Part shown: piece after piece, positions 1 through 56,900 of the stretch
Layout of the letters: each line of letters opens with the position of its first letter
Position numbering within the stretch: position 1 is the stretch's first letter
Assembly: GCA_040877705.1 (NCBI GenBank)
Contig: JBBDNJ010000297.1
Location: forward strand, 1-56,900
DNA length: 56,900 nt
Source: Candidatus Binatia bacterium
GTDB taxonomy: Bacteria; Desulfobacterota; Binatia; UBA9968
Reading direction: 5' to 3'
Position numbers and translations under genes: made by a program
Notes under the pieces: generated by a model
The model's input: only the letters and a program-made list of their open reading frames with translations
The model's database searches: none
Told to the model about the DNA's origin: nothing

Positions 1-14
1 CTTAGTCGAATGGG

Positions 15-758
15 TCATCGTTGCCCCCAGGGCATCAGCATTGATTGAAACCAGTTTTTGGTAGTGTCCACTTTAGAGCGCTGGATCGCCGCGGCGGGAT
101 CCACATCCTTCGGACACACGACGCTGCATTCCCCGACAAATGTGCAGTCCCAGATGCCATCGTGGTTGCCGATGATTTCGCGTTGATCCTTTCCTTGGTC
201 GCGCGAGTCCATGTTGTAGCGGTAGCCTAGCGCGATGGCGGCTGGTCCCAAAAACTTCGGCTCCAGCCCGTAAACCGGGCAGGCCGCGTAACAGAGCATG
301 CAATTAATACACTGGGTGAACTGATGGAACGCCTCGAGCTCAGCCGGCGTTTGTAAATATTCACCTTCACTGACAGGTTTCTCGTCCTTGCGTATGATCC
401 AGGGTTTAACGCTCTTCAGTTTGTCCATAAAGTCGGTCATATCGATGACCAGATCGCGGATGATCGGAAAGTTGACGAGGGGCTCTACCCGAATCTCCTG
501 GGGGTAATAGTCACGAAGAAAGGCTGCGCAGGTCAGCTTTGGGACGCCGTTGACCATCATGCCGCAACTGCCGCATACGCCCATACGGCAAGACCAGCGA
601 TAGCTCAGAGTTCCATCCATCTGATCCTTGATGTGGTTTAACACATCGAGAACGACCCAGTCCTCCCGGTAAGGGACGACGTAGGCTTGCGTTGTCGGAG
701 CCTGATCTTGCCCAGGCCGATAGCGGGTAACGTTCAATGTAATGGTCGGTTCAGCCAT
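15..758 (-). CDS. sdhB: succinate dehydrogenase / fumarate reductase iron-sulfur subunit
   Basis: 247-aa ORF with the three Cys clusters typical of SdhB/FrdB ([10 protein letters not shown]; [12 protein letters not shown]; [13 protein letters not shown]). It lies directly downstream of the flavoprotein gene on the same strand. Confidence 0.9.
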
Positions 759-804
759 TGTCTCCTCTCAGAATCTAGCACTGAGCGATGAGTTTCGAGT
801 CCTA

Positions 805-2535
805 CTAATACTTTCGCTCCTCCGGTTGCCATCGGGTGATGGTGACTGGCAGGTATTCGATTCTCGGTCCGTCTGGTGTATGGTAAGCGAGAGTATGCCT
901 GAGGAAATTCTCATCGTCGCGTTTGGGGAAGTCTGTTCGAGTATGAGAACCACGGGATTCCTTGCGCTTTAGCGCAGAATTGGCGACCGTCTCCGCCACG
1001 TCCAGCATGAAATCAAGTTCAAGTGCGTTCATGACTTCGGTGTTGAAGGTGCTGCCTCGATCTTCAATGATGATGTCCTTGAATCGTTCTCTAAGAGTTC
1101 TCAGCGTCCCGCAAGCCTTCTCCAGCTTTTGTTCGTCACGATAGATTCCTGCGCCTTCCTCCATTGCTTGCTGCATCTCTTGGCGAATGGTTGCGATTCT
1201 TTCCTTTCCGGCATCCTTCCGTAAAAACTGGCGATCAAGACGCCGTTGTTCGTCCGCAGCCAGTGCCTCGATCGCCGCTGAAGCCGGAGCAGTAACGGTC
1301 GTGGCATAGGCGGTTGCTGCGCGACCTGCCCGAGTCCCGAAGACCAATAGCTCGGTCAGGGAGTTGGAACCCAACCGGTTGGCGCCATTGATTGAAACAC
1401 ACGCGGTTTCCCCGGCGGCGTAAAGTCCCGCCAAGCTCGTTTTAGCGTTAATATCTGTAGAGACGCCTCCCATCATGTAGTGCACTACGGGCCGTACCGG
1501 AATCGGCTCATAAACGGGGTCTATCCCGACGTACTTGCTTGCCAGCTCCCGGACAAAGGGTAGTTTTTTGTTGATCACTTCCTCGCCCAGGTGGCGAAGG
1601 TCGAGATGCACGTAATGGCCGTATGGGCCGTCAAACGTGCGGCCTTTGGCTAGCTCCTGCATATGGCAACGCGAAAGAATGTCACGCGGGCCTAACTCCA
1701 TCTTGCGATGCGTGGGTTTATCCGTCGGCGGTCCAAGGCCGTAGTCCTGGAGGTAGCGGTAGCCGTCCTTGTTCTTTAGCCATCCGCCTTCACCCCGCGA
1801 GGCTTCCGTAATCAATATGCCGGTTCCCGGCAAGCCCGTGGGATGGTACTGAACAAACTCCATATCTTTCAGCGCGACTCCCGCTCGATAGGCTACCGCC
1901 ATTCCATCGCCGGTGTTGATCGCGGCGTTGGTGGTGAAAGGGAAGATGCGGCCGCCTCCTCCGGTGCATAGGATAACAGCTTTGCCGGCAATAACTTCTA
2001 CTCGGCCTGTATAAAGGTTGATTGATGTGACCCCGCACACCTTCCCATCGTCGACCAACAATGAGGTGAGAAAACACTCGTCGTAGCGGATGATATTGTC
2101 GTACTTCAAAGAGGTCTGGAAAAGGGTGTGAAGAAGATGGAATCCCGTCTTGTCAGCGGCAAAAAGGGTCCGATCGACGCTCATCCCTCCGAAAGATCTG
2201 ACGCTCACGCGGCCGTCCGGGTCGCGGCTCCAGGGACATCCCCAGTGCTCAAGTTGGATGAGCTCTCCGGGAGCCTCCTTTACAAAGGCCTCGACGGAGT
2301 CTTGGTCCGCCAGAAAGTCGGCTCCGAAAATGGTGTCCTTCGCATGCAGATCGAGGCTATCGAACTCGCGAAGAACTGCCGCGGTTCCTCCTTCAGCAGA
2401 AACCGTGTGGCTTCTCATCGGATAGACTTTGGAGACCAATGCAATAGACAGCTTGCTCGACACTTCTGCCGCCGCAATGGCGGCGCGCAGGCCTGCACCG
2501 CCTCCGCCGACGATAACAATGTCATGAGTAAACAT
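805..2535 (-). CDS. sdhA: succinate dehydrogenase / fumarate reductase flavoprotein subunit
   Basis: 576-aa ORF with an N-terminal FAD fold ([14 protein letters not shown]) and the conserved YHPTG and NRLGSNSL segments of SdhA/FrdA. Confidence 0.92.
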
Positions 2536-2697
2536 TTTAAATTGTATTATATGCTGATCCGGTAGGTGTCAAGGCAGTGATACGATTAGAGAACAATTTC
2601 CCATCCGTACGGCCAAGAGAGGATCGCCTCTCCTGGCTGCACGAACTACTCTGTCAATCTTTCTTGGAGACGCAAAGGAAATAGTAAAGAATTGGTG

Positions 2698-3030
2698 TTA
2701 CTTTGCCGGCGTGGCACCGGCTTCTTTCGTCTGGTCTGATTCTTCCAGCTCCATATAAGTCTTAACGATCTGCGGAATATCTTCTTTGGTAACTTTCATA
2801 TACCAAAGCCCTTCCGGCCAGATCATCATATTCGGACCAAAGGCACAGAGATCCATACAGCCGCTCCGGGCCACGCGCAGCTTGCCTTTTAGATTCATCT
2901 CCTTGGCGATTTTCTTCAGATCTTCCGCGATATCGTCGCCGCCGCTGTAGCCGCAAGAGGGGCTCTCGCCGTTACGGTTGTTGATACAAAGGTAAATTTG
3001 CCGCTTGTAGGGCTGTGGTCGTTGGATCAT
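2698..3030 (-). CDS. thioredoxin-like [2Fe-2S] ferredoxin domain protein
   Basis: 110-aa ORF with Cys spacing (SCGYSGG ... SGCMDLCAFGPNMMIWPEGLWY) typical of thioredoxin-like 2Fe-2S ferredoxins. It sits between fumC and sdhA on the same strand. Confidence 0.7.
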   Translation of the reverse strand: MIQRPQPYKRQIYLCINNRNGESPSCGYSGGDDIAEDLKKIAKEMNLKGKLRVARSGCMDLCAFGPNMMIWPEGLWYMKVTKEDIPQIVKTYMELEESDQTKEAGATPAK

Positions 3031-3102
3031 GGAAACTCCCTTCGAACTATTTGAATTATTCTCGGCTTATAACAGAAAAAAAACGGCTTTGCACGCGCTG
3101 AC

Positions 3103-4512
3103 TTACTTCTCTTTCCGACTACCGGGAAGGGTCATGCTCCAAGGGTCCAGGGCGATATTTAATCGATCGTCCGGCAGCGCCTTGCGCAACTGAGCAACCT
3201 GTCGAACGGTCTTGCCGCTCGCAACAGCCTCGTCCGCGATCTGCGCGGCGGCGTCATAGCCGATCAACGGCGCCAGTGCCGTAACCATGGCAAGGCTGTT
3301 CTCCACGAGCTCGTTGCAGCGCTCCCAGTTGGCTTCGATGCCGATCACGCATTTTTCGGTGAAGGCCTTCACCGCGTTGGCCGTAAACTGTATGGCCTCG
3401 AGTATCTTAAGCGTAACAATTGGCAGTGTCACATTCAATTCAAAGTTGCCCGCCTGCCCGCAAATCGTTATCGTTGCGTCGCAACCGATTACGTGGGCGG
3501 CTACTTGAAGCACCGATTCGCAGAGCACGGGATTGACTTTGCCCGGCATGATCGAGGAGCCCGGTTGCGTCTCGGGGAGACTGATCTCGCCGATCGCGCA
3601 GCGCGGGCCGGAAGCGAGCCAACAAATGTCGTTAGCTATTTTGGTTAAGCTGACCGCCAAAGTTTTGACCGCGCCGCTCACGTATACTACGGCGTCTCTG
3701 GCCGCCTGCGCTTCGAAATGGTTCTCGGCTTCACGAAAGTCGATGCCGCTCTCTTCAGAGATGACTTCGATGGCGCGCGCGGCAAATTCCGGATGCGTAT
3801 TGATGCCCGTGCCGACCGCGGTCCCCCCCAGCGCAAGCTCTTCGAGCCCCTTCGAAGCGGCTTCAATACGTTCTATAGCGAGCTCGATCTGCCGCGCGTA
3901 GCCGCTAAATTCCTGGCCTAGCCGGATAGGGGTGGCGTCGTTGAGGTGGGTGCGGCCGATTTTCACGATAGCGTCGAATTCTTTCGCTTTGCTTTCGAGC
4001 GCGCCGTGGAGGCCGGTTAAAGCGGGAACAAGATTTTGCCGTATCGCCGCCAGCGCAGCGACATGAATGGCCGTAGGGATTACGTCATTGCTCGATTGTC
4101 CCATGTTCACGTGATCGTTGGGATGTATCTCCTTGCTGCCGCGGGATTTCCCGAGAAGTTCGAGTACCCGATTGGCAATGACCTCGTTGACGTTCATGTT
4201 GGTGGATGTGCCTGATCCGGTTTGAAAAATATCGACAACGAACTCTTTGTGGTGTTTTCCTTCCATGATTTCTTTTGCCGCATCACGAATGGCTCCGGCA
4301 ATTTTGCTATCCAATAATCCTAGACCTTCATTGGCCGTGGCCGCGGCATATTTGATCAGCGCCAGCGCATGGATGAACGTTGGCGGAAAGCCGATCCCGC
4401 TGATCGGAAAGTTCTCTACGGCTCGCTGAGTCTGGGCGCCGTAATAGGCGCTCTTGGGAACCCGTACTTCACCCATGGAATCCCGTTCCATTCGGTACTC
4501 TTGCTCGGCCAT
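3103..4512 (-). CDS. fumC: class II fumarate hydratase
   Basis: Carries the fumarate-lyase signature GSSIMPGKVNP and an N-terminus (MERDSMGEVRVPKSAYYGAQTQRAVENFPISG) typical of FumC. The start is placed at ATG 4512, behind a GGAGAAAG ribosome-binding site; the ORF track extends to 4551. Confidence 0.88.
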   Translation of the reverse strand: MAEQEYRMERDSMGEVRVPKSAYYGAQTQRAVENFPISGIGFPPTFIHALALIKYAAATANEGLGLLDSKIAGAIRDAAKEIMEGKHHKEFVVDIFQTGSGTSTNMNVNEVIANRVLELLGKSRGSKEIHPNDHVNMGQSSNDVIPTAIHVAALAAIRQNLVPALTGLHGALESKAKEFDAIVKIGRTHLNDATPIRLGQEFSGYARQIELAIERIEAASKGLEELALGGTAVGTGINTHPEFAARAIEVISEESGIDFREAENHFEAQAARDAVVYVSGAVKTLAVSLTKIANDICWLASGPRCAIGEISLPETQPGSSIMPGKVNPVLCESVLQVAAHVIGCDATITICGQAGNFELNVTLPIVTLKILEAIQFTANAVKAFTEKCVIGIEANWERCNELVENSLAMVTALAPLIGYDAAAQIADEAVASGKTVRQVAQLRKALPDDRLNIALDPWSMTLPGSRKEK

Positions 4513-4712
4513 TTTCTTTCTCCTCTTGGGCGTCTTGTATTTATCTATCATGGACGACGCGACGGACCAACCGTGGTCGAATCAAACTTCTTGGCATTTA
4601 TTTTCGGTCGCGTTATAAAGCATGTCCTCGACAATGGCTTAGATGCTTGGTGAATTTTGTGATAATGATTTTTTCAATTCTGCTCGTGCAAGGAATGGGG
4701 TCCATATTGCTA

Positions 4713-5390
4713 ATGGAACAGCTTATCGAATTGAATAACCGCGTTGTTCAGTGCCGCAAGTGCCCTCGGCTCGTGCGCTGGCGTGAAGCTTGCGCTAAAA
4801 ATCCACCGCGGCGGTATCACGGCGTTGAGTACTGGGCGAAGCCCCTGGCGGGTTTCGGCGACCCTCAGGCAAGAGTGATGGTCGTCGGGCTTGCGCCGGC
4901 GGCCAACGGCGGCAATCGGACCGGAAGAATGTTCACTGGAGACCGCAGCGGCGACTGGCTTTACCGCGCGCTCCATGCTTTTGGTTTTGCCAACCAGCCG
5001 AAATCGGAGCATTGCGACGACGGTCTCGCGTTGAAAGACTGCTATATCACCGCCGCCGTGCATTGCGCGCCGCCGTTGAATAAGCCCGCGCCGGTTGAAT
5101 TCGAACGCTGTCGGCCATTTCTCGTTCAAGAGCTACAAATGATGAGGCAGGTGCGCGTTGTCATCGTTCTCGGTAAGATCGCTTTCGACTCGTTTCTGAA
5201 AGCCTATGAGGAAGCCGGCGGAACGATTCCCAAGCCGCGCCCGAAGTTCGGCCACGGCCGATCCAGCGTTCTGCCGGACGATCTGTCCTTAATCTGCTCC
5301 TACCATCCGAGCCAGCAGAATACTTTCACAGGCAAACTGACGCAGCCGATGTTTCACAGTGTTTTTCGTCAGGCGAAGGAGCTTCTCTAA
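4713..5390 (+). CDS. uracil-DNA glycosylase, family 4/5 type (UdgB-like)
   Basis: Has CRKCPRL, GLAPAANGGNRTGRMFTGD and a late SYHPSQQN motif, as in Fe-S-containing family 4/5 UDGs. The start is uncertain: the ORF opens at 4647 and an internal ATG at 4713 is preferred. Confidence 0.75.
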   Translation: MEQLIELNNRVVQCRKCPRLVRWREACAKNPPRRYHGVEYWAKPLAGFGDPQARVMVVGLAPAANGGNRTGRMFTGDRSGDWLYRALHAFGFANQPKSEHCDDGLALKDCYITAAVHCAPPLNKPAPVEFERCRPFLVQELQMMRQVRVVIVLGKIAFDSFLKAYEEAGGTIPKPRPKFGHGRSSVLPDDLSLICSYHPSQQNTFTGKLTQPMFHSVFRQAKELL

Positions 5391-5412
5391 TATCCCTATT
5401 GCGGAGGCCGTG

Positions 5413-8307
5413 ATGAGCGCAAATTCAAGCAATGATTATTTAGAGGTCGAAACAGAACTCAAGAAACGTATCGACGGGGAGGTGAGGTTTGATCAGTATA
5501 CTCGTCTGCTGTACTCCACCGATGCGTCGATTTACCAAATCGAGCCCGTTGGTGTCGTCGTGCCGCGTCACAAAGGCGATGTCCAGGCCGCAATTGAAAT
5601 CGCCAATCGCTTCCAAGTTGCGATCTTGCCCAGAGGCGGCGGCACCTCGCTTGCCGGGCAGGCAGTAGGGCAGGCGATCGTGTTGGACTTTTCCAAGTAC
5701 ATGCAGAACGTTGTCGAAGTGAATCAAGAAGAGCTGTGGTGCCGGGTGCAGCCGGGATTGGTTCAAGATGAGTTGAACGCTCATGTGCGGTCGATGGGGC
5801 TTCAATTGGGTCCGGATACATCGACGTCCAATCGCGCCACCATCGGCGGCATGGTCGGCAACAATTCGTCCGGCGCCCATTCGCTTACTTATGGCAAGAC
5901 ACTGGACCATGTTCTGGAGCTTACCGTTTTACTATCCGATGGCAGCGAAGTTGTGTTGAAAAATCTCCAGCCCGACGAACTCAATGGGAAAACCGGGCTC
6001 GAGGGGCTCGAAGGCAGCATCTATCGCGAAGTCGAGCGACTCGCACTGCAACACAAGGACGAAATTCTCGCCCGTTATCCAAAAATAATGCGGCGCGTGT
6101 CCGGTTATAATCTGGATGAATTCATCAAGCCCCAGCCCTTTAACTTGTCACGCATCGTGACCGGCTCGGAGGGGACCTTGGCGACCATCGTCGAAGCCAA
6201 GATGCGGCTGGTGCCGAAACCCAAGTGGACGGCAATGGATGTCATCCATTTCAACGACGACATCGAAGCGCTGGAATGCGCCCAAGTAGTTTTGCAGACG
6301 AGGCCTTATGCCATGGAATCCACCGACAAGATGATCCTCAATCTGGCCCGCGGTAACATCGAACAATCGAGAAAGCTTGGCTTCGTGCAAGGCACGCCGG
6401 AGTCACTTCTGATGGTCGAGTACGCCGGTGAAACGGAAGCAGAGGTCAAGGAGCAGGTCGACAAACTCGAAGAGGTCCGCAAAAAACATAAGATCGGTTA
6501 CGCGGCGACCCTCGCGTTTAAGCCGGAAGAGGTCAAGGCGATCTGGGGCGTGCGCAAGGCCGGTCTCGGGCTGCTGCTCGGCACCAAGGGAGACAAAAAG
6601 CCCATCGCCTTCGTCGAAGACACGGCGGTGGAGCCGTCGATGTTGCCGGAGTTTATCCGGCGCTTTCGCGAAGTGGTTGCGCGCCACGATACGGTCGCGG
6701 GCTACTACGGCCACTGCTCGGTCGGCTGCATGCACATTCGCCCGCTCATCAACCTCAAAGACGAGAGCGAGAAACACAAGATGGTATCGATTGCGAACGC
6801 CATCTCGGATCTCGTGCTTGAATTCAACGGTTCGATGTCCGGCGAGCACGGCGATGGCCTGGCGCGCAGCCATTTCAATAAGAAGCTTTTCGGAGCGAAT
6901 CTGTACCAAGCCTTTCAGCAGGTGAAGCGGGCCTTCGATCCTAAGAATCTAATGAACCCGGGCAAAATCGTCGACTCGCCGGCGATGACCGAGTCGTTAA
7001 AGATCAGTCCGCAATACCAAACCTGGGAGCCGCGGACGACTTTGAATTTTAGCGGCCAAGGCGGTTTCGCGCGGGCCGTGGAAATGTGCAACGGCATGGG
7101 TGAATGCCGCAAGAAATTGGATGGTACGATGTGCCCTTCGTACATGGGAACGCTGGACGAAGAGCATTCGACGCGCGGCAGAGCGAACGCCTTGCGCGCG
7201 GTGTTGTCAGGAAAGGTGCCGAAAGAAGAATTCACGGGTCATCGCCTCCATGAAATCATGGATCTCTGTCTCGAGTGCAAAGCCTGCAAAGCCGAGTGTC
7301 CTTCCAATGTCGACATGGCGAAGCTCAAGTACGAGTTTCTCGATCACTATCACCGCGCCAACGGCTTGCCCCTGCGCAACCGGCTGTTCGGCGGCATCGC
7401 GCGGCTAAATCGCATCGGCTCGCAGTTCGCGCCGGTTTCTAATTGGCTGGCCAATTCGAAGATGAATCGTCGGCTGATGGAAACATTTGCCGGCGTGGAC
7501 CGCCGCAGACCTTTACCGCAATTTGCCAGGGAGACCTTCGAGAGCTGGTTCAATGGTCATAAAGCGGAAGGGGACGGAGCCAAGAGTGAAGTCGTGCTAT
7601 TTCACGACACTTTCAACGACTTCAATACGCCCAACGTCGCCATTGCCGCGACGCGGCTGCTTGAACGCTTGGGGTACCGGGTGATGCTCGCCAACAAACG
7701 CTGCTGCGGCCGGCCGATGATCTCGAAGGGAATGCTCGGAGAAGCCAAGAACAACGCCGCCTGGAATGTCGATCAGCTTGCGCCATTCGCCGAGCGAGGG
7801 ATCCCGATTGTCGGCCTCGAACCGTCCTGTTTGCTAACCTTACGAGATGAGTATCCTGATTTCCTGCGCACCAACGATGCCATTAAAGTCGCCAAAAATA
7901 CTTTTCTTTTGGAGGAGTTTCTTCTCAGAGAACGAGATGCGGGCAAGCTTTCGTTAAATGCTCAAACCAGCGGCCGCAAAGCGCTGCTCCATGGCCACTG
8001 CCACCAAAAAGCGTTGGCCGGAACGGCGCCGACGATCGCGGTGCTGAAAGCGGCCGGTTTTGACGTCAGCGAAGTCGACTCCGGCTGTTGCGGTATGGCA
8101 GGCTCCTTTGGCTTCGAAAAAGAACACTACGATCTTTCGGTGACTATCGGTAATCGCCGCCTCGGGCCGGCCGTAAAAGCGGCTGCGGGCGATGTCGAGA
8201 TCGTTGCGCCCGGTATTTCGTGCCGGCAGCAGATCGAGCATCTGACCGGTCGCAAAGCGAAGCATCCGGCGGAACTGCTGTGGGAAGTAATGAGTTTCGA
8301 GGACTGA
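5413..8307 (+). CDS. FAD-binding oxidase fused to an Fe-S / CCG-domain module (GlcD-GlcF or D-lactate/2-hydroxyacid dehydrogenase-like)
   Basis: N-terminal FAD PCMH-type domain (PRGGGTSLAGQ), a ferredoxin-type CLECKACKAECP cluster and two Cys-rich CCG-type segments (KRCCGRP, SGCCGMAG). The start is placed at ATG 5413, behind a GGAGG site. Confidence 0.85.
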   Translation: MSANSSNDYLEVETELKKRIDGEVRFDQYTRLLYSTDASIYQIEPVGVVVPRHKGDVQAAIEIANRFQVAILPRGGGTSLAGQAVGQAIVLDFSKYMQNVVEVNQEELWCRVQPGLVQDELNAHVRSMGLQLGPDTSTSNRATIGGMVGNNSSGAHSLTYGKTLDHVLELTVLLSDGSEVVLKNLQPDELNGKTGLEGLEGSIYREVERLALQHKDEILARYPKIMRRVSGYNLDEFIKPQPFNLSRIVTGSEGTLATIVEAKMRLVPKPKWTAMDVIHFNDDIEALECAQVVLQTRPYAMESTDKMILNLARGNIEQSRKLGFVQGTPESLLMVEYAGETEAEVKEQVDKLEEVRKKHKIGYAATLAFKPEEVKAIWGVRKAGLGLLLGTKGDKKPIAFVEDTAVEPSMLPEFIRRFREVVARHDTVAGYYGHCSVGCMHIRPLINLKDESEKHKMVSIANAISDLVLEFNGSMSGEHGDGLARSHFNKKLFGANLYQAFQQVKRAFDPKNLMNPGKIVDSPAMTESLKISPQYQTWEPRTTLNFSGQGGFARAVEMCNGMGECRKKLDGTMCPSYMGTLDEEHSTRGRANALRAVLSGKVPKEEFTGHRLHEIMDLCLECKACKAECPSNVDMAKLKYEFLDHYHRANGLPLRNRLFGGIARLNRIGSQFAPVSNWLANSKMNRRLMETFAGVDRRRPLPQFARETFESWFNGHKAEGDGAKSEVVLFHDTFNDFNTPNVAIAATRLLERLGYRVMLANKRCCGRPMISKGMLGEAKNNAAWNVDQLAPFAERGIPIVGLEPSCLLTLRDEYPDFLRTNDAIKVAKNTFLLEEFLLRERDAGKLSLNAQTSGRKALLHGHCHQKALAGTAPTIAVLKAAGFDVSEVDSGCCGMAGSFGFEKEHYDLSVTIGNRRLGPAVKAAAGDVEIVAPGISCRQQIEHLTGRKAKHPAELLWEVMSFED

Positions 8308-8442
8308 CTGCTGAGGGCGTAGCGTAGGAGAAAGAAATTGACAATCGCCACCGAGCTCGAATGGTGTGTTGCTGGGATGAGCCCGAAAGCCATTAAAAAC
8401 GCTTCCGAAGGACGACTGGCGAGAATTATGGCTTGCTTGGAG

Positions 8443-8477
8443 AAAAAACCCCGCCCGAGCTGAGATGCCAGGCGGGG
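8443..8477 (-). terminator. putative rho-independent terminator downstream of the ComEA-like gene
   Basis: CCCCGCC (8449-8455) pairs with GGCGGGG (8471-8477). On the minus strand the hairpin is followed by a T-run (A-run 8443-8448 on the plus strand). Confidence 0.55.
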
Positions 8478-8498
8478 TCGCGACGGATTTCGAGATGG

Positions 8499-8885
8499 CT
8501 ACTTCTTTTCCGCCTTCATGGCGTCGCCCTTAGCAGGTTCGGTCTTCTTGGTGCCGGCGCCCTTCGTAGCTTTAGTTGAATCGGAACTTTTGGTCTTAGT
8601 AGATTTTTGCGCCGGTTTCTCGATCATGGTTTTGCCGGTGGTCGTCACCTGGGGCCGGATCTGTTTCATAAGGCTTGGGCCGACACCGGGGACCTTTTCC
8701 AGATCATCGACCGATTTGAAGTTGCCGTTCTTGGTTCGGTAGTTGATGATATCCTGCGCTCTTTTCTCGCCGACTCCCTTAAGACTCGTCAGCTCTTCTT
8801 TGGTGGCCGTGTTGATATTGACCGCCGCCATCGCCAGCCCCGAGAGGGCAAAGCACATTACCAATGCCAAAAATAATTTCCGCAT
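8499..8885 (-). CDS. ComEA-like helix-hairpin-helix DNA-binding protein with signal peptide
   Basis: Signal-like N-terminus (MRKLFLALVMCFALSGLAMA) followed by INTATKEELTSLKGVGEKRAQDIINYR...LEKVPGVGPSLMKQI (tandem HhH). The start is placed at ATG 8885, behind an AAAGGAGGAAAA site. Confidence 0.8.
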   Translation of the reverse strand: MRKLFLALVMCFALSGLAMAAVNINTATKEELTSLKGVGEKRAQDIINYRTKNGNFKSVDDLEKVPGVGPSLMKQIRPQVTTTGKTMIEKPAQKSTKTKSSDSTKATKGAGTKKTEPAKGDAMKAEKK

Positions 8886-9109
8886 ATTTTCCTCCTTTTG
8901 TTTTTGCGGTTTCCCGCGACCATGCCTCTTAGACGTATTTGCTCTGTTGCTCTTCAAATGACCTATCTGATTTTCTCTCAGTTAGCGGCTCATAACCGAT
9001 GTGCAGGGTTTTCTGTCAACATCCGGCCGTTGGTCTAGAGCATAACGGGAGTTTGAGCGCGTGGGTGGCGGCTTGTGGCTACAGGCAATTGGCATAGTGT
9101 CATGTTCGA

Positions 9110-10615
9110 CTACACCGCGTCTTCCGGCCGTTCATACTTGGCCCTGCCCCATCGTTCCTTCAGAGTCGGATATGCCACGGTGAAAATAGTCACGGCGATC
9201 AGTATTAAGACCGTCGGAAAGAGCAACCATTTCGCACCATAGGCCGCGGTGGAGATCCACAAATAGTTTTCCGCGATCTTGCCGAGAATCAGTCCAAGGA
9301 TAAGCGGCGGCCGAGGCCAGCCGAATTTCACCATGAAATAGCCGATCACTCCGAAAATAAGAGTGGAGATAATATCCGTGAGGCTGTTGTTAGCGGTAAA
9401 GGAGCCAATGAACACCAGGAACATCAGGAACGGGATCAATAACGAACCGCGAATAAAGGTCAGGGCCGCCAGGTGATTGAGAACGAGGAAACAAATTCCG
9501 GCGACAATGATGTTGGCAATGATCAGTATCCAAACCATTGCAAACGTGACATCGAGCCGTGACTTGAGCATTTCCGGACCGGGGTTGAGTCCGACGATCA
9601 ACATGGCGCCGAGCAATAGGGCCATGCTGGCGCTGCCGGGAATACCAAACGCTAAGGTCGGAATGAGGTCGCCGCCGCGGGTGGCGTTGTTAGCCGCGCC
9701 GGGACCCAGGACGCCCTCGATGGCGCCTTTGCCGGCTCTCGATCTGTCTTTGAGGTTAGCCACAGAATGACCGTAGGCAATCCATTGAGCAACGCTGGCG
9801 CCCAAAACCGGCAATACACCAAAATAGACACCGATGAGGCTGCAACGAAACACCAGCCAGAAGTGCCGGAAGGTGTCTTTAACGCCTTCCATGACGCCGG
9901 TCAACTTGCCGCCTGGTTGGCTGCCGCCCGCTATGCTCGTGCCGCGGACCGCCAGATCGACGATCTCAGGTATAGCGAACAAGCCCACCACGACCGGAAT
10001 GAGATCGAGGCGGTCCCACAGATAGAGGCTGCCGAAAGTATAGCGCAGCGATCCGGTCTGTGGATCGACGCCGATAGAGGCTAACATCAAACCGATGCCG
10101 CCGGCCAATAGTCCTTTGATCAGCGATGGCCCGGCCAGTGTGCCGATAAAGGTGATGCCCATGATGGCAATGATGAACAACTCCGGCGATCCGAAGAGCA
10201 GGACGAGCGGACGCATGATCGGAATCGATATTGCCAATGAAATAGCTCCTATCACCGATCCCACCACGGAGCTTGTGATAGCGGCGCCGAGGGCGCGGCC
10301 CGCCTCGCCTTTCTTCGACATCGGATAGCCGTCAAGTACCAGTGCGGCTGCCGTACCTTCCCCAGGTATGCCGAACAGAATCGAAGTCAGATCGCCTGTA
10401 GTTGAAGTGACGGCCAGCATGCCCAGTAGCAATGAAAACGCCTCGATCGGGGTTTTAATGGTGTATGAGAATGGCATTATCAAGGCTAAAGTCGCCAGGC
10501 CGCCTATGCCGGGAAGAAGTCCAACAAAAAATCCGATGGATATCCCCATGAGCATATAGCCGAAAGCCGGCCACGCTAGGACTTGCCAAAATCCACTGAC
10601 GAAGGCTTCAAGCAT
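9110..10615 (-). CDS. tctA: tripartite tricarboxylate transporter large permease
   Basis: 501-aa polytopic membrane protein with the TctA-type LPGIGG motif near the N-terminus. It lies in an operon with TctB and TctC-type genes. Confidence 0.85.
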   Translation of the reverse strand: MLEAFVSGFWQVLAWPAFGYMLMGISIGFFVGLLPGIGGLATLALIMPFSYTIKTPIEAFSLLLGMLAVTSTTGDLTSILFGIPGEGTAAALVLDGYPMSKKGEAGRALGAAITSSVVGSVIGAISLAISIPIMRPLVLLFGSPELFIIAIMGITFIGTLAGPSLIKGLLAGGIGLMLASIGVDPQTGSLRYTFGSLYLWDRLDLIPVVVGLFAIPEIVDLAVRGTSIAGGSQPGGKLTGVMEGVKDTFRHFWLVFRCSLIGVYFGVLPVLGASVAQWIAYGHSVANLKDRSRAGKGAIEGVLGPGAANNATRGGDLIPTLAFGIPGSASMALLLGAMLIVGLNPGPEMLKSRLDVTFAMVWILIIANIIVAGICFLVLNHLAALTFIRGSLLIPFLMFLVFIGSFTANNSLTDIISTLIFGVIGYFMVKFGWPRPPLILGLILGKIAENYLWISTAAYGAKWLLFPTVLILIAVTIFTVAYPTLKERWGRAKYERPEDAV

Positions 10616-10760
10616 GTAGGTCTCCTGTCGTCGTTCTACCCGTACGGACCCTGCTCCTTACCGCATCTTGCCACTGCGGTCAAGCAGATTTCTCGTTGCC
10701 ATGAAACTTAGAAGAAAATTATGCCTGGCGCGGGTTTGCATTTTCTTCATCGCGGAAATC

Positions 10761-11870
10761 TTACTTGCTCAAAAGTCGTTTTAGCGCCGCTTCGATCTCA
10801 GGAGGTTGATCGACGACCTGTTTTGCGAGCGCCTGTAATTCTTCGCCGCCGACCGGCCTTATTTCCCAACGTCTTTTCTTGAGCTCATCGGAGAATTCAG
10901 GGTCTTCGAACATCTTCGCAAAGGCGTCGCGGAGAATCTTAACCCGGTCCGCCGGAACACCCGGCGTGGTCACGATCGGACGGGAGCCGAAGCCCCAGAT
11001 GCCCAGGTAGGATTCAACTAGACGGCGCTTCGGCTCGCTGACTTTGTACTGGTCCATGAGCTCAAAAATCGTCGGCACGGCGGGCAGCTTCGAATTTCGT
11101 TTGCGCTCGGTTTGAAGCCAGACTTTGACAAACCCCGTCTTCATCCAGGTTCGAAACGGCTCGCGACCAAAGAATGTGTCGATCGTGATCGCGCGACATT
11201 GAACTTCTCCACGTTCCATCGCCAGGTCTTGCTCCGCACCCCCGGGGTAGCCACTGATGACCTGGAATTTGAATCCCAGTGACTCGCCGAGAAGTCTCGG
11301 GATGTCATAGCCCGAGCTTCCCACTCCCGTCGCCGAGCATTTGGGTGGATCGTTGGTTTGCCGAAGATCATCGAAGGTTTTGTGCGCAATATCGGTTCGC
11401 ATATACAGCAGGTGTCCGCCGCGCTCCGGTGTCATGAGCCAGGAAAACTTGGGCCAATCGAATTTGACTTCCTTACGACCCGTTATCTGTGCCATGAAGA
11501 GCGCGCCGCCGATGGAGCCGAGAGTCAGCCCATCCGGCTTGCTCAGGTTGTAGACATGATTAGCTGCGATCATCGAGCCCGCGCCAGGCATATTCTGCAC
11601 GACAAACCCGGGATTGCCGGGTATATGCTTACCTAGGAACCTGGCGTATGTGCGTGCCCATTGATCGTGACTGTCGCCCGATTGATAGCCGACGACAATG
11701 CGAATGGTTTTCCCTTGGTAAAATGGAGCCTGGCCAAACGCCGGTTCGAGGTTCGAAAAGCTCAGCAGCGCCAAGACCGCGACGCTATAACGTAATACAC
11801 CGGTGAGCTTTGGAATCCGCGCAGACGGGACGGGCTTTAAACTTTTGAACAAGTCACATATTTCATGCAT
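10761..11870 (-). CDS. tctC: TctC/Bug-family periplasmic substrate-binding protein, paralog 1
   Basis: Signal peptide, then FYQGKTIRIVVGYQSGDSHDQWAR...VVQNMPGAGSMIAANHVYNLSKPDGLT, which matches the Bug/TctC pattern. It is a clear paralog of the next four genes. Confidence 0.75.
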   Translation of the reverse strand: MHEICDLFKSLKPVPSARIPKLTGVLRYSVAVLALLSFSNLEPAFGQAPFYQGKTIRIVVGYQSGDSHDQWARTYARFLGKHIPGNPGFVVQNMPGAGSMIAANHVYNLSKPDGLTLGSIGGALFMAQITGRKEVKFDWPKFSWLMTPERGGHLLYMRTDIAHKTFDDLRQTNDPPKCSATGVGSSGYDIPRLLGESLGFKFQVISGYPGGAEQDLAMERGEVQCRAITIDTFFGREPFRTWMKTGFVKVWLQTERKRNSKLPAVPTIFELMDQYKVSEPKRRLVESYLGIWGFGSRPIVTTPGVPADRVKILRDAFAKMFEDPEFSDELKKRRWEIRPVGGEELQALAKQVVDQPPEIEAALKRLLSK

Positions 11871-11997
11871 AACGTGCTACCTCACATCCTTTAGTTATTT
11901 AGCCGGCGAGTTGTCAACCGTGCTACACCTTCGCGCGGCTGGTCGACGATTGCACGGGCAGACAGGCCGTTATCACGACGTTCTTTATTGGTATTTA

Positions 11998-13110
11998 TCA
12001 CTCCCGGCCGATAACCCATTTCATTCGCTTTACGACTTCGGGCGGCTGAACGATTACATCCTTGGCCATCTTCTCCAGCTCTTCCCCGGTAAGCGGAGTA
12101 ATGTCCCAGCGTCGTTTCTTCACTTCGGTTAAAAGCTCCGGATCCTTTAGCGTGTTGCTGTAAGCCTGCCGCAGGACTTTCACGCGCTCGGCTGCAAGAG
12201 CGGGTGGGGCGACGATCGGCCGGCCGAGCAACGCCGCGTTCAAAACGACCCGCCCGAGGCGTTTTCCCGCGTCCGGCGTTTTATGTTGGTCCATCAACTC
12301 ATAGATGGTCGGCACGCTCTCAAGCCGGGGATCGCGTTTTTGTCCCATCTGAACCAGCACGCGCACAAAACCTTTTTTGTGCCAGCTGATGTAAGGTTCT
12401 CGTCCGAAGAAGGTCGCGATAAGTGGCGACCAGCACTGCACCTCATTTCTTTCCAACGCCAGATCGATTTCCGATCCGCCTTGGTAACCGCCGACAATCG
12501 TGTGTTTGAGCCCGAGCGTCTCTTCGAGAAGTCTGGGAATGTAATGGCCCGTGGTTCCCGTTCCTGAACTACCGCAACGCGGCGGCTCCTTGGCTTCGCG
12601 GATATCTTCCACGGTTTTGAACGGTGAATCGGCGCGCATGTAATGAAGCGGCGCGTTTTGTTCCGGCGAGCCGATCCACGTGAACTTGGCCCAATCGAAC
12701 TGCACCTCTTTACGTCCCACGAGCTGATCGAAATAGAGCGCGGGCAGGATCGCGCCGATCGTGAGGCCGTCCGGTTTGGCTAAATTGTAAATGTGATTGG
12801 CTGCCACCATCGAACCGGCGCCCGGCATGTTTTGGACGACGATTTCAGGATTCCCGGGAATATGCTTGCCGTAATGACGCGCCAGTAGACGCGCCCAGAG
12901 ATCATAGCCGCCACCCGAGCTGGATCCAACGATGAGTCTAACCGTCTTGCCTTGGTAAAAAGGAGTTTGGGCGTAGAGGTTGGAGCTCCAAGCCAGCAAC
13001 AGTGCTATGAACAGGAAGAGCGGAGCCTTCAGCTCCACTCTTCTGTGATTCGATCGTGCAGTGAATTTGTCGCCGCGACTTTTCAACCCCGCTCTTGGGC
13101 GCAGACACAT
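11998..13110 (-). CDS. tctC: TctC/Bug-family substrate-binding protein, paralog 2
   Basis: Same architecture and conserved blocks (FYQGKTVRLIVGSSSGGGYDLWAR, VVQNMPGAGSMVAANHIYNLAKPDGLT). The exact start is uncertain. Confidence 0.75.
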   Translation of the reverse strand: MCLRPRAGLKSRGDKFTARSNHRRVELKAPLFLFIALLLAWSSNLYAQTPFYQGKTVRLIVGSSSGGGYDLWARLLARHYGKHIPGNPEIVVQNMPGAGSMVAANHIYNLAKPDGLTIGAILPALYFDQLVGRKEVQFDWAKFTWIGSPEQNAPLHYMRADSPFKTVEDIREAKEPPRCGSSGTGTTGHYIPRLLEETLGLKHTIVGGYQGGSEIDLALERNEVQCWSPLIATFFGREPYISWHKKGFVRVLVQMGQKRDPRLESVPTIYELMDQHKTPDAGKRLGRVVLNAALLGRPIVAPPALAAERVKVLRQAYSNTLKDPELLTEVKKRRWDITPLTGEELEKMAKDVIVQPPEVVKRMKWVIGRE

Positions 13111-13141
13111 GACTGACCTCCAATCAACGTTTTCTAATTGC

Positions 13142-14169
13142 TTACTTTCCCAGCAGCTTTTTGACCCGTTCGACGATATCGGGTGGTGTAGTCATAACCT
13201 CTTTGGCCACGACATCCAGATCTTCACCCTTGGCGGGGTCGATATCCAACCGGCGCCGCTTCGCTTCCGTCCTTAGCGCCGGATCGTTGATCGTTTTATT
13301 GAACGCGTCGCGGATGATCTTGACCCGGTCGGCAGGTACTCCCGGCGGGAGAACGATGGGTCGGCCGATCTCATCGGAGGCCAACACCACGTTGACTAGG
13401 CGCCGGGTGGACTCAGGCGTCTTGTACTTGTCCATGAAATCTTTGAATAGCGGCACGTCCTTGAGCCGTTCATCCGGTTTGCTTCCCGTCTGGTACATCA
13501 CGCGAACAAAATTTTTCTTGCGCCAGGTAATAAACGGCTCACGCGCAAAAAAGCGTTGATGGTAAAAGCCCGGCAAATGACTTCGCCGCGCTCCACGGCC
13601 AGGTCGATGTCAGACCCAGAAATATAGCCGGACACAACATCAAATTTGGTTCCAAACGCATCTTCCATAAGTTTTGGCATGTAATACGCGGATGAAGTGA
13701 CTCCGGTTGCGCCGCACTTCGGCGGTGTTTTGGCGGTGCGGATGTCTTCAACCGACTTGTACGGCGAGTCGGCGCGCATGTACATGAGACTCTTTGAGCT
13801 CACTGGGCTGCCGACCCAGATCAACTTATTCCAGTCGAATTTGACCTCGGGCCGCCCGACGAGCTGCTCGAAATAAAGCGCCGGATAAGTTGCGCCCAAC
13901 GTCAAACCGTCAGGCTTGGCCGTGTTGTAAAACTGGTTTGTGCCAATCAGGCCAGCCGCGCCGACAACATTTTGAACAATAATATTAGGGGTGCCCGGAA
14001 TGTGTTTAGGCATGTATTCCGCAAGCAGGCGCGGGTAGAGATCGTAAACATCGCCCGCTTTGGCGGCGACGACGAACGTGATTGTTTTGCCTTGGTAAAA
14101 AGGGGTTTGAGCGTGAACGCCGATACTCCAAAGGGTGAACAATACGAATGTAATTAAAGCCGAATACAT
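13142..14169 (-). pseudogene. TctC/Bug-family paralog 3, disrupted by a frameshift
   Basis: The N-terminal part (13498-14169) and C-terminal part (13142-13576) are in different frames. Comparison with paralog 4 (AFTITAYFAREPFITWRKK) places the shift in the A6 run at 13547-13552; one extra A would restore AFTINAFFAREPFITWRKK. Confidence 0.75.
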
Positions 14170-14278
14170 TTTGTCCTCCTCGCTTTCAAATAGCAGCTCG
14201 AAAGTTATGCCTCAGTCGCGCCGCGGGGCACCGCGCCACGCTTACTTTATGGGCGGATGCCCCGCGTAAATTTGCCGG

Positions 14279-15307
14279 CTATTTTCCCAGCAGCTTTTGT
14301 ACGCGTTGAACAACCTCGGGGGACGTCGCCATGACCTCCTTGGCCAAGGACTCCAGGGATTGGCCGGTTGCCGGATCCAGCTCCAGCCTTCGTTTCTTTG
14401 CATCCGCCACAATGGCCGGGTCGTTCACGGATTTGTCGAACGCGTCACGGAGAATCTTGAGGCGATCCGCGGGAGTACCCGGAGGAGTGACGAGCGGCCG
14501 ACCGAAAACACCAGCCGCCAGTATCACCTTCGCCAAATTTCTCGGACCCTCTGGAGTCTTATATTTGTCCATGAGTTCGTAAATCGTCGGAACGTTGGCG
14601 ATCTTTTCGTCGCGTTTCATGCCGGTCTGGATGAGGACGTTGGCAAATCCTTTCTTGCGCCATGTGATGAACGGTTCACGCGCAAAGTAAGCTGTAATTG
14701 TGAATGCCCGGCACTGCAGTTCGCCTCTTTCTACGGCCAAGTCAATGTCCTGACCGGAGACATATCCGGAGACGATGTCAAACTTTGCCCCGAGGGTTTC
14801 TTCTATCAGTTTGGGCATGTAATAGCCGGTGGACGTTACCCCCGTGGCGCCGCATTTTGGCGCCGTAGAAGATTTGCGAACATCGACGATGGTTTTATAG
14901 TGCGTATCCGCGCGCATGTACAGCAAGTGATTTGACGTCACCGTGCTGCCGATCCAACCAAACTTGGTCCATTCAAACTTGACTTCCGGTCGTTTGATCA
15001 ATTGTTCGAAATAGAGCGCGGGATAGATGGCGCCGATCGTGAGCCCATCAGGCTTGGCGACGTTGTAGACCTGATTGGCGGCGATCAGCGATGCCGCGCC
15101 GGGCACGTTCTGAATGATAACGTTGGGGTTGCCGGGGATATATTTCGTCAAGTAATCACTCAGCATTCGCGGATAGAGATCGTAAACGTCTCCCGCTTTG
15201 GTGCCAACGATTATGGTAATTGTTTTGCCCTTATAAAAGGGTTCTTGGGCTTGAACCGCCGTGCACCAGAGCAGAAACGAGGTAAGCACGGTAATGGCTA
15301 TTTTCAT
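14279..15307 (-). CDS. tctC: TctC/Bug-family substrate-binding protein, paralog 4
   Basis: 342-aa ORF with a signal peptide and the same conserved blocks as the neighbouring paralogs. Confidence 0.78.
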   Translation of the reverse strand: MKIAITVLTSFLLWCTAVQAQEPFYKGKTITIIVGTKAGDVYDLYPRMLSDYLTKYIPGNPNVIIQNVPGAASLIAANQVYNVAKPDGLTIGAIYPALYFEQLIKRPEVKFEWTKFGWIGSTVTSNHLLYMRADTHYKTIVDVRKSSTAPKCGATGVTSTGYYMPKLIEETLGAKFDIVSGYVSGQDIDLAVERGELQCRAFTITAYFAREPFITWRKKGFANVLIQTGMKRDEKIANVPTIYELMDKYKTPEGPRNLAKVILAAGVFGRPLVTPPGTPADRLKILRDAFDKSVNDPAIVADAKKRRLELDPATGQSLESLAKEVMATSPEVVQRVQKLLGK

Positions 15308-15373
15308 ACGCTTTCACCTCCGAATTTTTATGGTTGCGGCCAACTATAATAAGAACCACGCCTTTTGTTGTCT

Positions 15374-16405
15374 CTACTTTCCGAGGATTTTCTTTACCCG
15401 GGCCAAAACCTCCGGCGGCTGGTCCAAGACCTGCTTTGCCAGCTTCTCGAGGCTTTCGCCACTTGTAGGATCGACGTCCATCTTTCCTTTCTTGGCCTCG
15501 GCAAGCAGCTCCGGATCTTTCATCACCTGATTAAAATCCTGGCGCAGAATTTTTACGCGGTCCGCCGGGATTCCAGGTCCGGCGATGACCGGCCGTCCGA
15601 ACTTCTCGGCAGCCAATATGACCTCGGCAACCCGGCGGCTGGCTTCGGGAACTTTCTCTTTGTCGAAAATCTCGTCGAGTGTTGGAACATCGGGCATCTT
15701 CTCGTGCCGTTTTTCTCCGGTAAAGAGCAAGACTCGGACAAAGTTCTTTTTCTGCCACGAAAGAAAGGGTTCACGGCCATGGAACGGCGACGCGGTCATG
15801 CCTCGGCAGATGACCTCGCCTCTTTCCACGGCCAAGTCGATTTCCGACCCACCGGGATACCCCAATACCGTATCGATCTTGATTCCTGGTATGGTTTCTT
15901 CGAGCAAGCGCGCCAAGATAAAATCGGTGCTCACCGTCCCGGTTGCCCCGCATTTAGGCGGCTCTTTGGCGTTTTTCATGTCGGCGACCGTTTTATACGG
16001 GCTGTCGGTTCGTACATAAAAAAGCACCGGTTCTTGGACCGGCGAACCGATCCAATTAATTTTTCGGATGTCGAACTTCGCTTCGGCGCGGCCAACCAGT
16101 TGGTCCAGGTAGATCGCGCTACTGGGGAAGCCTATCGTCAGGCCATCAGGTTTCGCCACGTTATAGACATAGTTGGTGGCCACCACCGAGCCGGCGCCGG
16201 GCATATTTTGGACAATCATTTCCGGTTTGCCCGGAATGTGATTGGGCAGGTGACGCGACAACAATCTCGCCCAACGGTCATAAAAGCCGCCGGAGGTGAA
16301 GCCTACGACGACCCTGATCTGTTTACCTTGATAGAAAGGCGTCTGTGCATAGAGGTGGGTGCTGAAGGTTAAAAACAAGCCGATAGTGAAAATCAGTATT
16401 GCCAT
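15374..16405 (-). CDS. tctC: TctC/Bug-family substrate-binding protein, paralog 5
   Basis: Same family blocks (FYQGKQIRVVVGFTSGGFYDRWAR, VQNMPGAGSVVATNYVYNVAKPDGLT). The start is placed at ATG 16405 (MAILIFTIG...), behind an AGGAAAGGAAA site. Confidence 0.78.
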   Translation of the reverse strand: MAILIFTIGLFLTFSTHLYAQTPFYQGKQIRVVVGFTSGGFYDRWARLLSRHLPNHIPGKPEMIVQNMPGAGSVVATNYVYNVAKPDGLTIGFPSSAIYLDQLVGRAEAKFDIRKINWIGSPVQEPVLFYVRTDSPYKTVADMKNAKEPPKCGATGTVSTDFILARLLEETIPGIKIDTVLGYPGGSEIDLAVERGEVICRGMTASPFHGREPFLSWQKKNFVRVLLFTGEKRHEKMPDVPTLDEIFDKEKVPEASRRVAEVILAAEKFGRPVIAGPGIPADRVKILRQDFNQVMKDPELLAEAKKGKMDVDPTSGESLEKLAKQVLDQPPEVLARVKKILGK

Positions 16406-16666
16406 ATAAAAATTTCCTTTCCTAACCTGATTTGATAAACCTTGCATTCCCTTAGACGTTCGGATTCCCCGATTCCATTGTACTCACGCGATCGTAAGCG
16501 CGACAAAACCGGCGGCCTTACTTTTATACTTGCCGATATGCATTCAGAACTCCTTTCTTTCGGTTTGATTCGAGTGAGCTTTTTCAACGGCTCGAGAACT
16601 TCGCTGCGCATCATTCGACGTCAAATGGGAGTCCGCGGGGGGATATACTACCGTAGCTAGCTGCGG

Positions 16667-17188
16667 CTATACCCAATCCATCCCGAGCCAAGCAAAGAGC
16701 AATCCTTGCGGAAAGGGAAGAGTTAGTAACTTCACGAACAGACCCCAGAAAAAAATCCAGGCGCACAAAGTAAGGCCAACGGACAAAGGCCAGCTTTCCC
16801 CCGATTGCACTTTGAGATAGAGGAAAACCACCAGGGGGATTCCGATAAAGAATCCCAGGAACCACACGAGAAATAAAAAGCCGAAGAACCAGCCAAACAT
16901 CTCGATGGCGCGTTTTTTAGCTACGGCCGGATCGGTATCCCCGGCAAATTGGAAATCGACCGGAGCGCCATCCGAGGTTTGCTTCGCCTTGACTCCCCTC
17001 AAGTCCAGGATCACCTGGACAATGGCTAGAACAAGCATCGGTATTCCGATCGCCCAGGGATACAGCCGGGCCTGCGGGCGCCAATCCTGCGCCAGATACA
17101 CGAAAACGGCAAAAAATATCAGGGCGCATATACTAAATAGTGCCGGGCCTGTTAACTTCAAAGGGTGCTCCTTCCTGACTATTCCCAT
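16667..17188 (-). CDS. tctB: tripartite tricarboxylate transporter small membrane subunit
   Basis: 173-aa protein with four predicted transmembrane helices, located in the TTT operon. It overlaps the upstream amidohydrolase stop by 10 nt. Confidence 0.7.
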   Translation of the reverse strand: MGIVRKEHPLKLTGPALFSICALIFFAVFVYLAQDWRPQARLYPWAIGIPMLVLAIVQVILDLRGVKAKQTSDGAPVDFQFAGDTDPAVAKKRAIEMFGWFFGFLFLVWFLGFFIGIPLVVFLYLKVQSGESWPLSVGLTLCAWIFFWGLFVKLLTLPFPQGLLFAWLGMDWV

Positions 17189-18201
17189 CCGTATAACTTG
17201 ACGGCGTTATTGCGCATGATCTTGTCCTTCTGATTTTCGCTAATATCTTTTCGCGCTTTCAAATTAGACGTCATCCTCGGGAAGCTGCCGTCCCAGTGAG
17301 GATAGTCCGAGGCAAACAGGATAAGATCCTCGCCGATTCTATCGATAACAAAGGGCAGCGTGGTTTCTTCCGGTTCGGCGGCGTAATACCAATTGCCCTG
17401 GATGATGTATTCGCTCGGTTTCTTTCTCAACAGCGGCGCTTCGGATCGCCGCTTTTCCCATTCTTCATCCATTCTGTCCATCCAATAAGGCACCCAGCCG
17501 CAACCGCATTCCAGAAAAGCCACCTTCAAGTTTGGAAATTTTTCCGCCACCCCGCCGTACATGAGCGCAGCGCAATCTAGCAGAGTTTCAAAGGGTCGTC
17601 CAATGGTGTGGCGGAATAAAAAGGTATCAAAACGAATCTCGCCCGCCGGTCCCTGGCGCGAGTTGTGAATCAACAGCGGCGCATTGGATTTTTGCAGTTC
17701 TTCATAGATTGGCCAGAACATGGGTTGGCCGAGATGCTCTTTCAAGCCGAACGAAGCGACGGCGATGCCCGCGAGGCCGAGTTGGGTAATCGCCCGTTGG
17801 GTTTCTTTGACGGCGGCATCGACGTCTTGAAACGGCACGAGGGCTACCGCTTTCAAGCGCTGGCTCTCGGCGCAGATGCTTGCTACCCAATCGTTATAAC
17901 CGCGGCAGAAAGCCGCCGCGTAATCTTTTTCCGGCAGGGTCGTGACGGCAAAGCCGCTGGTCGGAAAGAGCACCGAGATGTCGATCGCTTCCTTATCCAT
18001 GTCGCGCAATCGGGACGGCACATCGGGAACGTCCATGCCGAGCTTGCCGTACATGCTCGAATCCCACACGTCGTTGGGCAGAAGCCCGCCCCGGCGGCGG
18101 CAGTACGGTTCTGCCATGAATTTACGGATATCGGCATCGCGATCGCGCACGTGACCGTCGGCGTCGATGATCTTAACGTTGGTTAAATCGGGAATAGCCA
18201 T
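17179..18201 (-). CDS. amidohydrolase-2 family metal-dependent hydrolase (ACMSD-like fold)
   Basis: Has IIDADGHV near the N-terminus and SDYPHWD near the C-terminus. The start is placed at ATG 18201 (MAIPDLTNVKIIDADGHV); the ORF track extends to 18348. Confidence 0.78.
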   Translation of the reverse strand: MAIPDLTNVKIIDADGHVRDRDADIRKFMAEPYCRRRGGLLPNDVWDSSMYGKLGMDVPDVPSRLRDMDKEAIDISVLFPTSGFAVTTLPEKDYAAAFCRGYNDWVASICAESQRLKAVALVPFQDVDAAVKETQRAITQLGLAGIAVASFGLKEHLGQPMFWPIYEELQKSNAPLLIHNSRQGPAGEIRFDTFLFRHTIGRPFETLLDCAALMYGGVAEKFPNLKVAFLECGCGWVPYWMDRMDEEWEKRRSEAPLLRKKPSEYIIQGNWYYAAEPEETTLPFVIDRIGEDLILFASDYPHWDGSFPRMTSNLKARKDISENQKDKIMRNNAVKLYGWE

Positions 18202-18916
18202 AAGACTATGTCGCTGCGAAATTCTTTTCCCGTCCTCGCTTATCATAGGCGTGATTGACGGGTCAATGCTGTTTTTGGTTTTTGTAGTAGCAAAGTGATT
18301 CTGACATGCTGTTTTTGTTTTTTTATCGAGCGAATACGTCAAACTCATGACCGAAACATTCCAGCGTAAAGTGATCTACTCTGTGTCTCTTAGTCCCGCT
18401 GGCGATTCGGAGGCTCTTGAAAATCTTCCTTCGCCTTTTGACATAGCTCCGGCGCATTAGTGAGTTAAAGCTCGAAAAGCTCAAATGCTGGATCAAGAAG
18501 GAATGTCAAATTCTGGGACACAACGGATCACGTGTGTTGCGCCGATGGAACATGTTCCGAGCATCAAATCGAGCGCCACCAGCTACTTGACCGAGCAGGA
18601 ATAGATCGTTACGATCTCACGCGTGCATGTCTTGCTCGACAATCGGAACATTCCGAATTGCGGTTAATCCTCTGGCATTTGGTTTGCGATAAAGCTAAAC
18701 GGGCCTTCGGCGCTCTTGTAAACCGTGACTTACACCGCGCTTGAGGTAGCGAAATGGTCTTCAAGGCGGCACCTTTAGTTTGGCGAATGCGTCGAGCAAC
18801 CCTCGGAATTCTTAACAGGAGACTAATCGAGCGCGACCACCTCGCAAAGAAAGCGGAACAGCTGTTGAAATCTCGTCGGCCTGAAGGGCCTCGAGAGCTA
18901 AGAAAGAGGACAAGCG

Positions 18917-19201
18917 ATGAACGAGAACGATTGCCTTTCTCTGGAAAGCGTACGAATACGCGATATCGAGCTCAAGCCCGGTGATCGCGTGCGGTTGCGG
19001 CCGCGCGCCGGCGGCGACATTTTCGACGTCGCGCTCAATGGCAAGACCGCGATTATCGAGTCGATCGAGCAGGATTATGAAAACCAGGCGCACCTCGCGG
19101 TTACGGTGGATGAAGATCCCGGCCGTGATTTGGGCGCGCTACGCCTGCCCGGCCATCGCTTCTTCTTTTCGCCAGAGGAAGTTGAACCGATGGTAGACTG
19201 A
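18917..19201 (+). CDS. small conserved hypothetical protein
   Basis: 94-aa ORF with protein-like composition. No family was recognised with confidence. Confidence 0.35.
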   Translation: MNENDCLSLESVRIRDIELKPGDRVRLRPRAGGDIFDVALNGKTAIIESIEQDYENQAHLAVTVDEDPGRDLGALRLPGHRFFFSPEEVEPMVD

Positions 19202-19324
19202 CGGACCAGGCCGGGCACTATCTGGCAGTTCCTGGACGCCTCTTTGCGATACATGCCTCTGTTTGATTGAGATTTGTGATCGGCGGCATTACGATCCTCT
19301 CCAGTGTCGCTCCGGGCGCGAGTT

Positions 19325-20054
19325 TCACCGCGATCGATTGTCGATGACGGCAACGGCATGAATGCTTTCGGCCAGACGCTTGGCTCGCCCGAGTTGTAGC
19401 GCCAGGAGCGTCCGGTTCATGGCCCAGAAGGGCGAGACCGGCAGGCCTGCCTCCTGTAGAGCACGCGCTACGTAATGATGGCAATGATGAAAAACGTGAT
19501 AGTCGCGAAGAGAGCGATAAAATTCGGACCGGTCCACGGTGGCGATCGGCTCGGCCGCCGCAAGCGTGGAGAGCAGATGGCGCCGAAGCCGCATCAAGCC
19601 GTCATGGCTTAAATAGAAGAGAAACAAGTCGGCTGGAGGTTGAGGCGTTCGAGACGCCCAGAGCCGTTCGTATCGCGCGATTTCCACGGTTCCGTATGTG
19701 GGCCAGAACAGCGCGCGTAAAATGCCGATAATTCCTTGCTGTCCCTCGATGTACCATTGACGCTCCGCGTATCCCCATTCCTCATAGCGGGCTGCCGATT
19801 GGCGGGCCTCGAAAGTCGAGCCCAGTCTCTGGCCGCTCAGGATCGCCGGCCGGCGGTTCGATGTCTATAGTGAACGGGAAGCCGATCATGCCGTGCCAGG
19901 TGTCAAGCGACACATAAATCGGGAACGTATGCTCCCCGGCAGCGGGCGGCCAGAGATCGGGCTGCACGGCGGCGCAGCCGTTGAGCAGAAGGGCAAGGAG
20001 GGGATTGAGGAAGGTAAGGAAAGCGCGGTGAATGAGACCGATGCGTATCACCAT
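19325..20054 (-). pseudogene. DUF2459-like (urease-region conserved hypothetical) gene, apparently frameshifted
   Basis: The N-terminal lipoprotein-like part (LLNGCAAV...YVSLDTWHGMIGFP) occupies 19782-20054. The C-terminal part reads YEEWGYAERQWY...SEFYRSLRDYHVFHHCHHYVARALQEAGLPVS in another frame, open down to 19325. The family assignment is from memory of the motif pattern. Confidence 0.45.
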
Positions 20055-20413
20055 GCGAGCAAGTGTTATCCTTTTTCTAGAAGTTCAGGGCTTCCATTGG
20101 ATGTTGACCCGTCGCAACTCGCATGCCGAGTACGTGTCGTTTTGCGATGAGCGCGTTCTTTTCTTTATCCGCCTTGTTTAACCGTTGCTCTCATCGCCGT
20201 TGTCTCAGGCGCACGAACACATTTTATTATGAGCGCATTTTTATCTTTCCGGAGCGCCGCCGCTTGTTGTATAACGGCTGCGTTCCCAGCGATACCCGGA
20301 TCATCGACAAAGCTAAATAGCTTTCTGAAAGGGACGCGCTGGCAAAGGAGAAATTTTATGTCCACAGTACGATCTCGATTCCCAAAGGGAAGCCGCACCC
20401 TCTTTTCCCCTCA

Positions 20414-20734
20414 GTGCCGGAGCTGGAAAGCTTCGCTAAAGACGACAAGGAGCGGCAGCTGATTAATCTGTTCCGCACATTTATTTACCCGCGCTGGCCC
20501 TATATTTTGCCGCACGGAACACCTGACGAAATCGTCGGCACCTTGCGCGGCGCCATGGCCAAAGCCTTCAAGGACCCGGAGTTTCACAAGGAATTTAAAA
20601 AGCTCATGGCCAACGATCCGACGCCGCTCACCGGCGAGGAATTACAGACGGCCATCAAAGGATTGCCGCGGGACGCCGAAATCGTCGCGCTCTACAAAAA
20701 GTTAGCCGAAGGCGGCCCGCTGCCGCCGCGATAA
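20414..20734 (+). pseudogene. 3' remnant of a TctC-like substrate-binding protein gene
   Basis: The 106-aa ORF aligns only with the C-terminal third of the TctC paralogs (PELESFAKDDKERQL...PHGTPDEIVGTLRGAMAKAFKDPEFHKEFKKL...LTGEELQ). No N-terminal domain was found upstream. Confidence 0.55.
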
Positions 20735-20840
20735 CTTTGCCGCGCTCGATTAAAGTGATCGTGTTCGCGAGCTCGTGTTAAATCGACACCAGCATAAGCG
20801 GCGATCTGATGAATCGATTCGAATCAAGGGAGGAGAAAAA

Positions 20841-21818
20841 ATGACCGAAGTTCGTAAAGTGTTTCGTGGGTGTCTGCTTTTCTTCGGCGTAATTCTCGGC
20901 GCCGTGTGGCATGCCCAGGCTGACGCGGCGGCGCCGCGGCCTTTGCGGATCGCCTATCTGAGTAACTCGGTAACCATGGCGTCTCTGTGGATGGCCAAGG
21001 AGACCGGCGCGATAGCCAAAGAGGGGCTGGATATCGAGATCCTTTCCATGACCTCGAGCTCGGCCATGCCGGCGCTGATCGCCAACGAGCTCGATGCCTT
21101 GCAAGTGTCGGCGGCGCCGGTGTTAACCGCGTCGCTGCGCGGGCATGACGTCATTTTCGTTGCCGGTCTGCTCAACACGATGATCTGGAATTTTTATGCG
21201 CGGCCTGAAATAAAAACCGCCGAGCAACTCAAAGGCAAAGTGATCGGCACCGACCGTCCGGCGACGCCGGTCGCGTATGGCACGTTGGTGGCTTTGAAGA
21301 AAATGGGGCTTACGCCCAAAGATGTGCAACTCTTTCCTATCGGCAGCAGCGCGCAAGTATTGGCGGCGCTTCATGCCGGCCAGGTGATGGGCGGTATCGC
21401 CAGTCCACCGGCGAGTTTTCAACTGGAGCGGATGGGGTTTCGACCCTTGACGAGTCTGTTGGACGTTCCCTATCAAAACGTCGGCATCGTCATCAGGCGC
21501 AGCCGCTTCGACGAACTCAAAGACCGTCTGCTTCCCTTGTTACGCGCGCGGCGAACCGGAATCGATCGTTACTACAGCGACAAGAATTTCGCCATCAAGG
21601 TCATCTCCAAATACAACCGGGAAACCGATCCCGGCGCGCTCGATAAATCCTACGAGTTTTATCGCCGCGCCGGCTTCAGGCGGGAGTTGAGAATATCCGA
21701 GCCGGGCGTTCAGGGAATTCTGGATTTTTTGTCGGAAACGATCCCGGAAGCAAAGAAGGCCAAGCCGTCTCAGTTCTTCGACGACCGCCTGGTGAATCAA
21801 CTGGACGGCGCGAAATAA
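20841..21818 (+). CDS. NMT1/THI5-like (NitT/TauT-type) ABC substrate-binding protein
   Basis: Signal peptide (LLFFGVILGAVWHAQA) followed by LRIAYLSNSVTMASLWMAKETG and the general pattern of this SBP family. No permease or ATPase gene is nearby. Confidence 0.65.
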   Translation: MTEVRKVFRGCLLFFGVILGAVWHAQADAAAPRPLRIAYLSNSVTMASLWMAKETGAIAKEGLDIEILSMTSSSAMPALIANELDALQVSAAPVLTASLRGHDVIFVAGLLNTMIWNFYARPEIKTAEQLKGKVIGTDRPATPVAYGTLVALKKMGLTPKDVQLFPIGSSAQVLAALHAGQVMGGIASPPASFQLERMGFRPLTSLLDVPYQNVGIVIRRSRFDELKDRLLPLLRARRTGIDRYYSDKNFAIKVISKYNRETDPGALDKSYEFYRRAGFRRELRISEPGVQGILDFLSETIPEAKKAKPSQFFDDRLVNQLDGAK

Positions 21819-21869
21819 AAGCGCCTGAGGTTGATAAACCTGGTTGTAGGGAATGCGGAGAAAATTTTT

Positions 21870-22112
21870 ATGGAGAACTTCGACAATACTCTCGTCATCG
21901 ACGCCGATGGACATGTGTCCGAGGGCGACATCGATTTCGCAAACCGTTTGCCGGAGAAGTGGCGTTCGCAGGCGCCCGTCAAAGTGAAGGACAATCTGGG
22001 CTATACACATAATCTTATGACACACAGAGACGGATTTGGCAGAGCCGAGATCGAGTGGATTAGGCTCATTTTAAAAAGGAGGAAGTATGGCACTGTTATT
22101 CCATTCAGATGA
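21870..22112 (+). pseudogene. 5' fragment of an amidohydrolase-2 gene
   Basis: MENFDNTLVIDADGHVSEGDIDFANRLPEKW resembles the N-terminus of the 17179-18201 amidohydrolase (IIDADGHVRDRDADIRKFMAEPY). The rest of the ORF has no resemblance and runs into the next gene. Confidence 0.4.
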
Positions 22113-23199
22113 TGTTGATCAGTTCCTTTTGCTGCCCGAAGCGGTTCGCGTCGCGGAGGAGGCGCTGGGCAATATTCCCCGGCGCCAGGGTGTTAATGCG
22201 CCCCGCAAGCGCTTGAATCTGCATCGGCAATTCGCCGAAGCGAGCTATGATACAGTCCTCAATATTTATGCCGGCGGGTCGGCGAGCTATGGCGCCGTCG
22301 GCGCACAAGTCGCGCTGCACCGAAAGACCATTGAAGGAAGCGTTCAAAAGACACCGCCGTACAATCCGGATCAAACCGAACTGGCGCAAATCTACGATGT
22401 GGATACGGGATCGCTACTTGGAATCATGGTGCATCGTCCTCGCCACGTTCAGGGCGTGGCGGATCTCAGAACCCCGGCCACGAGCTTGGTGGGTCTCGAC
22501 AAGTTGGCGCGAAAAGACGCGCGACGCGTCGGAATTTATGGCTCCGGACACCAGGCCATTTCAACGTTTATGGGCTTAACGGAAATGCGCCCGATCGAAA
22601 GCGCTAAAGTGTTTAGCCCGACCAAGGCGAATCGCGAAGCATTCGCCAGGACGATGAGCGATAAGACTGCCGTTAACGTTCAAGCCGTGAGTGAGCCTAG
22701 AGAAGCGGCTAGGAATGTCGACATCATTCTTTGCATGACTAATACTATCGTTCCGGTGATCGACGGCTCCTGGTTGGAGGAAGGTCAGTACATTGTATCG
22801 GTGATCGGTAGCAATATAGAACTGGTCAAGAGCGGCGCGCTCAGCTCGCCGCGCCGGGAGATCGATGACGGTACTCTCAAACGGTGCAGCTTTATCGTGG
22901 CCCTGTCGAAAGAACAGGCTATCGATTCGCAGCAAGGCGATATCTATTGGCCGGTACAAGACGGCGTTATCGGTTGGGACAAGGTCATTGAGATTGCCGA
23001 TATCGTTGCGGGCAACGCGCCGGGGCGAACCGATGACAAGCAGATCATTCTTTATAAGAATCAGGGCGGCCAGGGTATTATTGATATCGCCTTGGCGAAG
23101 CGCCTCTATGATTTGGCGCGTGAGAAAGGATTCGGAACTGAGCTGCCGATTCGCTCGCGACCTGCTCATAGCGGCACGGGATGGAGGGATTCATTTTGA
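22087..23199 (+). CDS. ornithine cyclodeaminase / mu-crystallin family protein
   Basis: 370-aa ORF with a central Rossmann motif (VGIYGSGHQAISTF) and the overall length and pattern of the OCD family. Confidence 0.65.
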   Translation: MALLFHSDDVDQFLLLPEAVRVAEEALGNIPRRQGVNAPRKRLNLHRQFAEASYDTVLNIYAGGSASYGAVGAQVALHRKTIEGSVQKTPPYNPDQTELAQIYDVDTGSLLGIMVHRPRHVQGVADLRTPATSLVGLDKLARKDARRVGIYGSGHQAISTFMGLTEMRPIESAKVFSPTKANREAFARTMSDKTAVNVQAVSEPREAARNVDIILCMTNTIVPVIDGSWLEEGQYIVSVIGSNIELVKSGALSSPRREIDDGTLKRCSFIVALSKEQAIDSQQGDIYWPVQDGVIGWDKVIEIADIVAGNAPGRTDDKQIILYKNQGGQGIIDIALAKRLYDLAREKGFGTELPIRSRPAHSGTGWRDSF

Positions 23200-24173
23200 A
23201 AACAAGGACACAGTTGCTGCGAATTGCCGTGTTGCTCTACGCGATCGTTGGCGTGAACACGTCGGTATCGGCGGCCGAGTCGATCAGGATTTCTTATTCG
23301 GCGATTTCTTGGCTGATGACGCCTGTGTGGATGGCCGAAGAATTAGGGCTATTCAAGAAGCATGGTCTGGATGCCCAACTCATATATATTCCGTCCAGTG
23401 CGACCAGCGTGCAAGCTTTGCTCGGCGGCAGCGTCGAAGTGATCACCCCAGGAAGCAGCGGGGTAGTCATCGCTGCGGCACGAGGGGTGCCGATCGTCGC
23501 TGTGGCGGCCTCCACGCGACGCGCGCCGTTTACCTTGTTTACGCATCCGGAGATTACCAAACCGGAAGAGTTGAAGGGGAAGGTCATGGGAGTGACCCGC
23601 TTTAATTCTACGACTCACATGCTGACAGTGCTGATCCTCAGAAAGCTCGGACTGGAAAGTTTCGTCTCCGTACGCCAAATGGGTGATGTGCCGGCGATGC
23701 ATCAGGCATTCGAGCAAAAAATCATCGCGGGTATGGTTAGCTCTTACGGGCCCAAAGCTCGCCACCGCTCTTTGACTGACGCAGTGAAGCTGGATATCCC
23801 CTACGCGGGCAGCATGATGACGATCAGGCGCAGTTTTCTTCAGGATCGGCGCGACACAGTGGAGCGCGTGCTGCGGGCCTACGTCGAAGGCTTGGCGGCG
23901 TTTCTGAACCAAAAGGCAACAGCCAAAAAGGTTCTTGTTAAGTATATACGGCGAGACCAGCCGGATTTCCTGGAGGAGACCTATGACACCGCGTCCAAAT
24001 ACCTCGAGCCGGTACCGAGGGTCGATCCGCTGATCGTTCCGGCGATCCTGGGGTTTGCCGGCATAAAGGACGTCGAGGCTAATGAGCTCACGGCCAAGGT
24101 CATCGACAACAGCGTCTTGGATAAGCTGCAGCGGGAAAGATTTTTCGACAATTTGTTCACAAAGACGAAATAG
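23181..24173 (+). CDS. NMT1/THI5-like ABC substrate-binding protein
   Basis: Signal peptide, then IRISYSAISWLMTPVWMAEELGLFKKHGLD. It is a paralog-type relative of the 20841-21818 gene. Confidence 0.65.
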   Translation: MEGFILKTRTQLLRIAVLLYAIVGVNTSVSAAESIRISYSAISWLMTPVWMAEELGLFKKHGLDAQLIYIPSSATSVQALLGGSVEVITPGSSGVVIAAARGVPIVAVAASTRRAPFTLFTHPEITKPEELKGKVMGVTRFNSTTHMLTVLILRKLGLESFVSVRQMGDVPAMHQAFEQKIIAGMVSSYGPKARHRSLTDAVKLDIPYAGSMMTIRRSFLQDRRDTVERVLRAYVEGLAAFLNQKATAKKVLVKYIRRDQPDFLEETYDTASKYLEPVPRVDPLIVPAILGFAGIKDVEANELTAKVIDNSVLDKLQRERFFDNLFTKTK

Positions 24174-24322
24174 AGCAAAGGAGAGGACTTCCCGGCCACA
24201 AGGTCGGCTCGTTCGTAGTCGTTGGCGTGCCGGGAAAATCGCCGGGAGAAGTTGCGCTTCACTGGTCTGAAGGAAAAATTCTGCTTATCGGGGATGTGGT
24301 GGACTTCAAAGGAATTAGCTCA

Positions 24323-25754
24323 TCAATGGATCGGGTTACGATTATAAACCAGGCGACCATCAACATATGTCTGATCTACTTTTAGCTCTCTGATTCTGCT
24401 GGCCGGTACTGCGAGAATGTCGTCGGACAAGACAGCCATATCACCAAATTTTCCCTCTTCTAAAGAACCCCTATTTTCCTCTTCGAAAGCAGTATAAGCA
24501 CCATTGTAGGTGTAAACTCGTATTGCCTCGAGAATATTAAGACGTTCGTCCGAATTGAGTAGCTCACCATTTTCTTCGGGGCCAAAGCGGTGATTGACAA
24601 GGATATCTAATCCGATCAGAGGATTGTGAAAACCAACAGGCCAGTCAGAGCCACCACAAATGATAACTCCTCTCTTGAGCAAAGACTTAAACGGAAATGC
24701 GAAGCGCGCCCGTGCTCCCCACTGGGAATAAATACCCTCCCGTCCCACTATTTCCATGAGTGACGGTTGAGTATTCCATATAACCTCAAGCTCAGCCATT
24801 CGGTCCATAATTTCCGGATTCCAGAGATAGGCATGCTCCAACCGATGGCGTAAACCATGAGTCGCGACTTGCTTTTGACCATAGGCGATTGCATTGAGGG
24901 CACGTGAAATGCCCAAGTCTCCGTGACAAATCAGACCGACTTGCCAGCCGGCAGACTGGGCTTTAACCATCAGGTCTTTCGATAATTCCTCGCTTATTCG
25001 AAAGCTTCCACGGCGTGGCCGCTTCGAACGCAGTTGTTACGCCGTATTGGTTAAGCTCCGTACCAATCCAGCCGTAACCATCAATTAACTCTTCCACATG
25101 GTACTGAGGTATGTTGTGTCTTATAAAAACCTCTCGAGTATTGTCCCACATCGGTCCAAGCGGTCGACCGGTAGAGTCACGCTCCATGGGCCCGCCAGCA
25201 GGATCGGGAGTAGTATCTTCGACCCCAATTCGGCGCAGTCCGGCGGTATTAAACGTCCAGCCCATTCCCTCCCGATTTGCTATACCAACCGGATGATTCG
25301 GGGACACAGGGTCTAAATCGAAACGATTAGGGTTACGCCTTTCAGCCAGACGTGCTGCCTGAAAACCACGTCCCAAAATCCATTCTCCCGGTTTTGTCTC
25401 CCGGGCCCTCGCGGCAATCTTCTCCGCCATGTCTGCAATCGATGGAGAGGTGGAATACGTGCAATCTAGCCAATGACGCTGAGGCGAGTTCGTCATGTGT
25501 ATATGGTTATCGATAAATCCTGGAATCAGAACACGGCCATTAAGATCGACTATCCTTGTCCTGTGCGAAATAGATTTTTCAACATAGGGTCGGCTACCCA
25601 CCCGAAGGATTCGACATCCTCGTATGGAGAGCGCTTCGGCTATTTCATCTTTGGAGTTGACTGTAATTATCTTACCGTTAACGAAAACCATATCTGCCGC
25701 AGGCGACGCAATTTCGACCCCAGCGTTTGACATTATATTTCTCCGATCGATCAA
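24323..25754 (-). pseudogene. amidohydrolase-3 family gene split into two frames
   Basis: The N-terminal ORF (24963-25754) carries VFVNGKIITVN...LIPGFIDNHIHM. The C-terminal ORF (24323-24970) carries GLICHGDLGISRALNAI...GGSDWPV. The C-terminal frame stays open upstream (..SEELSKDLMVKAQSAGWQ), so a frameshift lies near 24970-25010. Confidence 0.65.
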
Positions 25755-25944
25755 ATTGTTTTGCTGTCAGCAAAACCGCTCGAACCATCTTCCATATAGA
25801 CCGGACACTAACAATGCACATTCTACAATTCAACCGGAAAACGATTGTCAATGTCCTGAACCTGTACGGTGAACTTGACAAACAGCCAAACACTACCCTA
25901 TATAAAATTCAGGATAAGCCGACGTCTTCAAAGGAGGCTACCGT

Positions 25945-26979
25945 ATGAAAAATAACGACAAGAAATTCAGAATTGAGATGTTTTGTATCGTTTTCATAAT
26001 TGCTATGGTGTTTTACTCATCGCCGGTTTTGTCGCAGTCGGACCACACAGCGCGGCTTATCGAAGGAGCAAAAAAAGAAGGAAGGCTTCTGTGGTATACG
26101 GCACTAAATATCCGAGATGCCGATATGCTTACCAAAAGATTCGAACAAGAATATCCGTTTATCAAAACGCAAACACTACGATTGGGAACGTTTCAGCTAC
26201 TGACAAAGATTCAGACCGAAGCGAGAGGTGGGGCATTTAAAGGAGACGCAATTGAAATAGCAGGGGTAACTGGACAGATCCTCAAAAAGGATGGCATTTT
26301 CGCAAAATACATATCGCCCGAATCCCGCTTCTATCCGGATTCAGTCAAAGACCCGGACGGTACATGGACGAGCTTCTTTATCAACACTCATGTTCTCGTC
26401 TACAACACGAATTTAGTAAACAAAGACGAACTTCCTCGAACTTTTCAGGAGGTCATCAACCCGAAGTGGAAAAACAAGATTGTAATGGCCCAAGATTTCG
26501 ACATTTACGGAATGATGCTGAAGGTTATGGGTCGAGAAAAGGGCCTTGACTTCATGCGCCGTCTCGCGGCCCAAGGTGTCGGACTTCGTGATGGTTATAC
26601 GTTGGCGATACAGGGGATCGCATCGGGGGAAGTTCCTTTGGGACTAAATCTTTATGGGACGCGAACAGAAGAATTTAAGAAAAAGGGCGCACCGGTTGAC
26701 TGGATTCCGATGGAATTTGTTCTCGCTTCATTAGAACCTCTCGCCGTGGCGGCCAATGCGCCGAATCCAAACGCTGCACGACTTTTTGTGGATTTCCTGC
26801 TGTCGAAGGAGGCGCAGGGTTTGATGCGCCAGCGTTTTCGCATTCCATCCCGCCCGGACGTTCCTCCGGATCCGCCCGAGTTGACTCAAGGGCTAAAACT
26901 AATTGCAACAGATCCATTGTTAGCGGAGCGATCCAAACAGCTAGCCAAAGAATTTTATTCTATCTTCAAATCCCGTTAG
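25945..26979 (+). CDS. extracellular solute-binding protein (family 1, iron/polyamine-type)
   Basis: 344-aa ORF with a signal peptide, a LLWYTALN segment and the general SBP_bac_1/6 pattern. Confidence 0.6.
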   Translation: MKNNDKKFRIEMFCIVFIIAMVFYSSPVLSQSDHTARLIEGAKKEGRLLWYTALNIRDADMLTKRFEQEYPFIKTQTLRLGTFQLLTKIQTEARGGAFKGDAIEIAGVTGQILKKDGIFAKYISPESRFYPDSVKDPDGTWTSFFINTHVLVYNTNLVNKDELPRTFQEVINPKWKNKIVMAQDFDIYGMMLKVMGREKGLDFMRRLAAQGVGLRDGYTLAIQGIASGEVPLGLNLYGTRTEEFKKKGAPVDWIPMEFVLASLEPLAVAANAPNPNAARLFVDFLLSKEAQGLMRQRFRIPSRPDVPPDPPELTQGLKLIATDPLLAERSKQLAKEFYSIFKSR

Positions 26980-26989
26980 CGAGTCTCGC

Positions 26990-28516
26990 ATGAGTTATCT
27001 TGTGAGAGGTCAATTTGTCCTAACGATGAACGACCGCCTGGGTGTGAACGGGATCGTTGAGGACGGAGCGGTTTACATCTCGGGAAAAAACATAGTGGAA
27101 ATAGGTCCATACAAGGACCTGAAATCAGTCTATCCAACAGCAACCGTTATCGGTTCTTCTCGATTCTGGGTTATGCCCGGATTTGTTAACGCGCACCAGC
27201 ACGGTAAGGGATTAACTACCTTTCAGCTCGGAGGCATCGACGACTGTTTTGAGATCTCTCGTTTTTCACCAGAGCCGCAGGCAACTGTCGAACCTTACAT
27301 TGATACACTATACGGCTGTATGCGGATGATTGAAGCGGGGATCACTACCTGCATTCATTATAACTCAAGCCGTGGACCGTCCTATTACGAAACAGACGTG
27401 CTCAAACGGATGCGAGCATACCAAGATTCAGGAGTACGCGTCTCGTTTGGTCTTGATATCCGCGATCGAAATCATCTAGTGTATGGAGATGAAGAATTTA
27501 TCAAACCCCTTCCTTCGCCCCTAAAAGAGAATGTAATCGAGAAATACGCTAGGTCGCGGACCTTAACTGCTGATGCATATTTTCCCTTGGTGAAAAAGCT
27601 ATCAGATTCGGATGCGGTAACTGGACAGGAGCGAATTAAGCTTTTCTTGACACCGGCGGGACCTCAATGGTGTACAGAAGATCTGTTGCGTGCCATTCGA
27701 AATGAATCTAGTGAACGCGATTTAGGAATACAAATTCATGTCTCAGAAACAAAGTATCAACGGTCCTTTTTTTCTCGCGCTTATCAAAAAACTGCGATCG
27801 AATGGTTGAATGATCTGGATTTTTTGTCTCCCCGCGTAAGCATAGCCCACGGTGTCTGGCTGAACCGAAATGATCTGCGGGTCGTCGCAAACAAGGGTTG
27901 CGGTATCGTACATAATCCCAGCTCAAATCTTCGGCTACGCAGTGGTATCGCGCCCCTACCTCTCTTCTATCAAGCTGGCATAACATTAGGCATGGGTTTG
28001 GACAGTAGCACCCTAAACGATGACTCGGACATGCTTCAGGAAATTCGCTTAGCCGCAAACCTCCAGAGGGTTCCGGGTTCCAGTTCAGTTTTGGTTCCAC
28101 TAAAAGAGATCTTCAAAATGGCTACGGTCAACGGCATGAATCTGCTGAGATGGGGCGACATCGCCGGGACATTAGAGCCAGGTAAGGAAGCCGATTTGGT
28201 TTTGTTGGATTCGCGCGACTTCGCACAGCCCTATTTGGCTCCTCGGCAGAACCCCATCGATACTTTGATTTATCGAGGAAAATCGACTGCTGTTGATACA
28301 GTTATAGTAGGTGGAGAAATCCTTTACCAAGGAAGAAAGCATAAACGTATCGATAGTAAAACTATTCATCAAGGACTTAAAGAAAGCATCAAACCGCCAT
28401 CACCAAAGAAGACCGACGGTCCTGAGGCAGCACTTCTGCCATATGTGCACGCGCTGTTTCAGTCATGGGATCAGGATACAGCAGTACCTTTTCATAAATT
28501 TAATAGTGTTGAATGA
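26990..28516 (+). CDS. amidohydrolase-1 family protein (chlorohydrolase/aminohydrolase-like)
   Basis: Has PGFVNAHQHG (HxH metal motif), a later HVSE segment and a C-terminal EADLVLLD segment, as in the guanine/cytosine-deaminase-like subgroup. Confidence 0.78.
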   Translation: MSYLVRGQFVLTMNDRLGVNGIVEDGAVYISGKNIVEIGPYKDLKSVYPTATVIGSSRFWVMPGFVNAHQHGKGLTTFQLGGIDDCFEISRFSPEPQATVEPYIDTLYGCMRMIEAGITTCIHYNSSRGPSYYETDVLKRMRAYQDSGVRVSFGLDIRDRNHLVYGDEEFIKPLPSPLKENVIEKYARSRTLTADAYFPLVKKLSDSDAVTGQERIKLFLTPAGPQWCTEDLLRAIRNESSERDLGIQIHVSETKYQRSFFSRAYQKTAIEWLNDLDFLSPRVSIAHGVWLNRNDLRVVANKGCGIVHNPSSNLRLRSGIAPLPLFYQAGITLGMGLDSSTLNDDSDMLQEIRLAANLQRVPGSSSVLVPLKEIFKMATVNGMNLLRWGDIAGTLEPGKEADLVLLDSRDFAQPYLAPRQNPIDTLIYRGKSTAVDTVIVGGEILYQGRKHKRIDSKTIHQGLKESIKPPSPKKTDGPEAALLPYVHALFQSWDQDTAVPFHKFNSVE

Positions 28517-28537
28517 CAAAGAACACCAGGAGGGCTC

Positions 28538-29719
28538 ATGCGACTTGCATTAACTGAGGCTCATATCATGACTGCATCGAACGGGGGTATTAAGAAAGGT
28601 ACCCTTCTCATTAATAACGGCGTAATTGAAGCCGTTGGCGACAACGTTAAGTTGCCCAAGGATGCTGAGGTTTGGAACGTTAAGGATAAAGTTCTTATTC
28701 CAGGAATGATTGATGCCCACACTCATCTGGGACTCAGACAAGATGGTGTAAGCGCGGACCAGAGCGATGAAGACGAGGTCGGTGACCCCGTTGTCCCACA
28801 CATTCGCGCGCTTGATGCCGTCAATCCGGAAGACATCGCCTTTCGCGATGCGATCATGGGAGGAGTCACCACGGTGGGAATTATGCCCGGGAGTTACAAC
28901 GTGGTCTGCGGTCAACCCGCCGCAGTCAAAGTGGTTGGGCGGAGCGTCGAAGAAATGCTATTGCGTGCGCCCGTCGGAATGAAAATCGCATTTGGCGATC
29001 GACCCAAGATTGTTTATGGCGGTCTCAAAAAAAGTCCGATGACCCGAATGGGTATCGCTGCGATCCTCAGGGAATCGCTCATAAGGGCTCACAACTACGC
29101 AGCGAATGACAAGAAGGGGCTGCGGGATTTGCGCCAAGAAGCTCTAATTCCCGTAATAGAAAAACGAATTCCGCTCCGAGCTCATGCTCACCGTTCGGAC
29201 GACATCATGACAGCAATTAGAATTGCCAAGGAATTCAGTCTCGATCTAGTGATCGAACATGGTACCGACGGATATAAGGTAGCTACCGACTTATCACACG
29301 CGAAAGTGCCTGTTGTACATGGACCCTGGCTCAAAGTGCGAGGCAATTTCGAACAATCTGGAAGAAATGCCGATTCGCCCAGGATACTAATCGAGAACAG
29401 GGTGCTCACAGCTTTTTCAACAGACCACCCCGTTATACCGATTCAAAACCTTAGAATGCAGGCGGTAACAGCCGTCGAACAAGGTGTAAGCCCCGAGGCG
29501 GCGTTAAAAGCAATAACCATTAATCCTGCGCAAATCATGGGTGTTCACAAACGTGTTGGCAGCTTGGAAAAAGGCAAAGATGCTGATGTTATTGTCTTGT
29601 CGGGGTTCCCTTTCGAGGGGGGGACACGAGTCGATGCTACAATCGTTAACGGAAAGATTTGTTGGAAACGTGATTTGCAAAAAGTTACTGTGTCTAATCG
29701 GTCAGTGGATCAGCATTGA
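28538..29719 (+). CDS. amidohydrolase family protein
   Basis: Has PGMIDAHTHLG (HxH), a later AHAH, STDHPV, and GKDADVIVLSG near the C-terminus. Confidence 0.78.
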   Translation: MRLALTEAHIMTASNGGIKKGTLLINNGVIEAVGDNVKLPKDAEVWNVKDKVLIPGMIDAHTHLGLRQDGVSADQSDEDEVGDPVVPHIRALDAVNPEDIAFRDAIMGGVTTVGIMPGSYNVVCGQPAAVKVVGRSVEEMLLRAPVGMKIAFGDRPKIVYGGLKKSPMTRMGIAAILRESLIRAHNYAANDKKGLRDLRQEALIPVIEKRIPLRAHAHRSDDIMTAIRIAKEFSLDLVIEHGTDGYKVATDLSHAKVPVVHGPWLKVRGNFEQSGRNADSPRILIENRVLTAFSTDHPVIPIQNLRMQAVTAVEQGVSPEAALKAITINPAQIMGVHKRVGSLEKGKDADVIVLSGFPFEGGTRVDATIVNGKICWKRDLQKVTVSNRSVDQH

Positions 29720-29752
29720 TTTAATCTGTGTACAATGATTTATCGAGCGCCA

Positions 29753-30970
29753 TCAATAGCCTAGATCCACGGCGCAGCGCCATGAAATCTCCGCGATGCT
29801 TTTGCCCGTCGGTGTGAGAAGGCCCGGCTTGGCTTCGAGCGTCGGGGCAATAGCATTTATCAAAATCGCCACGGTGGCCTGGTCGCCGGCGATGCCGTCT
29901 TTGATGATGACTTCGATCTCGGTCATTCCTTTAATTAAGATCTGATCTTTCGGTTCCGGCGCGCCGACATAAAAAAGCACTTCGAGGCTGACGCATTCCT
30001 TGCCTTTACGGAAGCAGCGCGCGACCTGTCGCATGCCGGACACATCACCGGGCTTGACTCTGACGTACTCCGATTCAACGGCCTGCTCCGCGACCACCGG
30101 CTCGACGGATTGAGTAATCCGGTCCGGAATCATGCCGATACCGTCTGCCACTAGTGCCGCCGATTCCATCAGGCCCACATGGCCGAAAATGTCCTTTCCG
30201 AGGCTCGCTTTGAATTGGTCAACGCTCAAACCCGCGCCGACCTTAGATTGCAGCTGTTTGCGGCGACGTGAGCAATCCACCACTCTTTTCGCCCAGACAT
30301 GCTCGACATCGGCGCAGGCTGTCGCTAAGAATACAATCAGGCTGTCCATGACGAAACCCGGATTGACTCCGGTTCCCGTAATTGTAACGCCCTTTTCCTT
30401 CGCCAAGCGATCAAGTTTTCCCGCCAAGTCGGCGCTTTGCAGCGTCGGAAAAGCCAGCTCTTCCGCTGAGGCGACGATGTTGAGGCCGGTCCGCGCCGCA
30501 GTTTCAAGCTCATCGTAGATTGCTGGCAGGAAGGAGCCGGTAGTCAGCACAACAACGTCGGCTTTGACTCGCTTAAAAAGCGCAACGGGATCGCCGCTCA
30601 CTTCGACACCGAGCTCTCTTTCAAGCCCTAGAACTGCGCCGAGATCGCAGCCGATTTTAGCCGGATCGGAATCGATAGCTCCGGCGATCTCTAGCCACGG
30701 TCGGGTTAATCCGAATTTTGCCACCTCGATGCCGATAGCGCCGATACCGCAGAAAATGGTCGTGGTTTTCGCTATGGCGCTATGGACCGCGCTGAGCTGG
30801 CCCCCAAGAGCTAGAGTATTTCCCTTTGCGATTTTTGGTCCGGTTCTGATAGTTGCAATGGTAAACTTCGTAAAAGACCTCAGGCGCCGGCCATGGACAG
30901 AGACCATCAACCAGACGTTAGCCGCTGCCAATTTGGATGAAGCTTCGTTCCGAAAGCGTACACGTGACAT
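29753..30970 (-). CDS. NAD(P)-dependent amine-dehydrogenase / DapB-N-like oxidoreductase (start uncertain)
   Basis: The Rossmann start (IFCGIGAIGIEVAKF) appears only about 80 codons into the ORF. The upstream 80 codons are antisense to a TctB-like gene and are probably not translated. No canonical start codon lies close to the Rossmann motif. Confidence 0.6.
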   Translation of the reverse strand: MSRVRFRNEASSKLAAANVWLMVSVHGRRLRSFTKFTIATIRTGPKIAKGNTLALGGQLSAVHSAIAKTTTIFCGIGAIGIEVAKFGLTRPWLEIAGAIDSDPAKIGCDLGAVLGLERELGVEVSGDPVALFKRVKADVVVLTTGSFLPAIYDELETAARTGLNIVASAEELAFPTLQSADLAGKLDRLAKEKGVTITGTGVNPGFVMDSLIVFLATACADVEHVWAKRVVDCSRRRKQLQSKVGAGLSVDQFKASLGKDIFGHVGLMESAALVADGIGMIPDRITQSVEPVVAEQAVESEYVRVKPGDVSGMRQVARCFRKGKECVSLEVLFYVGAPEPKDQILIKGMTEIEVIIKDGIAGDQATVAILINAIAPTLEAKPGLLTPTGKSIAEISWRCAVDLGY

Positions 30971-31196
30971 TCTCGCATGGATCGTGGGGGTTTTCTTGGC
31001 GCTTTGGTTGCTTGGCTTTCCGCTCGGGATTCCACTGGCGACGTTTATTTATCTCAAAGTTGCTGCGCGTGAAGGTTGGCTCACGAGTGTGGTCGTGACA
31101 GTCGGTACGTGGGCCTTCATTGTCGGAGTGTTCGGGCATTTTTTAGACTTTGTTTTTCCTGATCCGGCGCTGTTAAGTCTTTTTGGCATATCGTAA
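30756..31196 (+). CDS. orphan TctB-like small membrane protein (possibly a remnant)
   Basis: WPPRARVFPFAIFGPVLIVAMVNFVKDLR and LAWIVGVFLALWLLGFPLGIPLATFIYLKVAAREGW align with the TctB at 16667-17188 (WRPQARLYPWAIGIPMLVLAIVQVILDLR; FGWFFGFLFLVWFLGFFIGIPLVVFLYLKVQSGESW). No TctA gene is adjacent. Confidence 0.55.
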   Translation: MVVVFAMALWTALSWPPRARVFPFAIFGPVLIVAMVNFVKDLRRRPWTETINQTLAAANLDEASFRKRTRDILAWIVGVFLALWLLGFPLGIPLATFIYLKVAAREGWLTSVVVTVGTWAFIVGVFGHFLDFVFPDPALLSLFGIS

Positions 31197-31744
31197 GGCC
31201 TTGATCATTGTTTCCGCTGAAACCTACTGCGGCGGTATGTGTTCTTAACTCATTCTTCGTTTTCTCTCCGAGAACTGCATCCCAAGAGAGGCTCAAGCAT
31301 AACCCAATGATTTACTCTAGCCGGCGGCAACGTGGTACCCGGCTGACAAAGCGAATATACCGCTCACCTTCAAGGTGCGCCGCTGCCATAGATCTGGCCA
31401 GACGCGTATTGGAAGCGGTTGAAGATGTCGCTCAAGATGATCGAGACGCCGAAGATCGCTGTCATCGCCAAAACGGGATTCAGCTCATCGCCGGCATCGT
31501 GTGACCGTGCGCACCAATATCGACCGGCTGAATGAGGCGCCGGAGAGGAGACCAGTAGCGTGCGGGTGGCGAAGGTATGGCGGGAGTTGCGCACCAGCGG
31601 GTCGCGCAGTCTCACACAAGGACATGCTTGAGAATCCCGATCACATCTCCAAGCATGTCCTCAGCAAAGGGTTGGTCTCAGGGACGGTCCACGGGACGTG
31701 TCCATCTCATGCGGCAACAAACATTGATCAGCTAAGCTGAAGTA

Positions 31745-32302
31745 TTACGCGGCCCATTTCTCTATCAGAGTAATCGGTACTCGCTCGTTTTTGTCTGTCG
31801 TGACTTCAGCCGTTGGCGGGATAAGCAGCACCGGACACGGAGCTTGTCGGGCGACTCGCTCAGTAAGCTTGGCGCGAAACAGGCTGCTTAGCCGAGAAGC
31901 TTGACTTGCCATGACGATAAGATCGCACTTTTCCTCTTTGGCGGCAGCCACGATTTCTTTTGCGACATTACCGTATTTTATGACAGGTTTAATCGTCACC
32001 GCCTTACTAAGCTCAATTCCTAAGCGCTGCTCCACAAACGCGCGAATGATCGGTTTCTTTCTTTCAAAAAGGTCGCCTAAACCAACCTGGCCGGTGCTGA
32101 TCGGCGGAGTTCCCGCAGGTGAAGCTAAACCCTCCGTAGCATACCCTTGCGAGAACTGTCCCTTGAGCTCGTTAGTCCTCAGGACATGAACCACGGCTAG
32201 CTCGGCGTTATAGGCCCTGGCAAGCGACATCGCGTAGCCGATCGCCGGCACCGACGCATCGGAGAGATCCGTCGAAACGATGATTTTCTTAACTGTGATC
32301 AT
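31745..32302 (-). CDS. universal stress protein family
   Basis: Has KKIIVSTDLSDASVPAIGYAMSLARAYNAELAVVHV and a C-terminal LTERVARQAPCPVLLIP segment, the typical UspA fold pattern. Confidence 0.75.
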   Translation of the reverse strand: MITVKKIIVSTDLSDASVPAIGYAMSLARAYNAELAVVHVLRTNELKGQFSQGYATEGLASPAGTPPISTGQVGLGDLFERKKPIIRAFVEQRLGIELSKAVTIKPVIKYGNVAKEIVAAAKEEKCDLIVMASQASRLSSLFRAKLTERVARQAPCPVLLIPPTAEVTTDKNERVPITLIEKWAA

Positions 32303-32489
32303 AGTTTCACCCCCCCAGAAATTTGTAGCGATCCTCTACATACTTTTGGCAGCAACCGACGTGCCAGCATCCACCTCAACGAAATCGCCGCCGCCTGCAG
32401 GTCGTGTCTCGAAACTGAGATTATTCCCAGAGATGAGTCATTATAAATGTCGCAGAATGAAGAGTCGTGAAGGCCGAATCGAAGGGCGG

Positions 32490-32852
32490 CTAGCGGGTGT
32501 CCCGCGTCCAAGTTACGTTATTAGGCCAATCAATTCTATCGCGTCGAACTTCGGCCCGCAGTCCGCCTTCCCAGTCCAAAGCGCGGACGGTTCCATCGCG
32601 GTTAACTTCTAAGCGGGAAGTCTGGCCCCGCTCGTTTCTCGCTTCGAGTCCGCCACCTGTTGAAATGATCTCGGCGCGTTTGTTGCGATCGCCGTTGACG
32701 TACCAGGTACCCTCCAAGCTCTGCGAACCTCGAAAAATATCCCAGATCCCTCCCCCTCGTCCGTCATTTCTTCCGCCGCCCTCGAAAACGGGTCCGCAAG
32801 AAACTGCGAAAAATGCGATCATCACCAACCACAGCAGAGTTGTTTTCTTCAC
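32490..32852 (-). CDS. small secreted protein / putative lipoprotein
   Basis: 120-aa ORF with a hydrophobic signal ending in AVSCG. No family was recognised. Confidence 0.4.
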   Translation of the reverse strand: MKKTTLLWLVMIAFFAVSCGPVFEGGGRNDGRGGGIWDIFRGSQSLEGTWYVNGDRNKRAEIISTGGGLEARNERGQTSRLEVNRDGTVRALDWEGGLRAEVRRDRIDWPNNVTWTRDTR

Positions 32853-33128
32853 TTGTTCCTCCTTGTTGTTCTACTTAGATCCGCAATCGATATGCCAATC
32901 TAAACTCAATTAAAAAAAGTCTTAAGTCTCAGTATTGGAACAAATCTTGAGTTTTGTCCAGGCACCAACGTGCTTACTTTGTTAGTGTCCGGTTTCAGAA
33001 GTTTCATTTAAGAAGTCATTCGGCCTTTTACCGTCATACCGGCGAAAGCCGGTATCCAGAAGTTTTCGAAATTCCTGGATTGAACCATGTAACGAACTTG
33101 TGTGAGGCAACCATACACTAGAGGGTTA

Positions 33129-33200
33129 TTTTTTTCTTGCATCACCGGCTCGTTCGAATAATATCCGCGGCGGCGATGTGGGCGTATGCCGGCGAGGCCA
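33129..33200 (+). repeat. direct repeat copy A flanking the pRiA4b-ORF3-like gene
   Basis: TTTTTCTTGCATCACCGGCTCGTTCGAATAATATCCGCGGCGGCGATGTGGGCG... recurs with substitutions at 34251-34325. The copies share an identical ATCCGCGGCGGCGATGTGGG core. Confidence 0.7.
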
Positions 33201-33433
33201 GGCCAAGCTTAAGACAGCTATTGTTCTCGCGCCAAGACGCCAAGCACGCAAAGTGACAGGGGAAGCCCGTCATCGTGAGCGGATGCGAAGGATCTATGAA
33301 GGATTTCTCGCTTCGCTCGAAATGACGCCTTGGCGCCTTTTGCTCCGTTGTGCGACTAATAATAAAATGCCACGCTCTTCAAAACATCTAATTTGGATAA
33401 GCGTGATTTTAAACGAAAGGTGGACCCAATATC

Positions 33434-33994
33434 GTGCACGACGGCAAATCATTGCAGATTTATCAACTCAAGATTTCACTGAGAGATATACGCCCCACGA
33501 TTTGGCGGCGGCTACAAGTCCGCGGCGATGTCACGCTTGCCAAGCTGCACCGAATCATTCAGGCGGCCATGGGTTGGTACGATTCTCACCTGCATCAGTT
33601 CATCGTTGGCGAGACCTGCTATGGCGTTCCCAGTCGTGAGGACCTCTCGGAAGTCAAAGACGAAAAGAAAGTGCGGCTGGACCAAATACTTTCCAGGCCG
33701 GGAAGAAAAATGGTTTATGAGTACGACTTCGGTGACGGCTGGGAGCAGGAAATATTGCTGGAGAAAGTTTTACAACCCGATTCCAAAGTTCGGTATCCGC
33801 GCTGTATCGGCGGCGCCCGCGCCTGCCCGCCTGAGGATTGTGGCGGCGTCCCCGGCTATGCGAATTTTCTCGAAGCGATTCGCGATCCCCGCCACGAAGA
33901 ACACGAGGAAATGCTCGAATGGATCGGCGGTGAATTCGATCCGGAAGAGTTCGACTTGGAGGAGTTTGACAATGCGCTGAGGCGCATCAGGTAA
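33434..33994 (+). CDS. plasmid pRiA4b ORF-3-like family protein
   Basis: YQLKISLRDIRPTIWRRLQVRGDVTLAKLHRIIQAAMGWYDSHLHQF plus YEYDFGDGWEQEI is the characteristic pattern of this family, which is often a passenger in mobile elements. GTG start. Confidence 0.75.
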   Translation: MHDGKSLQIYQLKISLRDIRPTIWRRLQVRGDVTLAKLHRIIQAAMGWYDSHLHQFIVGETCYGVPSREDLSEVKDEKKVRLDQILSRPGRKMVYEYDFGDGWEQEILLEKVLQPDSKVRYPRCIGGARACPPEDCGGVPGYANFLEAIRDPRHEEHEEMLEWIGGEFDPEEFDLEEFDNALRRIR

Positions 33995-34250
33995 GTTGTT
34001 TGGCGAAGAAACCAAGGGAGGCGATGGAACATCGTGAACATTTTGAACGGGCATCAATAACGGGCATCAATATTATTGACTGACGCCCAGGATCATCGTT
34101 GTCTCCACTATCGTCAGCTCGTCTCGAGACACTCTCTGAATAATTTCTAACCGCTTTTCTTCTTGTATCGTCAGGGTTGTCATCCAGACACCGTGACATA
34201 ATGACGTTGCCATTAACCCCTGACAGATTCACTTTGCTACAACACGAGTT

Positions 34251-34325
34251 ATTTTTGTTCTTGCATAACCGGCTGGTTGGAATAAGATCCGCGGCGGCGA
34301 TGTGGGATGCAACCGGGCGAGGCAT
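34251..34325 (+). repeat. direct repeat copy B
   Basis: TTTTTGTTCTTGCATAACCGGCTGGTTGGAATAAGATCCGCGGCGGCGATGTGGGATG..., in the same orientation as copy A. Confidence 0.7.
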
Positions 34326-34413
34326 TTCGAATCTCCGTGCGTAAATCCCGTCAACTGACAGCGGTTCAATAAATCAGCGCGTGTATCTGATTCCGTATCC
34401 TTTAGAGGAGCGT

Positions 34414-35394
34414 ATGACACGGAGTAAGCCTGTAGCACGAGCGATACAATTACTTTCTCTAATAGAGAAAAATTCCAACGGGCTACGAGTAACCGACATG
34501 GCGGACCAGCTCGGCGCGCCGCTCAGAGCCGTTTACCGTGACCTGGATGTTTTACAGCAACTTGAGGTGCCGCTTTATACGGACAGAGACGGCAAAGAAA
34601 GCTACTGGAAGGTCGATCCGGATTATCGCAACAGGTTATCCATTCCTTTCACTCTGTCAGAACTTCTCTCGCTGTATTTTGCGCAAGACTCCATCCGCCC
34701 ACTGAACGGGACGGTACTCTATGATTCGCTGGACTCCCTCTTCGATAAGGTTAGAGCGATTCTGCCCAAGCCTGTTTTCCGACAAATGATTGGCTTGCGC
34801 GGCAGCTTTCTCTCCGGAATTCCTGCTCAAAAGGATTACGGAACATATCGCGAGTTCATCAAGATCATTCAGGAAGGCATCGAAGAGCGGAAAACACTTG
34901 AGCTTCTCTATCGCGCTTTGAACAAGGAGCCGACCGGTCGCAAGGTTGATCCATACGGAGTTCACCTTCATAACGGGACGCTGTATCTAATCGGCTACTG
35001 CCACCTGCGCAAAGACATCAGATCCTTCGTCGTGGATCGGATGCAGAAAATCAAACTGGCTGAGGAATCGTTCGCTATGCCGCCCGGATTTTCTTTGGAG
35101 AGCTACCTCCGTCACAGCTTCGGCATGTATACGGAGGAGCTCGTCCGGGTAAGAGTGCGCTTTCATAAATCCCTGACTCGCTATTTATTGGAACGGCGCT
35201 GGCACCCCACGCAAAAAAACAAAAAGCTAAACGACGGCTCGTTGGAACTGTCCTTCGAAGTAGCCGGCACAAAAGAGATCAAGACCTGGATCTTGGGCTT
35301 CGGTTCTCTCGCCAAGGCCCTCGAACCGGCACCGTTGGTCAAAGAGATCAAGGACGACCTGAAGAAATCGCTGAAATCCTACGCCAAACCATAG
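34414..35394 (+). CDS. HTH-WYL-domain transcriptional regulator (PafBC/BrxR/CapW-like architecture)
   Basis: N-terminal wHTH (ARAIQLLSLIEKNSNGLRVTDMADQLGAPLRAVYRDLDVL), a central WYL-type block (RKVDPYGVHLHNGTLYLIGYCHLRKDIRSFVVDRM) and a C-terminal extension. ATG 34414 lies behind an AGAGGAG site. Confidence 0.8.
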   Translation: MTRSKPVARAIQLLSLIEKNSNGLRVTDMADQLGAPLRAVYRDLDVLQQLEVPLYTDRDGKESYWKVDPDYRNRLSIPFTLSELLSLYFAQDSIRPLNGTVLYDSLDSLFDKVRAILPKPVFRQMIGLRGSFLSGIPAQKDYGTYREFIKIIQEGIEERKTLELLYRALNKEPTGRKVDPYGVHLHNGTLYLIGYCHLRKDIRSFVVDRMQKIKLAEESFAMPPGFSLESYLRHSFGMYTEELVRVRVRFHKSLTRYLLERRWHPTQKNKKLNDGSLELSFEVAGTKEIKTWILGFGSLAKALEPAPLVKEIKDDLKKSLKSYAKP

Positions 35395-35417
35395 CAACGT
35401 CCTCTCAAAACAACTAG

Positions 35418-35455
35418 AAACATGTGACACGATTCGACAAACGTCTGTGGTATAA
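35418..35455 (+). promoter_or_regulatory. 38-nt promoter/operator-like element, copy 1
   Basis: AAACATGTGACACGATTCGACAAACGTCTGTGGTATAA is identical to 37298-37335 except for one base. It ends in an extended -10-like TGGTATAA and lies 66 nt upstream of the 35522 ORF. Confidence 0.55.
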
Positions 35456-35521
35456 AAAGTACTTCCGTTCACGGCGTTTCGAACGAATTGAACTTTAACC
35501 CGATCCAAGCGAGGTGACGCT

Positions 35522-36037
35522 ATGGGACTATTTGATACGATCAGTGCGACGCTTCCCTGTCCTGTTTGCGGTTCGATCAAAGAACGTGAGATTCAGACTA
35601 AGAAGGGACCTGGCGCCCTGTTCAACCTGGAGGTCGGGGATACCCTTGAGCCGTTCTTTTACGGCGACTACTGGATGGAAGAGGAATGGGATTGTGACGA
35701 TTGCCGCGAACGCACGCAAGCAGAAACGCGCTGGCACAAGACATTTATCCATTGCATCAACGGCTTGATCGTAGAAGTCACACCGGAAAAACCGCCGCAG
35801 GGCAAATTGCCTGACTGGGACCTCATCCACAATCTTTCTCGGGACCGCCATCGTTATCGCCAAACGCTCAGGGTTATTAAAAACTTTGTCTTGGCCTTCA
35901 AGGAAAGAACGGAAGCCGGAGAAAGAAAGCGGCATCCGCTTCTGGATATCGGCCCAAAAACTATAGACGAGTTGCTGAGCCAAATTGTCGATGACGTAGA
36001 GCGAGCGGAGAGAGGAGAACCTCCTGGGTTGTTTTGA
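35522..36037 (+). CDS. hypothetical Zn-ribbon protein
   Basis: 171-aa ORF with CPVC ... CDDC pairs. It lies upstream of, and probably in an operon with, the Fic gene. No family was recognised. Confidence 0.5.
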   Translation: MGLFDTISATLPCPVCGSIKEREIQTKKGPGALFNLEVGDTLEPFFYGDYWMEEEWDCDDCRERTQAETRWHKTFIHCINGLIVEVTPEKPPQGKLPDWDLIHNLSRDRHRYRQTLRVIKNFVLAFKERTEAGERKRHPLLDIGPKTIDELLSQIVDDVERAERGEPPGLF

Positions 36038-36083
36038 GCTGTTTTAGCCAGGCCTCGTCCTACAATCATAAAGCGGAGACATC

Positions 36084-37142
36084 GTGAGATCCTTTGAACA
36101 CAACTATCTGTTTGATGCGCCTCTTTCCCACGCTCTTCTTATAACGGTCCGTTCCCTCGGTGAGTTTCGCGGCCGTCAGGTTCTATACTCCGAACAGTCG
36201 CCTGAAATCCTGGAGACATTGAGACGTGTGGCCATGGTTCAGAGCACCGAATCTTCAAACCGCATAGAAGGCATTACCGTCGCAGCGGACCGGCTTGAGG
36301 CTTTGGTCGTGAAGAAAGTAACGCCCAAGGACCGTTCGGAGCAAGAAGTCGCAGGATACCGAGACGTATTGGCGACGATCCATGCCAACTACAATAAACT
36401 GCGCTTGTCCACAGATTTGATTCAGAGCTGGCACAAACAGATGTACCGCTTTACGGGAGAATCTGGAGGTGAATGGAAAAAGAAAGACAACGCGATTTTA
36501 GAGGTTCTTTCTGACGGTCGGCAGGTGGTGCGTTTTCAGCCGGTCTCGGCGCTGGCGACAGCAAAATCGATGGAGCGTCTTGTCACCTTGTTCAGCCGTG
36601 CGATGAACGAGGGTAAGACCGATCCGCTGCTTCTGATTGCTTCATTTGTTTTTGACTTTGAGTGTGTCCACCCATTCATGGATGGGAACGGACGCATTGG
36701 ACGTTTGCTGACTATTTTGTCACTCTACCAAGCCGGTTACGAAGTAGGACAGTATATCAGCCTGGAGCGGATTGTAGAAGAGAGCAAAGAAACCTACTAC
36801 GAAGCTCTTCTCAAGAGTTCCCAGAAGTGGCATGAAGCGCAGCATGACCTCTGCCCCTGGTGGAACTACTTTTTGGGCATGCTGACCGCGGCCTACAAGG
36901 AATTTGAGTTGAGGGTTGGGTCCATAACCTCGGCGCGAGGAGCCAAGAGGGAAATGGTCCAGCGGGCGATTGAGCGGATGGTGGGCCGTTTCACCATTGG
37001 AGACCTCAGGCGAGTCTGTCCTGGAGTTAGCTATCCTACTTTACAACGCGCTCTCGCGGATCTAAAACGGAAACGGAAAGTGAAGTGTTTGGGGCGTGGA
37101 CCAGATTCTCAATGGGAACGCATCCGGGGGGTGATAAGATAA
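36084..37142 (+). CDS. Fic family protein (Fic_N + Fic + C-terminal wHTH architecture)
   Basis: Canonical Fic motif HPFMDGNGRIGR, an N-terminal inhibitory-helix-type motif SSNRIEG (S-x-x-x-E-G), and a C-terminal segment (RFTIGDLRRVCPGVSYPTLQRALADL) that resembles a wHTH. GTG start. Confidence 0.85.
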   Translation: MRSFEHNYLFDAPLSHALLITVRSLGEFRGRQVLYSEQSPEILETLRRVAMVQSTESSNRIEGITVAADRLEALVVKKVTPKDRSEQEVAGYRDVLATIHANYNKLRLSTDLIQSWHKQMYRFTGESGGEWKKKDNAILEVLSDGRQVVRFQPVSALATAKSMERLVTLFSRAMNEGKTDPLLLIASFVFDFECVHPFMDGNGRIGRLLTILSLYQAGYEVGQYISLERIVEESKETYYEALLKSSQKWHEAQHDLCPWWNYFLGMLTAAYKEFELRVGSITSARGAKREMVQRAIERMVGRFTIGDLRRVCPGVSYPTLQRALADLKRKRKVKCLGRGPDSQWERIRGVIR

Positions 37143-37297
37143 TCACATCACGAAAAACCAAAGTGATAACAACGGCGGTGATCTTCCAAATTTCATGGAG
37201 CATTTAAACTACTTGAACGGAGCGAAGCGGTTGAACGATTTGAACGTTTTGAACACTGACGAGGTCATTATAGAGTCGGCTGGCAGAAAAATCTTAA

Positions 37298-37335
37298 AAA
37301 CATGTGACACGATTCGACAAACGTCTGTGATATAA
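37298..37335 (+). promoter_or_regulatory. 38-nt promoter/operator-like element, copy 2
   Basis: AAACATGTGACACGATTCGACAAACGTCTGTGATATAA, 74 nt upstream of the CARF-like gene. Confidence 0.55.
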
Positions 37336-37409
37336 GGGGGCTTGTTTCTGAGGCAGAGGCAAGCGGTGTCGGAGAGATACCGAAGTGTTGGCTGTACATA
37401 TTCTCAATC

Positions 37410-38042
37410 GTGAGTGAACAGGTACTCATTGCGACGTTAGGTTCGGAGCCTCAGGTTGTCACTCTGGTACTGGACCAGCTGCGGGAGAAGGGGAATCCGA
37501 TAGCGGAAGTGATAGTCGTGCACACCATGGGAGAATCAGTGCAGCATTCATTAATGCGTCTCAATGATGAGTTCAGGCGGGCGGGAAGCCCCCGTTACAG
37601 AGCCGTGACGGTGGAAGACAAAGGTTGGCCGGTAGCCGATATCGGTACGGAGGATGAAGTGGCGGCACTGTTGCGGACGCTCTACCGGACGGTCCTCGCC
37701 GAGAAGCGAGCCGGGAGGCTTGTGCACATGAGCATCGCCGGCGGACGAAAACCAATGGCGGTCTATGGAATGGCCGTCGCCCAGCTTCTCTTCGATGAGG
37801 ATGATCGAGTGTGGCACTTGCTTTCAGAAGGGTGGAAGCCGGGGGATGAGCGGGTGATGCATGCGAAACCTGGCGATGCAATTTCACTCCTGCCCGTGCC
37901 GGTGTTGCGCTGGAGTTCGGTGTCGCCAGTGATGACGGAGCTGGCGGTTCCTAACCGCGACCGGCAAGCGCCGCTTGCTAGGCTGCGGAAGAAAGAGGTC
38001 GAGGTTTCGCTCGACTTTCGCGGCCCAGGTCCAAACGATTGA
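37410..38042 (+). CDS. CRISPR-associated Cas_NE0113-family (CARF-like) protein
   Basis: VLIATLGSEPQVVTLVLDQL at the N-terminus and HMSIAGGRKPMAVYG match my recollection of the NE0113 (TIGR02584-type) family pattern (tlG.sPqvvTe...; h.SiAGGRKtM). No fused effector domain is evident in the 210 aa. GTG start. Confidence 0.65.
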   Translation: MSEQVLIATLGSEPQVVTLVLDQLREKGNPIAEVIVVHTMGESVQHSLMRLNDEFRRAGSPRYRAVTVEDKGWPVADIGTEDEVAALLRTLYRTVLAEKRAGRLVHMSIAGGRKPMAVYGMAVAQLLFDEDDRVWHLLSEGWKPGDERVMHAKPGDAISLLPVPVLRWSSVSPVMTELAVPNRDRQAPLARLRKKEVEVSLDFRGPGPND

Positions 38043-38074
38043 CGGCGCTGCCGCACCCGTTTTGTGATTGCTTT

Positions 38075-38100
38075 CGGACTTTCGGAATTCCGAAAGTCCG
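38075..38100. repeat. perfect 26-nt palindrome
   Basis: CGGACTTTCGGAATTCCGAAAGTCCG (13-nt arms), 33 nt downstream of the CARF gene stop. There is no following T-run, so it may be a hairpin terminator or a symmetric protein-binding site. Confidence 0.6.
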
Positions 38101-38246
38101 CAGTGGGAGGTGGGGGGATGGAAGGATTGGAAGGAGCGGCAAGAAGCATGAACAATTTGAACTATGAGAATAGACGGTGCATAAGGCATCCTGGTTGTAG
38201 GCCGGAGATTATTGTAAAACCCGGCTCTGAGTTTTAGGCCGTAGAG

Positions 38247-38642
38247 ATGAAAGCGATCAGATTGACCCCGGCAGAAAGAGCGGCGATCACAAGAAAGTAG
38301 CGACGGGCGAGCGCAAAGGCTCATGCTACAGCTCGAAACGCCAAGTTGTTTGCGAAATACGCTCTTGGCAAAGCGGGGTGGAAGGTTGCGTCTCTCGATA
38401 GCCCCTAAGGCTTCGAATACAAAGGCGTCGTGGACCTTGTGGCGGTCAAGCGAAACAACCGATCTCCCGATGAGCTTACGATCATGCTGGTTCAGGTTAA
38501 GGGTGGGAGCGCGAGAGTAACGAAGGAGGAGCTTTCGAGACTTCGGAGAGCTGCAAGCCACCCGCGGGTTACATGGAACGTGGCAGCAAAACCCGCTAAA
38601 AGCGTCCGCTTCAAGAAGTCCTTAGATTGGGAGACTGAATAA
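38247..38642 (+). pseudogene. decayed Hjc/PD-(D/E)xK-like small nuclease gene with two in-frame stops
   Basis: A single frame from ATG 38247 to the stop at 38640-38642 reads MKAIRLTPAERAAITRK*RRASAKAHATARNAKLFAKYALGKAGWKVASLDSP*GFEYKGVVDLVAVKR...IMLVQVKGG, with TAG at 38298 and TAA at 38406. The G-W-x-V ... DLVAV ... VQVK layout resembles archaeal-type Holliday-junction-resolvase-like nucleases. Its stop overlaps the cas10d ATG (TAATG). Confidence 0.45.
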
Positions 38643-41296
38643 TGGATCGAAAGGAAATCATGACTAAGGCGGCAGCATGGATGCAGGCGCGTGGCTGGAA
38701 AGAGAAACTTGCCAAGCGTCGAGGTTATGAGCAGAGCCTGTTTGAGCACAGCCTGATTGAGCTTGATGTTCTCCTTGAGCTTCTGCCGATCCTCGCGAGC
38801 CCGCGACACTACGGCCTAAGTGAAGCCGAGGAAGCAGTCCTGACAATCGCCGTGCTCGCCCACGATGTCGGTAAAGAAACTGACGCCTGGCAGGTCTACA
38901 TCGGCGATCCCCAGCCGGACCGCTGGGTGCCTCACATTCTTCCCGAGTTGACCAGAGCAGTGGTACCGGAGCTCTGTGCGACATTAGGGTTTTCGGAGCA
39001 AGGTGAGGCAGTTGAGCGCATCATGGCGCACTGTGCTGAGTTCCACCACAACCGGCCAGGAAGAAGTGATGGGGCCATCTTGGAAGCGATGCTTAGTGGC
39101 GGGTCGGATCGCTTTCTCACACTGGCCTATTTGGTCAAGGCCATTGACCACTTCTGCTCCGCTGCCACGGTTGCCGATGCCGAGGACGCGTTGAAGAATG
39201 ATCCCGCGCTGGGCCGGCATCTCGTCGTCGCGTCTCACGAAGCCATGGTTCGGGGCGTCTCGACGGCATTCCTTCACCACGCCGCTCGAGCCGAATTCCA
39301 GCAACGAGGATGGAAGCCTCTCCTGTATTTCTCCAACGCCACTTTATATGCAGCCGACCCTAGCGATCACCATAATATTCCCACGGCAGAAGAGATTGGC
39401 AACGGCCTCAAGACGGAAATTGACAGGTCCATCAGTCGAGACGTAACCCCACTGATGGTTGGAAGCCCCACAGGGAACATTCTCCCCAAGCCGGATCTCT
39501 TCGCCTTCAGCGAGTCCCGGCAGTACCTCCGCAGTGCCGCAAGCAAAATTAGTCCGCAAAGCTTCGCCAAGAAGAAGCTGCCGGCAAAACGCAAAGTGGT
39601 CGAGGACTACTGGAAACTCCAGGGCCGAACCACCAAACCCACGGATGCACAGGTTGAGGAAGAGTCCGCTCGCATCTCGGTAGCCCAGCCCGAGATGCTT
39701 GTCTTCAAGTTTTTCAAAGCCATGTTGGACCCGGACAAGGTCGAGGTTGTTGGTGAGGATGGCGCCGTTCTAGCCAAGAAGCTCTACGAGGAAACGTTCG
39801 GGTCTGGCAGTTGGGCTGCGCTCCAGTCCACGTCCACCATTATGCCAGCCAAGGACATGGGAAAGACTATCGACTACTTCTGGGCGCTGCCAGGTGCGGC
39901 GGTAGGCCACTCTCAAGTTACAAAGGTCGCAGAGCTTCCAAACGAGATTCGCGTGCAGGTATTGATTGATCTACTCGATGCTATCGCCCAGAAGGTCTAT
40001 TCAGCAATTAGCCGACCATCGCCGAGAGATAAGTTGTCTCAGGACATGGCCACAGCATTCATCAATGATCTCCTGAGGCCAATAGACGGCGGTAACGTTC
40101 AAGCTATTGCTCAACAGCAACTAAGCTACTACACACAGTCAAAGCCCTTTGCTGGAAAAGAGAGCGCGAAGGGAATTTATCTGTGTCCGATCTGTAATGC
40201 TCCTTTCGATCAGAATCATGGAATCAAAGCCTCGGCCGACTTCATCGAAAATCCACAGACCCACACTAATCGTGGGATAGCGCATGGATCCTTCGGTTAC
40301 ATCATGGTCTGCGTTACTTGCTACTACGAGCGGCTCCTCCTCCAGATACTTCTCGGGAGTCGTCCGGCGGAAATGATCACGCTTTTGCCCCGACTCAACC
40401 TGGGGCCGGGGAAAGGCGAGCAGTTGGTCAGCAAAGTCCAGGGTTGGGTAGAGGCAGCCAAAGGGCAGATGCGAGGTGAAACCGGCAACCTGGAGTTCGG
40501 ATTTTCGCTCGGTTTCACCGATCAAGCAGCCCGTCACATAAAGGAGCGTGACCCCTTTTCTCTAAAGCCCGAGGAGCTGCTCTCGCTCTTCAGTTACCGT
40601 TTTACCGCCGACACCCGGCAGAAAAGACGCCGAGAAGCGATGAGACGGCTTAAAGAGGAGTTCGATAACGACTTCGAAGCCCTTAATCTTGCCACTGGTC
40701 AATCCTTCGGGACATGGGACGATGCTGTTGAGGCCCTCATCGCAAATCGACTTAATCAGCAGGAGTTCAGGGCGATTCGTCGGGAGGTCTTTCGCCTCTA
40801 TGAAACGATACATCTGATTTGCGAGACGCCTAACTTGATCTTCATCCCGCTCAGTTACGAGATCGCGTCCGGTAACGACGAATCGGAAACGAGCCGAGGG
40901 CTGCGGCGGCTCCACGTGGCCTTGCTCCTGAGCCTTGTCTTTGACGCCTCTGTGGCCATTCACAAGACGGATGAACCAGTGGACTTCCGAGGCGGACTAG
41001 GGGCAGCCTACGTGCCTCCGATCCCGGCGGTCCGCTCTCTTGTGGGCTACGACTGGCTGTCCATCGGTGAGGCAAAGCGTTGGCTCTCCGCGATCGGCGC
41101 GGCAAGCCTGTTGGTGCGAGATACCGGTCTGCCCGCACGCTCCGCTCTTTATCAAATTCTTACGATGGACCCTCCGGAAAAGCTCGCTCGTCGCATTGAG
41201 GAAAAAGGCGACACTTCTCTGACGCCGCGTCATATTAGTTTAATCGAGCAGTTGCCAGCCTTTCACAGAACCCGGGAAAAGGAGGTGCGCCCGTGA
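38642..41296 (+). CDS. cas10d: Cas10d-like large subunit with N-terminal HD nuclease domain (type I-D-like)
   Basis: 884 aa with HD-domain residues near the N-terminus (LFEHSL; VLAHDVGKE, HD at 38861-38866; AEFHHNRPG). An internal Cys pair cluster (LCPICNAPF ... MVCVTCYYE) resembles the Cas10 Zn finger. No GGDD-type cyclase motif was seen. It heads an operon with Csc2-, Csc1- and Cas3'-like genes. Confidence 0.7.
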   Translation: MDRKEIMTKAAAWMQARGWKEKLAKRRGYEQSLFEHSLIELDVLLELLPILASPRHYGLSEAEEAVLTIAVLAHDVGKETDAWQVYIGDPQPDRWVPHILPELTRAVVPELCATLGFSEQGEAVERIMAHCAEFHHNRPGRSDGAILEAMLSGGSDRFLTLAYLVKAIDHFCSAATVADAEDALKNDPALGRHLVVASHEAMVRGVSTAFLHHAARAEFQQRGWKPLLYFSNATLYAADPSDHHNIPTAEEIGNGLKTEIDRSISRDVTPLMVGSPTGNILPKPDLFAFSESRQYLRSAASKISPQSFAKKKLPAKRKVVEDYWKLQGRTTKPTDAQVEEESARISVAQPEMLVFKFFKAMLDPDKVEVVGEDGAVLAKKLYEETFGSGSWAALQSTSTIMPAKDMGKTIDYFWALPGAAVGHSQVTKVAELPNEIRVQVLIDLLDAIAQKVYSAISRPSPRDKLSQDMATAFINDLLRPIDGGNVQAIAQQQLSYYTQSKPFAGKESAKGIYLCPICNAPFDQNHGIKASADFIENPQTHTNRGIAHGSFGYIMVCVTCYYERLLLQILLGSRPAEMITLLPRLNLGPGKGEQLVSKVQGWVEAAKGQMRGETGNLEFGFSLGFTDQAARHIKERDPFSLKPEELLSLFSYRFTADTRQKRRREAMRRLKEEFDNDFEALNLATGQSFGTWDDAVEALIANRLNQQEFRAIRREVFRLYETIHLICETPNLIFIPLSYEIASGNDESETSRGLRRLHVALLLSLVFDASVAIHKTDEPVDFRGGLGAAYVPPIPAVRSLVGYDWLSIGEAKRWLSAIGAASLLVRDTGLPARSALYQILTMDPPEKLARRIEEKGDTSLTPRHISLIEQLPAFHRTREKEVRP

Positions 41297-41904
41297 GAGT
41301 TCCCATTACCGTCCAGATCAAGCCTTTTGATATCGAGAGCGTCCAATCCAAAATCGATTCAGCGCGAGAGGCGTTGACTCGCTACCTCGATGAAGTGCCT
41401 CGGAAGTCAACTCGCTCGAAGCATGGCCTTATGGGACCGGTTGGAAAGATCCTGAGCGAAGTGAAGAGTGGGCGGCGCGATCCCGCCTCTCTCAAAGGTT
41501 ACGCTGTCCGTGTCCACGAAGCGACAAGCAGGAGCCCGTCTCCGGCAGGCCTTCAAGCACTCGAAGAGGGAATCGACCGGATAGTCAAATTACTCACCGA
41601 AGTTCCCATCACGGCACATGATCGCCTGCTCGACCGGCTAGACTACGGGCTCTACTACGACCTTCGTAAAAAGGAGCTCGAATCAAAAGAGATGCGACGC
41701 CAGGCATGGATCGGATTCCTCCGTAACAAGTACGATACAGAGGCGAAGCTTTCTGAAACCTGGGGGGAGCAAATCGCCACTTTTGACGAACTTTACCTTC
41801 CGCGGAAAGCTGAGGGATCGAAGACCAAGAAAGCTACGGCAAAGCAACACGACATTACCGCGTTCTGGGAGTCGCAGGGTGTCACTACCGATGAGGAGGA
41901 GTAA
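41293..41904 (+). CDS. hypothetical helical protein, candidate stand-alone small subunit (Cas11d-like)
   Basis: 203-aa charged, helix-rich ORF. Its GTG start overlaps the cas10d stop (GTGA) and its stop abuts the cas7d ATG. The role is assigned by position only. Confidence 0.35.
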   Translation: MRVPITVQIKPFDIESVQSKIDSAREALTRYLDEVPRKSTRSKHGLMGPVGKILSEVKSGRRDPASLKGYAVRVHEATSRSPSPAGLQALEEGIDRIVKLLTEVPITAHDRLLDRLDYGLYYDLRKKELESKEMRRQAWIGFLRNKYDTEAKLSETWGEQIATFDELYLPRKAEGSKTKKATAKQHDITAFWESQGVTTDEEE

Positions 41905-42855
41905 ATGACGATAATCGCAGAGAAGTTGAAGGGCTACTTGGTAGACAGGCCACGGCCGCTGATTGGGGCTGAAACGATCCAACTTATTCTTTTACGCGAA
42001 GTCCTCGACTATACCGTGCTGAGGACGGAAGAGACCCGTGAGCTGAACTCCGTCAACACGCCGCTCTCCGAAGCGGATCGGGCTACGACAGCGAAGCGGG
42101 TTGCCTTTCTTGGCTCCAAGCAGAAAGCCGCCGAATCCCGCGAGATGGAATACTTGCTCCGGTCCGCCACGGCGGCTTCTGGCAAGGACATACCATCCGG
42201 AAAGAATGGCGAAGGGTGCTATCTAAAGGACAATCTCTGTCTCCGGTGTCCCCGCTGCGGACTTTACGGCGCGACGGCGCTTGGTCAGGAAGCGAACATC
42301 AAGCACCGGATCGAATACTCAACGGCTTTCTCTCTCCTTCCGTTCGATCAGATATCGGAAGAAATCACTTTCAATGCTGTCAGCGAATTGGACCAGACAA
42401 CCGGTCAGGCATTGGGTAGTCGAAATGTCGTCAAACCCGCAAGCCTTTTCCCGTCCATTGTGACCCTGAAGGGGGTAACGCGAGAAGAGTTGGTTCTTAC
42501 GGTAAAAACCCTGCTGGCTTGCAAAAGCTATGGCGCCGAATCGCGTATCGGCGGCGACTGCCGGAATACATTTTTTGGTGTCATTGCCGGATGGGAGGAG
42601 ATGATAACACCCCTGGAGCTGACGGTGGAACTTTACGACCAGAAGGACGGCTTGGACCCCGCAGCTCTGAAAAACCTTCTGGTGCAAAAATACAAGGCGC
42701 TCGCCGGGAATCCTGATCGCATTTTGGTACTCGACCCTGCCGAGGTGGACGCGCTGTTCCAGGAGTGCGCTCAAACACCTCTCGACCGGGCTTTCCTCGA
42801 CAAGGCATACAACGACATTACCGAGTATCGTAGGGCCCAAGGGGAGAAAGTTTAA
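41905..42855 (+). CDS. csc2: Csc2/Cas7d-like backbone subunit
   Basis: 316 aa with a CLRCPRCGLYG Cys motif, FPSIVTLKG and KSYGAESRIGG segments that fit my recollection of Csc2. The size and the position between the large subunit and the Cas5-like gene also fit. Confidence 0.6.
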   Translation: MTIIAEKLKGYLVDRPRPLIGAETIQLILLREVLDYTVLRTEETRELNSVNTPLSEADRATTAKRVAFLGSKQKAAESREMEYLLRSATAASGKDIPSGKNGEGCYLKDNLCLRCPRCGLYGATALGQEANIKHRIEYSTAFSLLPFDQISEEITFNAVSELDQTTGQALGSRNVVKPASLFPSIVTLKGVTREELVLTVKTLLACKSYGAESRIGGDCRNTFFGVIAGWEEMITPLELTVELYDQKDGLDPAALKNLLVQKYKALAGNPDRILVLDPAEVDALFQECAQTPLDRAFLDKAYNDITEYRRAQGEKV

Positions 42856-42873
42856 TCTGCAGGAGGCGGCTTC

Positions 42874-45174
42874 ATGGAGAAACTCAAAAAGATCTGGAGC
42901 CAATATGGCGGGGAAAAATGCGTGCTACTTGTGGGCGCAGGCGTCTCGTATTCGCAACCTTCCAATTTTCCGACAGGTTCGGCTTTCATGAGCACTGTTT
43001 TGAAAAAATGTGCAGTGGATGACAGTACGAAAATACTATTAGACGACCTTTGTGATAACAAGAGATCTGATGGAAATTGGCTCAGATTTGAAGGCTTACT
43101 GGAGGTTCTCGCACGGTTCGTTGACAAGGAATTAGGCGTCTTGAAAATGTATGCTGGCAACCAGAAAGGAGACAATCAGTTTGATGGGGGAATACCTAAT
43201 GACAATCACGGGTTTTTGGCGAGCCTTATTAGGGCTGGCCATTATGTTGTTACAACAAATTTTGATGTGCTAATCGAAAAGGCGATGAATCCTAGCAATA
43301 AGGGTTTTGTTACCGAGGATCAATGGGAGAAATTTACAGCAGGGGCGAACCCTGGTTCGCTGCTTAAAATACACGGTAGCCTACTACGGTTTGAAAATGG
43401 AGGCTGGGTTTGGAATGACGGTGAACACCCTGCCGCCCCTGTGGTCACACTACGCCGAGTTTCACGAACACGGCAATCCATTGTGAGGCGGAACAAATTC
43501 GGTGAACTCTTGGGTGATTTCCCACTGCTGGTTGTAGGATATTCCGCCAGCGATGACTTTGACGTGTCTCGGTGGCTACTCGAGATCAAATCGAATCAGC
43601 CAGTGCTATGGATTCAGCACACGCAAACTAGTAAGCCGGATCACTGCCAATACCTTTCCGGGGCCGACGTGGCATTGGGAATGGCTGGAGTTTCCCCGGG
43701 GCTGCTAGAAATTGCACAGCACTGGCAGAGGGATAACGGAAGTACTTATGGCAGGAAATTGGACTTACTCCATGTTTTTAAGTGCAGCACCCCAGAAGCA
43801 CTGGCGGCGTTCTCCGCTACCTTAGGTCAGCAAGGCTCCTCCCCAAACTTTTCGAAAGAGAGCCATAAAGAAGAACCCTCGGGAAGTCTTGATAGTTTCC
43901 TTAAGACTTGGGCAGCTAAGCATGTTCCTAATAAGTGGAGCCAGTCTTTAGTCAGTGGGGCTCTCCTTGCACACTGTTTTCACTTTCCAGCAGCGAGGGA
44001 GCTTTTGGAGAAGTCTCTCGAGGAGGCCAAGGACGACTATCAGAAAACCCAAAGTCTCGTGCTGCTTTCCGAAACAGAATCGGAGCTCCCCTTGCCCGAA
44101 GACAAGGCGGTCGCGCTACAGCATGCAGCGCAAGCCTTTGACACAAGCCCCGGGCAAAGAGAGGCTCGTCTGGCTAGAGCAAATGCTCTGCTCTATTGCA
44201 GTCGGCTGCTTAAGAACCTGTCTTTCCTGCAGCGCGAAGAGTTGAAAAAAGAGGCAGAGAGTATATGGAAGGCAATTTGGGACAATTCTAAAGCTTCACC
44301 TTTCGAAAGATCGCGTGCAGCGGCGGAACTTTATCGGATGGATCGACACTTTGGGGGGAGAAATGCGCCGGAGATAGATAAAATAAGACAACAAGACCTG
44401 GCAGTCGAAGCCTTGATCATTCATGAAACCGCACGCCGGGACAAGTGGCAACAGGCGAGATCTGTGACAGATATCAGAACAGCCATTCAGGATATGACAG
44501 CTGCGGTGGATCTCCGTGAACGACTTGGGGAGTTACGCGGGCTCTGCGCCAGCACGAATGTGCTTGGCAATATGTACCAACGACTGTGGGAGTGGATCAC
44601 ATGGGAAGTGGGCTCAAACCCTGGAGAAGCGGAACAGGAAATTAAACGGGCCTTGTACTGGCATGAGCGATCTGTGGAAATCGCCGAGAGATACGGCTTC
44701 AGATGGGATAGAGGTCAGGCTGAAGTTGCACTTAGCGTCCTTTGCCTACGTTGGGAAAATGATTCTGTTAAGGCTTGGTCACGTCTTCTCGAAGCTGAGT
44801 GCGAACGCGAAACCAACGGTTCTGCGGACAATATAAAACTTGACCTTCAGCGGGCTATTTTGGTCACGTTTCGGAGGGGGACTGTAACAGAGGGAGTAAG
44901 AGTCGCCCGTGACCTATTTGCACACATCGTAAACGACTACGGGCAAAAAGAAGACACACGGCAGGACCGGGGGATCGGAGCAGCACAAGTTAACATGAGC
45001 ATTTGCGATTGGGTCCTAGGTAACTCATTTGTGTTGCCGTGGCCTGACGTGTTTAAGGGAAGCACCTATTGGAGAAAGCGAATTATGAAAACCCAAGCAA
45101 AACTTGATGAGCATCGGGAGAAAGGCATGCCTGAGCCCGACCTCCATCGGATATTCTTGGATCCACTCCCTTGA
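42874..45174 (+). CDS. SIR2-like (SIR2_2-type, NADase-class) domain protein with long C-terminal helical/TPR-like repeat region
   Basis: The N-terminal roughly 235 aa carry the SIR2_2 pattern in order: VLLVGAGVSYS (42934-42948), VVTTNFDVLIEKA (Asn codon 43258-43260), LLKIHGSL (His codon 43372-43374) and LLVVGYSASDDFD. The remaining roughly 500 aa are helix-repeat-like. No Walker A motif is present. A GGAGG site lies 8 nt upstream of the ATG. Confidence 0.75.
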   Translation: MEKLKKIWSQYGGEKCVLLVGAGVSYSQPSNFPTGSAFMSTVLKKCAVDDSTKILLDDLCDNKRSDGNWLRFEGLLEVLARFVDKELGVLKMYAGNQKGDNQFDGGIPNDNHGFLASLIRAGHYVVTTNFDVLIEKAMNPSNKGFVTEDQWEKFTAGANPGSLLKIHGSLLRFENGGWVWNDGEHPAAPVVTLRRVSRTRQSIVRRNKFGELLGDFPLLVVGYSASDDFDVSRWLLEIKSNQPVLWIQHTQTSKPDHCQYLSGADVALGMAGVSPGLLEIAQHWQRDNGSTYGRKLDLLHVFKCSTPEALAAFSATLGQQGSSPNFSKESHKEEPSGSLDSFLKTWAAKHVPNKWSQSLVSGALLAHCFHFPAARELLEKSLEEAKDDYQKTQSLVLLSETESELPLPEDKAVALQHAAQAFDTSPGQREARLARANALLYCSRLLKNLSFLQREELKKEAESIWKAIWDNSKASPFERSRAAAELYRMDRHFGGRNAPEIDKIRQQDLAVEALIIHETARRDKWQQARSVTDIRTAIQDMTAAVDLRERLGELRGLCASTNVLGNMYQRLWEWITWEVGSNPGEAEQEIKRALYWHERSVEIAERYGFRWDRGQAEVALSVLCLRWENDSVKAWSRLLEAECERETNGSADNIKLDLQRAILVTFRRGTVTEGVRVARDLFAHIVNDYGQKEDTRQDRGIGAAQVNMSICDWVLGNSFVLPWPDVFKGSTYWRKRIMKTQAKLDEHREKGMPEPDLHRIFLDPLP

Positions 45175-45209
45175 GCATGAGCCTTGTTTGGTCCCAGGGA
45201 GATTAAGCA

Positions 45210-45968
45210 ATGGATAGCCATTTTAGCCCTAGCCAAAGCGATCCTCTTGAACTCAACGCACAGGGAATTCGGCTCTACGCCGGACGTCTTTATAACCACG
45301 ATTACCTCTGGTTTTCGTCGTTCGAGATCTCAAAGACCGCCGCCATCCTGCCACTGATTCACAACTACGCCCTGAGCTACGCACTTTGCGGTTACTCGTA
45401 CGGAATCTATACAGGGAGTACGCCGCGTTACGCCGAGGACCTCAATGCCATGCAAGCCTACGCCACTCCGGCTCGGCCGCAGGCGCTATCGGCTCGAACT
45501 CGGCTCACCCAAAACGCAGTCAACTCACGCACGCTGAGAACTGACGACGCTCCCCGCGGGAGCAACAGCCCGGCGCTGGGATGGCGCCTCGTTCTCGATC
45601 CAGTCTGGCACGACGGTGCGGGCGCAGGCGACCTCCTTGGGTTCAGCTTTTATCTCTTTGCCCGCGCCTCATTTCATCCACCTTCCGTGGTCAGACTTGG
45701 CAAGAAAGGCTGCCCGGTCCGGCTCGACTGGCAGGAAATTACGGGAGCGGTGGGGCTCTTTACCGATAACGCGGTTCGCCCCTCCCATGCCGTCAACCCA
45801 CTTGATGTTCAGGGTGAAATCATTTCCTACGAACCGTTGCCCATCCCCCCGCACCTGATTTTTCGGGTGGCCGAGATCCAGAAGGACTGGTTTGTGTTTG
45901 CTGGTGAGCACGTTGTCCACATACCACGGCGATTCGCCTTGCCCAAAGGGGCCGCTGCTCAAATCTGA
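45210..45968 (+). CDS. csc1: Csc1/Cas5d-like subunit
   Basis: 252 aa. The N-terminal HDYLWFSSFEISKTAAILPLIHNYALSYAL fits the Csc1 pattern as I recall it (..dylfFasrE......p.ihNYALtYAL). Confidence 0.6.
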   Translation: MDSHFSPSQSDPLELNAQGIRLYAGRLYNHDYLWFSSFEISKTAAILPLIHNYALSYALCGYSYGIYTGSTPRYAEDLNAMQAYATPARPQALSARTRLTQNAVNSRTLRTDDAPRGSNSPALGWRLVLDPVWHDGAGAGDLLGFSFYLFARASFHPPSVVRLGKKGCPVRLDWQEITGAVGLFTDNAVRPSHAVNPLDVQGEIISYEPLPIPPHLIFRVAEIQKDWFVFAGEHVVHIPRRFALPKGAAAQI

Positions 45969-45972
45969 ATCT

Positions 45973-46875
45973 ATGGCTATCCAGCCCTCTAAGTCCTTAC
46001 AAGAAGCGCTTCACCAAGCGATGCTTGAAATTGCCAATCTTCGTAACAGACTGCCAGGAGCCAAAGCTGGCCAAGTTTTGGATGCTTTCGACAGGATCGA
46101 AAACATTTGGGCCAAACAAGATGTGGAGCAGTTTCCCTTCAACACGTTGTCCAAGGAAATAGACACCATCCGAATCGAGGTACGGGAAGCTTTCAGTGGA
46201 GAACTCGATCTAGCAGTAGATCGGAGATCTGCTGTTTTCGACTTGGTGGTTGCTCTTGATCACCGATTCCGGATTTACAGTGAGCTGGTAGCCTTCGATC
46301 CCATTTATCACAGTTTGGAAAGACGCCTTCAACGAATTGACGATGTCTTGCCGTCACGAAATTATGCGATAGGAGACCTACTTTCTGAATTACGCCCTTC
46401 CTTTGATCCTAATTTGAAAAGAAGACTTGAGAGCGCCGTAGAACATTTCGGACGTGAGGAATACGAATCGGTTCTTACCGAATGCGGCAAAGCCGAAGGG
46501 ATGTTTTTCTCTCACTTCAAAAGACTGATGGCATCCTTCGGGATTAGCGAACTTCCGGATCAAACTGGTTCCGCCATCCGCGCTATTCGCAGGATACTCG
46601 AATCAAAACAGGACACGCGAGGGCTTTCTCTTGCCAAGAGTAGCCGCCTTGAACATTTCGTACTCTACATGTCTGAAACGCTCCATTATTTTCGTAATCT
46701 TGGGGCTCATGATCGCGCCGAAGAAGTCGGAAACGAAAAACTTCCCGAATGGCAGATTCAACGTAGGGAGCTTTTTACCCAAAAACCGGAATATGCTCGG
46801 CTTGCTTTAGTCTTAGCAGTTCAGATCGCGATTGAATTACAGGCTCTTTTGGAACGACAGGAATTGAAGACATGA
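45973..46875 (+). CDS. HEPN-motif protein (unknown N-terminal helical domain + C-terminal HEPN-like domain)
   Basis: 300 aa from ATG 45973, which lies 4 nt after the cas5d stop. The C-terminal third has LESAVEHFGREEYESVLTECGKAEGMF followed by HYFRNLGAHD. RNLGAH (46693-46710) fits the HEPN R-[N]-x3-H catalytic motif and is followed by a final helix. The stop overlaps the cas3' ATG (ATGA). Confidence 0.55.
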   Translation: MAIQPSKSLQEALHQAMLEIANLRNRLPGAKAGQVLDAFDRIENIWAKQDVEQFPFNTLSKEIDTIRIEVREAFSGELDLAVDRRSAVFDLVVALDHRFRIYSELVAFDPIYHSLERRLQRIDDVLPSRNYAIGDLLSELRPSFDPNLKRRLESAVEHFGREEYESVLTECGKAEGMFFSHFKRLMASFGISELPDQTGSAIRAIRRILESKQDTRGLSLAKSSRLEHFVLYMSETLHYFRNLGAHDRAEEVGNEKLPEWQIQRRELFTQKPEYARLALVLAVQIAIELQALLERQELKT

Positions 46876-48881
46876 TGTTCACGGTGCAAGCTTGTGGACT
46901 TCCGGTGCTAGAACATCCGGCCTCCCGGGGGCCCCCCTTGTACCCTCACCAGGTTGCGATGTGGAAGGCATGGGAGGAGCACCCGGCGATGCTCCTCACA
47001 GCAAAGACGGGGACCGGTAAGACGCGGGCGGCGATGTTGCCGGTACTGAAGCGGCGCGAGGGGGCGGTGGCGGTGTATCCCACAAATGAGCTTTTGAGGG
47101 ATCAGGTGCGAGCTGTAGCGAAGTTTGCGACGGAAGAAGGAATCGAGCCGCTCGTGTGGTTGCCGGAAATGTGGCATGCCTCTGATCGAGCCGAGCTATA
47201 CAGCCGCGCAGCTCACGTCCTGATTCCTGTAGACGGCAACATTCTGGATCAATGGCAGGATGTGATGCACTGCAAAAGTCGGGGTGAAACGTTGCGACGG
47301 CTTTTCGATCCGGACAAGCCCAAGATCATCTTTACCAATCCGGATATTTTGTTTCTCATCCTGGGGCTTCGGTATCACGCCGAGCCCTTTGAAGCACTGA
47401 GGCGCTACGAGACGTTGATTCTGGATGAGTTCCACCTTTATCAGGGCGTAGAGCTGGCCCATGCCCTTGCTATGGTTGCACTTGCCCGCGGGTTCGGGAT
47501 CTTCCGGCGGTTAGTTTTGCTCTCCGCGACACCGCATCAGCAAGTCCGTTTATTGTTGGACCGGGCGATCAGTCCGACGATAATTGACTCGCATATCGAA
47601 ACGCATTCTGCATCTGGATGCTCGCGCACGGCGGTCCATTCCGTCGAGGTCGAGCCGATCCAACTTACGGGTGGGGACCCGATTGAAATTCTCCTTTCTC
47701 GAATTGTCGATCTTAGGCATGCACTCGAAAGATTGCGTAGCGACATCCCTGATGAGGACTACCTTCCGGCGGTGGTCATCGTTAATTCGGTTCTGAACGC
47801 CATCCGCCTGGAAGATCGGCTGGTGGAGTCGGGTTTTCCCCGAAACACTCTGGCGATCATCAGAGGGCTCTCGCACCGGGCTATAAGGGACACCAGAGGC
47901 AAACTCTTAGCGCTCGGAACCTCAGCCGTCGAGGTGGGGGTAGACTTTCGCTGCGATTATCTTTTCTTCGAGGCTTTGGAAGCCGCTTCGTTCCTTCAGC
48001 GGTTCGGCCGCGTGGGTCGTCATGGGCCAGGGAAGGCTATTGTTCTGGTGCCACCCAACGCGTTTCAGGGGATGAGCAGCATTCCGGGCGCCATCGATCG
48101 AGCCACGTTCGAGGAGCGCGTCTATGCCTGGTACCCGTCGGCAAGTGCATACCCTTGGTTCGTCACGACCGAAAGTGGCATGACAACCGTCAGAGCCCAG
48201 GGCGAGAACCTGATTTCAACAGTTCAGCAAGACCGAAACGTGACGCCAGAAGTAATTTCCAAGCTGCGCGAGAAGATCGATGCAATCCTGGCCGATCTTG
48301 CAGAGCGCCTCGGATGCCCGGATAGGAACCTACAGGCCAAAGGCGCCTTTGAGCGTTGCGCGACTGGGAAGAAAAGCGCCCACTGGCTTGATGTGTACCG
48401 CCGGTTGAACCGTTTCCGGACGTCGCTACCAAGTGTCAGGATTCATGACTTCATGGAGCAGAGCCGGCGCAAGGAATGGGATCTGGGCGAATATGACATT
48501 GACGTGGCCACTCTCCTGAAGCGCGCCGTGGGACTCACTTGGAACGATAAGTTGGAAACACTGACAATCAAGGGGCTCGGAAAATACCGCCGGGTCCATG
48601 CCAGCGAGATATTCAGTGACGACGACTGCGGTATGATTCACGAGACACAGAACTGGCCACAGTTGCGGCTCTACCAGGACGGTGAGTCAACACCAGTTTC
48701 GGATCTCATGGCACGTGAAAATCATATCTTCACGGTCGTCCCCAAGGTGGAGGTAGAATCCCAGTTGGATTGGCGATTGCCGGTGTTTGAAGCGGGTAGG
48801 TATCTGGTTGCCTTTGATGGAGCGGCGTTGTTGCTTTTGGAGCTCTGGAAAAAAACAAAAGAGGCAACAAGGGCAACGTGA
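46872..48881 (+). CDS. cas3: Cas3' superfamily-2 helicase without HD domain
   Basis: Has Walker A (AKTGTGKT), a DEFH box (LILDEFHLY), SAT (LLSATP) and motif VI (LQRFGRVGRHG). No HD motifs are present, consistent with the HD being on the large subunit as in type I-D. Confidence 0.8.
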   Translation: MMFTVQACGLPVLEHPASRGPPLYPHQVAMWKAWEEHPAMLLTAKTGTGKTRAAMLPVLKRREGAVAVYPTNELLRDQVRAVAKFATEEGIEPLVWLPEMWHASDRAELYSRAAHVLIPVDGNILDQWQDVMHCKSRGETLRRLFDPDKPKIIFTNPDILFLILGLRYHAEPFEALRRYETLILDEFHLYQGVELAHALAMVALARGFGIFRRLVLLSATPHQQVRLLLDRAISPTIIDSHIETHSASGCSRTAVHSVEVEPIQLTGGDPIEILLSRIVDLRHALERLRSDIPDEDYLPAVVIVNSVLNAIRLEDRLVESGFPRNTLAIIRGLSHRAIRDTRGKLLALGTSAVEVGVDFRCDYLFFEALEAASFLQRFGRVGRHGPGKAIVLVPPNAFQGMSSIPGAIDRATFEERVYAWYPSASAYPWFVTTESGMTTVRAQGENLISTVQQDRNVTPEVISKLREKIDAILADLAERLGCPDRNLQAKGAFERCATGKKSAHWLDVYRRLNRFRTSLPSVRIHDFMEQSRRKEWDLGEYDIDVATLLKRAVGLTWNDKLETLTIKGLGKYRRVHASEIFSDDDCGMIHETQNWPQLRLYQDGESTPVSDLMARENHIFTVVPKVEVESQLDWRLPVFEAGRYLVAFDGAALLLLELWKKTKEATRAT

Positions 48882-49082
48882 TTCGGGGTGGGTTTGGGAG
48901 CACGTTTCGCCTGTCTGTCGTGTCGGCACAGGCAGGGCGGATTATGTGTCATGGGGATTTTCAAAGCCGTGATCGTGTTCGTGGACGACGGATCGCACAG
49001 CGCGACCGGCGACTTGCGGAGCGTTTGTCCGTGATTCGGTTATAATAACTTGCGAGCAAATTAACTAAAGGAGAGTAACACG

Positions 49083-49376
49083 ATGAAAGTCTATAGGGGA
49101 ATCGTGAAAGGCAATACGATCTTGCTGGAAGAGAAGCCGGATTTGCCGGACGAATGTCCGGCGCTCGTGGAGATCAAGCCAATCGACGAGGCGCGGGACC
49201 GGGAGATCGCGCGGAGGCACATCGCATTGCTCAAGAAGGCGCCGCGCGTGGGTAAGTCGCTCTACAAGAAACGCGAGGAGCTTTATGAGGGGAGAAAAAG
49301 GGGACAGGCTGCTTTTGTGCACAAGCGCAAAGATGAAAAAGGATTGTGGTGCAGCGGTGCGGGCGGGATAGATTAG
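49083..49376 (+). CDS. DUF104/AF2212-like small antitoxin-type protein, paralog 1
   Basis: MKVYRGIVKGNTILLEEKPDLPDECPALVEI fits the pattern of small antitoxins of the 'MK.i.g.y.nG.i.l.e...LPeg..v.v.i' type. It is a paralog of the 49898-50116 gene. Confidence 0.5.
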   Translation: MKVYRGIVKGNTILLEEKPDLPDECPALVEIKPIDEARDREIARRHIALLKKAPRVGKSLYKKREELYEGRKRGQAAFVHKRKDEKGLWCSGAGGID

Positions 49377-49396
49377 GCGCGGGGAACCGGGAGCAA

Positions 49397-49801
49397 ATGA
49401 TTTCTAAAACGAATGCTATTACGTATGCTTTTCGCAAACCCAGATTTCCCTTGATCTGCGACCTTGGCGGTTTTCTCGTCGCCGCCGAATCGCCCGCCGC
49501 TTTGCAGCGCCGTCTTGCCGGTAGGGACCTTCCTACGGAGAGAAAAGTCCGGTTAGTCGACGCACGCGGGGAAGGCTGGATGCTCCTTCCAAACGAAATG
49601 ATCGTGGCTCCCGGCTTTACGACGAGAAGGTGGCGCAAGATCGAAATCATTCGCTTATTCAACGGCAGCCGCAACGCGAAAGAAACCGGCCAGCGCTATC
49701 CAGAACATGTGATAGCAAACAGACGCCTCGACGCCATCGTTTGCGAAATCGCAGCGCTTTTGTCTCGAGAATGGACCGCCGCTTCAAGACATCGTTGCTG
49801 A
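49397..49801 (+). CDS. hypothetical protein
   Basis: 134-aa ORF from ATG 49397, downstream of antitoxin-like paralog 1. No family was recognised. Confidence 0.3.
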   Translation: MISKTNAITYAFRKPRFPLICDLGGFLVAAESPAALQRRLAGRDLPTERKVRLVDARGEGWMLLPNEMIVAPGFTTRRWRKIEIIRLFNGSRNAKETGQRYPEHVIANRRLDAIVCEIAALLSREWTAASRHRC

Positions 49802-49897
49802 AGTGCATCGTATGAGACGCGAGACACGAAAACGATATACCTAAATCCCAGAAAACAGTTGGGAGATAGAGTAACCCGGCCAAAACCAGGAGGCAGA

Positions 49898-50116
49898 ATG
49901 AAACCATACCGAGGGGTTGTAAGAGGCAATACGGTGATCTTGGAGGAGACGCCGGAGGGGGCCGAGGGCGCGGAGGCGATCGTGTTGCTGAAAGTTTCTG
50001 AGGAGGAGGATCAGATAATTGTCCAGCGCCAGAAGGCGATGCTGCAAAAGGGCTTTCCGATGGGCAAATTACACTACAAAAAACGGGAAGAGTTGCACCG
50101 TGGAAATGAAAAATGA
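49898..50116 (+). CDS. DUF104/AF2212-like small antitoxin-type protein, paralog 2
   Basis: MKPYRGVVRGNTVILEETPEGAEGAEAIVLL...KLHYKKREELH parallels paralog 1 (..KSLYKKREELY). A GGAGG site lies upstream, and the stop overlaps the next ATG (ATGA). Confidence 0.55.
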   Translation: MKPYRGVVRGNTVILEETPEGAEGAEAIVLLKVSEEEDQIIVQRQKAMLQKGFPMGKLHYKKREELHRGNEK

Positions 50117-50454
50117 CTAGACGCGTAAAGTTGAAATCTAAGGACGCGGCGGCGCTGGAAGAATTTGTGCGAAGTTTGCGGTCCGCACTAGGGAAAAACT
50201 TGCTTGAGGCGAAACTCTTCGGTTCCAAGGCCACAGGAAGAGATCAACCGGATTCAGACATCGATGTGCTCGTCGTCGTGAATCAGAACGGCGTGGAGAC
50301 CGAGGATAGGGTTCTGGACATCGCGTTCGATGTCAACCTCAAGCATGACGTCTATATCTCGCCGCGGGTCATTGACCGCTCGATTCTCTCAGATCCGGTA
50401 TGGAGCATCACGCCTTTTCTTCGGGCCGTTGCAAAAGAAGGGATTCCGCTTTGA
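50113..50454 (+). CDS. minimal nucleotidyltransferase (MNT-type) protein
   Basis: LFGSKATGRDQPDSDIDVLVVV matches the GSxxxG...DxD polymerase-beta-type nucleotidyltransferase motif of MNT components of MNT/HEPN modules. Confidence 0.8.
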   Translation: MTRRVKLKSKDAAALEEFVRSLRSALGKNLLEAKLFGSKATGRDQPDSDIDVLVVVNQNGVETEDRVLDIAFDVNLKHDVYISPRVIDRSILSDPVWSITPFLRAVAKEGIPL

Positions 50455-50499
50455 AGGCGGAACGAAAAAAAATGAGCGATGGGAAGATGAGCTGAAAAG

Positions 50500-51087
50500 A
50501 TGGCTGACCGGGACGATAAATCACGCCCTAATTTGATTGCACCGCACGGCGGCTATCGCGAGCTGAAGTCTTATCAGAACGCGGAGATAGTCTATGACGC
50601 AACCCTTGCGTTCTGCGATAGGTTTGTCAGCCGTCGTTCGCGTACGCATGACCAGATGGTACAGGCTGCGCGCAGCGGTAAGCAAAATATCGCCGAAGGC
50701 AGCATGGCATCAGGCACGTCAAAGAAAACCGAACTCAAGCTGGTGGGCGTGGCGCGGGCCAGCCTCGAAGAGCTGCTGCTGGACTACGAGGATTATTTGC
50801 GGCAGCACGGACTGGAGATCTGGGAAAAAACCCACTCAACCGCTCAGGTTGTCAGAAAGCTGGCTTACGCCAGCAATAGGTCCTATGGGTCGTATAAGCC
50901 CTATATTGAAGAAAACTCCCCGGCCCTTGCCGCGAATACGCTGATTTGCCTGGTTCACCAAACGAACTATCTGCTCGACCAGCAACTACGCCAGCTTGAA
51001 CAGCAGTTTTTGGAAGAGGGCGGCTTTACGGAGAAACTCTATCGAGTCCGAAGCCAGGCAAGGAAGAGTCGAGGCTATGGCAAGTGA
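50500..51087 (+). CDS. four-helix-bundle protein (23S rRNA intervening-sequence / Avd-like family) with suffix domain
   Basis: YRELKSYQNAEIVYDATLAFCDRF...MVQAARSGKQNIAEGS is the characteristic pattern of this family. Confidence 0.7.
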   Translation: MADRDDKSRPNLIAPHGGYRELKSYQNAEIVYDATLAFCDRFVSRRSRTHDQMVQAARSGKQNIAEGSMASGTSKKTELKLVGVARASLEELLLDYEDYLRQHGLEIWEKTHSTAQVVRKLAYASNRSYGSYKPYIEENSPALAANTLICLVHQTNYLLDQQLRQLEQQFLEEGGFTEKLYRVRSQARKSRGYGK

Positions 51088-51310
51088 TTCTGCGCTTTTG
51101 GTCAAAACAGGGAAGTTTACCGCAGAGCACCAGAGAGTTTTACAGGACGCTTTTACGGATCGGAGCGCGGGAGACTATGCGGGCGTATTCCCTGCCCGCG
51201 AAGAGGTGGAGCGCCGCTTTGTGGAAGCCGTCTTTATCCGCTTTGATGAGGACCGAAGTGTCAACGACGATCTTCTCGGCCATAACGACTATCTCGGTAG
51301 TAGCGAATGA
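51077..51310 (+). pseudogene. possible N-terminally truncated HEPN-domain gene (partner of the MNT gene)
   Basis: ALLVKTGKFTAEHQRVLQDAF.DRSAGDY resembles the C-terminal half of small HEPN proteins (..sH.gv...f ... R..gDY). The N-terminal helices are missing. It overlaps the 4HB gene end and the RHH gene end. Confidence 0.3.
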
Positions 51311-51524
51311 TGTCCGTCGAGTCCCACTGGCCGACCCAATGCTGTTCGAGTTTTCTCAAAGGGGCGAGGGCCGTTTCCCACTTGCTCGTTCCCTTTCGTG
51401 TCTTGGCCATTTGCGCACGCAAAGCGTCGCGAATGACATCGCCTCGCGAGCGGCGCTGGCTCTTTGCGGCACTGTCTGCTTTCTTCAAAACTTCGTCGGG
51501 TATGGAGACCATTACTTTAGCCAT
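51261..51524 (-). CDS. ribbon-helix-helix (CopG/MetJ-type) antitoxin-like protein
   Basis: MAKVMVSIPDEVLKKADSAAKSQRRSRGDVIRDALRAQM is a typical RHH N-terminus. ATG 51524 lies behind a GGAGGAG site. It is divergent from cas6. Confidence 0.65.
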   Translation of the reverse strand: MAKVMVSIPDEVLKKADSAAKSQRRSRGDVIRDALRAQMAKTRKGTSKWETALAPLRKLEQHWVGQWDSTDIIRYYRDSRYGREDRR

Positions 51525-51649
51525 GGAGCACTCCTCCGGCACAATATAGCCTTTGCTTTTGAGGCCGGCAAACCGTGCCTTTCTTTTGATGTTCGCGATA
51601 AACGCTTTGTTGGCACGGATTCCCGACTAGCCCTGGAAGGTAGCTGAGA

Positions 51650-52621
51650 ATGGATAAAGATTTCTCTCTTCACCACTTCCGTTTCCACCTTGAGCCCAAA
51701 GCGTCGTTGCACATGCCCGCATACAACAAGGGCAATGTGATCCGCGGTGGGTTCGGCGGCACGTTTCGGCGGATTGTTTGCCATGCCAATTGCCGGGAGC
51801 CGGAGACTTGCGAACTGCGGAATGTATGTCCGTACACGGCGGTGTTTCATCCGTTCGTTCCTGAGGGTTCGGAGAAGGTCAGCAAGAACCGGGATATTCC
51901 GCGGCCTTTTGTCATCAAGCCGCCGTTGGAGACGAAGGAAACCTATTTGCCGGGTGAGCGCCTGTCGTTCGATATGGTGCTGGTGGGAAAAGTCAAAGGC
52001 TACCTGCCGTACTTCATCGTGACCTTCAAGGAGCTTTCTCAGGCGGGACTCGGACGCGGCAGAGCGCCAATGGAGTTGGTTTCTGTCGGTCACGTGAGCC
52101 GCGACGGCGATGAGACGCCGGTCTATACGAGAGAAAACAACTTGGTTCAACCGCCGGCTAGCGCTATCTCGTGGGCGGATTTGTCCGCTTCTCATAGCTC
52201 GAACAATGGCGCCAGTGACATTACCCGAGTCACATTGAAATTCCTGACGCCGACGATGTTGAAAGCAAATGGGTCTCCCGTACGTAAGCCCGCCTTTGCA
52301 CCGGTTGCCAAGCGTCTTCGGGACCGTATCAACGCATTGTCCTATTTTTATTGCGGCACTGCCCTGGACATCGACTTTAAGGGCTTTGGCGAAGACTCCG
52401 ATAAAATTGTAACGATTGCGGATTCTACTCGATGGGTGGAGTCGTCGCGCTATTCGCGCCGTCGTGACGTGAACCATGATCTGAGTGGTTTTACAGGCGA
52501 GGTTTCTTTCGAAGGAGACTTGGGGCCGTTTATGCCGTATCTCAAGTTGGGCGAGTATCTGCACGTCGGCAAGAATGCCGTCTTCGGCAACGGCTGGTAT
52601 CGAATCGTCGACGCGATATAG
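51650..52621 (+). CDS. cas6: Cas6-family CRISPR RNA endoribonuclease (RAMP)
   Basis: 323 aa with an N-terminal RAMP-like region (FRFHLEPKASLHMPAYNKGNVIRGGFG) and a C-terminal glycine-rich loop (HVGKNAVFGNGWY). It lies directly upstream of cas1. Confidence 0.75.
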   Translation: MDKDFSLHHFRFHLEPKASLHMPAYNKGNVIRGGFGGTFRRIVCHANCREPETCELRNVCPYTAVFHPFVPEGSEKVSKNRDIPRPFVIKPPLETKETYLPGERLSFDMVLVGKVKGYLPYFIVTFKELSQAGLGRGRAPMELVSVGHVSRDGDETPVYTRENNLVQPPASAISWADLSASHSSNNGASDITRVTLKFLTPTMLKANGSPVRKPAFAPVAKRLRDRINALSYFYCGTALDIDFKGFGEDSDKIVTIADSTRWVESSRYSRRRDVNHDLSGFTGEVSFEGDLGPFMPYLKLGEYLHVGKNAVFGNGWYRIVDAI

Positions 52622-52712
52622 GGAGTCAACCGAAGAATTACACAATTTGTTCGGATTACTCGGCTGGAACAGTTGGGCAGTTGAACGTTGAACGTTTGAA
52701 CACGAGGTTGTT

Positions 52713-53903
52713 ATGGCTGACGAGGCTCTAAGCGAAATTGTTCAAGCACCACAAGCCGAACGCTATTCGCACGCTCAATTCAATTTATTTACCGGTGCGG
52801 CCGAGCTGATTCCCGTCGACGTTGCCGAGCCGGCTGAAGAAGACCGCCAGATGCGGATCGACGAAGGCATTTCGCTCGTCAAGAGCGAAGACGGCTCGCA
52901 GCTCATCCTTTCCGGCTATGGGTTATTCTTGAGCAAGAAGAGCGAGCGGCTCCTCGTGCGCAAGGGCAAGGACGTGATCTACCAGTTTCCATTCTTTCGA
53001 ATCAAAGAGGTCGTGGTCGGTTCGAAGGGGATTAGCCTGTCCACGGATTTCCTGGAAGAGGTGTGCTTGCGAGGGATTCGGTTGAGCTTCCTGGACTTTT
53101 CCGGCAAGCCATACGCCATGCTTACCTCGCCGATGCTGACCGCCACGGTGCAAGCGCGGCGGGAGCAGATACTGGCCTTCACCGACAAGCGCGGCGTGGA
53201 ATTTTCCAAGGCGGTGGTTTTGGGGAAAATCAAGAATCAGGAGCGGCTGCTGCGCTACTTCGGAAAGTATATCAAGCAGCAGTCGGAGGATCGCTTTTCC
53301 CGGATCGATGCAATGGCCGGCCAACTAAGACTGCTATGGAAGAAAGTGCCGGTCATCGATGGCAGCTCGGTCAACGAAACTCGGGGAACTCTCATGGGAA
53401 CGGAGGGAACCGCCGGCCGGATCTATTGGGAAGCCGTGAAAGAGATCATCGGCCATCGAGTCGAGTTCTTTGGCCGCGAGCACCGCGGCGCGACTGACGG
53501 GGTGAACTCTCTGCTGAACTATGGCTACGGTATTCTCTATTCTCAGATCTGGGGCGCCGTGCTGAATGCCGGTCTCGAGCCGTTCGCCGGTTTTCTCCAC
53601 GTCGATCGGCCCGGCAAACCATCGCTCGTCCTGGATATGGTCGAAGAATTTCGCCAATCGGTTGTCGATCGGACGGTGATCGCCCATATCAACGTGGGCA
53701 CGAACATCGGCATGAAAGACGGCTTGTTAGACGCGGACACGAGGAAAAACATCGGCGACAAGATCGTCGAACGCCTGTTCGCCACCGAGACCTATCACGG
53801 GAAGCAGTATCAGATTCGTTCGATCATTCAGATGCAGGCAAGAAAATTATCGGGTTTTCTGCGCGGCGAGGGAGCGTATAAAGCGTTCTCGTTCAAATGG
53901 TAA
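52713..53903 (+). CDS. cas1: Cas1 integrase
   Basis: Has NSLLNYGYGILYS and AGFLHVDRPGKPSLVLDMVEEFR (the conserved Cas1 His / Asp-Glu block). The real start may be the internal ATG at 52851 (MRIDEG...), which would give a more typical length. Confidence 0.9.
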   Translation: MADEALSEIVQAPQAERYSHAQFNLFTGAAELIPVDVAEPAEEDRQMRIDEGISLVKSEDGSQLILSGYGLFLSKKSERLLVRKGKDVIYQFPFFRIKEVVVGSKGISLSTDFLEEVCLRGIRLSFLDFSGKPYAMLTSPMLTATVQARREQILAFTDKRGVEFSKAVVLGKIKNQERLLRYFGKYIKQQSEDRFSRIDAMAGQLRLLWKKVPVIDGSSVNETRGTLMGTEGTAGRIYWEAVKEIIGHRVEFFGREHRGATDGVNSLLNYGYGILYSQIWGAVLNAGLEPFAGFLHVDRPGKPSLVLDMVEEFRQSVVDRTVIAHINVGTNIGMKDGLLDADTRKNIGDKIVERLFATETYHGKQYQIRSIIQMQARKLSGFLRGEGAYKAFSFKW

Positions 53904-54065
53904 CCGGCCGGACATAACGTTGTTTAGCGCGTAGAATTCGGCTCAGTCAAAAAGGTTCCAGATGCAAGGCGCGCGAGAATCGACGAGCGGAGGCGTACGT
54001 TGCAGTACGTTGGAGCGAGTCGGTTAAGTGCAACGAAGCAGATGGGCCTTTTTCAGTGAGCCGTT

Positions 54066-54344
54066 ATGGAAGAGCTTAGGACGCTGGTCATCTACGACAT
54101 CGAGAACGACAAGATTCGCTTGAGGATCTCGGAGACTTGTCTCGACTACGGGCTGGTCCGCATTCAGTACAGCGCTTTTCTCGGAACGCTTAACCGGAAT
54201 AAGCGCGAGGAATTGTTTTTAAAGCTCTCGTCCATACTGGATGACAATGCCGGAAAGATTCTTGTTCAGCCGATCTGCAATAAAGATCTAAGAGACGTAT
54301 TGCTCAAAGAAAACGGCAAACCGGCTGCGTCGGAGGTTTTGTGA
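54066..54344 (+). CDS. cas2: Cas2
   Basis: 92 aa. The N-terminal LVIYDIENDKIRLRISETCLDYGLVRIQYSAF is the typical Cas2 beta1-alpha1 pattern. Confidence 0.85.
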   Translation: MEELRTLVIYDIENDKIRLRISETCLDYGLVRIQYSAFLGTLNRNKREELFLKLSSILDDNAGKILVQPICNKDLRDVLLKENGKPAASEVL

Positions 54345-54916
54345 TCTCTATCCGGGTTAACGACATCAAGCAGTACGCCTATTGTCCGAGGGTTGTTTTC
54401 TATCAGTATTGCATGCCGGTGGAGAAGAAAGCGACCTGGAAGATGGAACAAGGAAAGATCGCGGAAGAACGGATCGACCAGTTAGAGAAGCGAAGAAAGC
54501 TACGCGAGTACCGCCTGGAGGAGGGAAGCAGAAAGTTTCACGTTTGGATGAGTTCCAAGCGGCTTGGGCTGAGTGGAAAACTTGATTTGCTAATCGACAG
54601 TCCGGAAGGGCTATTTCCGGTCGATTTCAAAATGACCACCGGCCGGCCCCACAAGAATCATCTTTTTCAGTTATGTGGATATGCGCTCTTGCTGGAAGAC
54701 CAATATGGCCGGGAAGTAAGCAAAGGTTTTGTTTACCTGATTCCACATGACGACGCGGTCGTGTTTGATCTCACAGAGGCGGTTAAGTCGGAAACTGAAA
54801 GGATGATCGATGAGATGCGGCGAATGATCGAGGAGGAGAAAATGCCGCCGCCGACCCCGGTCAGGAATCGATGCGCGGATTGTGAGTATAGAAATTTTTG
54901 CGGGGATATTTTTTAA
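54341..54916 (+). CDS. cas4: Cas4 RecB-like nuclease with Fe-S cluster cysteines
   Basis: N-terminal Cys (YAYCPRVVFY), a RecB motif (GKLDLL...LFPVDFK), QLCGYALLLE, and a C-terminal CADCEYRNFC. The GTG start overlaps the cas2 stop (GTGA). Confidence 0.88.
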   Translation: MISIRVNDIKQYAYCPRVVFYQYCMPVEKKATWKMEQGKIAEERIDQLEKRRKLREYRLEEGSRKFHVWMSSKRLGLSGKLDLLIDSPEGLFPVDFKMTTGRPHKNHLFQLCGYALLLEDQYGREVSKGFVYLIPHDDAVVFDLTEAVKSETERMIDEMRRMIEEEKMPPPTPVRNRCADCEYRNFCGDIF

Positions 54917-55024
54917 GAAGTGAGTTTCGCAAACCTGGGCGATTTTCATGCAGAAAGTGAAGTTGCGAAGAAAGGATGTGGACATGGTGTTAAAAGTCTT
55001 TATTTTTTCGTCACCTGCAAAGCG
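54917..55024 (+). promoter_or_regulatory. putative CRISPR leader
   Basis: 108-nt non-coding segment between the cas4 stop and the first repeat. It is AT-richer near the array (AAAAGTCTTTATTTTTTCG). Confidence 0.5.
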
Positions 55025-56900
55025 GTTTCAAAGATCGTCCCGATGAAGAGGGAACTGAAAGATAACCAGCTTACCGAGCGCAGTCAGCCCTAAGGGTTTC
55101 AAAGATCGTCCCGATGAAGAGGGAACTGAAAGCACGAGTGACTCCATTTTGCCGCCACGGTATTTTTTGTTTCAAAGATCGTCCCGATGAAGAGGGAACT
55201 GAAAGATCGAAGAGGACCTTCAGGTTGACTTAGGCCTTGGTTTCAAAGATCGTCCCGATGAAGAGGGAACTGAAAGGTTCCAAGCGTCTCATGAGTTCGC
55301 GAGCCTCGCGCGTTTCAAAGATCGTCCCGATGAAGAGGGAACTGAAAGGCTCGCCGCCCAGCGCGCCCGGCGTGCCCTCGGTGGGTTTCAAAGATCGTCC
55401 CGATGAAGAGGGAACTGAAAGTAGCCAAGATCCCGCGCGTCCTGCGACTTTCGCCGCGTTTCAAAGATCGTCCCGATGAAGAGGGAACTGAAAGTCCATG
55501 CGCCAGTCGATTTCCATGAACGCGCAACCCTGTTTCAAAGATCGTCCCGATGAAGAGGGAACTGAAAGTAGAGTACGACGCGCCGGTGTCGACCAGTACC
55601 TTGGTTTCAAAGATCGTCCCGATGAAGAGGGAACTGAAAGTGATCAAGCAGTGCTTCGCGCTGCAGGCGCGGTTTCGTTTCAAAGATCGTCCCGATGAAG
55701 AGGGAACTGAAAGGTAGAAGGCGTTGTGATGGAATGCGCTCCCGCTGTGTTTCAAAGATCGTCCCGATGAAGAGGGAACTGAAAGTTCGGCAAAGTGCCG
55801 AGCTCGGCTTCGATCTTTTGTTTCAAAGATCGTCCCGATGAAGAGGGAACTGAAAGGAGGACGTCGAGACCCGCTACGACAACGCAATTGCGTTTCAAAG
55901 ATCGTCCCGATGAAGAGGGAACTGAAAGTGAAGAGCTTAGCGGCCAAGGAGGCGAGCGCGAACCGTTTCAAAGATCGTCCCGATGAAGAGGGAACTGAAA
56001 GTCGGAGAAGAGCGATCGGATGGTGGAACGCTCTTTACGGTTTCAAAGATCGTCCCGATGAAGAGGGAACTGAAAGAACGAAATGCCGGATGAGATAACG
56101 AAGGAGTACGAGTTTCAAAGATCGTCCCGATGAAGAGGGAACTGAAAGACTTTAAGTCCACATGTATCCCGAAGGCGTCGCTGGTTTCAAAGATCGTCCC
56201 GATGAAGAGGGAACTGAAAGAACAACTGGTGAGAATCAGCGCGCTGAAACAACTGGTTTCAAAGATCGTCCCGATGAAGAGGGAACTGAAAGCGTCGATC
56301 GCTTCCTGGAGTCCTTCGGTTACCGAGGTTTCAAAGATCGTCCCGATGAAGAGGGAACTGAAAGAGCCATTCTGCGCTTCGGAGAATGTAACCGTTACGG
56401 TTTCAAAGATCGTCCCGATGAAGAGGGAACTGAAAGCATTAGTTGAGTCAGGTAGACCTGCAGAATGGCATGTTTCAAAGATCGTCCCGATGAAGAGGGA
56501 ACTGAAAGAATAATAACCAATCGGCGCTGACATTTAACTTCTGGCGTTTCAAAGATCGTCCCGATGAAGAGGGAACTGAAAGGAAAATCCTACTGGGGAA
56601 TCCGGGTTGGTAATGATCTGTTTCAAAGATCGTCCCGATGAAGAGGGAACTGAAAGTTTCGAGACTTTGCATAACTCGGATCGCGTTCATGAGGTTTCAA
56701 AGATCGTCCCGATGAAGAGGGAACTGAAAGGTCGCGTTCCATGACAAAAGCTTATTAGCCTCGGGAGTTTCAAAGATCGTCCCGATGAAGAGGGAACTGA
56801 AAGTGGGAAGACCAGTCATGAACCGGTGATTGCCTAAATTCGTTTCAAAGATCGTCCCGATGAAGAGGGAACTGAAAGACAGGTACATGGCTTCAGCGTC
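55025..56900 (+). CRISPR. CRISPR array: 26 identical 37-nt repeats GTTTCAAAGATCGTCCCGATGAAGAGGGAACTGAAAG, 25 complete spacers of 34-38 nt plus a partial one, truncated by the window end
   Basis: Repeat starts were read directly at 55025, 55096, 55169, 55240, 55312, 55385, 55458, 55532, 55604, 55677, 55749, 55820, 55892, 55965, 56040, 56112, 56184, 56256, 56328, 56400, 56472, 56546, 56620, 56694, 56767 and 56842. The 37-nt length and the ...GGGAACTGAAAG 3' end resemble known type I-D repeats (…GGGACTGAAAC). Confidence 0.98.

Follow-up and report, generated by a model that had tools for sequence, protein, structure and literature searches.

The open reading frame (ORF) at 37410-38042 of the window, by which we mean the whole 56,900-nucleotide stretch of Candidatus Binatia DNA that was analysed, is a 3′-truncated copy of a formerly ~283-codon gene that encoded a CARF domain followed by a LuxR-type helix-turn-helix (HTH). 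We consider it probable that this ORF is the 5′ remnant of a CARF-LuxR-HTH regulator of the kind that leads type III operons, now left next to a type I-D-variant operon and most likely a relic that no longer functions. Since the copy has lost both the HTH and its type III partner, the missing signal source would be a result of gene decay and would not point to a new signalling route. The ORF and its two parts are:

37410-38042, + strand: CARF-domain ORF with a GTG start, 210 aa
37410-37946, + strand: codons 1-179, the CARF (Cas_NE0113/Csx14-like) domain part, as given by PF09623, 89% nucleotide identity to L007:4413-4949 with one gap, the AlphaFold2 (AF2) fold and structural matches to CARF domains
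37947-38042, + strand: an unrelated tail of 31 codons plus a stop, replacing the linker and the LuxR/GerE HTH; the alignment with relatives ends here, no HTH is present and pLDDT is low

The 210-aa protein is a genuine CARF-type sensor domain of the NE0113/Csx14 kind. In a Pfam profile search, PF09623 (Cas_NE0113; gathering cut-off 23 bits) matches residues 13-187 with 131.2 bits and an E-value of 5.9e-38, covering model positions 1-197 of 208, and in the family alignment the columns that hold the blocks ATLGSEPQVVT and SIAGGRKPM are invariant. A sequence-only reading had recognised a CARF-type NE0113-family sensor from these same two blocks, and the profile match and the fold bear it out. As to the finer assignment, Pfam agrees with the NE0113/Csx14 label, and the scores against the curated NCBIfam models stay under their cut-offs: the nearest model, Csx14 (TIGR03642), gives 82.9 bits against 90.35, the Crn1 model (NF040581) gives 24 bits against 125, and the NE0113/‘Csm6’ model is far under its threshold. 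Three intact relatives score 78-85 bits with Csx14, also below 90.35.

The AF2 model of the 210-aa protein, built from 29 sequences, has a mean pLDDT of 80.5, with values above 90 across residues 1-110; residues 1-179 form a Rossmann-like α/β fold in which the GGRK motif is kept. When this model was compared with the PDB by Foldseek, the top matches were all CARF domains (Cad1-CARF, Sso2081, Sis0455, Cam1, Csa3 and Csm6, with E-values from 4.5e-8 to 2e-5, and also Sis0811), so that model and matches together place the protein in the CARF superfamily fold. The 179 CARF codons of the window copy contain no stop or frameshift, and no fused effector domain was found in the 210-aa copy, as had been claimed. 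An ORF of 225 aa on the opposite strand, 37884-38561, was considered as a gene and, with no family match, is treated as spurious. The window ORF is, then, a degenerate member of the Csx14-like branch of Cas_NE0113 and not a new kind of system.

The evidence for truncation comes from both protein and DNA alignments. Relatives that are 45-79% identical to the ORF are about 283 aa long, compared with 210 aa in the window, and the 78% amino acid and 89% nucleotide identity between its CARF domain and that of L007/P0003 places its CARF part in the same family. The protein alignment with the family holds up to ...SPVMTELAV, at about residue 179-180, and then diverges. The closest locus at the DNA level, the ENA metagenome contig L007, is 89% identical over window positions 37286-37946, with one gap, and the similarity ends at 37946. 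When 86 related loci were compared by blastn, 45 alignments extended over the 3′ portion of the CARF region; none of these passes 37950, and 29 of them stop at 37945-37950. No HTH was found in any frame of 37850-38700, and neither an HTH fragment nor a cmr gene was found on any other contig of the metagenome-assembled genome (MAG). Because homology ends at the breakpoint and no HTH lies downstream, the last 31 codons are a fortuitous tail.

Residues 180-210 are disordered in the AF2 model, with pLDDT below 50, and this very low model confidence is consistent with a fortuitous tail. The tail, which may be either a scrambled linker remnant or foreign sequence, shows a short RLRKKE/RLRKRE resemblance on which we do not rely. 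A derivation of the tail from linker/HTH DNA was also considered; the semi-global alignment of 37947-38064 with the corresponding DNA of a related genome, G022, is gappy and unconvincing.

What the intact gene looks like is clear from its relatives. A search of 5.8 billion proteins at E <= 0.001 yielded 335 of them, and nearly all of the best 120 of these 335 are about 283 aa long and carry PF09623 together with PF00196 (GerE/LuxR HTH). The GerE domain was re-confirmed in P0003 (26.7 bits against a cut-off of 23.5), and the family profile matches NarL DNA-binding domains with an E-value of 1e-4. In the AF2 model of full-length P0003 (pLDDT 88.5), the CARF domain spans residues 1-179, beyond which come a long helix (184-210) and then the helical HTH (213-257), with one more helix at the end; the model matches Csa3-cA4 and Sis0811 across both domains. 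Public annotations call these relatives ‘Csx14’ or ‘CRISPR-associated ring nuclease’, and no paper on a CARF-LuxR subfamily was found in the literature searched. We use the name CARF-LuxR-HTH leader regulators, coined here, for the homologues P0003-P0121.

The genomic context of the family was surveyed in 80 metagenome loci, of which 76 encode full-length proteins with the C-terminal LuxR/GerE HTH that is absent from the window copy, and 47 have at least 3 kb of downstream flank. In 46 of these 47, type III (Cmr or Csm/Cas10) genes lie downstream on the same strand (45 by tblastn, with L097 added through its Pfam Csm1/Cas10 match), which agrees with the earlier statement that the family usually occurs with type III systems; L107 is the sole orphan. 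The Cas10 proteins of these operons are of the active type. Type III genes follow directly in L004-L009: in L004, L005, L007 and L008 the CARF-HTH gene precedes Cmr1-Cmr2 (palm2)-Cmr3-Cmr4-Cmr5-Cmr6 and then a Card1, Csx1 or APE2256-type CARF effector, and in L006 it stands upstream of a different Cas10/RAMP set. Where a locus has called genes, about 100 bp separate the CARF-HTH gene from the first cmr gene, and a WYL regulator is commonly found just upstream of the CARF-HTH gene. Intact genes thus sit directly upstream of a Cmr or Csm operon on the same strand; in the window, an I-D-variant operon occupies that place.

By analogy with the logic of Csa3 and Sis0811, the intact proteins would be cyclic oligoadenylate (cOA)-sensing transcription regulators of their type III operons. 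They would bind the cOA made by Cas10 in a Crn1-like pocket marked by GGRK and pass the signal to transcription through the C-terminal DNA-binding domain, and they may also degrade it. The earlier suggestion that the protein acts as a regulator therefore probably applies to the intact relatives, and it fails for the window copy, which is without a DNA-binding domain.

The surroundings of the ORF in the window contain the following features; all of the genes among them are on the + strand.

34381-35394, + strand: HTH-WYL-WCX regulator (Pfam WYL, WCX and HTH), 76% identical in amino acids to the WYL protein encoded immediately before CARF-HTH in L007
35415-35455, + strand: 41-nt element, copy 1, directly after the WYL gene and before the Zn-ribbon/Fic pair
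35522-37142, + strand: 171-aa Zn-ribbon-like ORF and Fic protein
37295-37335, + strand: 41-nt element, copy 2, 75 nt before the CARF start, containing TGnTATAAG, which is extended -10-like
38075-38100, no strand assigned: perfect 26-nt palindrome CGGACTTTCGGAATTCCGAAAGTCCG, downstream of the remnant
38247-38642, + strand: small PD-(D/E)xK-like pseudogene with in-frame stops at 38298-38300 and 38406-38408, a native leader part of the Cas10d-like operon
38642-41296, + strand: Cas10d-like large subunit (884 aa; HD domain, Zn finger) that starts the I-D-variant operon, with weak TIGR03174 and Cas3 HD matches

In L007, the closest locus, the WYL regulator and the CARF-HTH gene form a syntenic pair. 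On the other side, about 600 bp without an intact gene separate the CARF ORF from the Cas10d-like gene. The operon runs Cas10d-like, a 203-aa ORF, Csc2/Cas7d, a 766-aa SIR2 protein, Csc1/Cas5d, a 327-aa ORF and Cas3′; Cas6, Cas1 and Cas4 lie downstream, followed by a CRISPR array with 37-nt repeats that extends to the contig end. The Cas10d-like protein carries an HD motif and Cys pairs. It had been described as lacking GGDD, and indeed a motif search found no GG[DE][DE]-type motif in its 884 aa. This absence is the known state of Cas10d, and WYL or CARF (Csa3) regulators have been described in type I-D loci (PMC10212523).

Five related I-D-variant loci, with Cas10d-like proteins 43-78% identical to that of the window, share the order Cas6-Cas10d-x203-Csc2-Csc1-x327-Cas3′...Cas1-Cas4, and none of the five contains a CARF gene or a SIR2 gene. 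The closest of them, L017 (Csc2 92%, Cas3′ 94%), has just upstream of its cas10d a stretch 85% identical in nucleotides to window 38247-38642; an intact 127-aa version of the small PD-(D/E)xK-like gene is present in G022. Judged from these gene contents, the CARF gene is not a component of the type I-D variant, and the Cas10d-like protein would be its neighbour and not its functional partner. Because SIR2 and CARF are both absent from the five related loci, the two genes share no history, and the proposal that the sensor responds to SIR2 products finds no support there.

The duplicated upstream element noted before is real: the two window copies, identical at 39 of 41 positions, flank the Zn-ribbon/Fic pair. 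A single copy lies between the WYL and CARF-HTH genes in L007. In L017 there are three copies, one detected by blastn only and two with an exact 31-nt core; each carries a piece of the WYL 3′ end, the copies flank two unrelated inserted genes, and one of them abuts directly the cas10d leader that corresponds to window 38247-38995. Diverged copies occur in L029 and L023. Its position and conservation suggest that the element is promoter-like; a sigma-70 pattern scan did not call it as a promoter, and TGnTATAAG was seen by eye only. It looks like a reusable promoter/operator module where cassettes accumulate. The 124 bp upstream of the CARF gene, the element included, are 87% identical to L007, and with this upstream region intact, the window ORF may still be expressed. 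The palindrome, for its part, is found in intact loci about 45 nt upstream of the CARF-HTH start.

Only 1 of 60 related genomes, G022 of the same taxonomic family, has the CARF gene, and there too it is a remnant. Its island is ordered as a PRiA4-like gene, WYL, the Zn-ribbon ORF, the CARF-HTH remnant, the palindrome and the small nuclease gene. The G022 remnant lacks residues 1-64, has a DUF86/HEPN-like gene in front and ends at about residue 257, and no Cas10 palm domain was found in G022, which is 99% complete. Decay is also visible in the metagenome loci. L010 has an HTH-less copy with a frameshifted C-terminus beside WYL and a type I system, with no cmr genes, and in L081 only the last 40 HTH codons precede an I-D-variant operon; downstream of that operon lie an intact CARF-HTH gene and type III genes.

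Compared with L007, its nearest intact copy, the window CARF domain has a dN/dS of 0.30; values among intact copies are 0.06-0.18, so that selection on the window domain seems to be relaxed. Third-codon positions hold 31 of the 58 differences between the window CARF and L007. A value of 0.30, and not about 1, means either that the truncation is recent or that the domain is still under some constraint, two readings that this value does not separate.

These observations can be arranged into a likely history. Recombination among CRISPR leader modules (the WYL gene, the 41-nt element, the palindrome and the small nuclease gene) would have placed the gene beside the I-D-variant operon; the type III operon would have been lost in the window lineage, and the CARF gene would then have decayed. 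Since the junction between HTH remnant and palindrome is common to the window and G022, the first truncation, at about residue 257, was probably ancestral and was followed by separate deletions. The window genome would later have lost codons 180-257, and G022 codons 1-64, an order of events read from these two genomes. The present product would be a CARF domain that still folds, followed by 31 residues of junk; it has no DNA-binding domain, and the genome contains no known producer of its signal.

What, then, could supply a signal to the CARF domain? The source MAG is 5.46 Mb in 373 contigs, with 96% completeness and 7% contamination. Searches of the assembled genome for Cas10 palm2, Cmr2, RAMP, Cmr1-6 and mCpol gave nothing above noise, no homologues of the Cmr, Cas10, Csx1, Card1 and APE2256 proteins of the related loci were found in it, and neither was a second cas locus. 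The single Csm1 match, of 31 bits on contig C103 and considered as a Cas10, is RNase Y, matched via its HD domain. The sequence-only reading had noted that the neighbouring CRISPR system seems to lack a cyclase, and the same was found for the whole assembly: no cyclase-competent Cas10 is linked to the ORF or was found anywhere in the assembled genome. The linked type III locus that it had named as a trivial explanation was likewise not found. As the MAG is incomplete, an unbinned type III locus may lie outside it.

Of the two kinds of gene that the reading had proposed to look for in the genome, type III Cas10 was not found, and CD-NTases were, in two CBASS systems. One, on contig C172, consists of a SAVED effector, a CD-NTase, an E1/E2-like ThiF protein and a JAB protein; the other, on C119, of a CD-NTase and a 182-aa membrane protein. 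Producers of cyclic nucleotides are thus present in the genome. Each CBASS system has its own effector, and no tie to the CARF ORF was found.

The putative ligand pocket can be compared with those of characterised proteins. The family profile matches Sso2081 with an E-value of 9e-11. SIAGGRKPM aligns to DITGGRKSM of Sso2081, so that R113-K114 correspond to R105-K106 of Sso2081/Sis0455, and ATLGSEP aligns to ATLGTSP, which puts E13 at the position of the Crn1 serine S11. Of the conserved Crn1 active-site residues, Ser (S11/S12) and Lys (K106/K169), the window protein has kept the Lys with its preceding Arg, and has Glu aligned to the Ser. E13 is invariant or nearly so in the family, and position 12 is Ser, Thr or Ala. 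Sis0455 requires R105-K106 to bind and cleave cA4; it can do without S11, and Sis0811 cannot (PMC9638899). It is tempting to propose from the conserved R113-K114 pair that the window CARF domain binds cyclic oligoadenylate (PMC9638899). Since E13 stands where Crn1 has its serine, even the intact proteins may or may not have ring-nuclease chemistry.

Several features of the remnant do not sit easily with a relic: the CARF domain is intact, R113-K114 are kept, the upstream region is conserved, there is some purifying signal and the size is plausible for an enzyme. The truncated protein might accordingly have been kept as a stand-alone CARF, a Crn1-like ring nuclease or a sponge for cyclic oligonucleotides that damps signals made elsewhere, whether these come from the two CBASS CD-NTases of this genome, from a type III system that escaped assembly or from mobile elements entering the cell. 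The intact fold, the match of R113-K114 to R105-K106 of Sis0455/Sso2081 (PMC9638899), the conserved 5′ region with its 41-nt element, the dN/dS of 0.30 with an excess of third-position differences, the two CD-NTase genes and the existence of ring nucleases of the same size (PMC12409355) all favour such a role. We nevertheless regard it as unlikely, given that the S11 position is Glu throughout the family, that both CBASS systems have effectors of their own (a SAVED protein and a TM protein), that the truncated allele occurs in no other sample (its protein cluster has one member), that G022 holds a different and clearly dead fragment, and that the five related I-D-variant loci do without the CARF gene. 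Distinctly doubtful, too, is an exaptation in which the truncated CARF, driven by the WYL-linked promoter element, would serve as a stand-alone binder of cyclic oligonucleotides or ring nuclease that buffers CBASS or invader signals.

A truncation that arose in assembly or binning, through a chimeric join, would mean that the organism itself carries a full-length CARF-HTH gene and a type III operon. The MAG is fragmented (373 contigs, 7% contamination), and the leader modules are repeated in related loci, where such repeats can mislead assemblers. The independent G022 assembly shows, however, the same order of CARF remnant, palindrome and small gene, the other contigs of the MAG yielded no HTH fragment or cmr gene, and the junction has 37 kb of unbroken contig upstream of it and 19 kb downstream; an artefact is thus very improbable. 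A functional partnership of the CARF protein with the I-D-variant/SIR2 locus, in which it would sense ADP-ribose-type SIR2 products or another signal and modulate the CRISPR system, has in its favour the adjacency to the Cas10d-like operon in the same orientation and the shared 41-nt element, and nothing else. Against it, CARF and SIR2 are both missing from all five related loci and co-occur nowhere outside the window, the family is found with Cas10 cyclases in 46 of 47 loci, the pocket motif is a cA4-type GGRK, the window copy has no output domain, and a pseudogene and about 600 bp of scrambled leader lie between the CARF ORF and cas10d. We find this partnership barely credible. A weaker variant of the exaptation considered above, and doubtful like it, is that in the ancestral island the intact CARF-HTH controlled the adjacent I-D-variant operon and so coupled type III-style cOA signalling to type I, by analogy with Csa3 for I-A.

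With the stranded remnant as the preferred reading, the idea of an orphan sensor in need of a new ligand source falls away, for the family is tied to type III and the window copy has lost its HTH and its partner. A cOA sensor beside a cyclase-less CRISPR system calls for neither a new ligand nor a SIR2-CARF link; such an orphan is what stays behind once a composite CRISPR island has lost its type III module. Short proteins annotated as ‘Csx14’ or ‘ring nuclease’ near type I loci should accordingly be checked for truncation before they are called orphan sensors. The CARF-LuxR-HTH family itself is large and apparently uncharacterised, and in 46 of 47 loci its gene leads a type III operon; its candidate operator palindrome and the Glu in place of the Crn1 serine make it a reasonable target for work on cOA-controlled transcription in bacteria.

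That CARF-HTH proteins and CARF ring nucleases take part in type III signalling is established (PMC12669027, PMC12409355, PMC9638899), and the window protein resembles several of them in part. The best structural match is the CARF domain of Cad1 (PDB 9c6a, 9c68; E-value 4.5e-8, TM-score to target 0.75); Cad1 binds cA4 and cA6 and carries an adenosine deaminase effector, and its sequence identity to the window CARF is only about 20%. Among curated sequence models, the one that fits the CARF part best is Csx14 (TIGR03642, within Pfam Cas_NE0113), which has been treated as a predicted ring nuclease of the Crn1 family (PMC12409355). The scores under the Csx14 cut-off mark the window family as a sister group with an added HTH, and not as the curated Csx14 equivalog.

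Crn1 (Sso2081, Sso1393, Sis0455; PDB 7ygh, 7z55) shares the CARF fold with the window protein (Foldseek E-value about 2e-7), as well as the ATLG(S/T)xP and (I/L)xGGRK motifs of the family, including the Arg-Lys pair. At about 180 aa, Crn1 is of the size of the CARF part of the truncated product and works as a CARF domain only; stand-alone ring nucleases of such size are known (PMC12409355). Unlike Crn1, the window family has Glu at the S11 position and its intact relatives carry a LuxR-type HTH, and whereas a Crn1 is expected in or near a locus that makes cA4, the window genome, 96% complete, has no type III gene. The intact relatives are closest in layout to Csa3 (CARF-wHTH; PDB 2wte, and 6wxq with cA4) and to Sis0811 (a CARF-HTH ring nuclease; PDB 7pq2), which likewise join an N-terminal CARF to a C-terminal DNA-binding domain and are encoded beside CRISPR operons; the P0003 model aligns with them over ~230-280 columns. 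They differ from these two in that their HTH is of the LuxR/GerE/NarL type and not a winged helix, and in their linkage to bacterial type III-B/III-A operons. Set beside Csa3 and Sis0811, the window copy has lost the HTH entirely.

The composite island L081 (598-9850), one of the loci related to the window, shows how remnants of the CARF-HTH gene originate: to the left of its type I-D-variant operon stand the final 40 codons of one CARF-HTH gene, and to the right there is an intact CARF-HTH gene with type III genes after it. In addition, isolated 5′ pieces of the Cas10d-like gene, consisting of its first 24-93 codons, turn up in other loci (L031:1981-2091; L019-L022); the one in L031 lies between the WYL regulator gene and an intact CARF-HTH gene. 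Their recurrence suggests that the leader regions of I-D-variant and type III loci have recombined repeatedly. In the related genome G022, a DUF86/HEPN-like ORF (L023:10990-11320) lies directly 5′ of its 5′-truncated CARF-HTH remnant.

Four further features of the window are located as follows, with the positions of counterparts in related loci.

Window 35415-35455 and 37295-37335; L017:8374-8612 and 9471-9589: 41-nt element.
Window 38075-38100; L029:477-502; L031:2131-2156; L023:11967-11992: perfect 26-nt palindrome, CGGACTTTCGGAATTCCGAAAGTCCG.
Window 38247-38642: small PD-(D/E)xK-like gene, overlapping the cas10d start.
Window 42874-45174: SIR2 gene, between csc2 and csc1.

In both the window and L017, unrelated inserted genes are bordered by the 41-nt element. 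Between the window copies are the genes for a Zn-ribbon ORF and Fic, while the flanked genes of L017 encode a 452-aa SEC-C-motif protein and a 181-aa ORF6N/antirepressor-like protein; there, the element is accompanied by a duplicated piece of the 3′ end of the WYL gene. Downstream of the WYL regulator, the element seems to mark a site at which cassettes accumulate. Four TTGAAC(G) motifs occur in a run at 37203-37254, between the Fic stop and the second copy of the element, and this run shares 85% identity with intergenic sequence (1927-1978) of L007, the locus closest to the window's CARF region.

In two intact loci the palindrome precedes the start of the CARF-HTH gene by about 45 nt, and in the window and G022 it is downstream of the CARF remnant; it may be an operator for the LuxR-type domain. 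The PD-(D/E)xK-like gene has two in-frame stops in the window, at 38298 and 38406, and its L017 copy is broken as well; in G022 the gene is an unbroken ORF of 127 aa that matches Mrr_cat weakly. Because SIR2 is missing from all five related I-D-variant loci, in which csc2 adjoins csc1, its insertion is specific to the window among the loci seen.

The window's own genome carries two CBASS systems. The system on contig C172 (7806-12843) is type II-like and comprises a SAVED-domain effector, a CD-NTase, an E1/E2-like ThiF protein and a JAB protein. That on contig C119 (24267-25735) is minimal: its CD-NTase is accompanied only by a predicted membrane protein of 182 aa.

The intact CARF(Csx14-like)-LuxR/GerE-HTH proteins constitute a large family of about 283 aa (P0003-P0121; loci L004, L007, L028-L107), of which we found no published description in the literature. 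A type III-B/III-A operon lies directly downstream of the gene in 46 of the 47 loci with enough flanking sequence, and the family is a candidate cOA-responsive transcription regulator. Its members keep the Arg-Lys pair of Crn1, whereas the position of the Crn1 serine is occupied by a conserved Glu.

Follow-up and report, generated by a model that had tools for sequence, protein, structure and literature searches.

An all-alpha, Cas-linked protein family and a locus-specific SIR2 insertion in a type I-D-variant CRISPR-Cas operon of Binatia

The region described here is the interference operon of a complete type I-D-variant CRISPR-Cas locus in a Binatia metagenome genome. It lies within a window of 56,900 nucleotides, which is the whole stretch of DNA that was analysed, and the locus is probably active. 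Two genes of this operon are not standard Cas genes, and comparison with related loci points to different histories for them. The gene of a 300-aa protein, referred to as P300, appears to belong to the effector module as a fixed component typical of the lineage, and not to be an insert, whereas the gene of a SIR2-family protein appears to be a recent capture specific to this locus, which provides no evidence that any coupling of Cascade to a NADase is conserved. The original prediction had treated both as equivalent embedded non-Cas effectors; this equivalence was not upheld, as P300 is fixed in 12 loci and the SIR2 gene is unique to the window. Taken as a whole, the reading of P300 as a HEPN-like module component and of SIR2 as a recent, functionally independent capture is the one that we favour, with reasonable though far from full confidence. 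The interest of the locus stems from P300, apparently a Cas-linked family for which no published description was found.

The interference operon comprises seven open reading frames, with one inserted segment, as follows.

38642-41296, + strand: cas10d, large subunit with an N-terminal HD (Cas3'') domain (PADLOC PDLC01192, E = 0, full length)
41293-41904, + strand: cas11d, separate 203-aa gene with a GTG start (PADLOC PDLC01194, 9.2e-77, full length)
41905-42855, + strand: csc2/cas7d (Pfam Csc2, 1.4e-42, 146 bits; NCBIfam TIGR03157, 113.7 bits against a cut-off of 38)
42856-45236, no strand assigned: inserted segment of 2,381 nt, with RBS, SIR2 gene, 35-nt spacer and new cas5d start plus 8 extra codons (blastn against locus L010)
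42874-45174, + strand: SIR2-family protein, 766 aa, N-terminal SIR2_2 and C-terminal alpha-helical (TPR-like) region (Pfam, PADLOC, NCBI name)
45210-45968, + strand: csc1/cas5d (NCBIfam TIGR03159, 62.9 bits against a cut-off of 41.4), with an insertion-derived N-terminus (MDSHFSPSQ-)
45973-46875, + strand: P300, 300-aa all-alpha protein with an invariant R241-N-x3-H246 (alignments A1/A2, conserved position, AF2 model of the C-terminal domain)
46872-48881, + strand: cas3' helicase, HD-less (NCBIfam TIGR03158, 149.3 bits against 69.1; Pfam DEAD and Cas3-like_C_2)

The seven frames, their order and the six tight junctions that had been predicted were reproduced exactly. The cas10d and cas11d genes overlap by GTGA (41293-41296), the cas11d stop abuts the csc2 ATG (41904/41905), and an 18-nt gap with GGAGG precedes the SIR2 gene at 42874. 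A 35-nt gap precedes cas5d at 45210, 4 nt (ATCT) precede the P300 ATG at 45973, and P300 and cas3' overlap by ATGA (46872-46875). The mechanical ORF call placed the P300 start at a TTG (45892), and the ATG at 45973 is favoured by the N-termini of the homologues (MAIEPP...). Within the interference operon, the scan for terminator or promoter signals that would split SIR2 or P300 from the cas genes found none above chance, in agreement with the proposed placement of both genes inside the transcription unit.

Profile searches confirmed the type I-D-like assignment of Cas10d, Csc2, Csc1 and the HD-less Cas3', and the 203-aa frame was identified as Cas11d. The features that define type I-D are present, namely an HD-bearing Cas10d, a Csc2 and Csc1 backbone and a separate HD-less Cas3'. 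The Cas3'' HD model of NCBIfam matches residues 64-145 of Cas10d, and the Pfam and NCBIfam searches of Cas3' revealed helicase domains only, with no HD domain. Cas10d is a divergent variant, since it scores 21.8 bits against the equivalog TIGR03174, under the cut-off of 60; no match was observed among PDB sequences. All the related loci likewise encode Cas11d, at about 205 aa, by a gene of its own.

The operon is flanked by a regulator, a CARF-domain gene, the adaptation genes and a CRISPR array.

34381-35394, + strand: HTH-WYL-WCX regulator, upstream of the locus (Pfam WYL 2.4e-20, WCX 2.2e-14, HTH_IclR)
37410-38042, + strand: CARF-domain protein of the Cas_NE0113 family, upstream of cas10d (Pfam PF09623 5.9e-38; PADLOC CARF3 8.8e-71, spanning 179 of 279 profile positions)
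50113-51087, + strand: MNT-type nucleotidyltransferase (50113-50454) and 23S_rRNA_IVP-like helical protein (50500-51087) (Pfam, PADLOC)
51650-52621, + strand: cas6 (PADLOC Cas6 2.2e-90; Pfam CRISPR_Cas6)
52713-53903, + strand: cas1 (Pfam Cas_Cas1 1.3e-65)
54066-54344, + strand: cas2 (Pfam CRISPR_Cas2 3.6e-17)
54341-54916, + strand: cas4 (Pfam Cas_Cas4 1.5e-20; PADLOC Cas4 3.7e-41)
55025-56878, + strand: CRISPR array, 26 identical 37-nt repeats (GTTTCAAAGATCGTCCCGATGAAGAGGGAACTGAAAG) and 25 spacers of 34-38 nt

The array reaches the end of the contig, and its spacers match the window at chance level only. Outside the array, the best repeat-like sequence carries 14 mismatches in 37 positions, the same as in shuffled controls, and neither 16-nt repeat end was found when up to 3 mismatches were allowed. 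The MNT and IVP-like genes form a TA-like pair sitting between cas3' and cas6 (Pfam NTP_transf_2 6.9e-8; 23S_rRNA_IVP 1.3e-6, under its cut-off; PADLOC PDC-S09).

The SIR2 identity of the 766-aa protein, named "SIR2 family protein" by NCBI, was borne out by a Pfam SIR2_2 (PF13289) match over residues 125-244, with 40.6 bits against a gathering score of 24.5. Invariant positions in 13 homologues include GxGxS (G21, G23, S25), T128-N129-x-D131 and K165-x-H167-G168; from established knowledge of ThsA and DSR2, we take N129 and H167 to be the catalytic pair, which is thus retained. The closest PADLOC match, PDC-S65 (4.2e-12), is partial (residues 17-139) and is accompanied by weak matches to SIR2 models of short-Argonaute systems, and the DSR1, DSR2, ThsA and SIR2-HerA models gave no match at E < 0.01; no PDB sequence matched. 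The predicted TPR label was not confirmed, as the protein shows no Pfam TPR match at E < 0.01. Many TPR matches appear in remote homologues only, at about 20% identity (P0006, P0008, P0009, P0012), and JGI names one closer homologue a TPR protein; the C-terminal region allows no label beyond "helical repeat, TPR-like".

The boundaries of the SIR2 insertion were located by blastn against L010, whose flanks are 89-97% identical to the window. Homology stops at 42855 and restarts at 45237 (L010 2572 and 2584), so that the 2,381 nt of the window take the place of 11 nt of ancestral cas7d-cas5d junction, and a junction alignment against five related loci supports the insertion. The closest Cas5d relatives retain the native start MSDPVDL, from which the start in the window differs. 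The tight embedding, the intact SIR2 reading frame and the repaired cas5d start would equally fit functional coupling. Mobile-element scars were looked for at the edges of the insert, and neither inverted repeats nor target duplications were found. The SIR2 gene is absent between cas7d and cas5d in all six of the other I-D-variant loci. Among 5.8 billion clusters, only four close homologues were identified; the three with retrievable context (P0002, P0003, P0004) adjoin IS elements, toxin-antitoxin or other defence genes, not cas genes. Any association of SIR2 with Cascade, for or against, is read from one locus.

P300 presents a different distribution. It has 26 homologues at 52-99% identity, and an HMM search run exhaustively over 1.84 billion cluster representatives recovered no more than 38 clusters, with lengths of about 290-300 aa in nearly every case. 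The order cas10d-cas11d-csc2-csc1-P300-cas3', SIR2 aside, is kept in seven I-D-variant loci (the window, L001/L002, L003/L004, L008, L010, L012 and L019). Distant members, at about 20-30% identity, directly follow a Csx10-like Cas5 in L016, L017, L018, L020 and partly L014, within type III-like modules that consist of an HD-Cas10-like protein (no GGDD), Csm3, the Csx10-like Cas5 and P300 as the last gene, without a separate cas11 gene. The position of P300 is therefore conserved in 12 loci, seven of the I-D variant and five type III-like modules, all of which were retrieved through P300 itself, so that its constant presence refers to that sample. Throughout the recovered loci the P300 start abuts or overlaps the cas5 stop, and in most I-D-variant loci, the window included, the end of P300 overlaps or adjoins the beginning of cas3'. 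P300 and cas11d have been exchanged together as a cassette between the window and L010. With the neighbouring Cas5d as query, 506 clusters were found, against 26 with P300, which is either restricted to a subset of the clade or too divergent for a word-based search. A cas association in other genomes was thus observed for P300 and not for the SIR2 homologues, which lie outside cas operons.

The base composition of the two genes bears out the prediction in part. The predicted lower GC was confirmed, at 50.0% (GC3 0.50) for SIR2 and 47.0% (GC3 0.44) for P300, against 54-58% (GC3 0.60-0.64) in the other cas genes of the operon, although a hand-counted value of 37% was too low. The late acquisition deduced from it agrees with the insertion of SIR2 but does not extend to P300, the low GC of which recurs in its orthologues; it is a family trait and therefore no sign of recent acquisition.

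Over 23 P300 sequences, with identities as low as 19%, neither R241 nor H246 varies, and the conservation of N242 is 90% or higher. The window motif, R241-N-L-G-A-H246, conforms to the conserved Rx4-6H of HEPN proteins, in which a polar residue after the Arg is typical; two distant members align with an R-x2-H spacing. P300 is all-alpha with two domains, and the C-terminal domain was modelled by AF2 with a pLDDT of 83 and a pTM of 0.78. The top Foldseek match of this model in the PDB was 1ufb, a HEPN protein (E 0.068, prob 1.0, target-normalised TM-score 0.58), and six further HEPN entries (2hsb, 1wol, 3o10, 1o3u, 4nqf, 1wty) were observed in the top 35. The E-values were about 0.07 or higher, none reaching 0.001, and vinculin-tail helical bundles were interleaved with the HEPN matches; the full-length model returned nothing. 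The predicted fold of the C-terminal domain thus weakly resembles HEPN folds. At the profile level, P300 matched no family in Pfam, NCBIfam, PADLOC or PDB sequences. Relaxing Pfam to E <= 5 over 23 members yielded no recurrent family, with one PaREP1 match at 0.07, and hhalign against a PF05168 HEPN protein gave a probability of 0.5%. The predicted HEPN label draws on the invariant motif and the weak fold similarity, and is not backed by a profile match.

Because P300 always abuts or overlaps cas5 and precedes cas3' in the I-D variant, we infer that it would be made together with Cas5 and would act with or within the crRNA-guided complex. There it may serve as a HEPN-like RNase or RNA-binding arm, the activation of which would require dimerisation or licensing by the complex. 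A different and clearly less probable role is that of a non-catalytic structural subunit or adaptor, either a second small-subunit-like protein or a factor for Cas3' recruitment or loading, in which the conserved Arg and His would contact nucleic acid or protein and not cleave RNA. This would suit the two-domain, all-alpha build that P300 shares with small subunits, its constant place at the end of a large subunit-(Cas11)-Cas7-Cas5 module and directly before cas3' in the I-D variant (the frames overlapping in the window), the lack of a separate cas11 in the type III-like modules, the joint exchange with cas11d and the statistical weakness of the HEPN fold similarity. However, strict invariance of the Arg and His down to 19% identity, together with the HEPN-typical polar residue, is the pattern of a catalytic dyad; hhalign of P300 against the Cas11d of the same locus gave nothing, and the PADLOC Cas11, Csm2, Cmr5 and Cse2 profiles match no member of the family. 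It is very unlikely that P300 is a HEPN toxin and both extra genes are hitch-hiking cassettes unlinked to CRISPR-Cas function. Toxin-antitoxin and defence genes do lodge in such loci (the MNT and IVP-like pair in the window; PIN/RHH and MNT/HEPN in L001), and the GC of the P300 gene is below that of its neighbours. Yet P300 stays beside cas5 across about 20-30% identity and in two types of effector module, has no antitoxin partner gene beside it, lies outside cas contexts in none of the retrieved loci and gave no plasmid matches, and its low GC belongs to the family. The predicted capture of defence cassettes accordingly fits SIR2 and fails for the positionally conserved P300.

For SIR2, the favoured reading is that a 2.38-kb segment with its own RBS would have landed exactly at the cas7d-cas5d junction, supplying a new cas5d start, and that its source would be a stand-alone defence gene encoding a NADase with SIR2 and helical-sensor parts. 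The protein would then be co-transcribed with Cascade as an independent NAD+ depleter in abortive infection, its expression tied to the cas operon, and is not thought to be a Cascade-triggered effector. The main reading of the original prediction is that of one integrated I-D derivative, whose SIR2 NADase and HEPN-like protein would both be switched on when Cascade recognises a target, giving crRNA-guided abortive infection through NAD+ depletion and RNA cleavage. We consider this improbable, even though a single seven-gene operon with gaps of 0-35 nt, RBS-like sequences and no internal terminators or promoters above chance, the intact SIR2 catalytic residues and the apparently working cas5d start gained after insertion are all compatible with it. 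SIR2 is missing from the six other loci of the variant, one of them near-identical, its few homologues with context are not cas-linked, and a SIR2 plus helical repeat domain is a self-contained sensor-effector architecture that in principle needs no partner; coupling is therefore not conserved, nor does this Cascade require it, and the proposed link to NAD+ depletion has found no comparative support. Mis-assembly of the SIR2 segment into a chimeric contig is the most improbable explanation of all. The window is a MAG contig and the GC3 of the insert is unlike its surroundings, but on either side of the insert one and the same operon carries on with its genes in the right order and orientation, the left junction falls exactly after the cas7d stop and the right one gives cas5d an in-frame start with an RBS, so that a chimera would take two precise mis-joins.

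Compared with canonical type I-D systems, such as those of Synechocystis PCC 6803 and Sulfolobus islandicus (reviewed in PMC10212523), the locus shares Csc2/Cas7d, Csc1/Cas5d and HD-less Cas3' above the NCBIfam I-D cut-offs, the HD nuclease on the large subunit, and Cas6, Cas1, Cas2, Cas4 and 37-nt repeats. It differs in its very divergent Cas10d, under the TIGR03174 cut-off and without a PDB sequence match, in the conserved P300 between cas5d and cas3', in the inserted SIR2, and in a gene order with cas10d first, cas3' last and cas4 after cas2. Moreover, Cas11d is encoded by a separate gene, whereas canonical systems produce it by translation from within cas10d; the difference marks a variant and does not exclude type I-D.

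Among CRISPR-supervised immune systems (CRISIS), Nezha (Sir2-HerA), Gabija, sole-Sir2 and others lie inside type I-C cas operons (bioRxiv 10.1101/2024.12.27.630466). Because defence genes, SIR2 NADases included, have already been described in this setting, the general phenomenon is not unprecedented. As in CRISIS, a non-Cas defence gene, a SIR2 NADase in two CRISIS cases, is located within a type I cas operon, directly before cas5, and the notion of an abortive second layer tied to the expression of Cascade is common to both. CRISIS have a promoter of their own and, downstream, a solitary repeat unit, the crRNA-like RNA of which makes Cascade repress that promoter (bioRxiv 10.1101/2024.12.27.630466). 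In contrast, the window is a single instance of subtype I-D, not I-C, and has no solitary repeat unit outside the array; the 35-nt gap is too short for one, the 18-nt gap has room for an RBS only, the promoter scan was not enriched, and spacer matches to the window are at chance.

The SIR2 protein resembles DSR1/DSR2 and the PADLOC candidate PDC-S65 in being a single gene with an N-terminal SIR2 domain, its catalytic Asn and His, and a large alpha-helical repeat region, although it matches no DSR1/DSR2 model at E < 0.01 and PDC-S65 only in part. As with stand-alone SIR2 defence proteins, homologues are located in defence or mobile contexts. P300 shares the invariant R-N-x3-H and the CRISPR context with HEPN RNases (the minimal HEPN of MNT-HEPN, Csm6/Csx1, Cas13), and its C-terminal helical bundle finds its best PDB fold matches among minimal HEPN proteins, with E-values that are not significant. 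Unlike these RNases, it lacks a CARF or other sensor domain, shows no HEPN profile similarity and carries an additional helical domain at its N-terminus, and, unlike type III ancillary HEPN genes, it is encoded within a type I effector module. Csx26 of III-G has been proposed as a Cas11 replacement, III-H has a diverged Cas11, and both subtypes lack adaptation genes (PMC12669027). The distant P300-like genes recall Csx26 in position, as they close cyclase-less HD-Cas10/Cas7/Cas5 modules without cas11. In contrast to the helical subunits of III-G and III-H, P300 of the I-D variant coexists with a bona fide Cas11d, and the type III-like modules that bear P300 adjoin the adaptation genes and arrays of type I loci.

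The 56.9-kb contig that makes up the window comes from a Candidatus Binatia metagenome-assembled genome. All seven open reading frames of the interference operon (38642–48881) were confirmed on the + strand, together with the six junctions originally described: a GTGA overlap (41293–41296), an abutting stop/ATG (41904/41905), an 18-nt gap with GGAGG before 42874, a 35-nt gap before 45210, a 4-nt gap before 45973 and an ATGA overlap (46872–46875). In operon order, the genes are as follows.

ORF1, + strand, Cas10d; full-length PADLOC match, E=0
ORF2, + strand, stand-alone Cas11d; PADLOC match, 9e-77
ORF3, + strand, type I-D Csc2 (Cas7d); above the curated NCBIfam cut-off
ORF4, 42874–45174, + strand, 766-aa SIR2_2 protein (SIR2)
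ORF5, + strand, type I-D Csc1 (Cas5d); above the curated NCBIfam cut-off
ORF6, 45973–46875, + strand, 300-aa protein (P300)
ORF7, + strand, type I-D Cas3′; above the curated NCBIfam cut-off

Residues 64–145 of Cas10d correspond to the Cas3″ HD domain (NCBIfam), and the score against the NCBIfam Cas10d equivalog was under its cut-off. PDB sequence searches with Cas10d and Cas11d returned no relatives, so the lineage is remote from the Synechocystis and Sulfolobus systems whose structures have been studied. The operon is followed on its 3′ side by an MNT nucleotidyltransferase and an IVP-like helical protein, then by the adaptation genes and, about 108 nt after cas4, by a CRISPR array with 26 identical 37-nt repeats that reaches the contig end. 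The CRISPR-Cas locus is complete and appears active. The flanking features are listed below.

34381–35394, HTH-WYL-WCX regulator, 5′ of cas10d
36084–37142, Fic/DOC protein, 5′ of cas10d
37410–38042, CARF protein, 5′ of cas10d; best profile matched over 179/279 positions only
50113–50454, MNT-type nucleotidyltransferase, forming a TA-like pair with the next gene
50500–51087, 23S_rRNA_IVP-like helical protein, second half of the TA-like pair
55025–56878, CRISPR array, 25 spacers of 34–38 nt, cut by the contig end

About 600 nt without a supported gene lie between the CARF protein and cas10d. Small ORFs are present in the cas3′-cas6 interval (49083–51647), among them a 97-aa ORF (49083–49376) found two times in L012, another I-D-variant locus; in related loci, PIN/RHH and MNT/HEPN pairs occupy this site. 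The adaptation side (51650–54916) has the order cas6-cas1-cas2-cas4, with cas4 last. The N-terminus of its Cas1 reaches about 60 residues past the Cas1 profiles, and Cas1 proteins in related loci measure 390–464 aa.

The original prediction took the low GC of SIR2 and P300 to suggest that both genes were acquired later. Both do fall below the cas genes, although the per-gene values are less extreme than hand counts had indicated: GC is 50.0% (GC3 0.50) for SIR2 and 47.0% (GC3 0.44) for P300, against 54–58% (GC3 0.60–0.64) for the remaining cas genes of the operon. As a sign of late acquisition of P300, the low GC fails, since the same dip is present in the orthologues from L003, L010 and L012; lower GC is thus a property of the P300 family.

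P300 has 26 homologues with 52–99% identity, and when 1.84 billion cluster representatives were searched exhaustively with a profile, only 38 P300 clusters emerged, nearly all of about 290–300 aa. Small and uniform in length, the family is a tractable target. The order cas10d-cas11d-csc2-csc1-P300-cas3′ was observed in 7 of 7 I-D-variant loci (SIR2 aside in the window), a count that covers P300-bearing loci, as every related locus was retrieved through P300 itself. In every locus, the P300 start overlaps the cas5 stop or lies within a few nucleotides of it. On the compared sequences, the P300 gene is not an insert. The same kind of search with Cas5d yielded 506 clusters against the 26 for P300, and divergent P300 orthologues in L008 and L019 were missed by the 26-cluster search. 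P300 is either limited to part of the Cas5d clade or diverging too fast for detection. No matches were obtained for the Cas5d alignment against viral contigs, for Cas10d against plasmids, or for P300 against plasmids by tblastn.

An unexpected finding was that distant P300 members (about 20–30% identity) end a conserved four-gene module with type III-like features, composed as follows.

Gene 1, protein of about 650 aa with an N-terminal HD motif and a Cas10 N-terminal match, without GGDD
Gene 2, Csm3-like Cas7
Gene 3, Csx10-like (III-D type) Cas5
Gene 4, P300-like protein
Module coordinates: L016, 6206–10906; L017, 6266–10858; L018, 4038–8611; L020, 55–4600

Comparison with described subtypes gave no assignment for this module. 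In the type I loci L016 and L017, it has cas1 on one side and cas2-cas4 on the other; in L018, it lies between a I-D module and cas3′, and in L020 it stands alone, adjoining ispD/ispF/gltX. By BLAST, P300 is the sole protein common to both module types (28% identity, 7e-22).

Comparison of the window with L010 revealed a mosaic. DNA identity between the two loci is 89–97% except over cas11d (47–70%, window 41216–41921) and the P300 gene (65–75%, window 45837–47026), and the drops are sharply bounded at the gene edges. This pattern suggests that exactly these two small helical genes are either exchanged as cassettes or evolving very fast.

P300 itself had been predicted to be a HEPN protein. 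In 23 sequences, the most distant with 19% identity, R241 and H246 of its R241-N-x3-H246 motif are invariant and N242 is nearly so; P127 and W260 are likewise invariant. No match was obtained for P300 against Pfam, NCBIfam and PADLOC at default thresholds, for the 23 members against Pfam and PADLOC at permissive thresholds, in an HMM search against PDB sequences, or by hhalign against a PF05168 HEPN protein, the IVP-like protein of the locus and Cas11d. In the AlphaFold models, P300 is all-alpha; at full length (pLDDT 76.5), its model gave no Foldseek hit in the PDB. Modelled alone, the C-terminal domain (residues 130–300; pLDDT 83, pTM 0.78) had as its top PDB match the minimal HEPN protein TT1696 (1ufb), which was not significant (E 0.068, prob 1.0); at least six more HEPN entries were among the top 35 matches, none with a significant E-value and with generic bundles interleaved. 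Foldseek against BFVD returned nothing for this domain. The label HEPN-like is used for this putative assignment because the motif is present, the fold similarity is weak and a profile match is absent.

Type I-D is regarded as a I/III hybrid, and its known accessory repertoire is small. For P300, the sequences establish the position, the translational linkage to Cas5 and the conservation of the motif. The protein would be made together with Cas5 and may work alongside Cas3′ and the crRNA complex. Its most likely role is that of a HEPN-type RNase or RNA-binding module whose activity would require dimerisation or licensing by the complex. The main rival to this reading is that P300 is purely structural, either a small-subunit-like protein or a Cas3′ adaptor. 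Should P300 prove to be a nuclease, a type I system would gain an RNA-directed activity; a structural P300 would be a new kind of subunit. Both outcomes are open to test by reconstituting five or six genes.

Returning to the HEPN reading, we tentatively propose, as a possibility somewhat on the unlikely side, that P300 defines a new Cas family whose members serve crRNA-guided effector complexes as a HEPN-type nuclease subunit or as a tightly bound partner, and which is common to a divergent I-D lineage and a reduced, cyclase-less type III-like module. A Cas3-dependent, DNA-targeting Cascade would thereby have a built-in RNase arm, and P300 would link I-D effectors to those of type III at the molecular level. 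The cassette-like replacement of P300 jointly with cas11d would then point to surface subunits that co-adapt and evolve fast, possibly under pressure from anti-CRISPRs.

The SIR2 protein matched SIR2_2 (Pfam) over the gathering score. When it was aligned with 12 homologues, its GxGxS Rossmann motif, T128-N129-x-D131 and K165-x-H167-G168 proved invariant; we take N129/H167 to be the catalytic pair of defence NADases, as in ThsA and DSR2. At least the C-terminal 450 residues or so are helical; TPR Pfam matches were confined to remote homologues, so TPR-like is the most that this region allows. A PDB sequence search returned no relatives. A search of 5.8 billion clusters gave four homologues with 31–41% identity, and genomic context was retrieved for three of them: in L005 the neighbours are IS110 and rve transposases together with a GAAD/GASH conflict system, in L006 they are toxin genes and dprA, and L007 is a short contig that carries no cas genes.

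At the cas7d-cas5d junction, cas5d directly follows cas7d in L001, L003, L008, L010 and L012 (tblastn of the window Cas proteins), and also in L019. L010 is almost identical to the window in the flanks, with 94.5% (Cas7d), 90% (Cas5d) and 91% (Cas3′) protein identity. DNA homology ends at 42855, the cas7d stop, and restarts at 45237, so that 2,381 nt of the window correspond to 11 nt in L010. The insert comprises an RBS, the SIR2 ORF, the 35-nt spacer and a new ATG plus eight codons in frame with cas5d; close Cas5d relatives retain the native MSDPVDL start, and one of them (94% identical) probably shares its contig with a 99%-identical P300, as the two contigs are equal in length. By this comparison, SIR2 is an insertion unique to the window locus, and its association with a cas operon concerns this single locus. 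The borders of the insert carry neither terminal inverted repeats nor target duplications beyond chance-size matches. Within the operon, promoter and terminator counts were the same as in shuffled sequence, with no independent transcription signals. SIR2 may be a self-contained sensor-NADase now carried along on cas operon transcription.

With regard to known systems, a comparison with three sources, namely a review of type I-D (PMC10212523), the 2025 classification (PMC12669027) and the terascale survey (PMC10910872), showed no mention of an I-D variant with a P300-like gene. Type I-C cas operons can also house defence genes, Sir2-HerA and a sole Sir2 among them, an arrangement described as CRISIS (bioRxiv 10.1101/2024.12.27.630466). 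CRISIS depends on a solitary repeat unit and its own promoter, and the window SIR2 has neither. CRISIS-type regulation of SIR2 was rejected, given the lack of a solitary repeat unit and of a self-matching spacer: no CRISPR-repeat-like sequence was found in the window outside the array, and none of the 25 spacers matched another part of the window beyond the level given by shuffled spacers. In the SIR2 insertion, a putative NADase of the abortive-infection kind has entered a cas operon, a clean natural case for which a datable 'empty site' is available. The insertion carries the I-C finding, that operons host other defence genes, over to type I-D, and it bears on the first origin of layered defences because the putative NADase entered the I-D operon without a crRNA-like regulatory device.

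Follow-up and report, generated by a model that had tools for sequence, protein, structure and literature searches.

A SIR2-solenoid gene between cas7d and cas5d of a type I-D CRISPR-Cas operon encodes a putative NADase that probably acts independently of Cascade

The window analysed here, a stretch of 56,900 nt from a Candidatus Binatia bacterium, has a gene for a SIR2 domain joined to a helical solenoid lying between cas7d and cas5d, two Cascade subunit genes of a type I-D CRISPR-Cas operon (Table 1). Its position raises the question of whether the SIR2-solenoid protein works with Cascade or is a guest in the operon. The protein is probably a DSR-like single-protein abortive-infection NADase that is co-transcribed with the cas genes as a guest and acts independently of Cascade.

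The ORF is intact, and its product is 100% identical to the NCBI entry 'MAG: SIR2 family protein [Candidatus Binatia bacterium]'. The full-length AlphaFold2 model has a mean pLDDT of 82.9 and a pTM of 0.83. The sequence-only reading of this DNA had already proposed the ORF and the positions of its motifs, and all of these coordinates match exactly. SIR2_2 is the only Pfam family found in the protein (residues 125-244, E 3.5e-10, 40.6 bits against a gathering cut-off of 24.5). A single-sequence phmmer search against the PDB returned only noise, and the full-length family profile was swamped by TPR proteins, because the distant homologues carry canonical TPRs; the SIR2 domain was cut out for the profile search to avoid this. 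Its profile matches SPARSA Sir2 (E 2.3e-12), KomC (3.5e-11), DSR2 (4.6e-11) and ThsA (9.3e-10). The domain was also modelled separately (pLDDT 83.2, pTM 0.86), since Foldseek with the full-length model is dominated by TPR matches. With the domain model, ThsA (8bto) comes first (E 5.6e-8), SPARSA Sir2 has the highest TM-score (0.57), and KomC, DSR2 and SIR2-HerA are matched as well, all with a probability of 1.00. One eukaryotic relative, human FAM118B, is also matched with a probability of 1.00, below the defence-type SIR2 structures. The earlier suggestion of a defence-type SIR2 N-terminus is thus borne out by Pfam, by PDB profile and by Foldseek, which places the domain inside the SIR2 superfamily and among the defence NADases.

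The active site appears complete. GAGVS, the predicted NAD-binding loop, aligns with the GAGxS of SPARSA Sir2, KomC and DSR2. TTNFD aligns with VITTNYD of DSR2, and KIHGS with KVHGD, so that N129 and H167 correspond to DSR2 N133 and H171. Mutation of these DSR2 residues abolishes defence (bioRxiv 10.1101/2021.12.14.472415). The catalytic Asn and His are intact, as had been called from the sequence. The family-specific VVGYSASDDFD at the end of the Rossmann core aligns partly with GYSGRDE of SPARSA Sir2 and IGYGLGDY of DSR2. Across 15 homologues (19-42% identity), the residues G21, G23, S25, R71, H112, T128, N129, D131, E135, H167, G168, G222, S224, D227, F229 and D230 are invariant. Conservation of this kind suggests that the SIR2-solenoid protein may hydrolyse NAD+.

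The C-terminal region is all-helical, and beyond residue 304 the AlphaFold2 model contains no beta-strand. The best full-length Foldseek matches are the TPR domains of LGN/Pins, and TPR matches dominate the result, at low TM-scores. Among Pfam models, none of the TPR families matches the protein at E 0.01 or better, so the solenoid is TPR-like by predicted fold and not by sequence profile; the earlier description of a helical repeat C-terminus holds for the helices and for the fold, but its TPR character is not seen at profile level. A motif scan finds neither a Walker A motif ([AG]xxxxGK[ST]) nor even a GK[ST] in the whole protein, which, with the lack of strands past residue 304, confirms the view that this is not a STAND NTPase. 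The solenoid has only ~25 relatives among 1.84 billion cluster representatives. Ten of these were scanned, and the SIR2_2 N-terminus is above the Pfam cut-off in eight, below threshold in one and not found in one. The solenoid is predicted to be a sensor or regulatory domain, and it is plausible that it senses a phage protein and so gates the NADase, this being a likelier option than repeats that bind Cascade.

Table 1. Features of the SIR2-solenoid gene and its host type I-D locus (positions in nt from the start of the window)
Feature	Position	Strand	Details
cas10d, HD motif intact	38642-41296	+	PADLOC Cas10d 1122 bits
cas11d, separate gene	41293-41904	+	PADLOC Cas11d 9.2e-77
cas7d (csc2), upstream neighbour	41905..42855	+	Pfam Csc2 1.4e-42; PADLOC Cas7d
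Inserted segment, ~2.38 kb	~42856..45236	+	Against the empty site in L096
Shine-Dalgarno AGGAGG of SIR2 gene	42861..42866	+	7 nt before ATG, 5 nt past cas7d stop
SIR2-solenoid gene	42874..45174	+	Intact 766-aa ORF, ATG to TGA
SIR2 (Rossmann-type) domain, residues 1-320	42874..43833	+	Pfam, profile, fold model
GAGVS glycine loop, residues 21-25, predicted NAD-binding	42934..42948	+	G21, G23, S25 invariant
TTNFD, residues 127-131	43252..43266	+	N129 codon 43258-43260
KIHGS, residues 165-169	43366..43380	+	H167 codon 43372-43374
VVGYSASDDFD, residues 220-230, family-specific, end of Rossmann core	43531..43563	+
All-helical TPR-like solenoid, residues 339-762	43888..45159	+	~22 helices, AlphaFold2 secondary structure
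Right end of insert	45196..45236	+	New Shine-Dalgarno AGGGAGA, new cas5d ATG at 45210
cas5d (csc1), downstream neighbour	45210..45968	+	TIGR03159 cas_Csc1 2.6e-17; PADLOC Cas5d
cas3' helicase	46872..48881	+	Pfam DEAD + Cas3-like_C_2; PADLOC Cas3 I-D 2.2e-44
cas6, cas1, cas2, cas4	51650..54916	+	PADLOC
CRISPR array, 26 identical 37-nt repeats, reaching contig end	55025..56878	+

The host locus is a complete type I-D system, with a Cas10d that has an HD domain, Cas7d/Csc2, Cas5d/Csc1, Cas3', Cas6, an adaptation module and an array. The Cas10d HD residues H36, H74, D75, H98, H135, H136, D169 and H170 are invariant with those of relatives that lack the SIR2 gene. Since the HD nuclease and Cas3' are both intact, no effector is missing from the I-D system, and the idea that SIR2 is a stand-in for a lost nuclease was rejected. 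Signalling by cOA from a nearby CARF gene to SIR2 was likewise rejected, as Cas10d lacks a GGDD cyclase motif and neither a CARF nor a SAVED domain is present in the SIR2 protein. Both neighbours of the SIR2 gene are under strong purifying selection (dN/dS against the related locus L096 of 0.08 for cas7d and 0.10 for cas5d). No repeat-like sequence is present in the window outside the array at <=3 mismatches. Within its effector operon, this I-D variant also has a conserved accessory gene whose product carries an Rx4H motif.

Comparison with L096 shows that the SIR2 gene lies in an insert with defined boundaries. L096 matches the window at 41992-42854 (92.4%) and at 45237-47340 (96.2%), with 12 nt between the cas7d and cas5d blocks, and represents the empty site; the boundaries are identical when L008 and L011 are used instead. 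In L004, L005, L006, L008, L009, L010, L011, L012 and L097-L100, cas5d directly follows cas7d. The insert is a singleton: the 92-96% identical L096 lacks it, as do about ten other distinct loci among the I-D relatives. Codon usage of the SIR2 gene is foreign and not ameliorated, with a GC3 of 0.50, where the named cas genes have 0.59-0.71, and a relative synonymous codon usage (RSCU) correlation with the pooled cas genes of 0.11 against 0.39-0.86. The insert has no terminal direct or inverted repeats and there is no transposase, and a transposon or integron-type insertion was rejected on these grounds. It appears that the gene was acquired horizontally and recently, and entered a functional chromosomal I-D operon by a clean insertion between cas7d and cas5d.

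The insert brought its own ribosome-binding site and a new start for cas5d. In the relatives cas5d begins with ATGAGCGAT..., and homology of the window resumes at AGCGATCC (45237), with nine new codons (MDSHFSPSQ) joined in frame to the ancestral cas5d. The intergenic gaps that flank the SIR2 gene are 18 nt (cas7d side) and 35 nt (cas5d side), all three genes are on the same strand, and neither gap has a terminator-like site. Given the splicing into the operon, the ribosome-binding site and the new cas5d start, the SIR2 gene is probably co-transcribed with the Cascade genes. Beyond the lack of a terminator in the two gaps, the scan for promoters and terminators is uninformative, with as many sites as expected from shuffled sequence.

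The relatives of the SIR2-solenoid protein have different surroundings. Homologues of the window's cas genes are found at none of 80 metagenome loci that encode relatives (median ORF 767 aa) and in none of eight annotated contexts, in a tblastn check with the window's proteins at E 1e-4 that would miss very divergent cas genes and lone CRISPR arrays. Neither cas7d nor cas5d flanks the gene of the closest relative (41% identity). No partner gene is conserved in the neighbourhoods of 79 relatives, where only tandem SIR2-TPR paralogues recur. The annotated relatives adjoin HicA/HigB, PIN/Phd, an integrase with IS elements, or GAP1-N1 GTPase conflict systems. No relatives were found in phage, plasmid or viral-contig searches, and the close family members number five among 5.8 billion clusters, to which a second profile search added none. 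Across the ~90 loci and the other related I-D loci, there is no recurrent conserved linkage of the family to homologues of the window's cas genes. Since the relatives do not adjoin such homologues, the SIR2-solenoid protein most likely works alone.

A protein that works alone in this way would combine, in one polypeptide, a SIR2 domain with a complete active site (GAGVS, N129, D131 and H167) and a ~430-residue TPR-like solenoid. By analogy with DSR2, the solenoid would hold the enzyme quiet until a phage-made protein binds, and the activated SIR2 domain would then deplete NAD+ and halt growth of the infected cell. The gene would come from a small, otherwise CRISPR-independent family and form a second defence layer beside Cascade. 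NADase activity and the phage-protein trigger are predicted from homology, and sensing by the solenoid and independence from Cascade are inferred.

DSR2 of Bacillus subtilis (PDB 8k98, 8wkx and others) is the only SIR2-plus-solenoid protein among the full-length Foldseek matches. In DSR2 too, one chain joins an N-terminal SIR2 domain, with the equivalent catalytic Asn and His, to an all-helical solenoid, and it needs no partner genes, as in the reading proposed here. DSR2 is an NADase that is activated by a phage structural protein, the tail tube. However, DSR2 is longer (~1005 aa against 766 aa), the C-terminal regions are unrelated in sequence, that of the window protein being TPR-like, the global TM-score is ~0.2, and only the window gene is embedded in a cas operon. 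The PADLOC models for DSR1 and DSR2 give no match at E 0.01, the only models matched being PDC-S65, Aga_SIR2 and PDC-S25. The SIR2-solenoid protein is not a sequence member of DSR1/DSR2, and therefore the DSR2 mechanism serves only as an analogy. The best PADLOC match, PDC-S65 (E 4.2e-12), spans only residues 17-139 against a model of 592 positions, and that to Aga_SIR2 is weak and partial (E 7e-4, residues 110-142).

Other defence sirtuins share the SIR2 domain and differ in what accompanies it. SPARSA / SIR2-APAZ (PDB 8jkz, 8in8, 8jl0), which gives the best profile match and the highest fold TM-score, has an APAZ domain and a short Argonaute partner, whereas the window protein has a TPR-like C-terminus in place of APAZ and the annotated ORFs of the locus include no pAgo gene. 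ThsA, the type I Thoeris effector and top Foldseek match of the SIR2 domain, has the same catalytic residues, but it carries a SLOG domain, which the window protein lacks, and has a TIR-domain partner, ThsB; no ThsB/TIR gene is present in the annotated locus (~30-57 kb). For SIR2-HerA (Nezha), there is no HerA in the locus, where the SIR2 gene has cas7d and cas5d as its neighbours. Avs5 and other SIR2-STAND-TPR proteins share a SIR2 effector and TPR-type repeats with the window protein, but not its lack of an NTPase module. Type III CRISPR loci have SIR2 effectors that are fusions with CARF or SAVED domains (PMC10910872, legend of Fig. 2C). These too are SIR2 domains encoded in a CRISPR-cas locus, but the window protein has neither CARF nor SAVED, and its host is a type I-D system with a GGDD-less Cas10d. 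Sediment metagenomes and Asgard archaea encode SIR2_2 + TPR proteins, which share the subfamily motifs (TTNFD, KIHGS, GYSGSDDFD) and the two-part architecture of the window protein and have a median length of 767 aa. Their TPRs are canonical and detectable by Pfam, whereas the window protein and its ~25 closest relatives have a distinct solenoid with no Pfam TPR.

If the SIR2-solenoid protein acts alone, the defence sirtuins gain a further family, small and uncharacterised, that has a helical sensor domain of its own. It would also be a datable case of a cas effector operon serving as the landing pad for an independent abortive-infection gene, with the empty site available and the start of the downstream gene rebuilt in frame. 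Such a case bears on the origin of layered immunity and of "defence islands within operons".

The position is nonetheless an odd one for a passive guest: the gene lies inside the effector module, flanked by the genes of two Cascade subunits, the gaps are 18 and 35 nt, and the start of cas5d was rebuilt in frame. A recruited subunit would show the same position, gaps and rebuild. The type I-D Cascade may have captured the NADase as a working partner, with the helical domain reading either crRNA-guided target binding or a phage attack on Cascade, for instance by an anti-CRISPR protein, and turning it into NAD+ depletion. This is unlikely; if true, it would be the first abortive-infection arm of type I CRISPR, caught during recruitment. 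A more specific form is that the solenoid docks on Cas7d, Cas5d, Cas10d or Cas11d and that crRNA-guided target binding activates the NADase, and this is less likely still. Such an arm would be analogous to SPARSA (short Argonaute + Sir2) or to the SIR2 effectors of type III systems. Consistent with docking are the same-strand placement in short, terminator-free gaps with a Shine-Dalgarno sequence of its own, the preserved translation of cas5d, and the conserved Rx4H accessory gene that this variant also carries in its effector operon. The closest solved SIR2 by profile is moreover that of SPARSA, a guide-dependent NADase and so a conceptual precedent for coupling to Cascade. However, the insert is a singleton absent from L096 and the other related I-D loci, window cas homologues occur at none of the ~90 relatives' loci, the codon usage is not ameliorated, and the I-D system is not short of an effector. 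The sequence-only proposal that the repeats bind Cascade therefore lacks comparative backing. In the literature searched, no paper was found with both SIR2 and Cas10d and none with PDC-S65, and a search on Cascade, SIR2 and type I CRISPR gave reviews and unrelated SIR2 papers, with no Cascade-coupled SIR2 among the results listed. Were the protein coupled to Cascade after all, it would represent a mode of interference new to type I CRISPR, from which tools for RNA-guided NAD+ depletion could naturally be developed.

Just as improbable as docking on Cascade is that the protein is not a defence NADase, and is instead a passenger, either neutral or in decay, or an enzyme of SIR2 fold with a different chemistry, such as protein deacylation or ADP-ribosylation. 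The family is known from sequence alone and is rare, as the count of five close members indicates, and both features are compatible with this idea. However, an intact ORF with a confident model does not look like decay, and the active-site residues are all conserved in the 15 diverged homologues. Canonical sirtuin deacylases are defined by a Cys4 zinc-binding module, and this is missing here, since the motif scan finds no CxxC pair, and so no zinc ribbon, anywhere in the protein. Profile and fold matches are also led by defence NADases.

Two diverged relatives, P0003 (L001) and P0011 (L094), adjoin GAAD/GASH/DO-GTPase/GAP1-N1 operons on the same strand. The two GTPase operons are mutually only 25-36% identical, and the neighbourhood is therefore either old or has arisen repeatedly. 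The proximity of these two relatives to multi-component GTPase sensing systems is a hint that members of the family could at times act as plug-in effectors for other sensors, and the window gene could be an orphaned effector of another sensor, such as a GAP1-N1 DO-GTPase system, that is silent or activated in trans. This is very unlikely. The GTPase neighbourhood is seen in only two of the ~90 loci, and each of the two GTPase systems is already equipped with a GAAD-fused phosphoesterase effector (PMC7159879). With the proteins of the L094 GTPase system as queries, tblastn also finds no homologue in the window.

The notion that the SIR2 protein guards the CRISPR system, with its NADase inhibited by intact Cascade or triggered by a Cascade-bound anti-CRISPR so that disabling I-D leads to abortive infection, resembles in concept the CreTA toxin-antitoxin modules that safeguard Cascade, and draws on the operon position and on the habit of this lineage of keeping toxin modules inside the cas locus, but it is barely tenable for a singleton whose relatives' loci have no homologues of the window's cas genes, with no degenerate CRISPR repeat or CreA-like/crRNA-like element near the gene at <=3 mismatches.

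This I-D lineage commonly hosts guest modules. Related loci have PIN-RHH, PemK and MNT-HEPN (MNT, minimal nucleotidyltransferase), plus a variable slot inside the operon. A neighbouring gene of ~300 aa, for which no Pfam or PDB match is found, gives a lead to HEPN at the motif level only.

The SIR2 gene is a single unbroken ORF of 766 codons, running from ATG to TGA, and NCBI lists a protein of identical sequence as "SIR2 family protein". The Pfam SIR2_2 match is above threshold (E 3.5e-10), and the positions that a sequence-only reading had given for GAGVS, the Asn of TTNFD and the His of KIHGS were recovered exactly when the ORF was read again (see table). A profile built from the N-terminal domain and searched against solved structures matches the SPARSA Sir2 (8jkz, 8in8; E 2.3e-12), KomC (E 3.5e-11), DSR2 (8k98; E 4.6e-11) and ThsA (6lhx; E 9.3e-10), with canonical sirtuins ranking far below these defence sirtuins. 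Modelled on their own (pLDDT 83.2), residues 1-320 match ThsA, KomC, DSR2, SIR2-HerA and SPARSA Sir2 with probability 1.00 and TM of 0.45-0.57, so that profile and structure both agree with the placement in the SIR2 superfamily proposed earlier. Canonical sirtuin deacylases carry a zinc module, which the SIR2 protein lacks, since it contains no CxxC pairs. It also has no Walker A motif, nor a GK[ST] tripeptide anywhere, in line with the earlier claim that it is not an NTPase.

The active site, read from the sequence as having intact catalytic residues, is conserved. Residues G21, G23, S25, R71, H112, T128, N129, D131, E135, H167, G168, G222, S224, D227, F229 and D230 are invariant in 15 homologues of 19-42% identity. 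TTNFD aligns opposite VITTNYD of DSR2 and KIHGS opposite KVHGD, and therefore N129 corresponds to DSR2 N133 and H167 to DSR2 H171, mutation of which abolishes DSR2 defence (bioRxiv 10.1101/2021.12.14.472415). An intact, conserved site makes it unlikely that the protein is decaying or serves outside defence.

The C-terminal part is predicted to be a helical solenoid. The full-length AlphaFold2 model is confident (mean pLDDT 82.9, pTM 0.83). Its alpha/beta domain ends at about residue 320 and is joined by a short linker of low confidence (324-336) to about 22 helices, with no strand in residues 339-762. It matches TPR domains (LGN/Pins), and DSR2 is the sole SIR2-plus-solenoid protein among its matches, with a low global TM. 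At E 0.01 Pfam yields no TPR family, and it is only in its predicted fold that the tail resembles TPR; the TPR/HEAT-type repeats described earlier thus hold as an all-helical, TPR-like model and not as Pfam families. A phmmer search with this domain against 1.84 billion cluster representatives returned 31 proteins. Ten of these relatives were scanned for a SIR2_2 N-terminus, which was above the Pfam cut-off in eight, sub-threshold in one and absent from one; by these searches the domain is rare and tied to SIR2.

We class the SIR2 protein as a defence sirtuin whose solenoid is its own. The parts that mark out other SIR2 systems are missing: ThsA's SLOG domain, SPARSA's APAZ domain, the HerA partner found in SIR2-HerA, the Avs5 NTPase, and the CARF or SAVED domains seen in SIR2 effectors of type III systems (PMC10910872). 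By analogy it may work like DSR2, yet it is not a member of the DSR1/DSR2 family, because it matches neither a DSR1 nor a DSR2 model in PADLOC. Its best PADLOC match is partial, to the uncharacterised candidate PDC-S65; our literature search found no paper that mentions PDC-S65, and none that combines SIR2 and Cas10d.

Features of the type I-D locus, the SIR2 gene, and the cas5d-cas3' slot in related loci (window coordinates unless a related locus is named)
Feature	Coordinates	Strand	Remark
WYL regulator	34381-35394		WYL-WCX
Fic	36084-37142		SoFic-like; match to SoFic defence model 5.7e-38
Stand-alone CARF	37410-38042		Cas_NE0113; 210 aa, no effector domain
cas10d	38642-41296	+	
cas11d	41293-41904	+	separate gene
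cas7d	41905-42855	+	
SIR2 gene	42874-45174	+	
GAGVS	42934-42948	+	motif read in SIR2 ORF
TTNFD	43252-43266	+	motif read in SIR2 ORF; Asn129 codon 43258-43260
KIHGS	43366-43380	+	motif read in SIR2 ORF; His167 codon 43372-43374
VVGYSASDDFD	43531-43563	+	motif read in SIR2 ORF
cas5d	45210-45968	+	
Conserved ~300-aa gene	45973-46875		ORF listed from TTG 45892
cas3'	46872-48881	+	
Small ORFs	49083-51647		
cas6	51650-52621	+	
cas1	52713-53903	+	
cas2	54066-54344	+	
cas4	54341-54916	+	
CRISPR array	55025-56878	+	26 identical 37-nt repeats
Slot in L008	11661-15887		~4.2 kb other ORFs incl. RAMP-domain protein
Slot in L011	988-8547		~7.5 kb unknown ORFs
Slot in L005	11844-13682		300-aa gene split by DDE transposase
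Slot in L010	11621-11648		empty

The genes around the SIR2 gene make up a complete chromosomal type I-D locus; the window, a 56.9-kb MAG contig, opens with 33 kb of ordinary metabolic genes. Compared with L096, a related locus, cas7d has a dN/dS of 0.08 and cas5d one of 0.10 (dS 0.24-0.29), and these flanking genes are still constrained. With the Cas10d HD residues also intact, the CRISPR system looks functional, with no effector missing.

The SIR2 gene owes its position to a single, recent insertion. Among nine GTDB loci fetched (Cas7d 68-93% identical), all eight with a visible junction have cas5d within 0-55 nt after cas7d, with no SIR2 gene; four more loci (L097-L100), found through the 300-aa gene, have the same direct arrangement. 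L096 is an empty site: it aligns with window positions 41992-42854 (92.4% nucleotide identity) and 45237-47340 (96.2%), and the two blocks lie just 12 nt apart in L096, which places the insert at about 42856-45236 (about 2.38 kb). The insert carries a Shine-Dalgarno sequence (AGGAGG) 7 nt ahead of the SIR2 start codon, the ORF, and then a second Shine-Dalgarno (AGGGAGA) with a new ATG and nine codons in frame with the ancestral cas5d, whose original ATG was lost. Neither terminal repeats nor a transposase were found in it. GC3 of the SIR2 gene is 0.50 versus 0.59-0.71 for the named cas genes, and its relative synonymous codon usage correlates with that of the pooled cas genes at 0.11 versus 0.39-0.86. 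The gene is probably co-transcribed with the cas operon, since it shares the operon's strand, the gaps on its two sides measure 18 and 35 nt, and neither holds a terminator.

Only five close relatives were found among 5.8 billion clusters, and none in phage, plasmid and viral-contig collections. In the 400-nt flanks of the closest (41% identity), cas7d and cas5d are both absent. Other relatives adjoin HicA/HigB genes (L002) or, in L101-L103, PIN/Phd and HicA together with an integrase fragment. A metagenome scan gave at least 259 related SIR2 genes. In the 80 loci kept (median ORF 767 aa), none of the window's cas, CARF and WYL genes has a homologue, and tandem SIR2-TPR paralogues are the one kind of neighbour that recurs. 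Judged by neighbourhood, the family is not CRISPR-linked.

We lean towards the SIR2 protein being an abortive-infection NADase that, in the manner of DSR proteins, works as a single polypeptide. On this reading, sensing of a phage-made protein by the solenoid would free the SIR2 active site, and NAD+ depletion would arrest the infected cell. The gene was captured by the cas operon, and its product would act independently of Cascade. The analysis shows the fold, the catalytic residues, the history of the insertion and the context of the family; enzyme activity, the trigger, co-transcription and the independence from Cascade are inferences. The genomic position of the gene is unusual but apparently accidental. 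A coupling with Cascade or a guard function has just two pointers, how striking the position is and how carefully cas5d translation was preserved, but the insertion is a singleton and the neighbourhoods of the relatives are free of cas genes, which also counts against the earlier suggestion that the repeats bind Cascade. Coupling to Cascade is therefore improbable, and scarcely less so when a guard function is counted with it. That SIR2-solenoid proteins can serve other sensors is hinted at by two deeply diverged relatives (in L001 and L094), which adjoin IS elements and GAP1-N1 DO-GTPase systems, although those systems already own GAAD-fused effectors (PMC7159879).

The latter two relatives, P0003 in L001 and P0011 in L094, are 27% identical to each other, and each is on the same strand as the adjoining GAAD / GASH / DO-GTPase2 / DO-GTPase1 / GAP1-N1 conflict system (regions L001 661-12492 and L094 372-9905); the two systems share just 25-36% identity. 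The linkage may be real or a coincidence within defence islands. In L002 (1154-3418) the relative P0004 (581 aa) is seemingly split, with tblastn similarity to the SIR2 protein of the window running beyond the stop codon to residue 641, which points to a frameshift or assembly error. Tandem SIR2-TPR paralogues are frequent in sediment metagenomes (L018, L028, L048 and about 13 other loci), and one 1430-aa metagenome protein has a DUF4062 N-terminus and a SIR2 domain mid-protein.

The WYL-WCX, Fic and effector-less CARF genes lie upstream of cas10d. A stand-alone CARF is unexpected in this type I-D locus, given that its Cas10d lacks the GGDD cyclase motif, and tblastn with the CARF protein against related loci L004-L012 gave no match. 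The classical I-D small subunit arises by internal translation of cas10d; cas11d is its own gene in this variant. cas6 is downstream of cas3' in the window and L008, and upstream of cas10d in L004-L006, L097 and L099.

Guest modules are not new to this I-D lineage. Between cas3' and cas1, relatives have PIN-RHH, PemK and minimal nucleotidyltransferase (MNT)-HEPN pairs, and the window has an MNT gene between cas3' and cas6 (50113-50454, PADLOC PDC-S09) with a weak 23S_rRNA_IVP-like ORF after it. Toxin-antitoxin-type modules follow cas3' in the window (the small ORFs), L097 (12928-15175) and L099 (13069-15927), and the slot between cas5d and cas3' differs among related loci. In L008 (6744-17806), the closest full-length I-D relative (Cas7d 93% identical), the reading frames of cas10d, cas7d and cas3' are broken at many points, probably through long-read assembly errors and not decay.

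The 300-aa gene is conserved in this variant (26 homologues, 52-99% identity) and present in L004, L006 and L096-L100. Its product has no match in Pfam or PDB, apart from a weak Abi_2 match (E 0.21) in one of 14 family members; an invariant R241-N242-x3-H246 ('YFRNLGAHD') forms an Rx4H motif reminiscent of HEPN RNases. Window 45973-46872 is 99.2% identical to L096 1660-2514 (dS 0.015), far closer than the surrounding cas7d, cas5d and cas3' (92-95%, dS 0.12-0.29), suggesting from these comparisons that the cassette was recently exchanged between lineages.

Follow-up and report, generated by a model that had tools for sequence, protein, structure and literature searches.

The gene lying between csc1/cas5d and cas3' in a type I-D CRISPR operon of a Candidatus Binatia bacterium, here called X, encodes a two-domain protein which, at about even odds (a rough probability of 0.5), is associated with the effector complex and carries a HEPN-type RNase as its C-terminal domain. 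The fold comes from structural models and the motif from its conservation among homologues; binding to the complex, catalysis and its regulation are predictions. HEPN domains, and HEPN RNases linked to CRISPR, are themselves familiar. Literature searches turned up no HEPN protein in type I-D. The combination seen here, in which a CARF-less HEPN-like core gene directly follows cas5 in a Cas3'-containing type I-D lineage and is shared with a III-H-like module, is described neither in the review of type I-D and the surveys of 2023 and 2025 that we read nor in what full-text searches returned; one caveat is that the more distant clade of the family (clade B, below) may already have been labelled 'Cas11' in the description of III-H.

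The window (the whole stretch of DNA that was analysed, 56,900 nt) contains a CRISPR locus of type I-D, with a Cas10d bearing HD, Csc2/Cas7d, Csc1/Cas5d, a separate Cas3' helicase, an adaptation module and an array (Table 1). In this variant of type I-D cas11d is a gene of its own. The reading frame of X is as first annotated: the ATG (45973-45975) lies 4 nt past the csc1 TGA (45966-45968), and the TGA (46873-46875) shares an ATGA with the cas3' ATG (46872-46874). The candidate motif FRNLGAHD was also correctly placed, R241 falling at 46693-46695 and H246 at 46708-46710. An in-frame TTG at 45892 would give a longer form of the protein, but the homologues start at the ATG. We found no Shine-Dalgarno-like sequence at the usual spacing ahead of the start; the 4-nt gap on one side and the ATGA overlap on the other are consistent with translational coupling of X to its neighbours.

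Table 1. Features of the window, with the domains and conserved positions of X (nt, numbered from the first letter of the window)
Feature	Position	Strand	Evidence or remark
csx14-like gene	37410-38042	+	
cas10d, HD large subunit, type I-D variant	38642-41296	+	PADLOC PDLC01192 Cas10d, 1122 bits; HDVGK motif in translation
cas11d, separate small-subunit gene	41293-41904	+	PADLOC PDLC01194 Cas11d, 9.2e-77
csc2/cas7d	41905-42855	+	PF18320 1.4e-42; TIGR03157 1e-32
SIR2_2/TPR-like gene, 766 aa	42874-45174	+	
csc1/cas5d, directly 5' of X	45210-45968	+	TIGR03159 2.6e-17; PADLOC Cas5d
gene X	45973-46875	+	ATG start, TGA stop; 300 aa; family without a name
X: N-terminal all-helical domain, residues 1-125; helices 9-26, 32-45, 56-73, 87-125	45973-46347	+	AF2 pLDDT 85-94 over residues 10-100
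X: Pro127, invariant, inter-domain linker (LP motif)	46351-46353	+	27 sequences of alignment A2
X: C-terminal HEPN-like domain, residues 146-300; H1 146-160, H2 164-188, inserted helix 198-211, H3 226-252, kinked H4 259-299	46408-46872	+	Model, Foldseek, topology
X: candidate HEPN catalytic motif R241-N242-L-G-A-H246 (R-phi-x3-H), near the end of helix 3	46693-46710	+	R, H 27/27 and 20/20; N 19/20
X: P258-x-W260 (LPxW), just past the motif	46744-46752	+	W260 invariant; P258 19/20
cas3' helicase (type I-D), ATGA overlap with X	46872-48881	+	TIGR03158 1.6e-43; DEAD and Cas3-like_C_2 domains
four-helix-bundle gene	50500-51087	+	
cas6	51650-52621	+	ORF homologous to genes annotated Cas6 in L001-L006
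cas1	52713-53903	+	ORF homologous to genes annotated Cas1 in L001-L006
cas2	54066-54344	+	ORF homologous to genes annotated Cas2 in L001-L006
cas4	54341-54916	+	ORF homologous to genes annotated Cas4 in L001-L006
CRISPR array	55025-56878	+	At least 26 copies of the 37-nt repeat GTTTCAAAGATCGTCCCGATGAAGAGGGAACTGAAAG; continues toward the window end

Conserved motif and predicted fold

A word-indexed search of 5.8 billion proteins returned 26 homologues of X at 52-99% identity, and when 1.84 billion cluster representatives were searched exhaustively with an HMM, 39 representatives of the family came up. In a genome scan with the alignment of the closer members, X appeared only in one species-representative genome, an Acidobacteriaceae MAG, and in five metagenome contigs. 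Judged by these searches, the family is real but rare. When the query and each member were run singly at E ≤ 10, X had no family match in Pfam, NCBIfam, PADLOC or PDB; single members gave isolated sub-threshold matches to Abi_2 (0.21) and PaREP1 (0.024), both of which are HEPN families. Profile searches of PDB sequences found designed helical repeats only, and look-ups of protein clusters yielded no names. A PF05168 HEPN gene in one related locus (L001) was considered as a profile partner and dropped, its protein having no R..H motif.

X is rich in arginine, and Rx4-6H is expected 2.3 times in each composition-preserving shuffle, while the narrower pattern R[NDH]x3H occurs in the shuffles with P = 0.074. 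The motif in X by itself is not beyond chance, and it is conservation that gives it significance. Specifically, in an alignment (A2) of 27 sequences that are complete or nearly so and share 20-68% identity, the only invariant columns are P127, R241, H246 and W260. The arginine and the histidine, whose conservation the initial annotation had proposed as a check, are invariant in all full-length homologues: each is found in every one of the 22 sequences of alignment A1, the 27 of A2 and the 20 of A5. In the alignment of the C-terminal domain N242 and P258 are each present in 19 of 20 sequences, and R276, R265 and R225/E227 are likewise strongly kept. Two distant members align with a shortened R-x2-H spacing. 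A conserved acidic residue in helix 2, often within Ex3[KR], is a further hallmark of HEPN domains; in X a glutamate stands at 175 or 176, in helix 2, in 15 of 20 sequences, and the Ex3[KR] pattern is absent.

The full-length AF2 model (pLDDT 77) consists of an N-terminal four-helix domain (residues 9-125) and a C-terminal six-helix domain. The unassigned N-terminal region had been put at roughly 170 residues; the models shorten it to a domain of about 125, followed by a linker that extends to about residue 145. Scans of Pfam, NCBIfam and PADLOC gave no family match for this domain. A Foldseek search with the whole protein was uninformative, GPCRs and other helical bundles dominating the matches. 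A membrane protein is unlikely, as charged residues run all along the helices of X, and for the same reason the GPCR matches probably reflect bundle geometry only. A search of a viral structure library returned nothing useful.

Modelled separately, residues 141-300 gave a pLDDT of 84.5 and a pTM of 0.79, and HEPN proteins made up nine of the best 12 Foldseek matches of this model in the PDB. The best matches include 1ufb, 2hsb, 3o10 (probability 1.00, TM 0.54/0.61), 1wol, 1o3u and 1wwp, and lower down we find Csm6 (5fsh, 6tug, 5yjc), 1wty and AbiV. The E-values of the HEPN matches are weak (0.06-0.9) and helical bundles are easily mismatched, so that the comparison of models gives support for HEPN at the level of the fold, short of proof. 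The closest structures are minimal MNT-associated HEPN proteins of the PF05168 type (1ufb, 1o3u, 1wol, 2hsb) and the sacsin HEPN (3o10), with TM scores of 0.5-0.6 and probabilities up to 1.00, and they have in common with X a core of four helices, interrupted by an insert between H2 and H3. X differs from them in that it gives no profile match, carries an additional N-terminal domain of 140 residues and has no MNT gene adjoining it.

A HEPN domain has been defined by two alpha-hairpins, with Rx4-6H where helix 3 ends or the H3-H4 loop begins, its arginine being followed by a polar residue (N, D or H) (PMC3710099). The modelled topology of the C-terminal domain agrees with this definition: it has two alpha-hairpins, with an extra helix between H2 and H3 and a kink in H4; R-N-x3-H falls in the final third of H3 and runs on into the H3-H4 loop, and the residue after its arginine is polar. 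Against the assignment, R241 and H246 are modelled inside a long helix, just where the full-length model is least certain, its pLDDT being below 50 at residues 246-248. The initial assignment of a HEPN domain therefore finds support in the conserved arginine and histidine, the HEPN-like core and the HEPN structures retrieved, but not in any HEPN sequence-profile match. Two of its details change with the models. The segment described as the helix that starts the domain is indeed helical but spans both helix 1 (146-160) and helix 2 (164-188), and the long helix after the motif exists but is kinked (259-270 and 272-299).

An all-helical protein encoded in an effector operon could also be a structural subunit without catalytic activity, i.e., a highly diverged Cas11-like protein or one resembling the C-terminal domain of Cas10, which would sit along the minor filament or form a cap at the Cas5 end and whose arginine and histidine would bind crRNA, target strand or a partner. 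This is the main rival to the reading we prefer, and we regard it as rather unlikely. Cas11, including the 'highly diverged Cas11' of III-H, is helical and encoded in effector operons as X is, but it is a single helical bundle of ~100-200 residues, several copies of which form the minor filament, whereas X has 300 residues in two domains, about twice the usual size, and in type I-D stands alongside a Cas11d that is already encoded in the locus. An hhalign comparison of X with the Cas11d family of its own locus gave a probability of 0.2%, no member of the X family matches the PADLOC profiles for Cas11, Csm2 or Cmr5, and among the top 50 PDB fold matches of residues 141-300, where HEPN domains prevail, there is no Cas11 structure. 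An RNxxxH that stays invariant in a family whose identity falls to 20% is also more like an active site than is typical of small subunits.

Gene context in related loci

In every locus with sufficient flanking sequence, X lies directly 3' of a cas5-family gene, and most junctions of X are gaps of 4-8 nt or overlaps. The family falls into two clades. In clade A (38-99% identity) the order csc1-X-cas3' is found in the window and in nine further loci (L001-L006, L012, L016 and L018), one of them from an uncultured Acidobacteriaceae MAG (L006), and X-cas3' is seen in two shorter loci (L017, L019); all flanked clade-A loci belong to one and the same variant of type I-D, in which cas11d is separate. 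In clade B (20-31% identity; L007-L011, L013 and L014) X comes fourth in a compact module, the order being large subunit, Csm3-like Cas7, Csx10/Cmr3-like Cas5, X. The large subunit of this module has 633-656 residues, an N-terminal HD motif and weak matches to Cas10. In two of the loci (L007 and L013) the module has been inserted into a type I locus, with cas1 on one side and cas2-cas4 on the other, and in another (L011) it stands alone on an 8.5-kb contig with no cas genes adjoining. The large subunit, Cas7 and Cas5 of one clade have no BLASTP similarity to those of the other, which makes X the common element. We found no homologue of X outside a CRISPR context.

Across these loci the constant partner of X is cas5, not cas3'. 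The co-occurrence with csc1 and cas3' that had been suggested as a check holds in every clade-A locus, but clade B has no adjoining cas3'. What was at first described as an unusual combination in one locus is a fixed core gene of an entire type I-D sub-lineage. The initial annotation had also considered a toxin-like component. A free toxin is less likely than a regulated subunit because no antitoxin-like partner is conserved beside X, and a toxin of a toxin-antitoxin pair is unlikely on the same ground.

The arrangement in clade A could be taken to mean that X recruits or regulates Cas3' as an adaptor, or guards the complex against anti-CRISPRs, without any role as a nuclease. The junctions fit such a role, X overlapping cas3' by ATGA in the window and abutting or overlapping it (0-12 nt) in the other clade-A loci. 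However, clade B keeps X without an adjoining cas3', and the HEPN-like fold and the invariant RNxxxH would be left unexplained, and we consider this improbable. Were X a HEPN nuclease acting on crRNA within the complex, trimming or maturing it at the 3' end or by a second cut, the same fold and motif would be accounted for as in the reading we prefer, and the module on the 8.5-kb contig (L011) is without cas6. A normal cas6 is nevertheless present in all clade-A loci and in L007, and the reviews of type I-D and type III describe no maturation step that needs a HEPN nuclease; crRNA processing is accordingly another explanation to which we give little credence.

Clade B also bears on the structural-subunit explanation. 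The literature reports a minimal subtype of type III that has one Cas7, one Cas5 and a Cas10 in which HD is active and the polymerase dead (PMC10910872), and its existence in the literature is a point in favour of a structural role. By gene content and protein sizes, together with the HD motif and the weak N-terminal Cas10 matches, the clade-B module resembles this subtype, III-H, which has no adaptation module of its own. The module has a short large subunit (633-656 residues) and no other candidate gene for a small subunit, so that X is the sole candidate for a Cas11 role in clade B. Clade-B X may correspond to the 'highly diverged Cas11' of III-H in the 2025 classification, which would imply a structural role, and conversely X may help to clarify the nature of that protein.

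Proposed mechanism and known systems

In the reading we prefer, X would be a two-domain subunit or tight partner of class 1 CRISPR effector complexes. The N-terminal four-helix domain would dock it at the Cas5/large-subunit end of the crRNA complex, and the C-terminal HEPN-fold domain would act as a metal-independent ribonuclease with R241, N242 and H246 in its active site. Known HEPN RNases are generally reported to form the active site from two Rx4-6H motifs, and if two motifs are needed here, X would have to pair with a second copy. The account of HEPN domains in PMC3710099 makes no mention of dimers. The pairing, or a release from inhibition, would be controlled by the complex, either on target recognition or when the complex itself is attacked. 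X would in this way add an RNA-cleaving second arm to the type I-D machine, in which Cas3' and the HD of Cas10d degrade DNA.

The common view of type I systems is that they target DNA alone, the RNA-level arm by which type III induces dormancy having been lost; type III itself obtains this arm in trans from cOA-activated Csm6/Csx1. Type I-D and III-H have both been reported to lack cOA signalling. If X is a HEPN-type subunit, some type I systems would have kept or regained an RNase arm that is wired to the complex and needs no second messengers. In its strongest form the proposal is that X represents a new Cas family of HEPN ribonucleases, built into class 1 effector complexes as a subunit that the target activates and common to a type I-D lineage and III-H-like modules, such that a Cas3-type DNA shredder also cuts RNA (transcript or collateral) without cyclic-oligoadenylate, as a relic of the transition from type III to type I-D. 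This we offer tentatively and think possible but doubtful. Because X occurs in the minimal III-like module as well as in the type I-D lineage, it is a marker for the proposed path from type III to type I-D. A compact RNase tethered to the complex and possibly activated by the target could, if real, also find use in diagnostics or programmable RNA cleavage.

One parallel is with Csm6/Csx1, the CARF-HEPN ancillary RNases of type III. Like X they are CRISPR-linked, and their HEPN domain, like the HEPN-like one of X, is C-terminal and keeps an Rx4-6H; both presumably belong to an RNA-level arm of immunity, which for X is a prediction. Their sequences are not similar to that of X. Moreover, Csm6/Csx1 have an N-terminal CARF sensor with a Rossmann-like fold, whereas the N-terminal 125 residues of X form four helices with no CARF matches and no Rossmann fold, and X, unlike Csm6/Csx1, is encoded inside the effector operon, right after cas5, in systems reported to be without cOA signalling.

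A second parallel is found in type VII Cas14 and in the HNH or PD-(D/E)xK fusions of I-E2, I-F4 and I-E3, where nucleases are recruited to Cas5/Cas7-based complexes via an adaptor domain (PMC12669027). X would share this logic of a grafted nuclease, with a HEPN-like fold in place of beta-CASP, HNH or PD-(D/E)xK; it is a separate gene where those are fusions, and type I-D keeps its original nucleases, the HD of Cas10d and Cas3'. The anticodon nuclease PrrC offers a precedent outside CRISPR: it is a HEPN RNase held latent by the type Ic restriction enzyme EcoprrI and serves as a second line of defence (PMC3710099). The coupling of a HEPN RNase to a DNA-targeting immune complex would be alike in the two cases, hypothetically so for X and Cascade, but the N-terminus of PrrC is an ABC-ATPase domain, unlike that of X.

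Divergence between the window and its closest long relative

For comparison of divergence along the operon we used the closest long relative of the window (L016). The flanking genes of the two loci encode proteins that are 88-95% identical, with raw synonymous differences (pS) of 0.25-0.37. X and cas11d depart from this pattern, with protein identities of 66% and 49% and saturated pS values of 0.77 and 0.76, respectively. The nucleotide identity in a sliding window falls from ~0.9 to 0.6-0.7 at the borders of X (~45900-46950), so X has been swapped as a cassette by recombination; in the mosaic formed by the two loci, X and cas11d are the two genes that were replaced together.

This joint replacement with cas11d is a further point for X as a structural subunit, and its replacement as a cassette with breaks at the gene borders, which suggests arms-race pressure, is one for X as an adaptor or a guard of the complex. 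More generally, the cassette replacement suggests that X is under attack in an arms race, anti-CRISPRs being one possible opponent. The protein itself has remained under constraint: between the window and this relative X has a pN of 0.19 and a pS of 0.77, i.e., a pN/pS of ~0.24, indicating purifying selection, and this selection together with the conservation of the family excludes a spurious open reading frame.

Recombination within the effector operon

When the window operon is compared with that of L016, its closest long relative, nucleotide identity is about 0.9 in csc2, csc1 and cas3' and only 0.6-0.7 in X, the gene of the HEPN-like protein, and in most of cas11d. The low stretches coincide exactly with these two segments, and synonymous divergence from L016 is saturated in both. 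The operon is a mosaic, with X and cas11d swapped through recombination. The window lineage also encodes Cas11d as a gene of its own, whereas in published type I-D systems it is an internal translation product of cas10d (PMC10212523).

Features in and around the effector operon and in related loci
Feature	Locus	Coordinates	Strand	Evidence or position
Fic-domain gene	window	36084-37142	+	just 5' of cas10d
Csx14/NE0113-family gene (CARF-like or ring-nuclease-like)	window	37410-38042	+	just 5' of cas10d
cas11d, separate gene	window	41293-41904	+	PADLOC Cas11d, 9.2e-77; overlaps cas10d stop
Low identity to L016 (cas11d)	window	41501-41939		nucleotide identity comparison
SIR2_2 + TPR-like protein, 766 aa	window	42874-45174	+	PF13289, 3.5e-10
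Low identity to L016 (X)	window	about 45900-46950		nucleotide identity comparison
Stretch of ~1.6 kb, short ORFs only	window	48881-50500		between cas3' and four-helix-bundle gene
'23S rRNA-intervening-sequence' four-helix-bundle protein	window	50500-51087	+	TIGR04258 suffix domain, 5.9e-23; adjoins cas6
III-H-like module (large subunit, Cas7, Cas5, X)	L007	6206-10906		
III-H-like module (large subunit, Cas7, Cas5, X)	L013	6266-10858		

Additional genes of the window locus

Within the effector operon, between csc2 and csc1, lies the SIR2_2/TPR-like gene, for which tblastn found no counterpart in any of the ten other clade-A loci, which share the type I-D variant of the window. Its homologues, at 32-33% identity, stand alone in the genome, with toxin-antitoxin or GTPase conflict systems nearby rather than CRISPR. 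It could be a one-off inserted defence gene; by analogy with TPR-CHAT and Cas7-11, its product could also act as a Cascade-linked NADase effector.

The Csx14-family and Fic genes beside cas10d are odd in a type I-D system, a type regarded as lacking cOA signalling; a csx14 homologue was looked for in the other loci and not found. In the stretch with short ORFs after cas3', positions 48866-49296 match, at 77-80% identity, a part of the clade-A locus L018 that contains cas6 fragments, and for this reason the stretch may be a decayed remnant.

Loci with a III-H-like module

In L007, where X is the fourth gene of a III-H-like module, a gene from the Pfam family of the window four-helix-bundle protein (3769-4203) likewise adjoins cas6. 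There and in L013, an unrelated contig, the module is inserted in a type I locus between cas1 and cas2-cas4, which suggests that it shares adaptation genes and arrays with the system hosting it.
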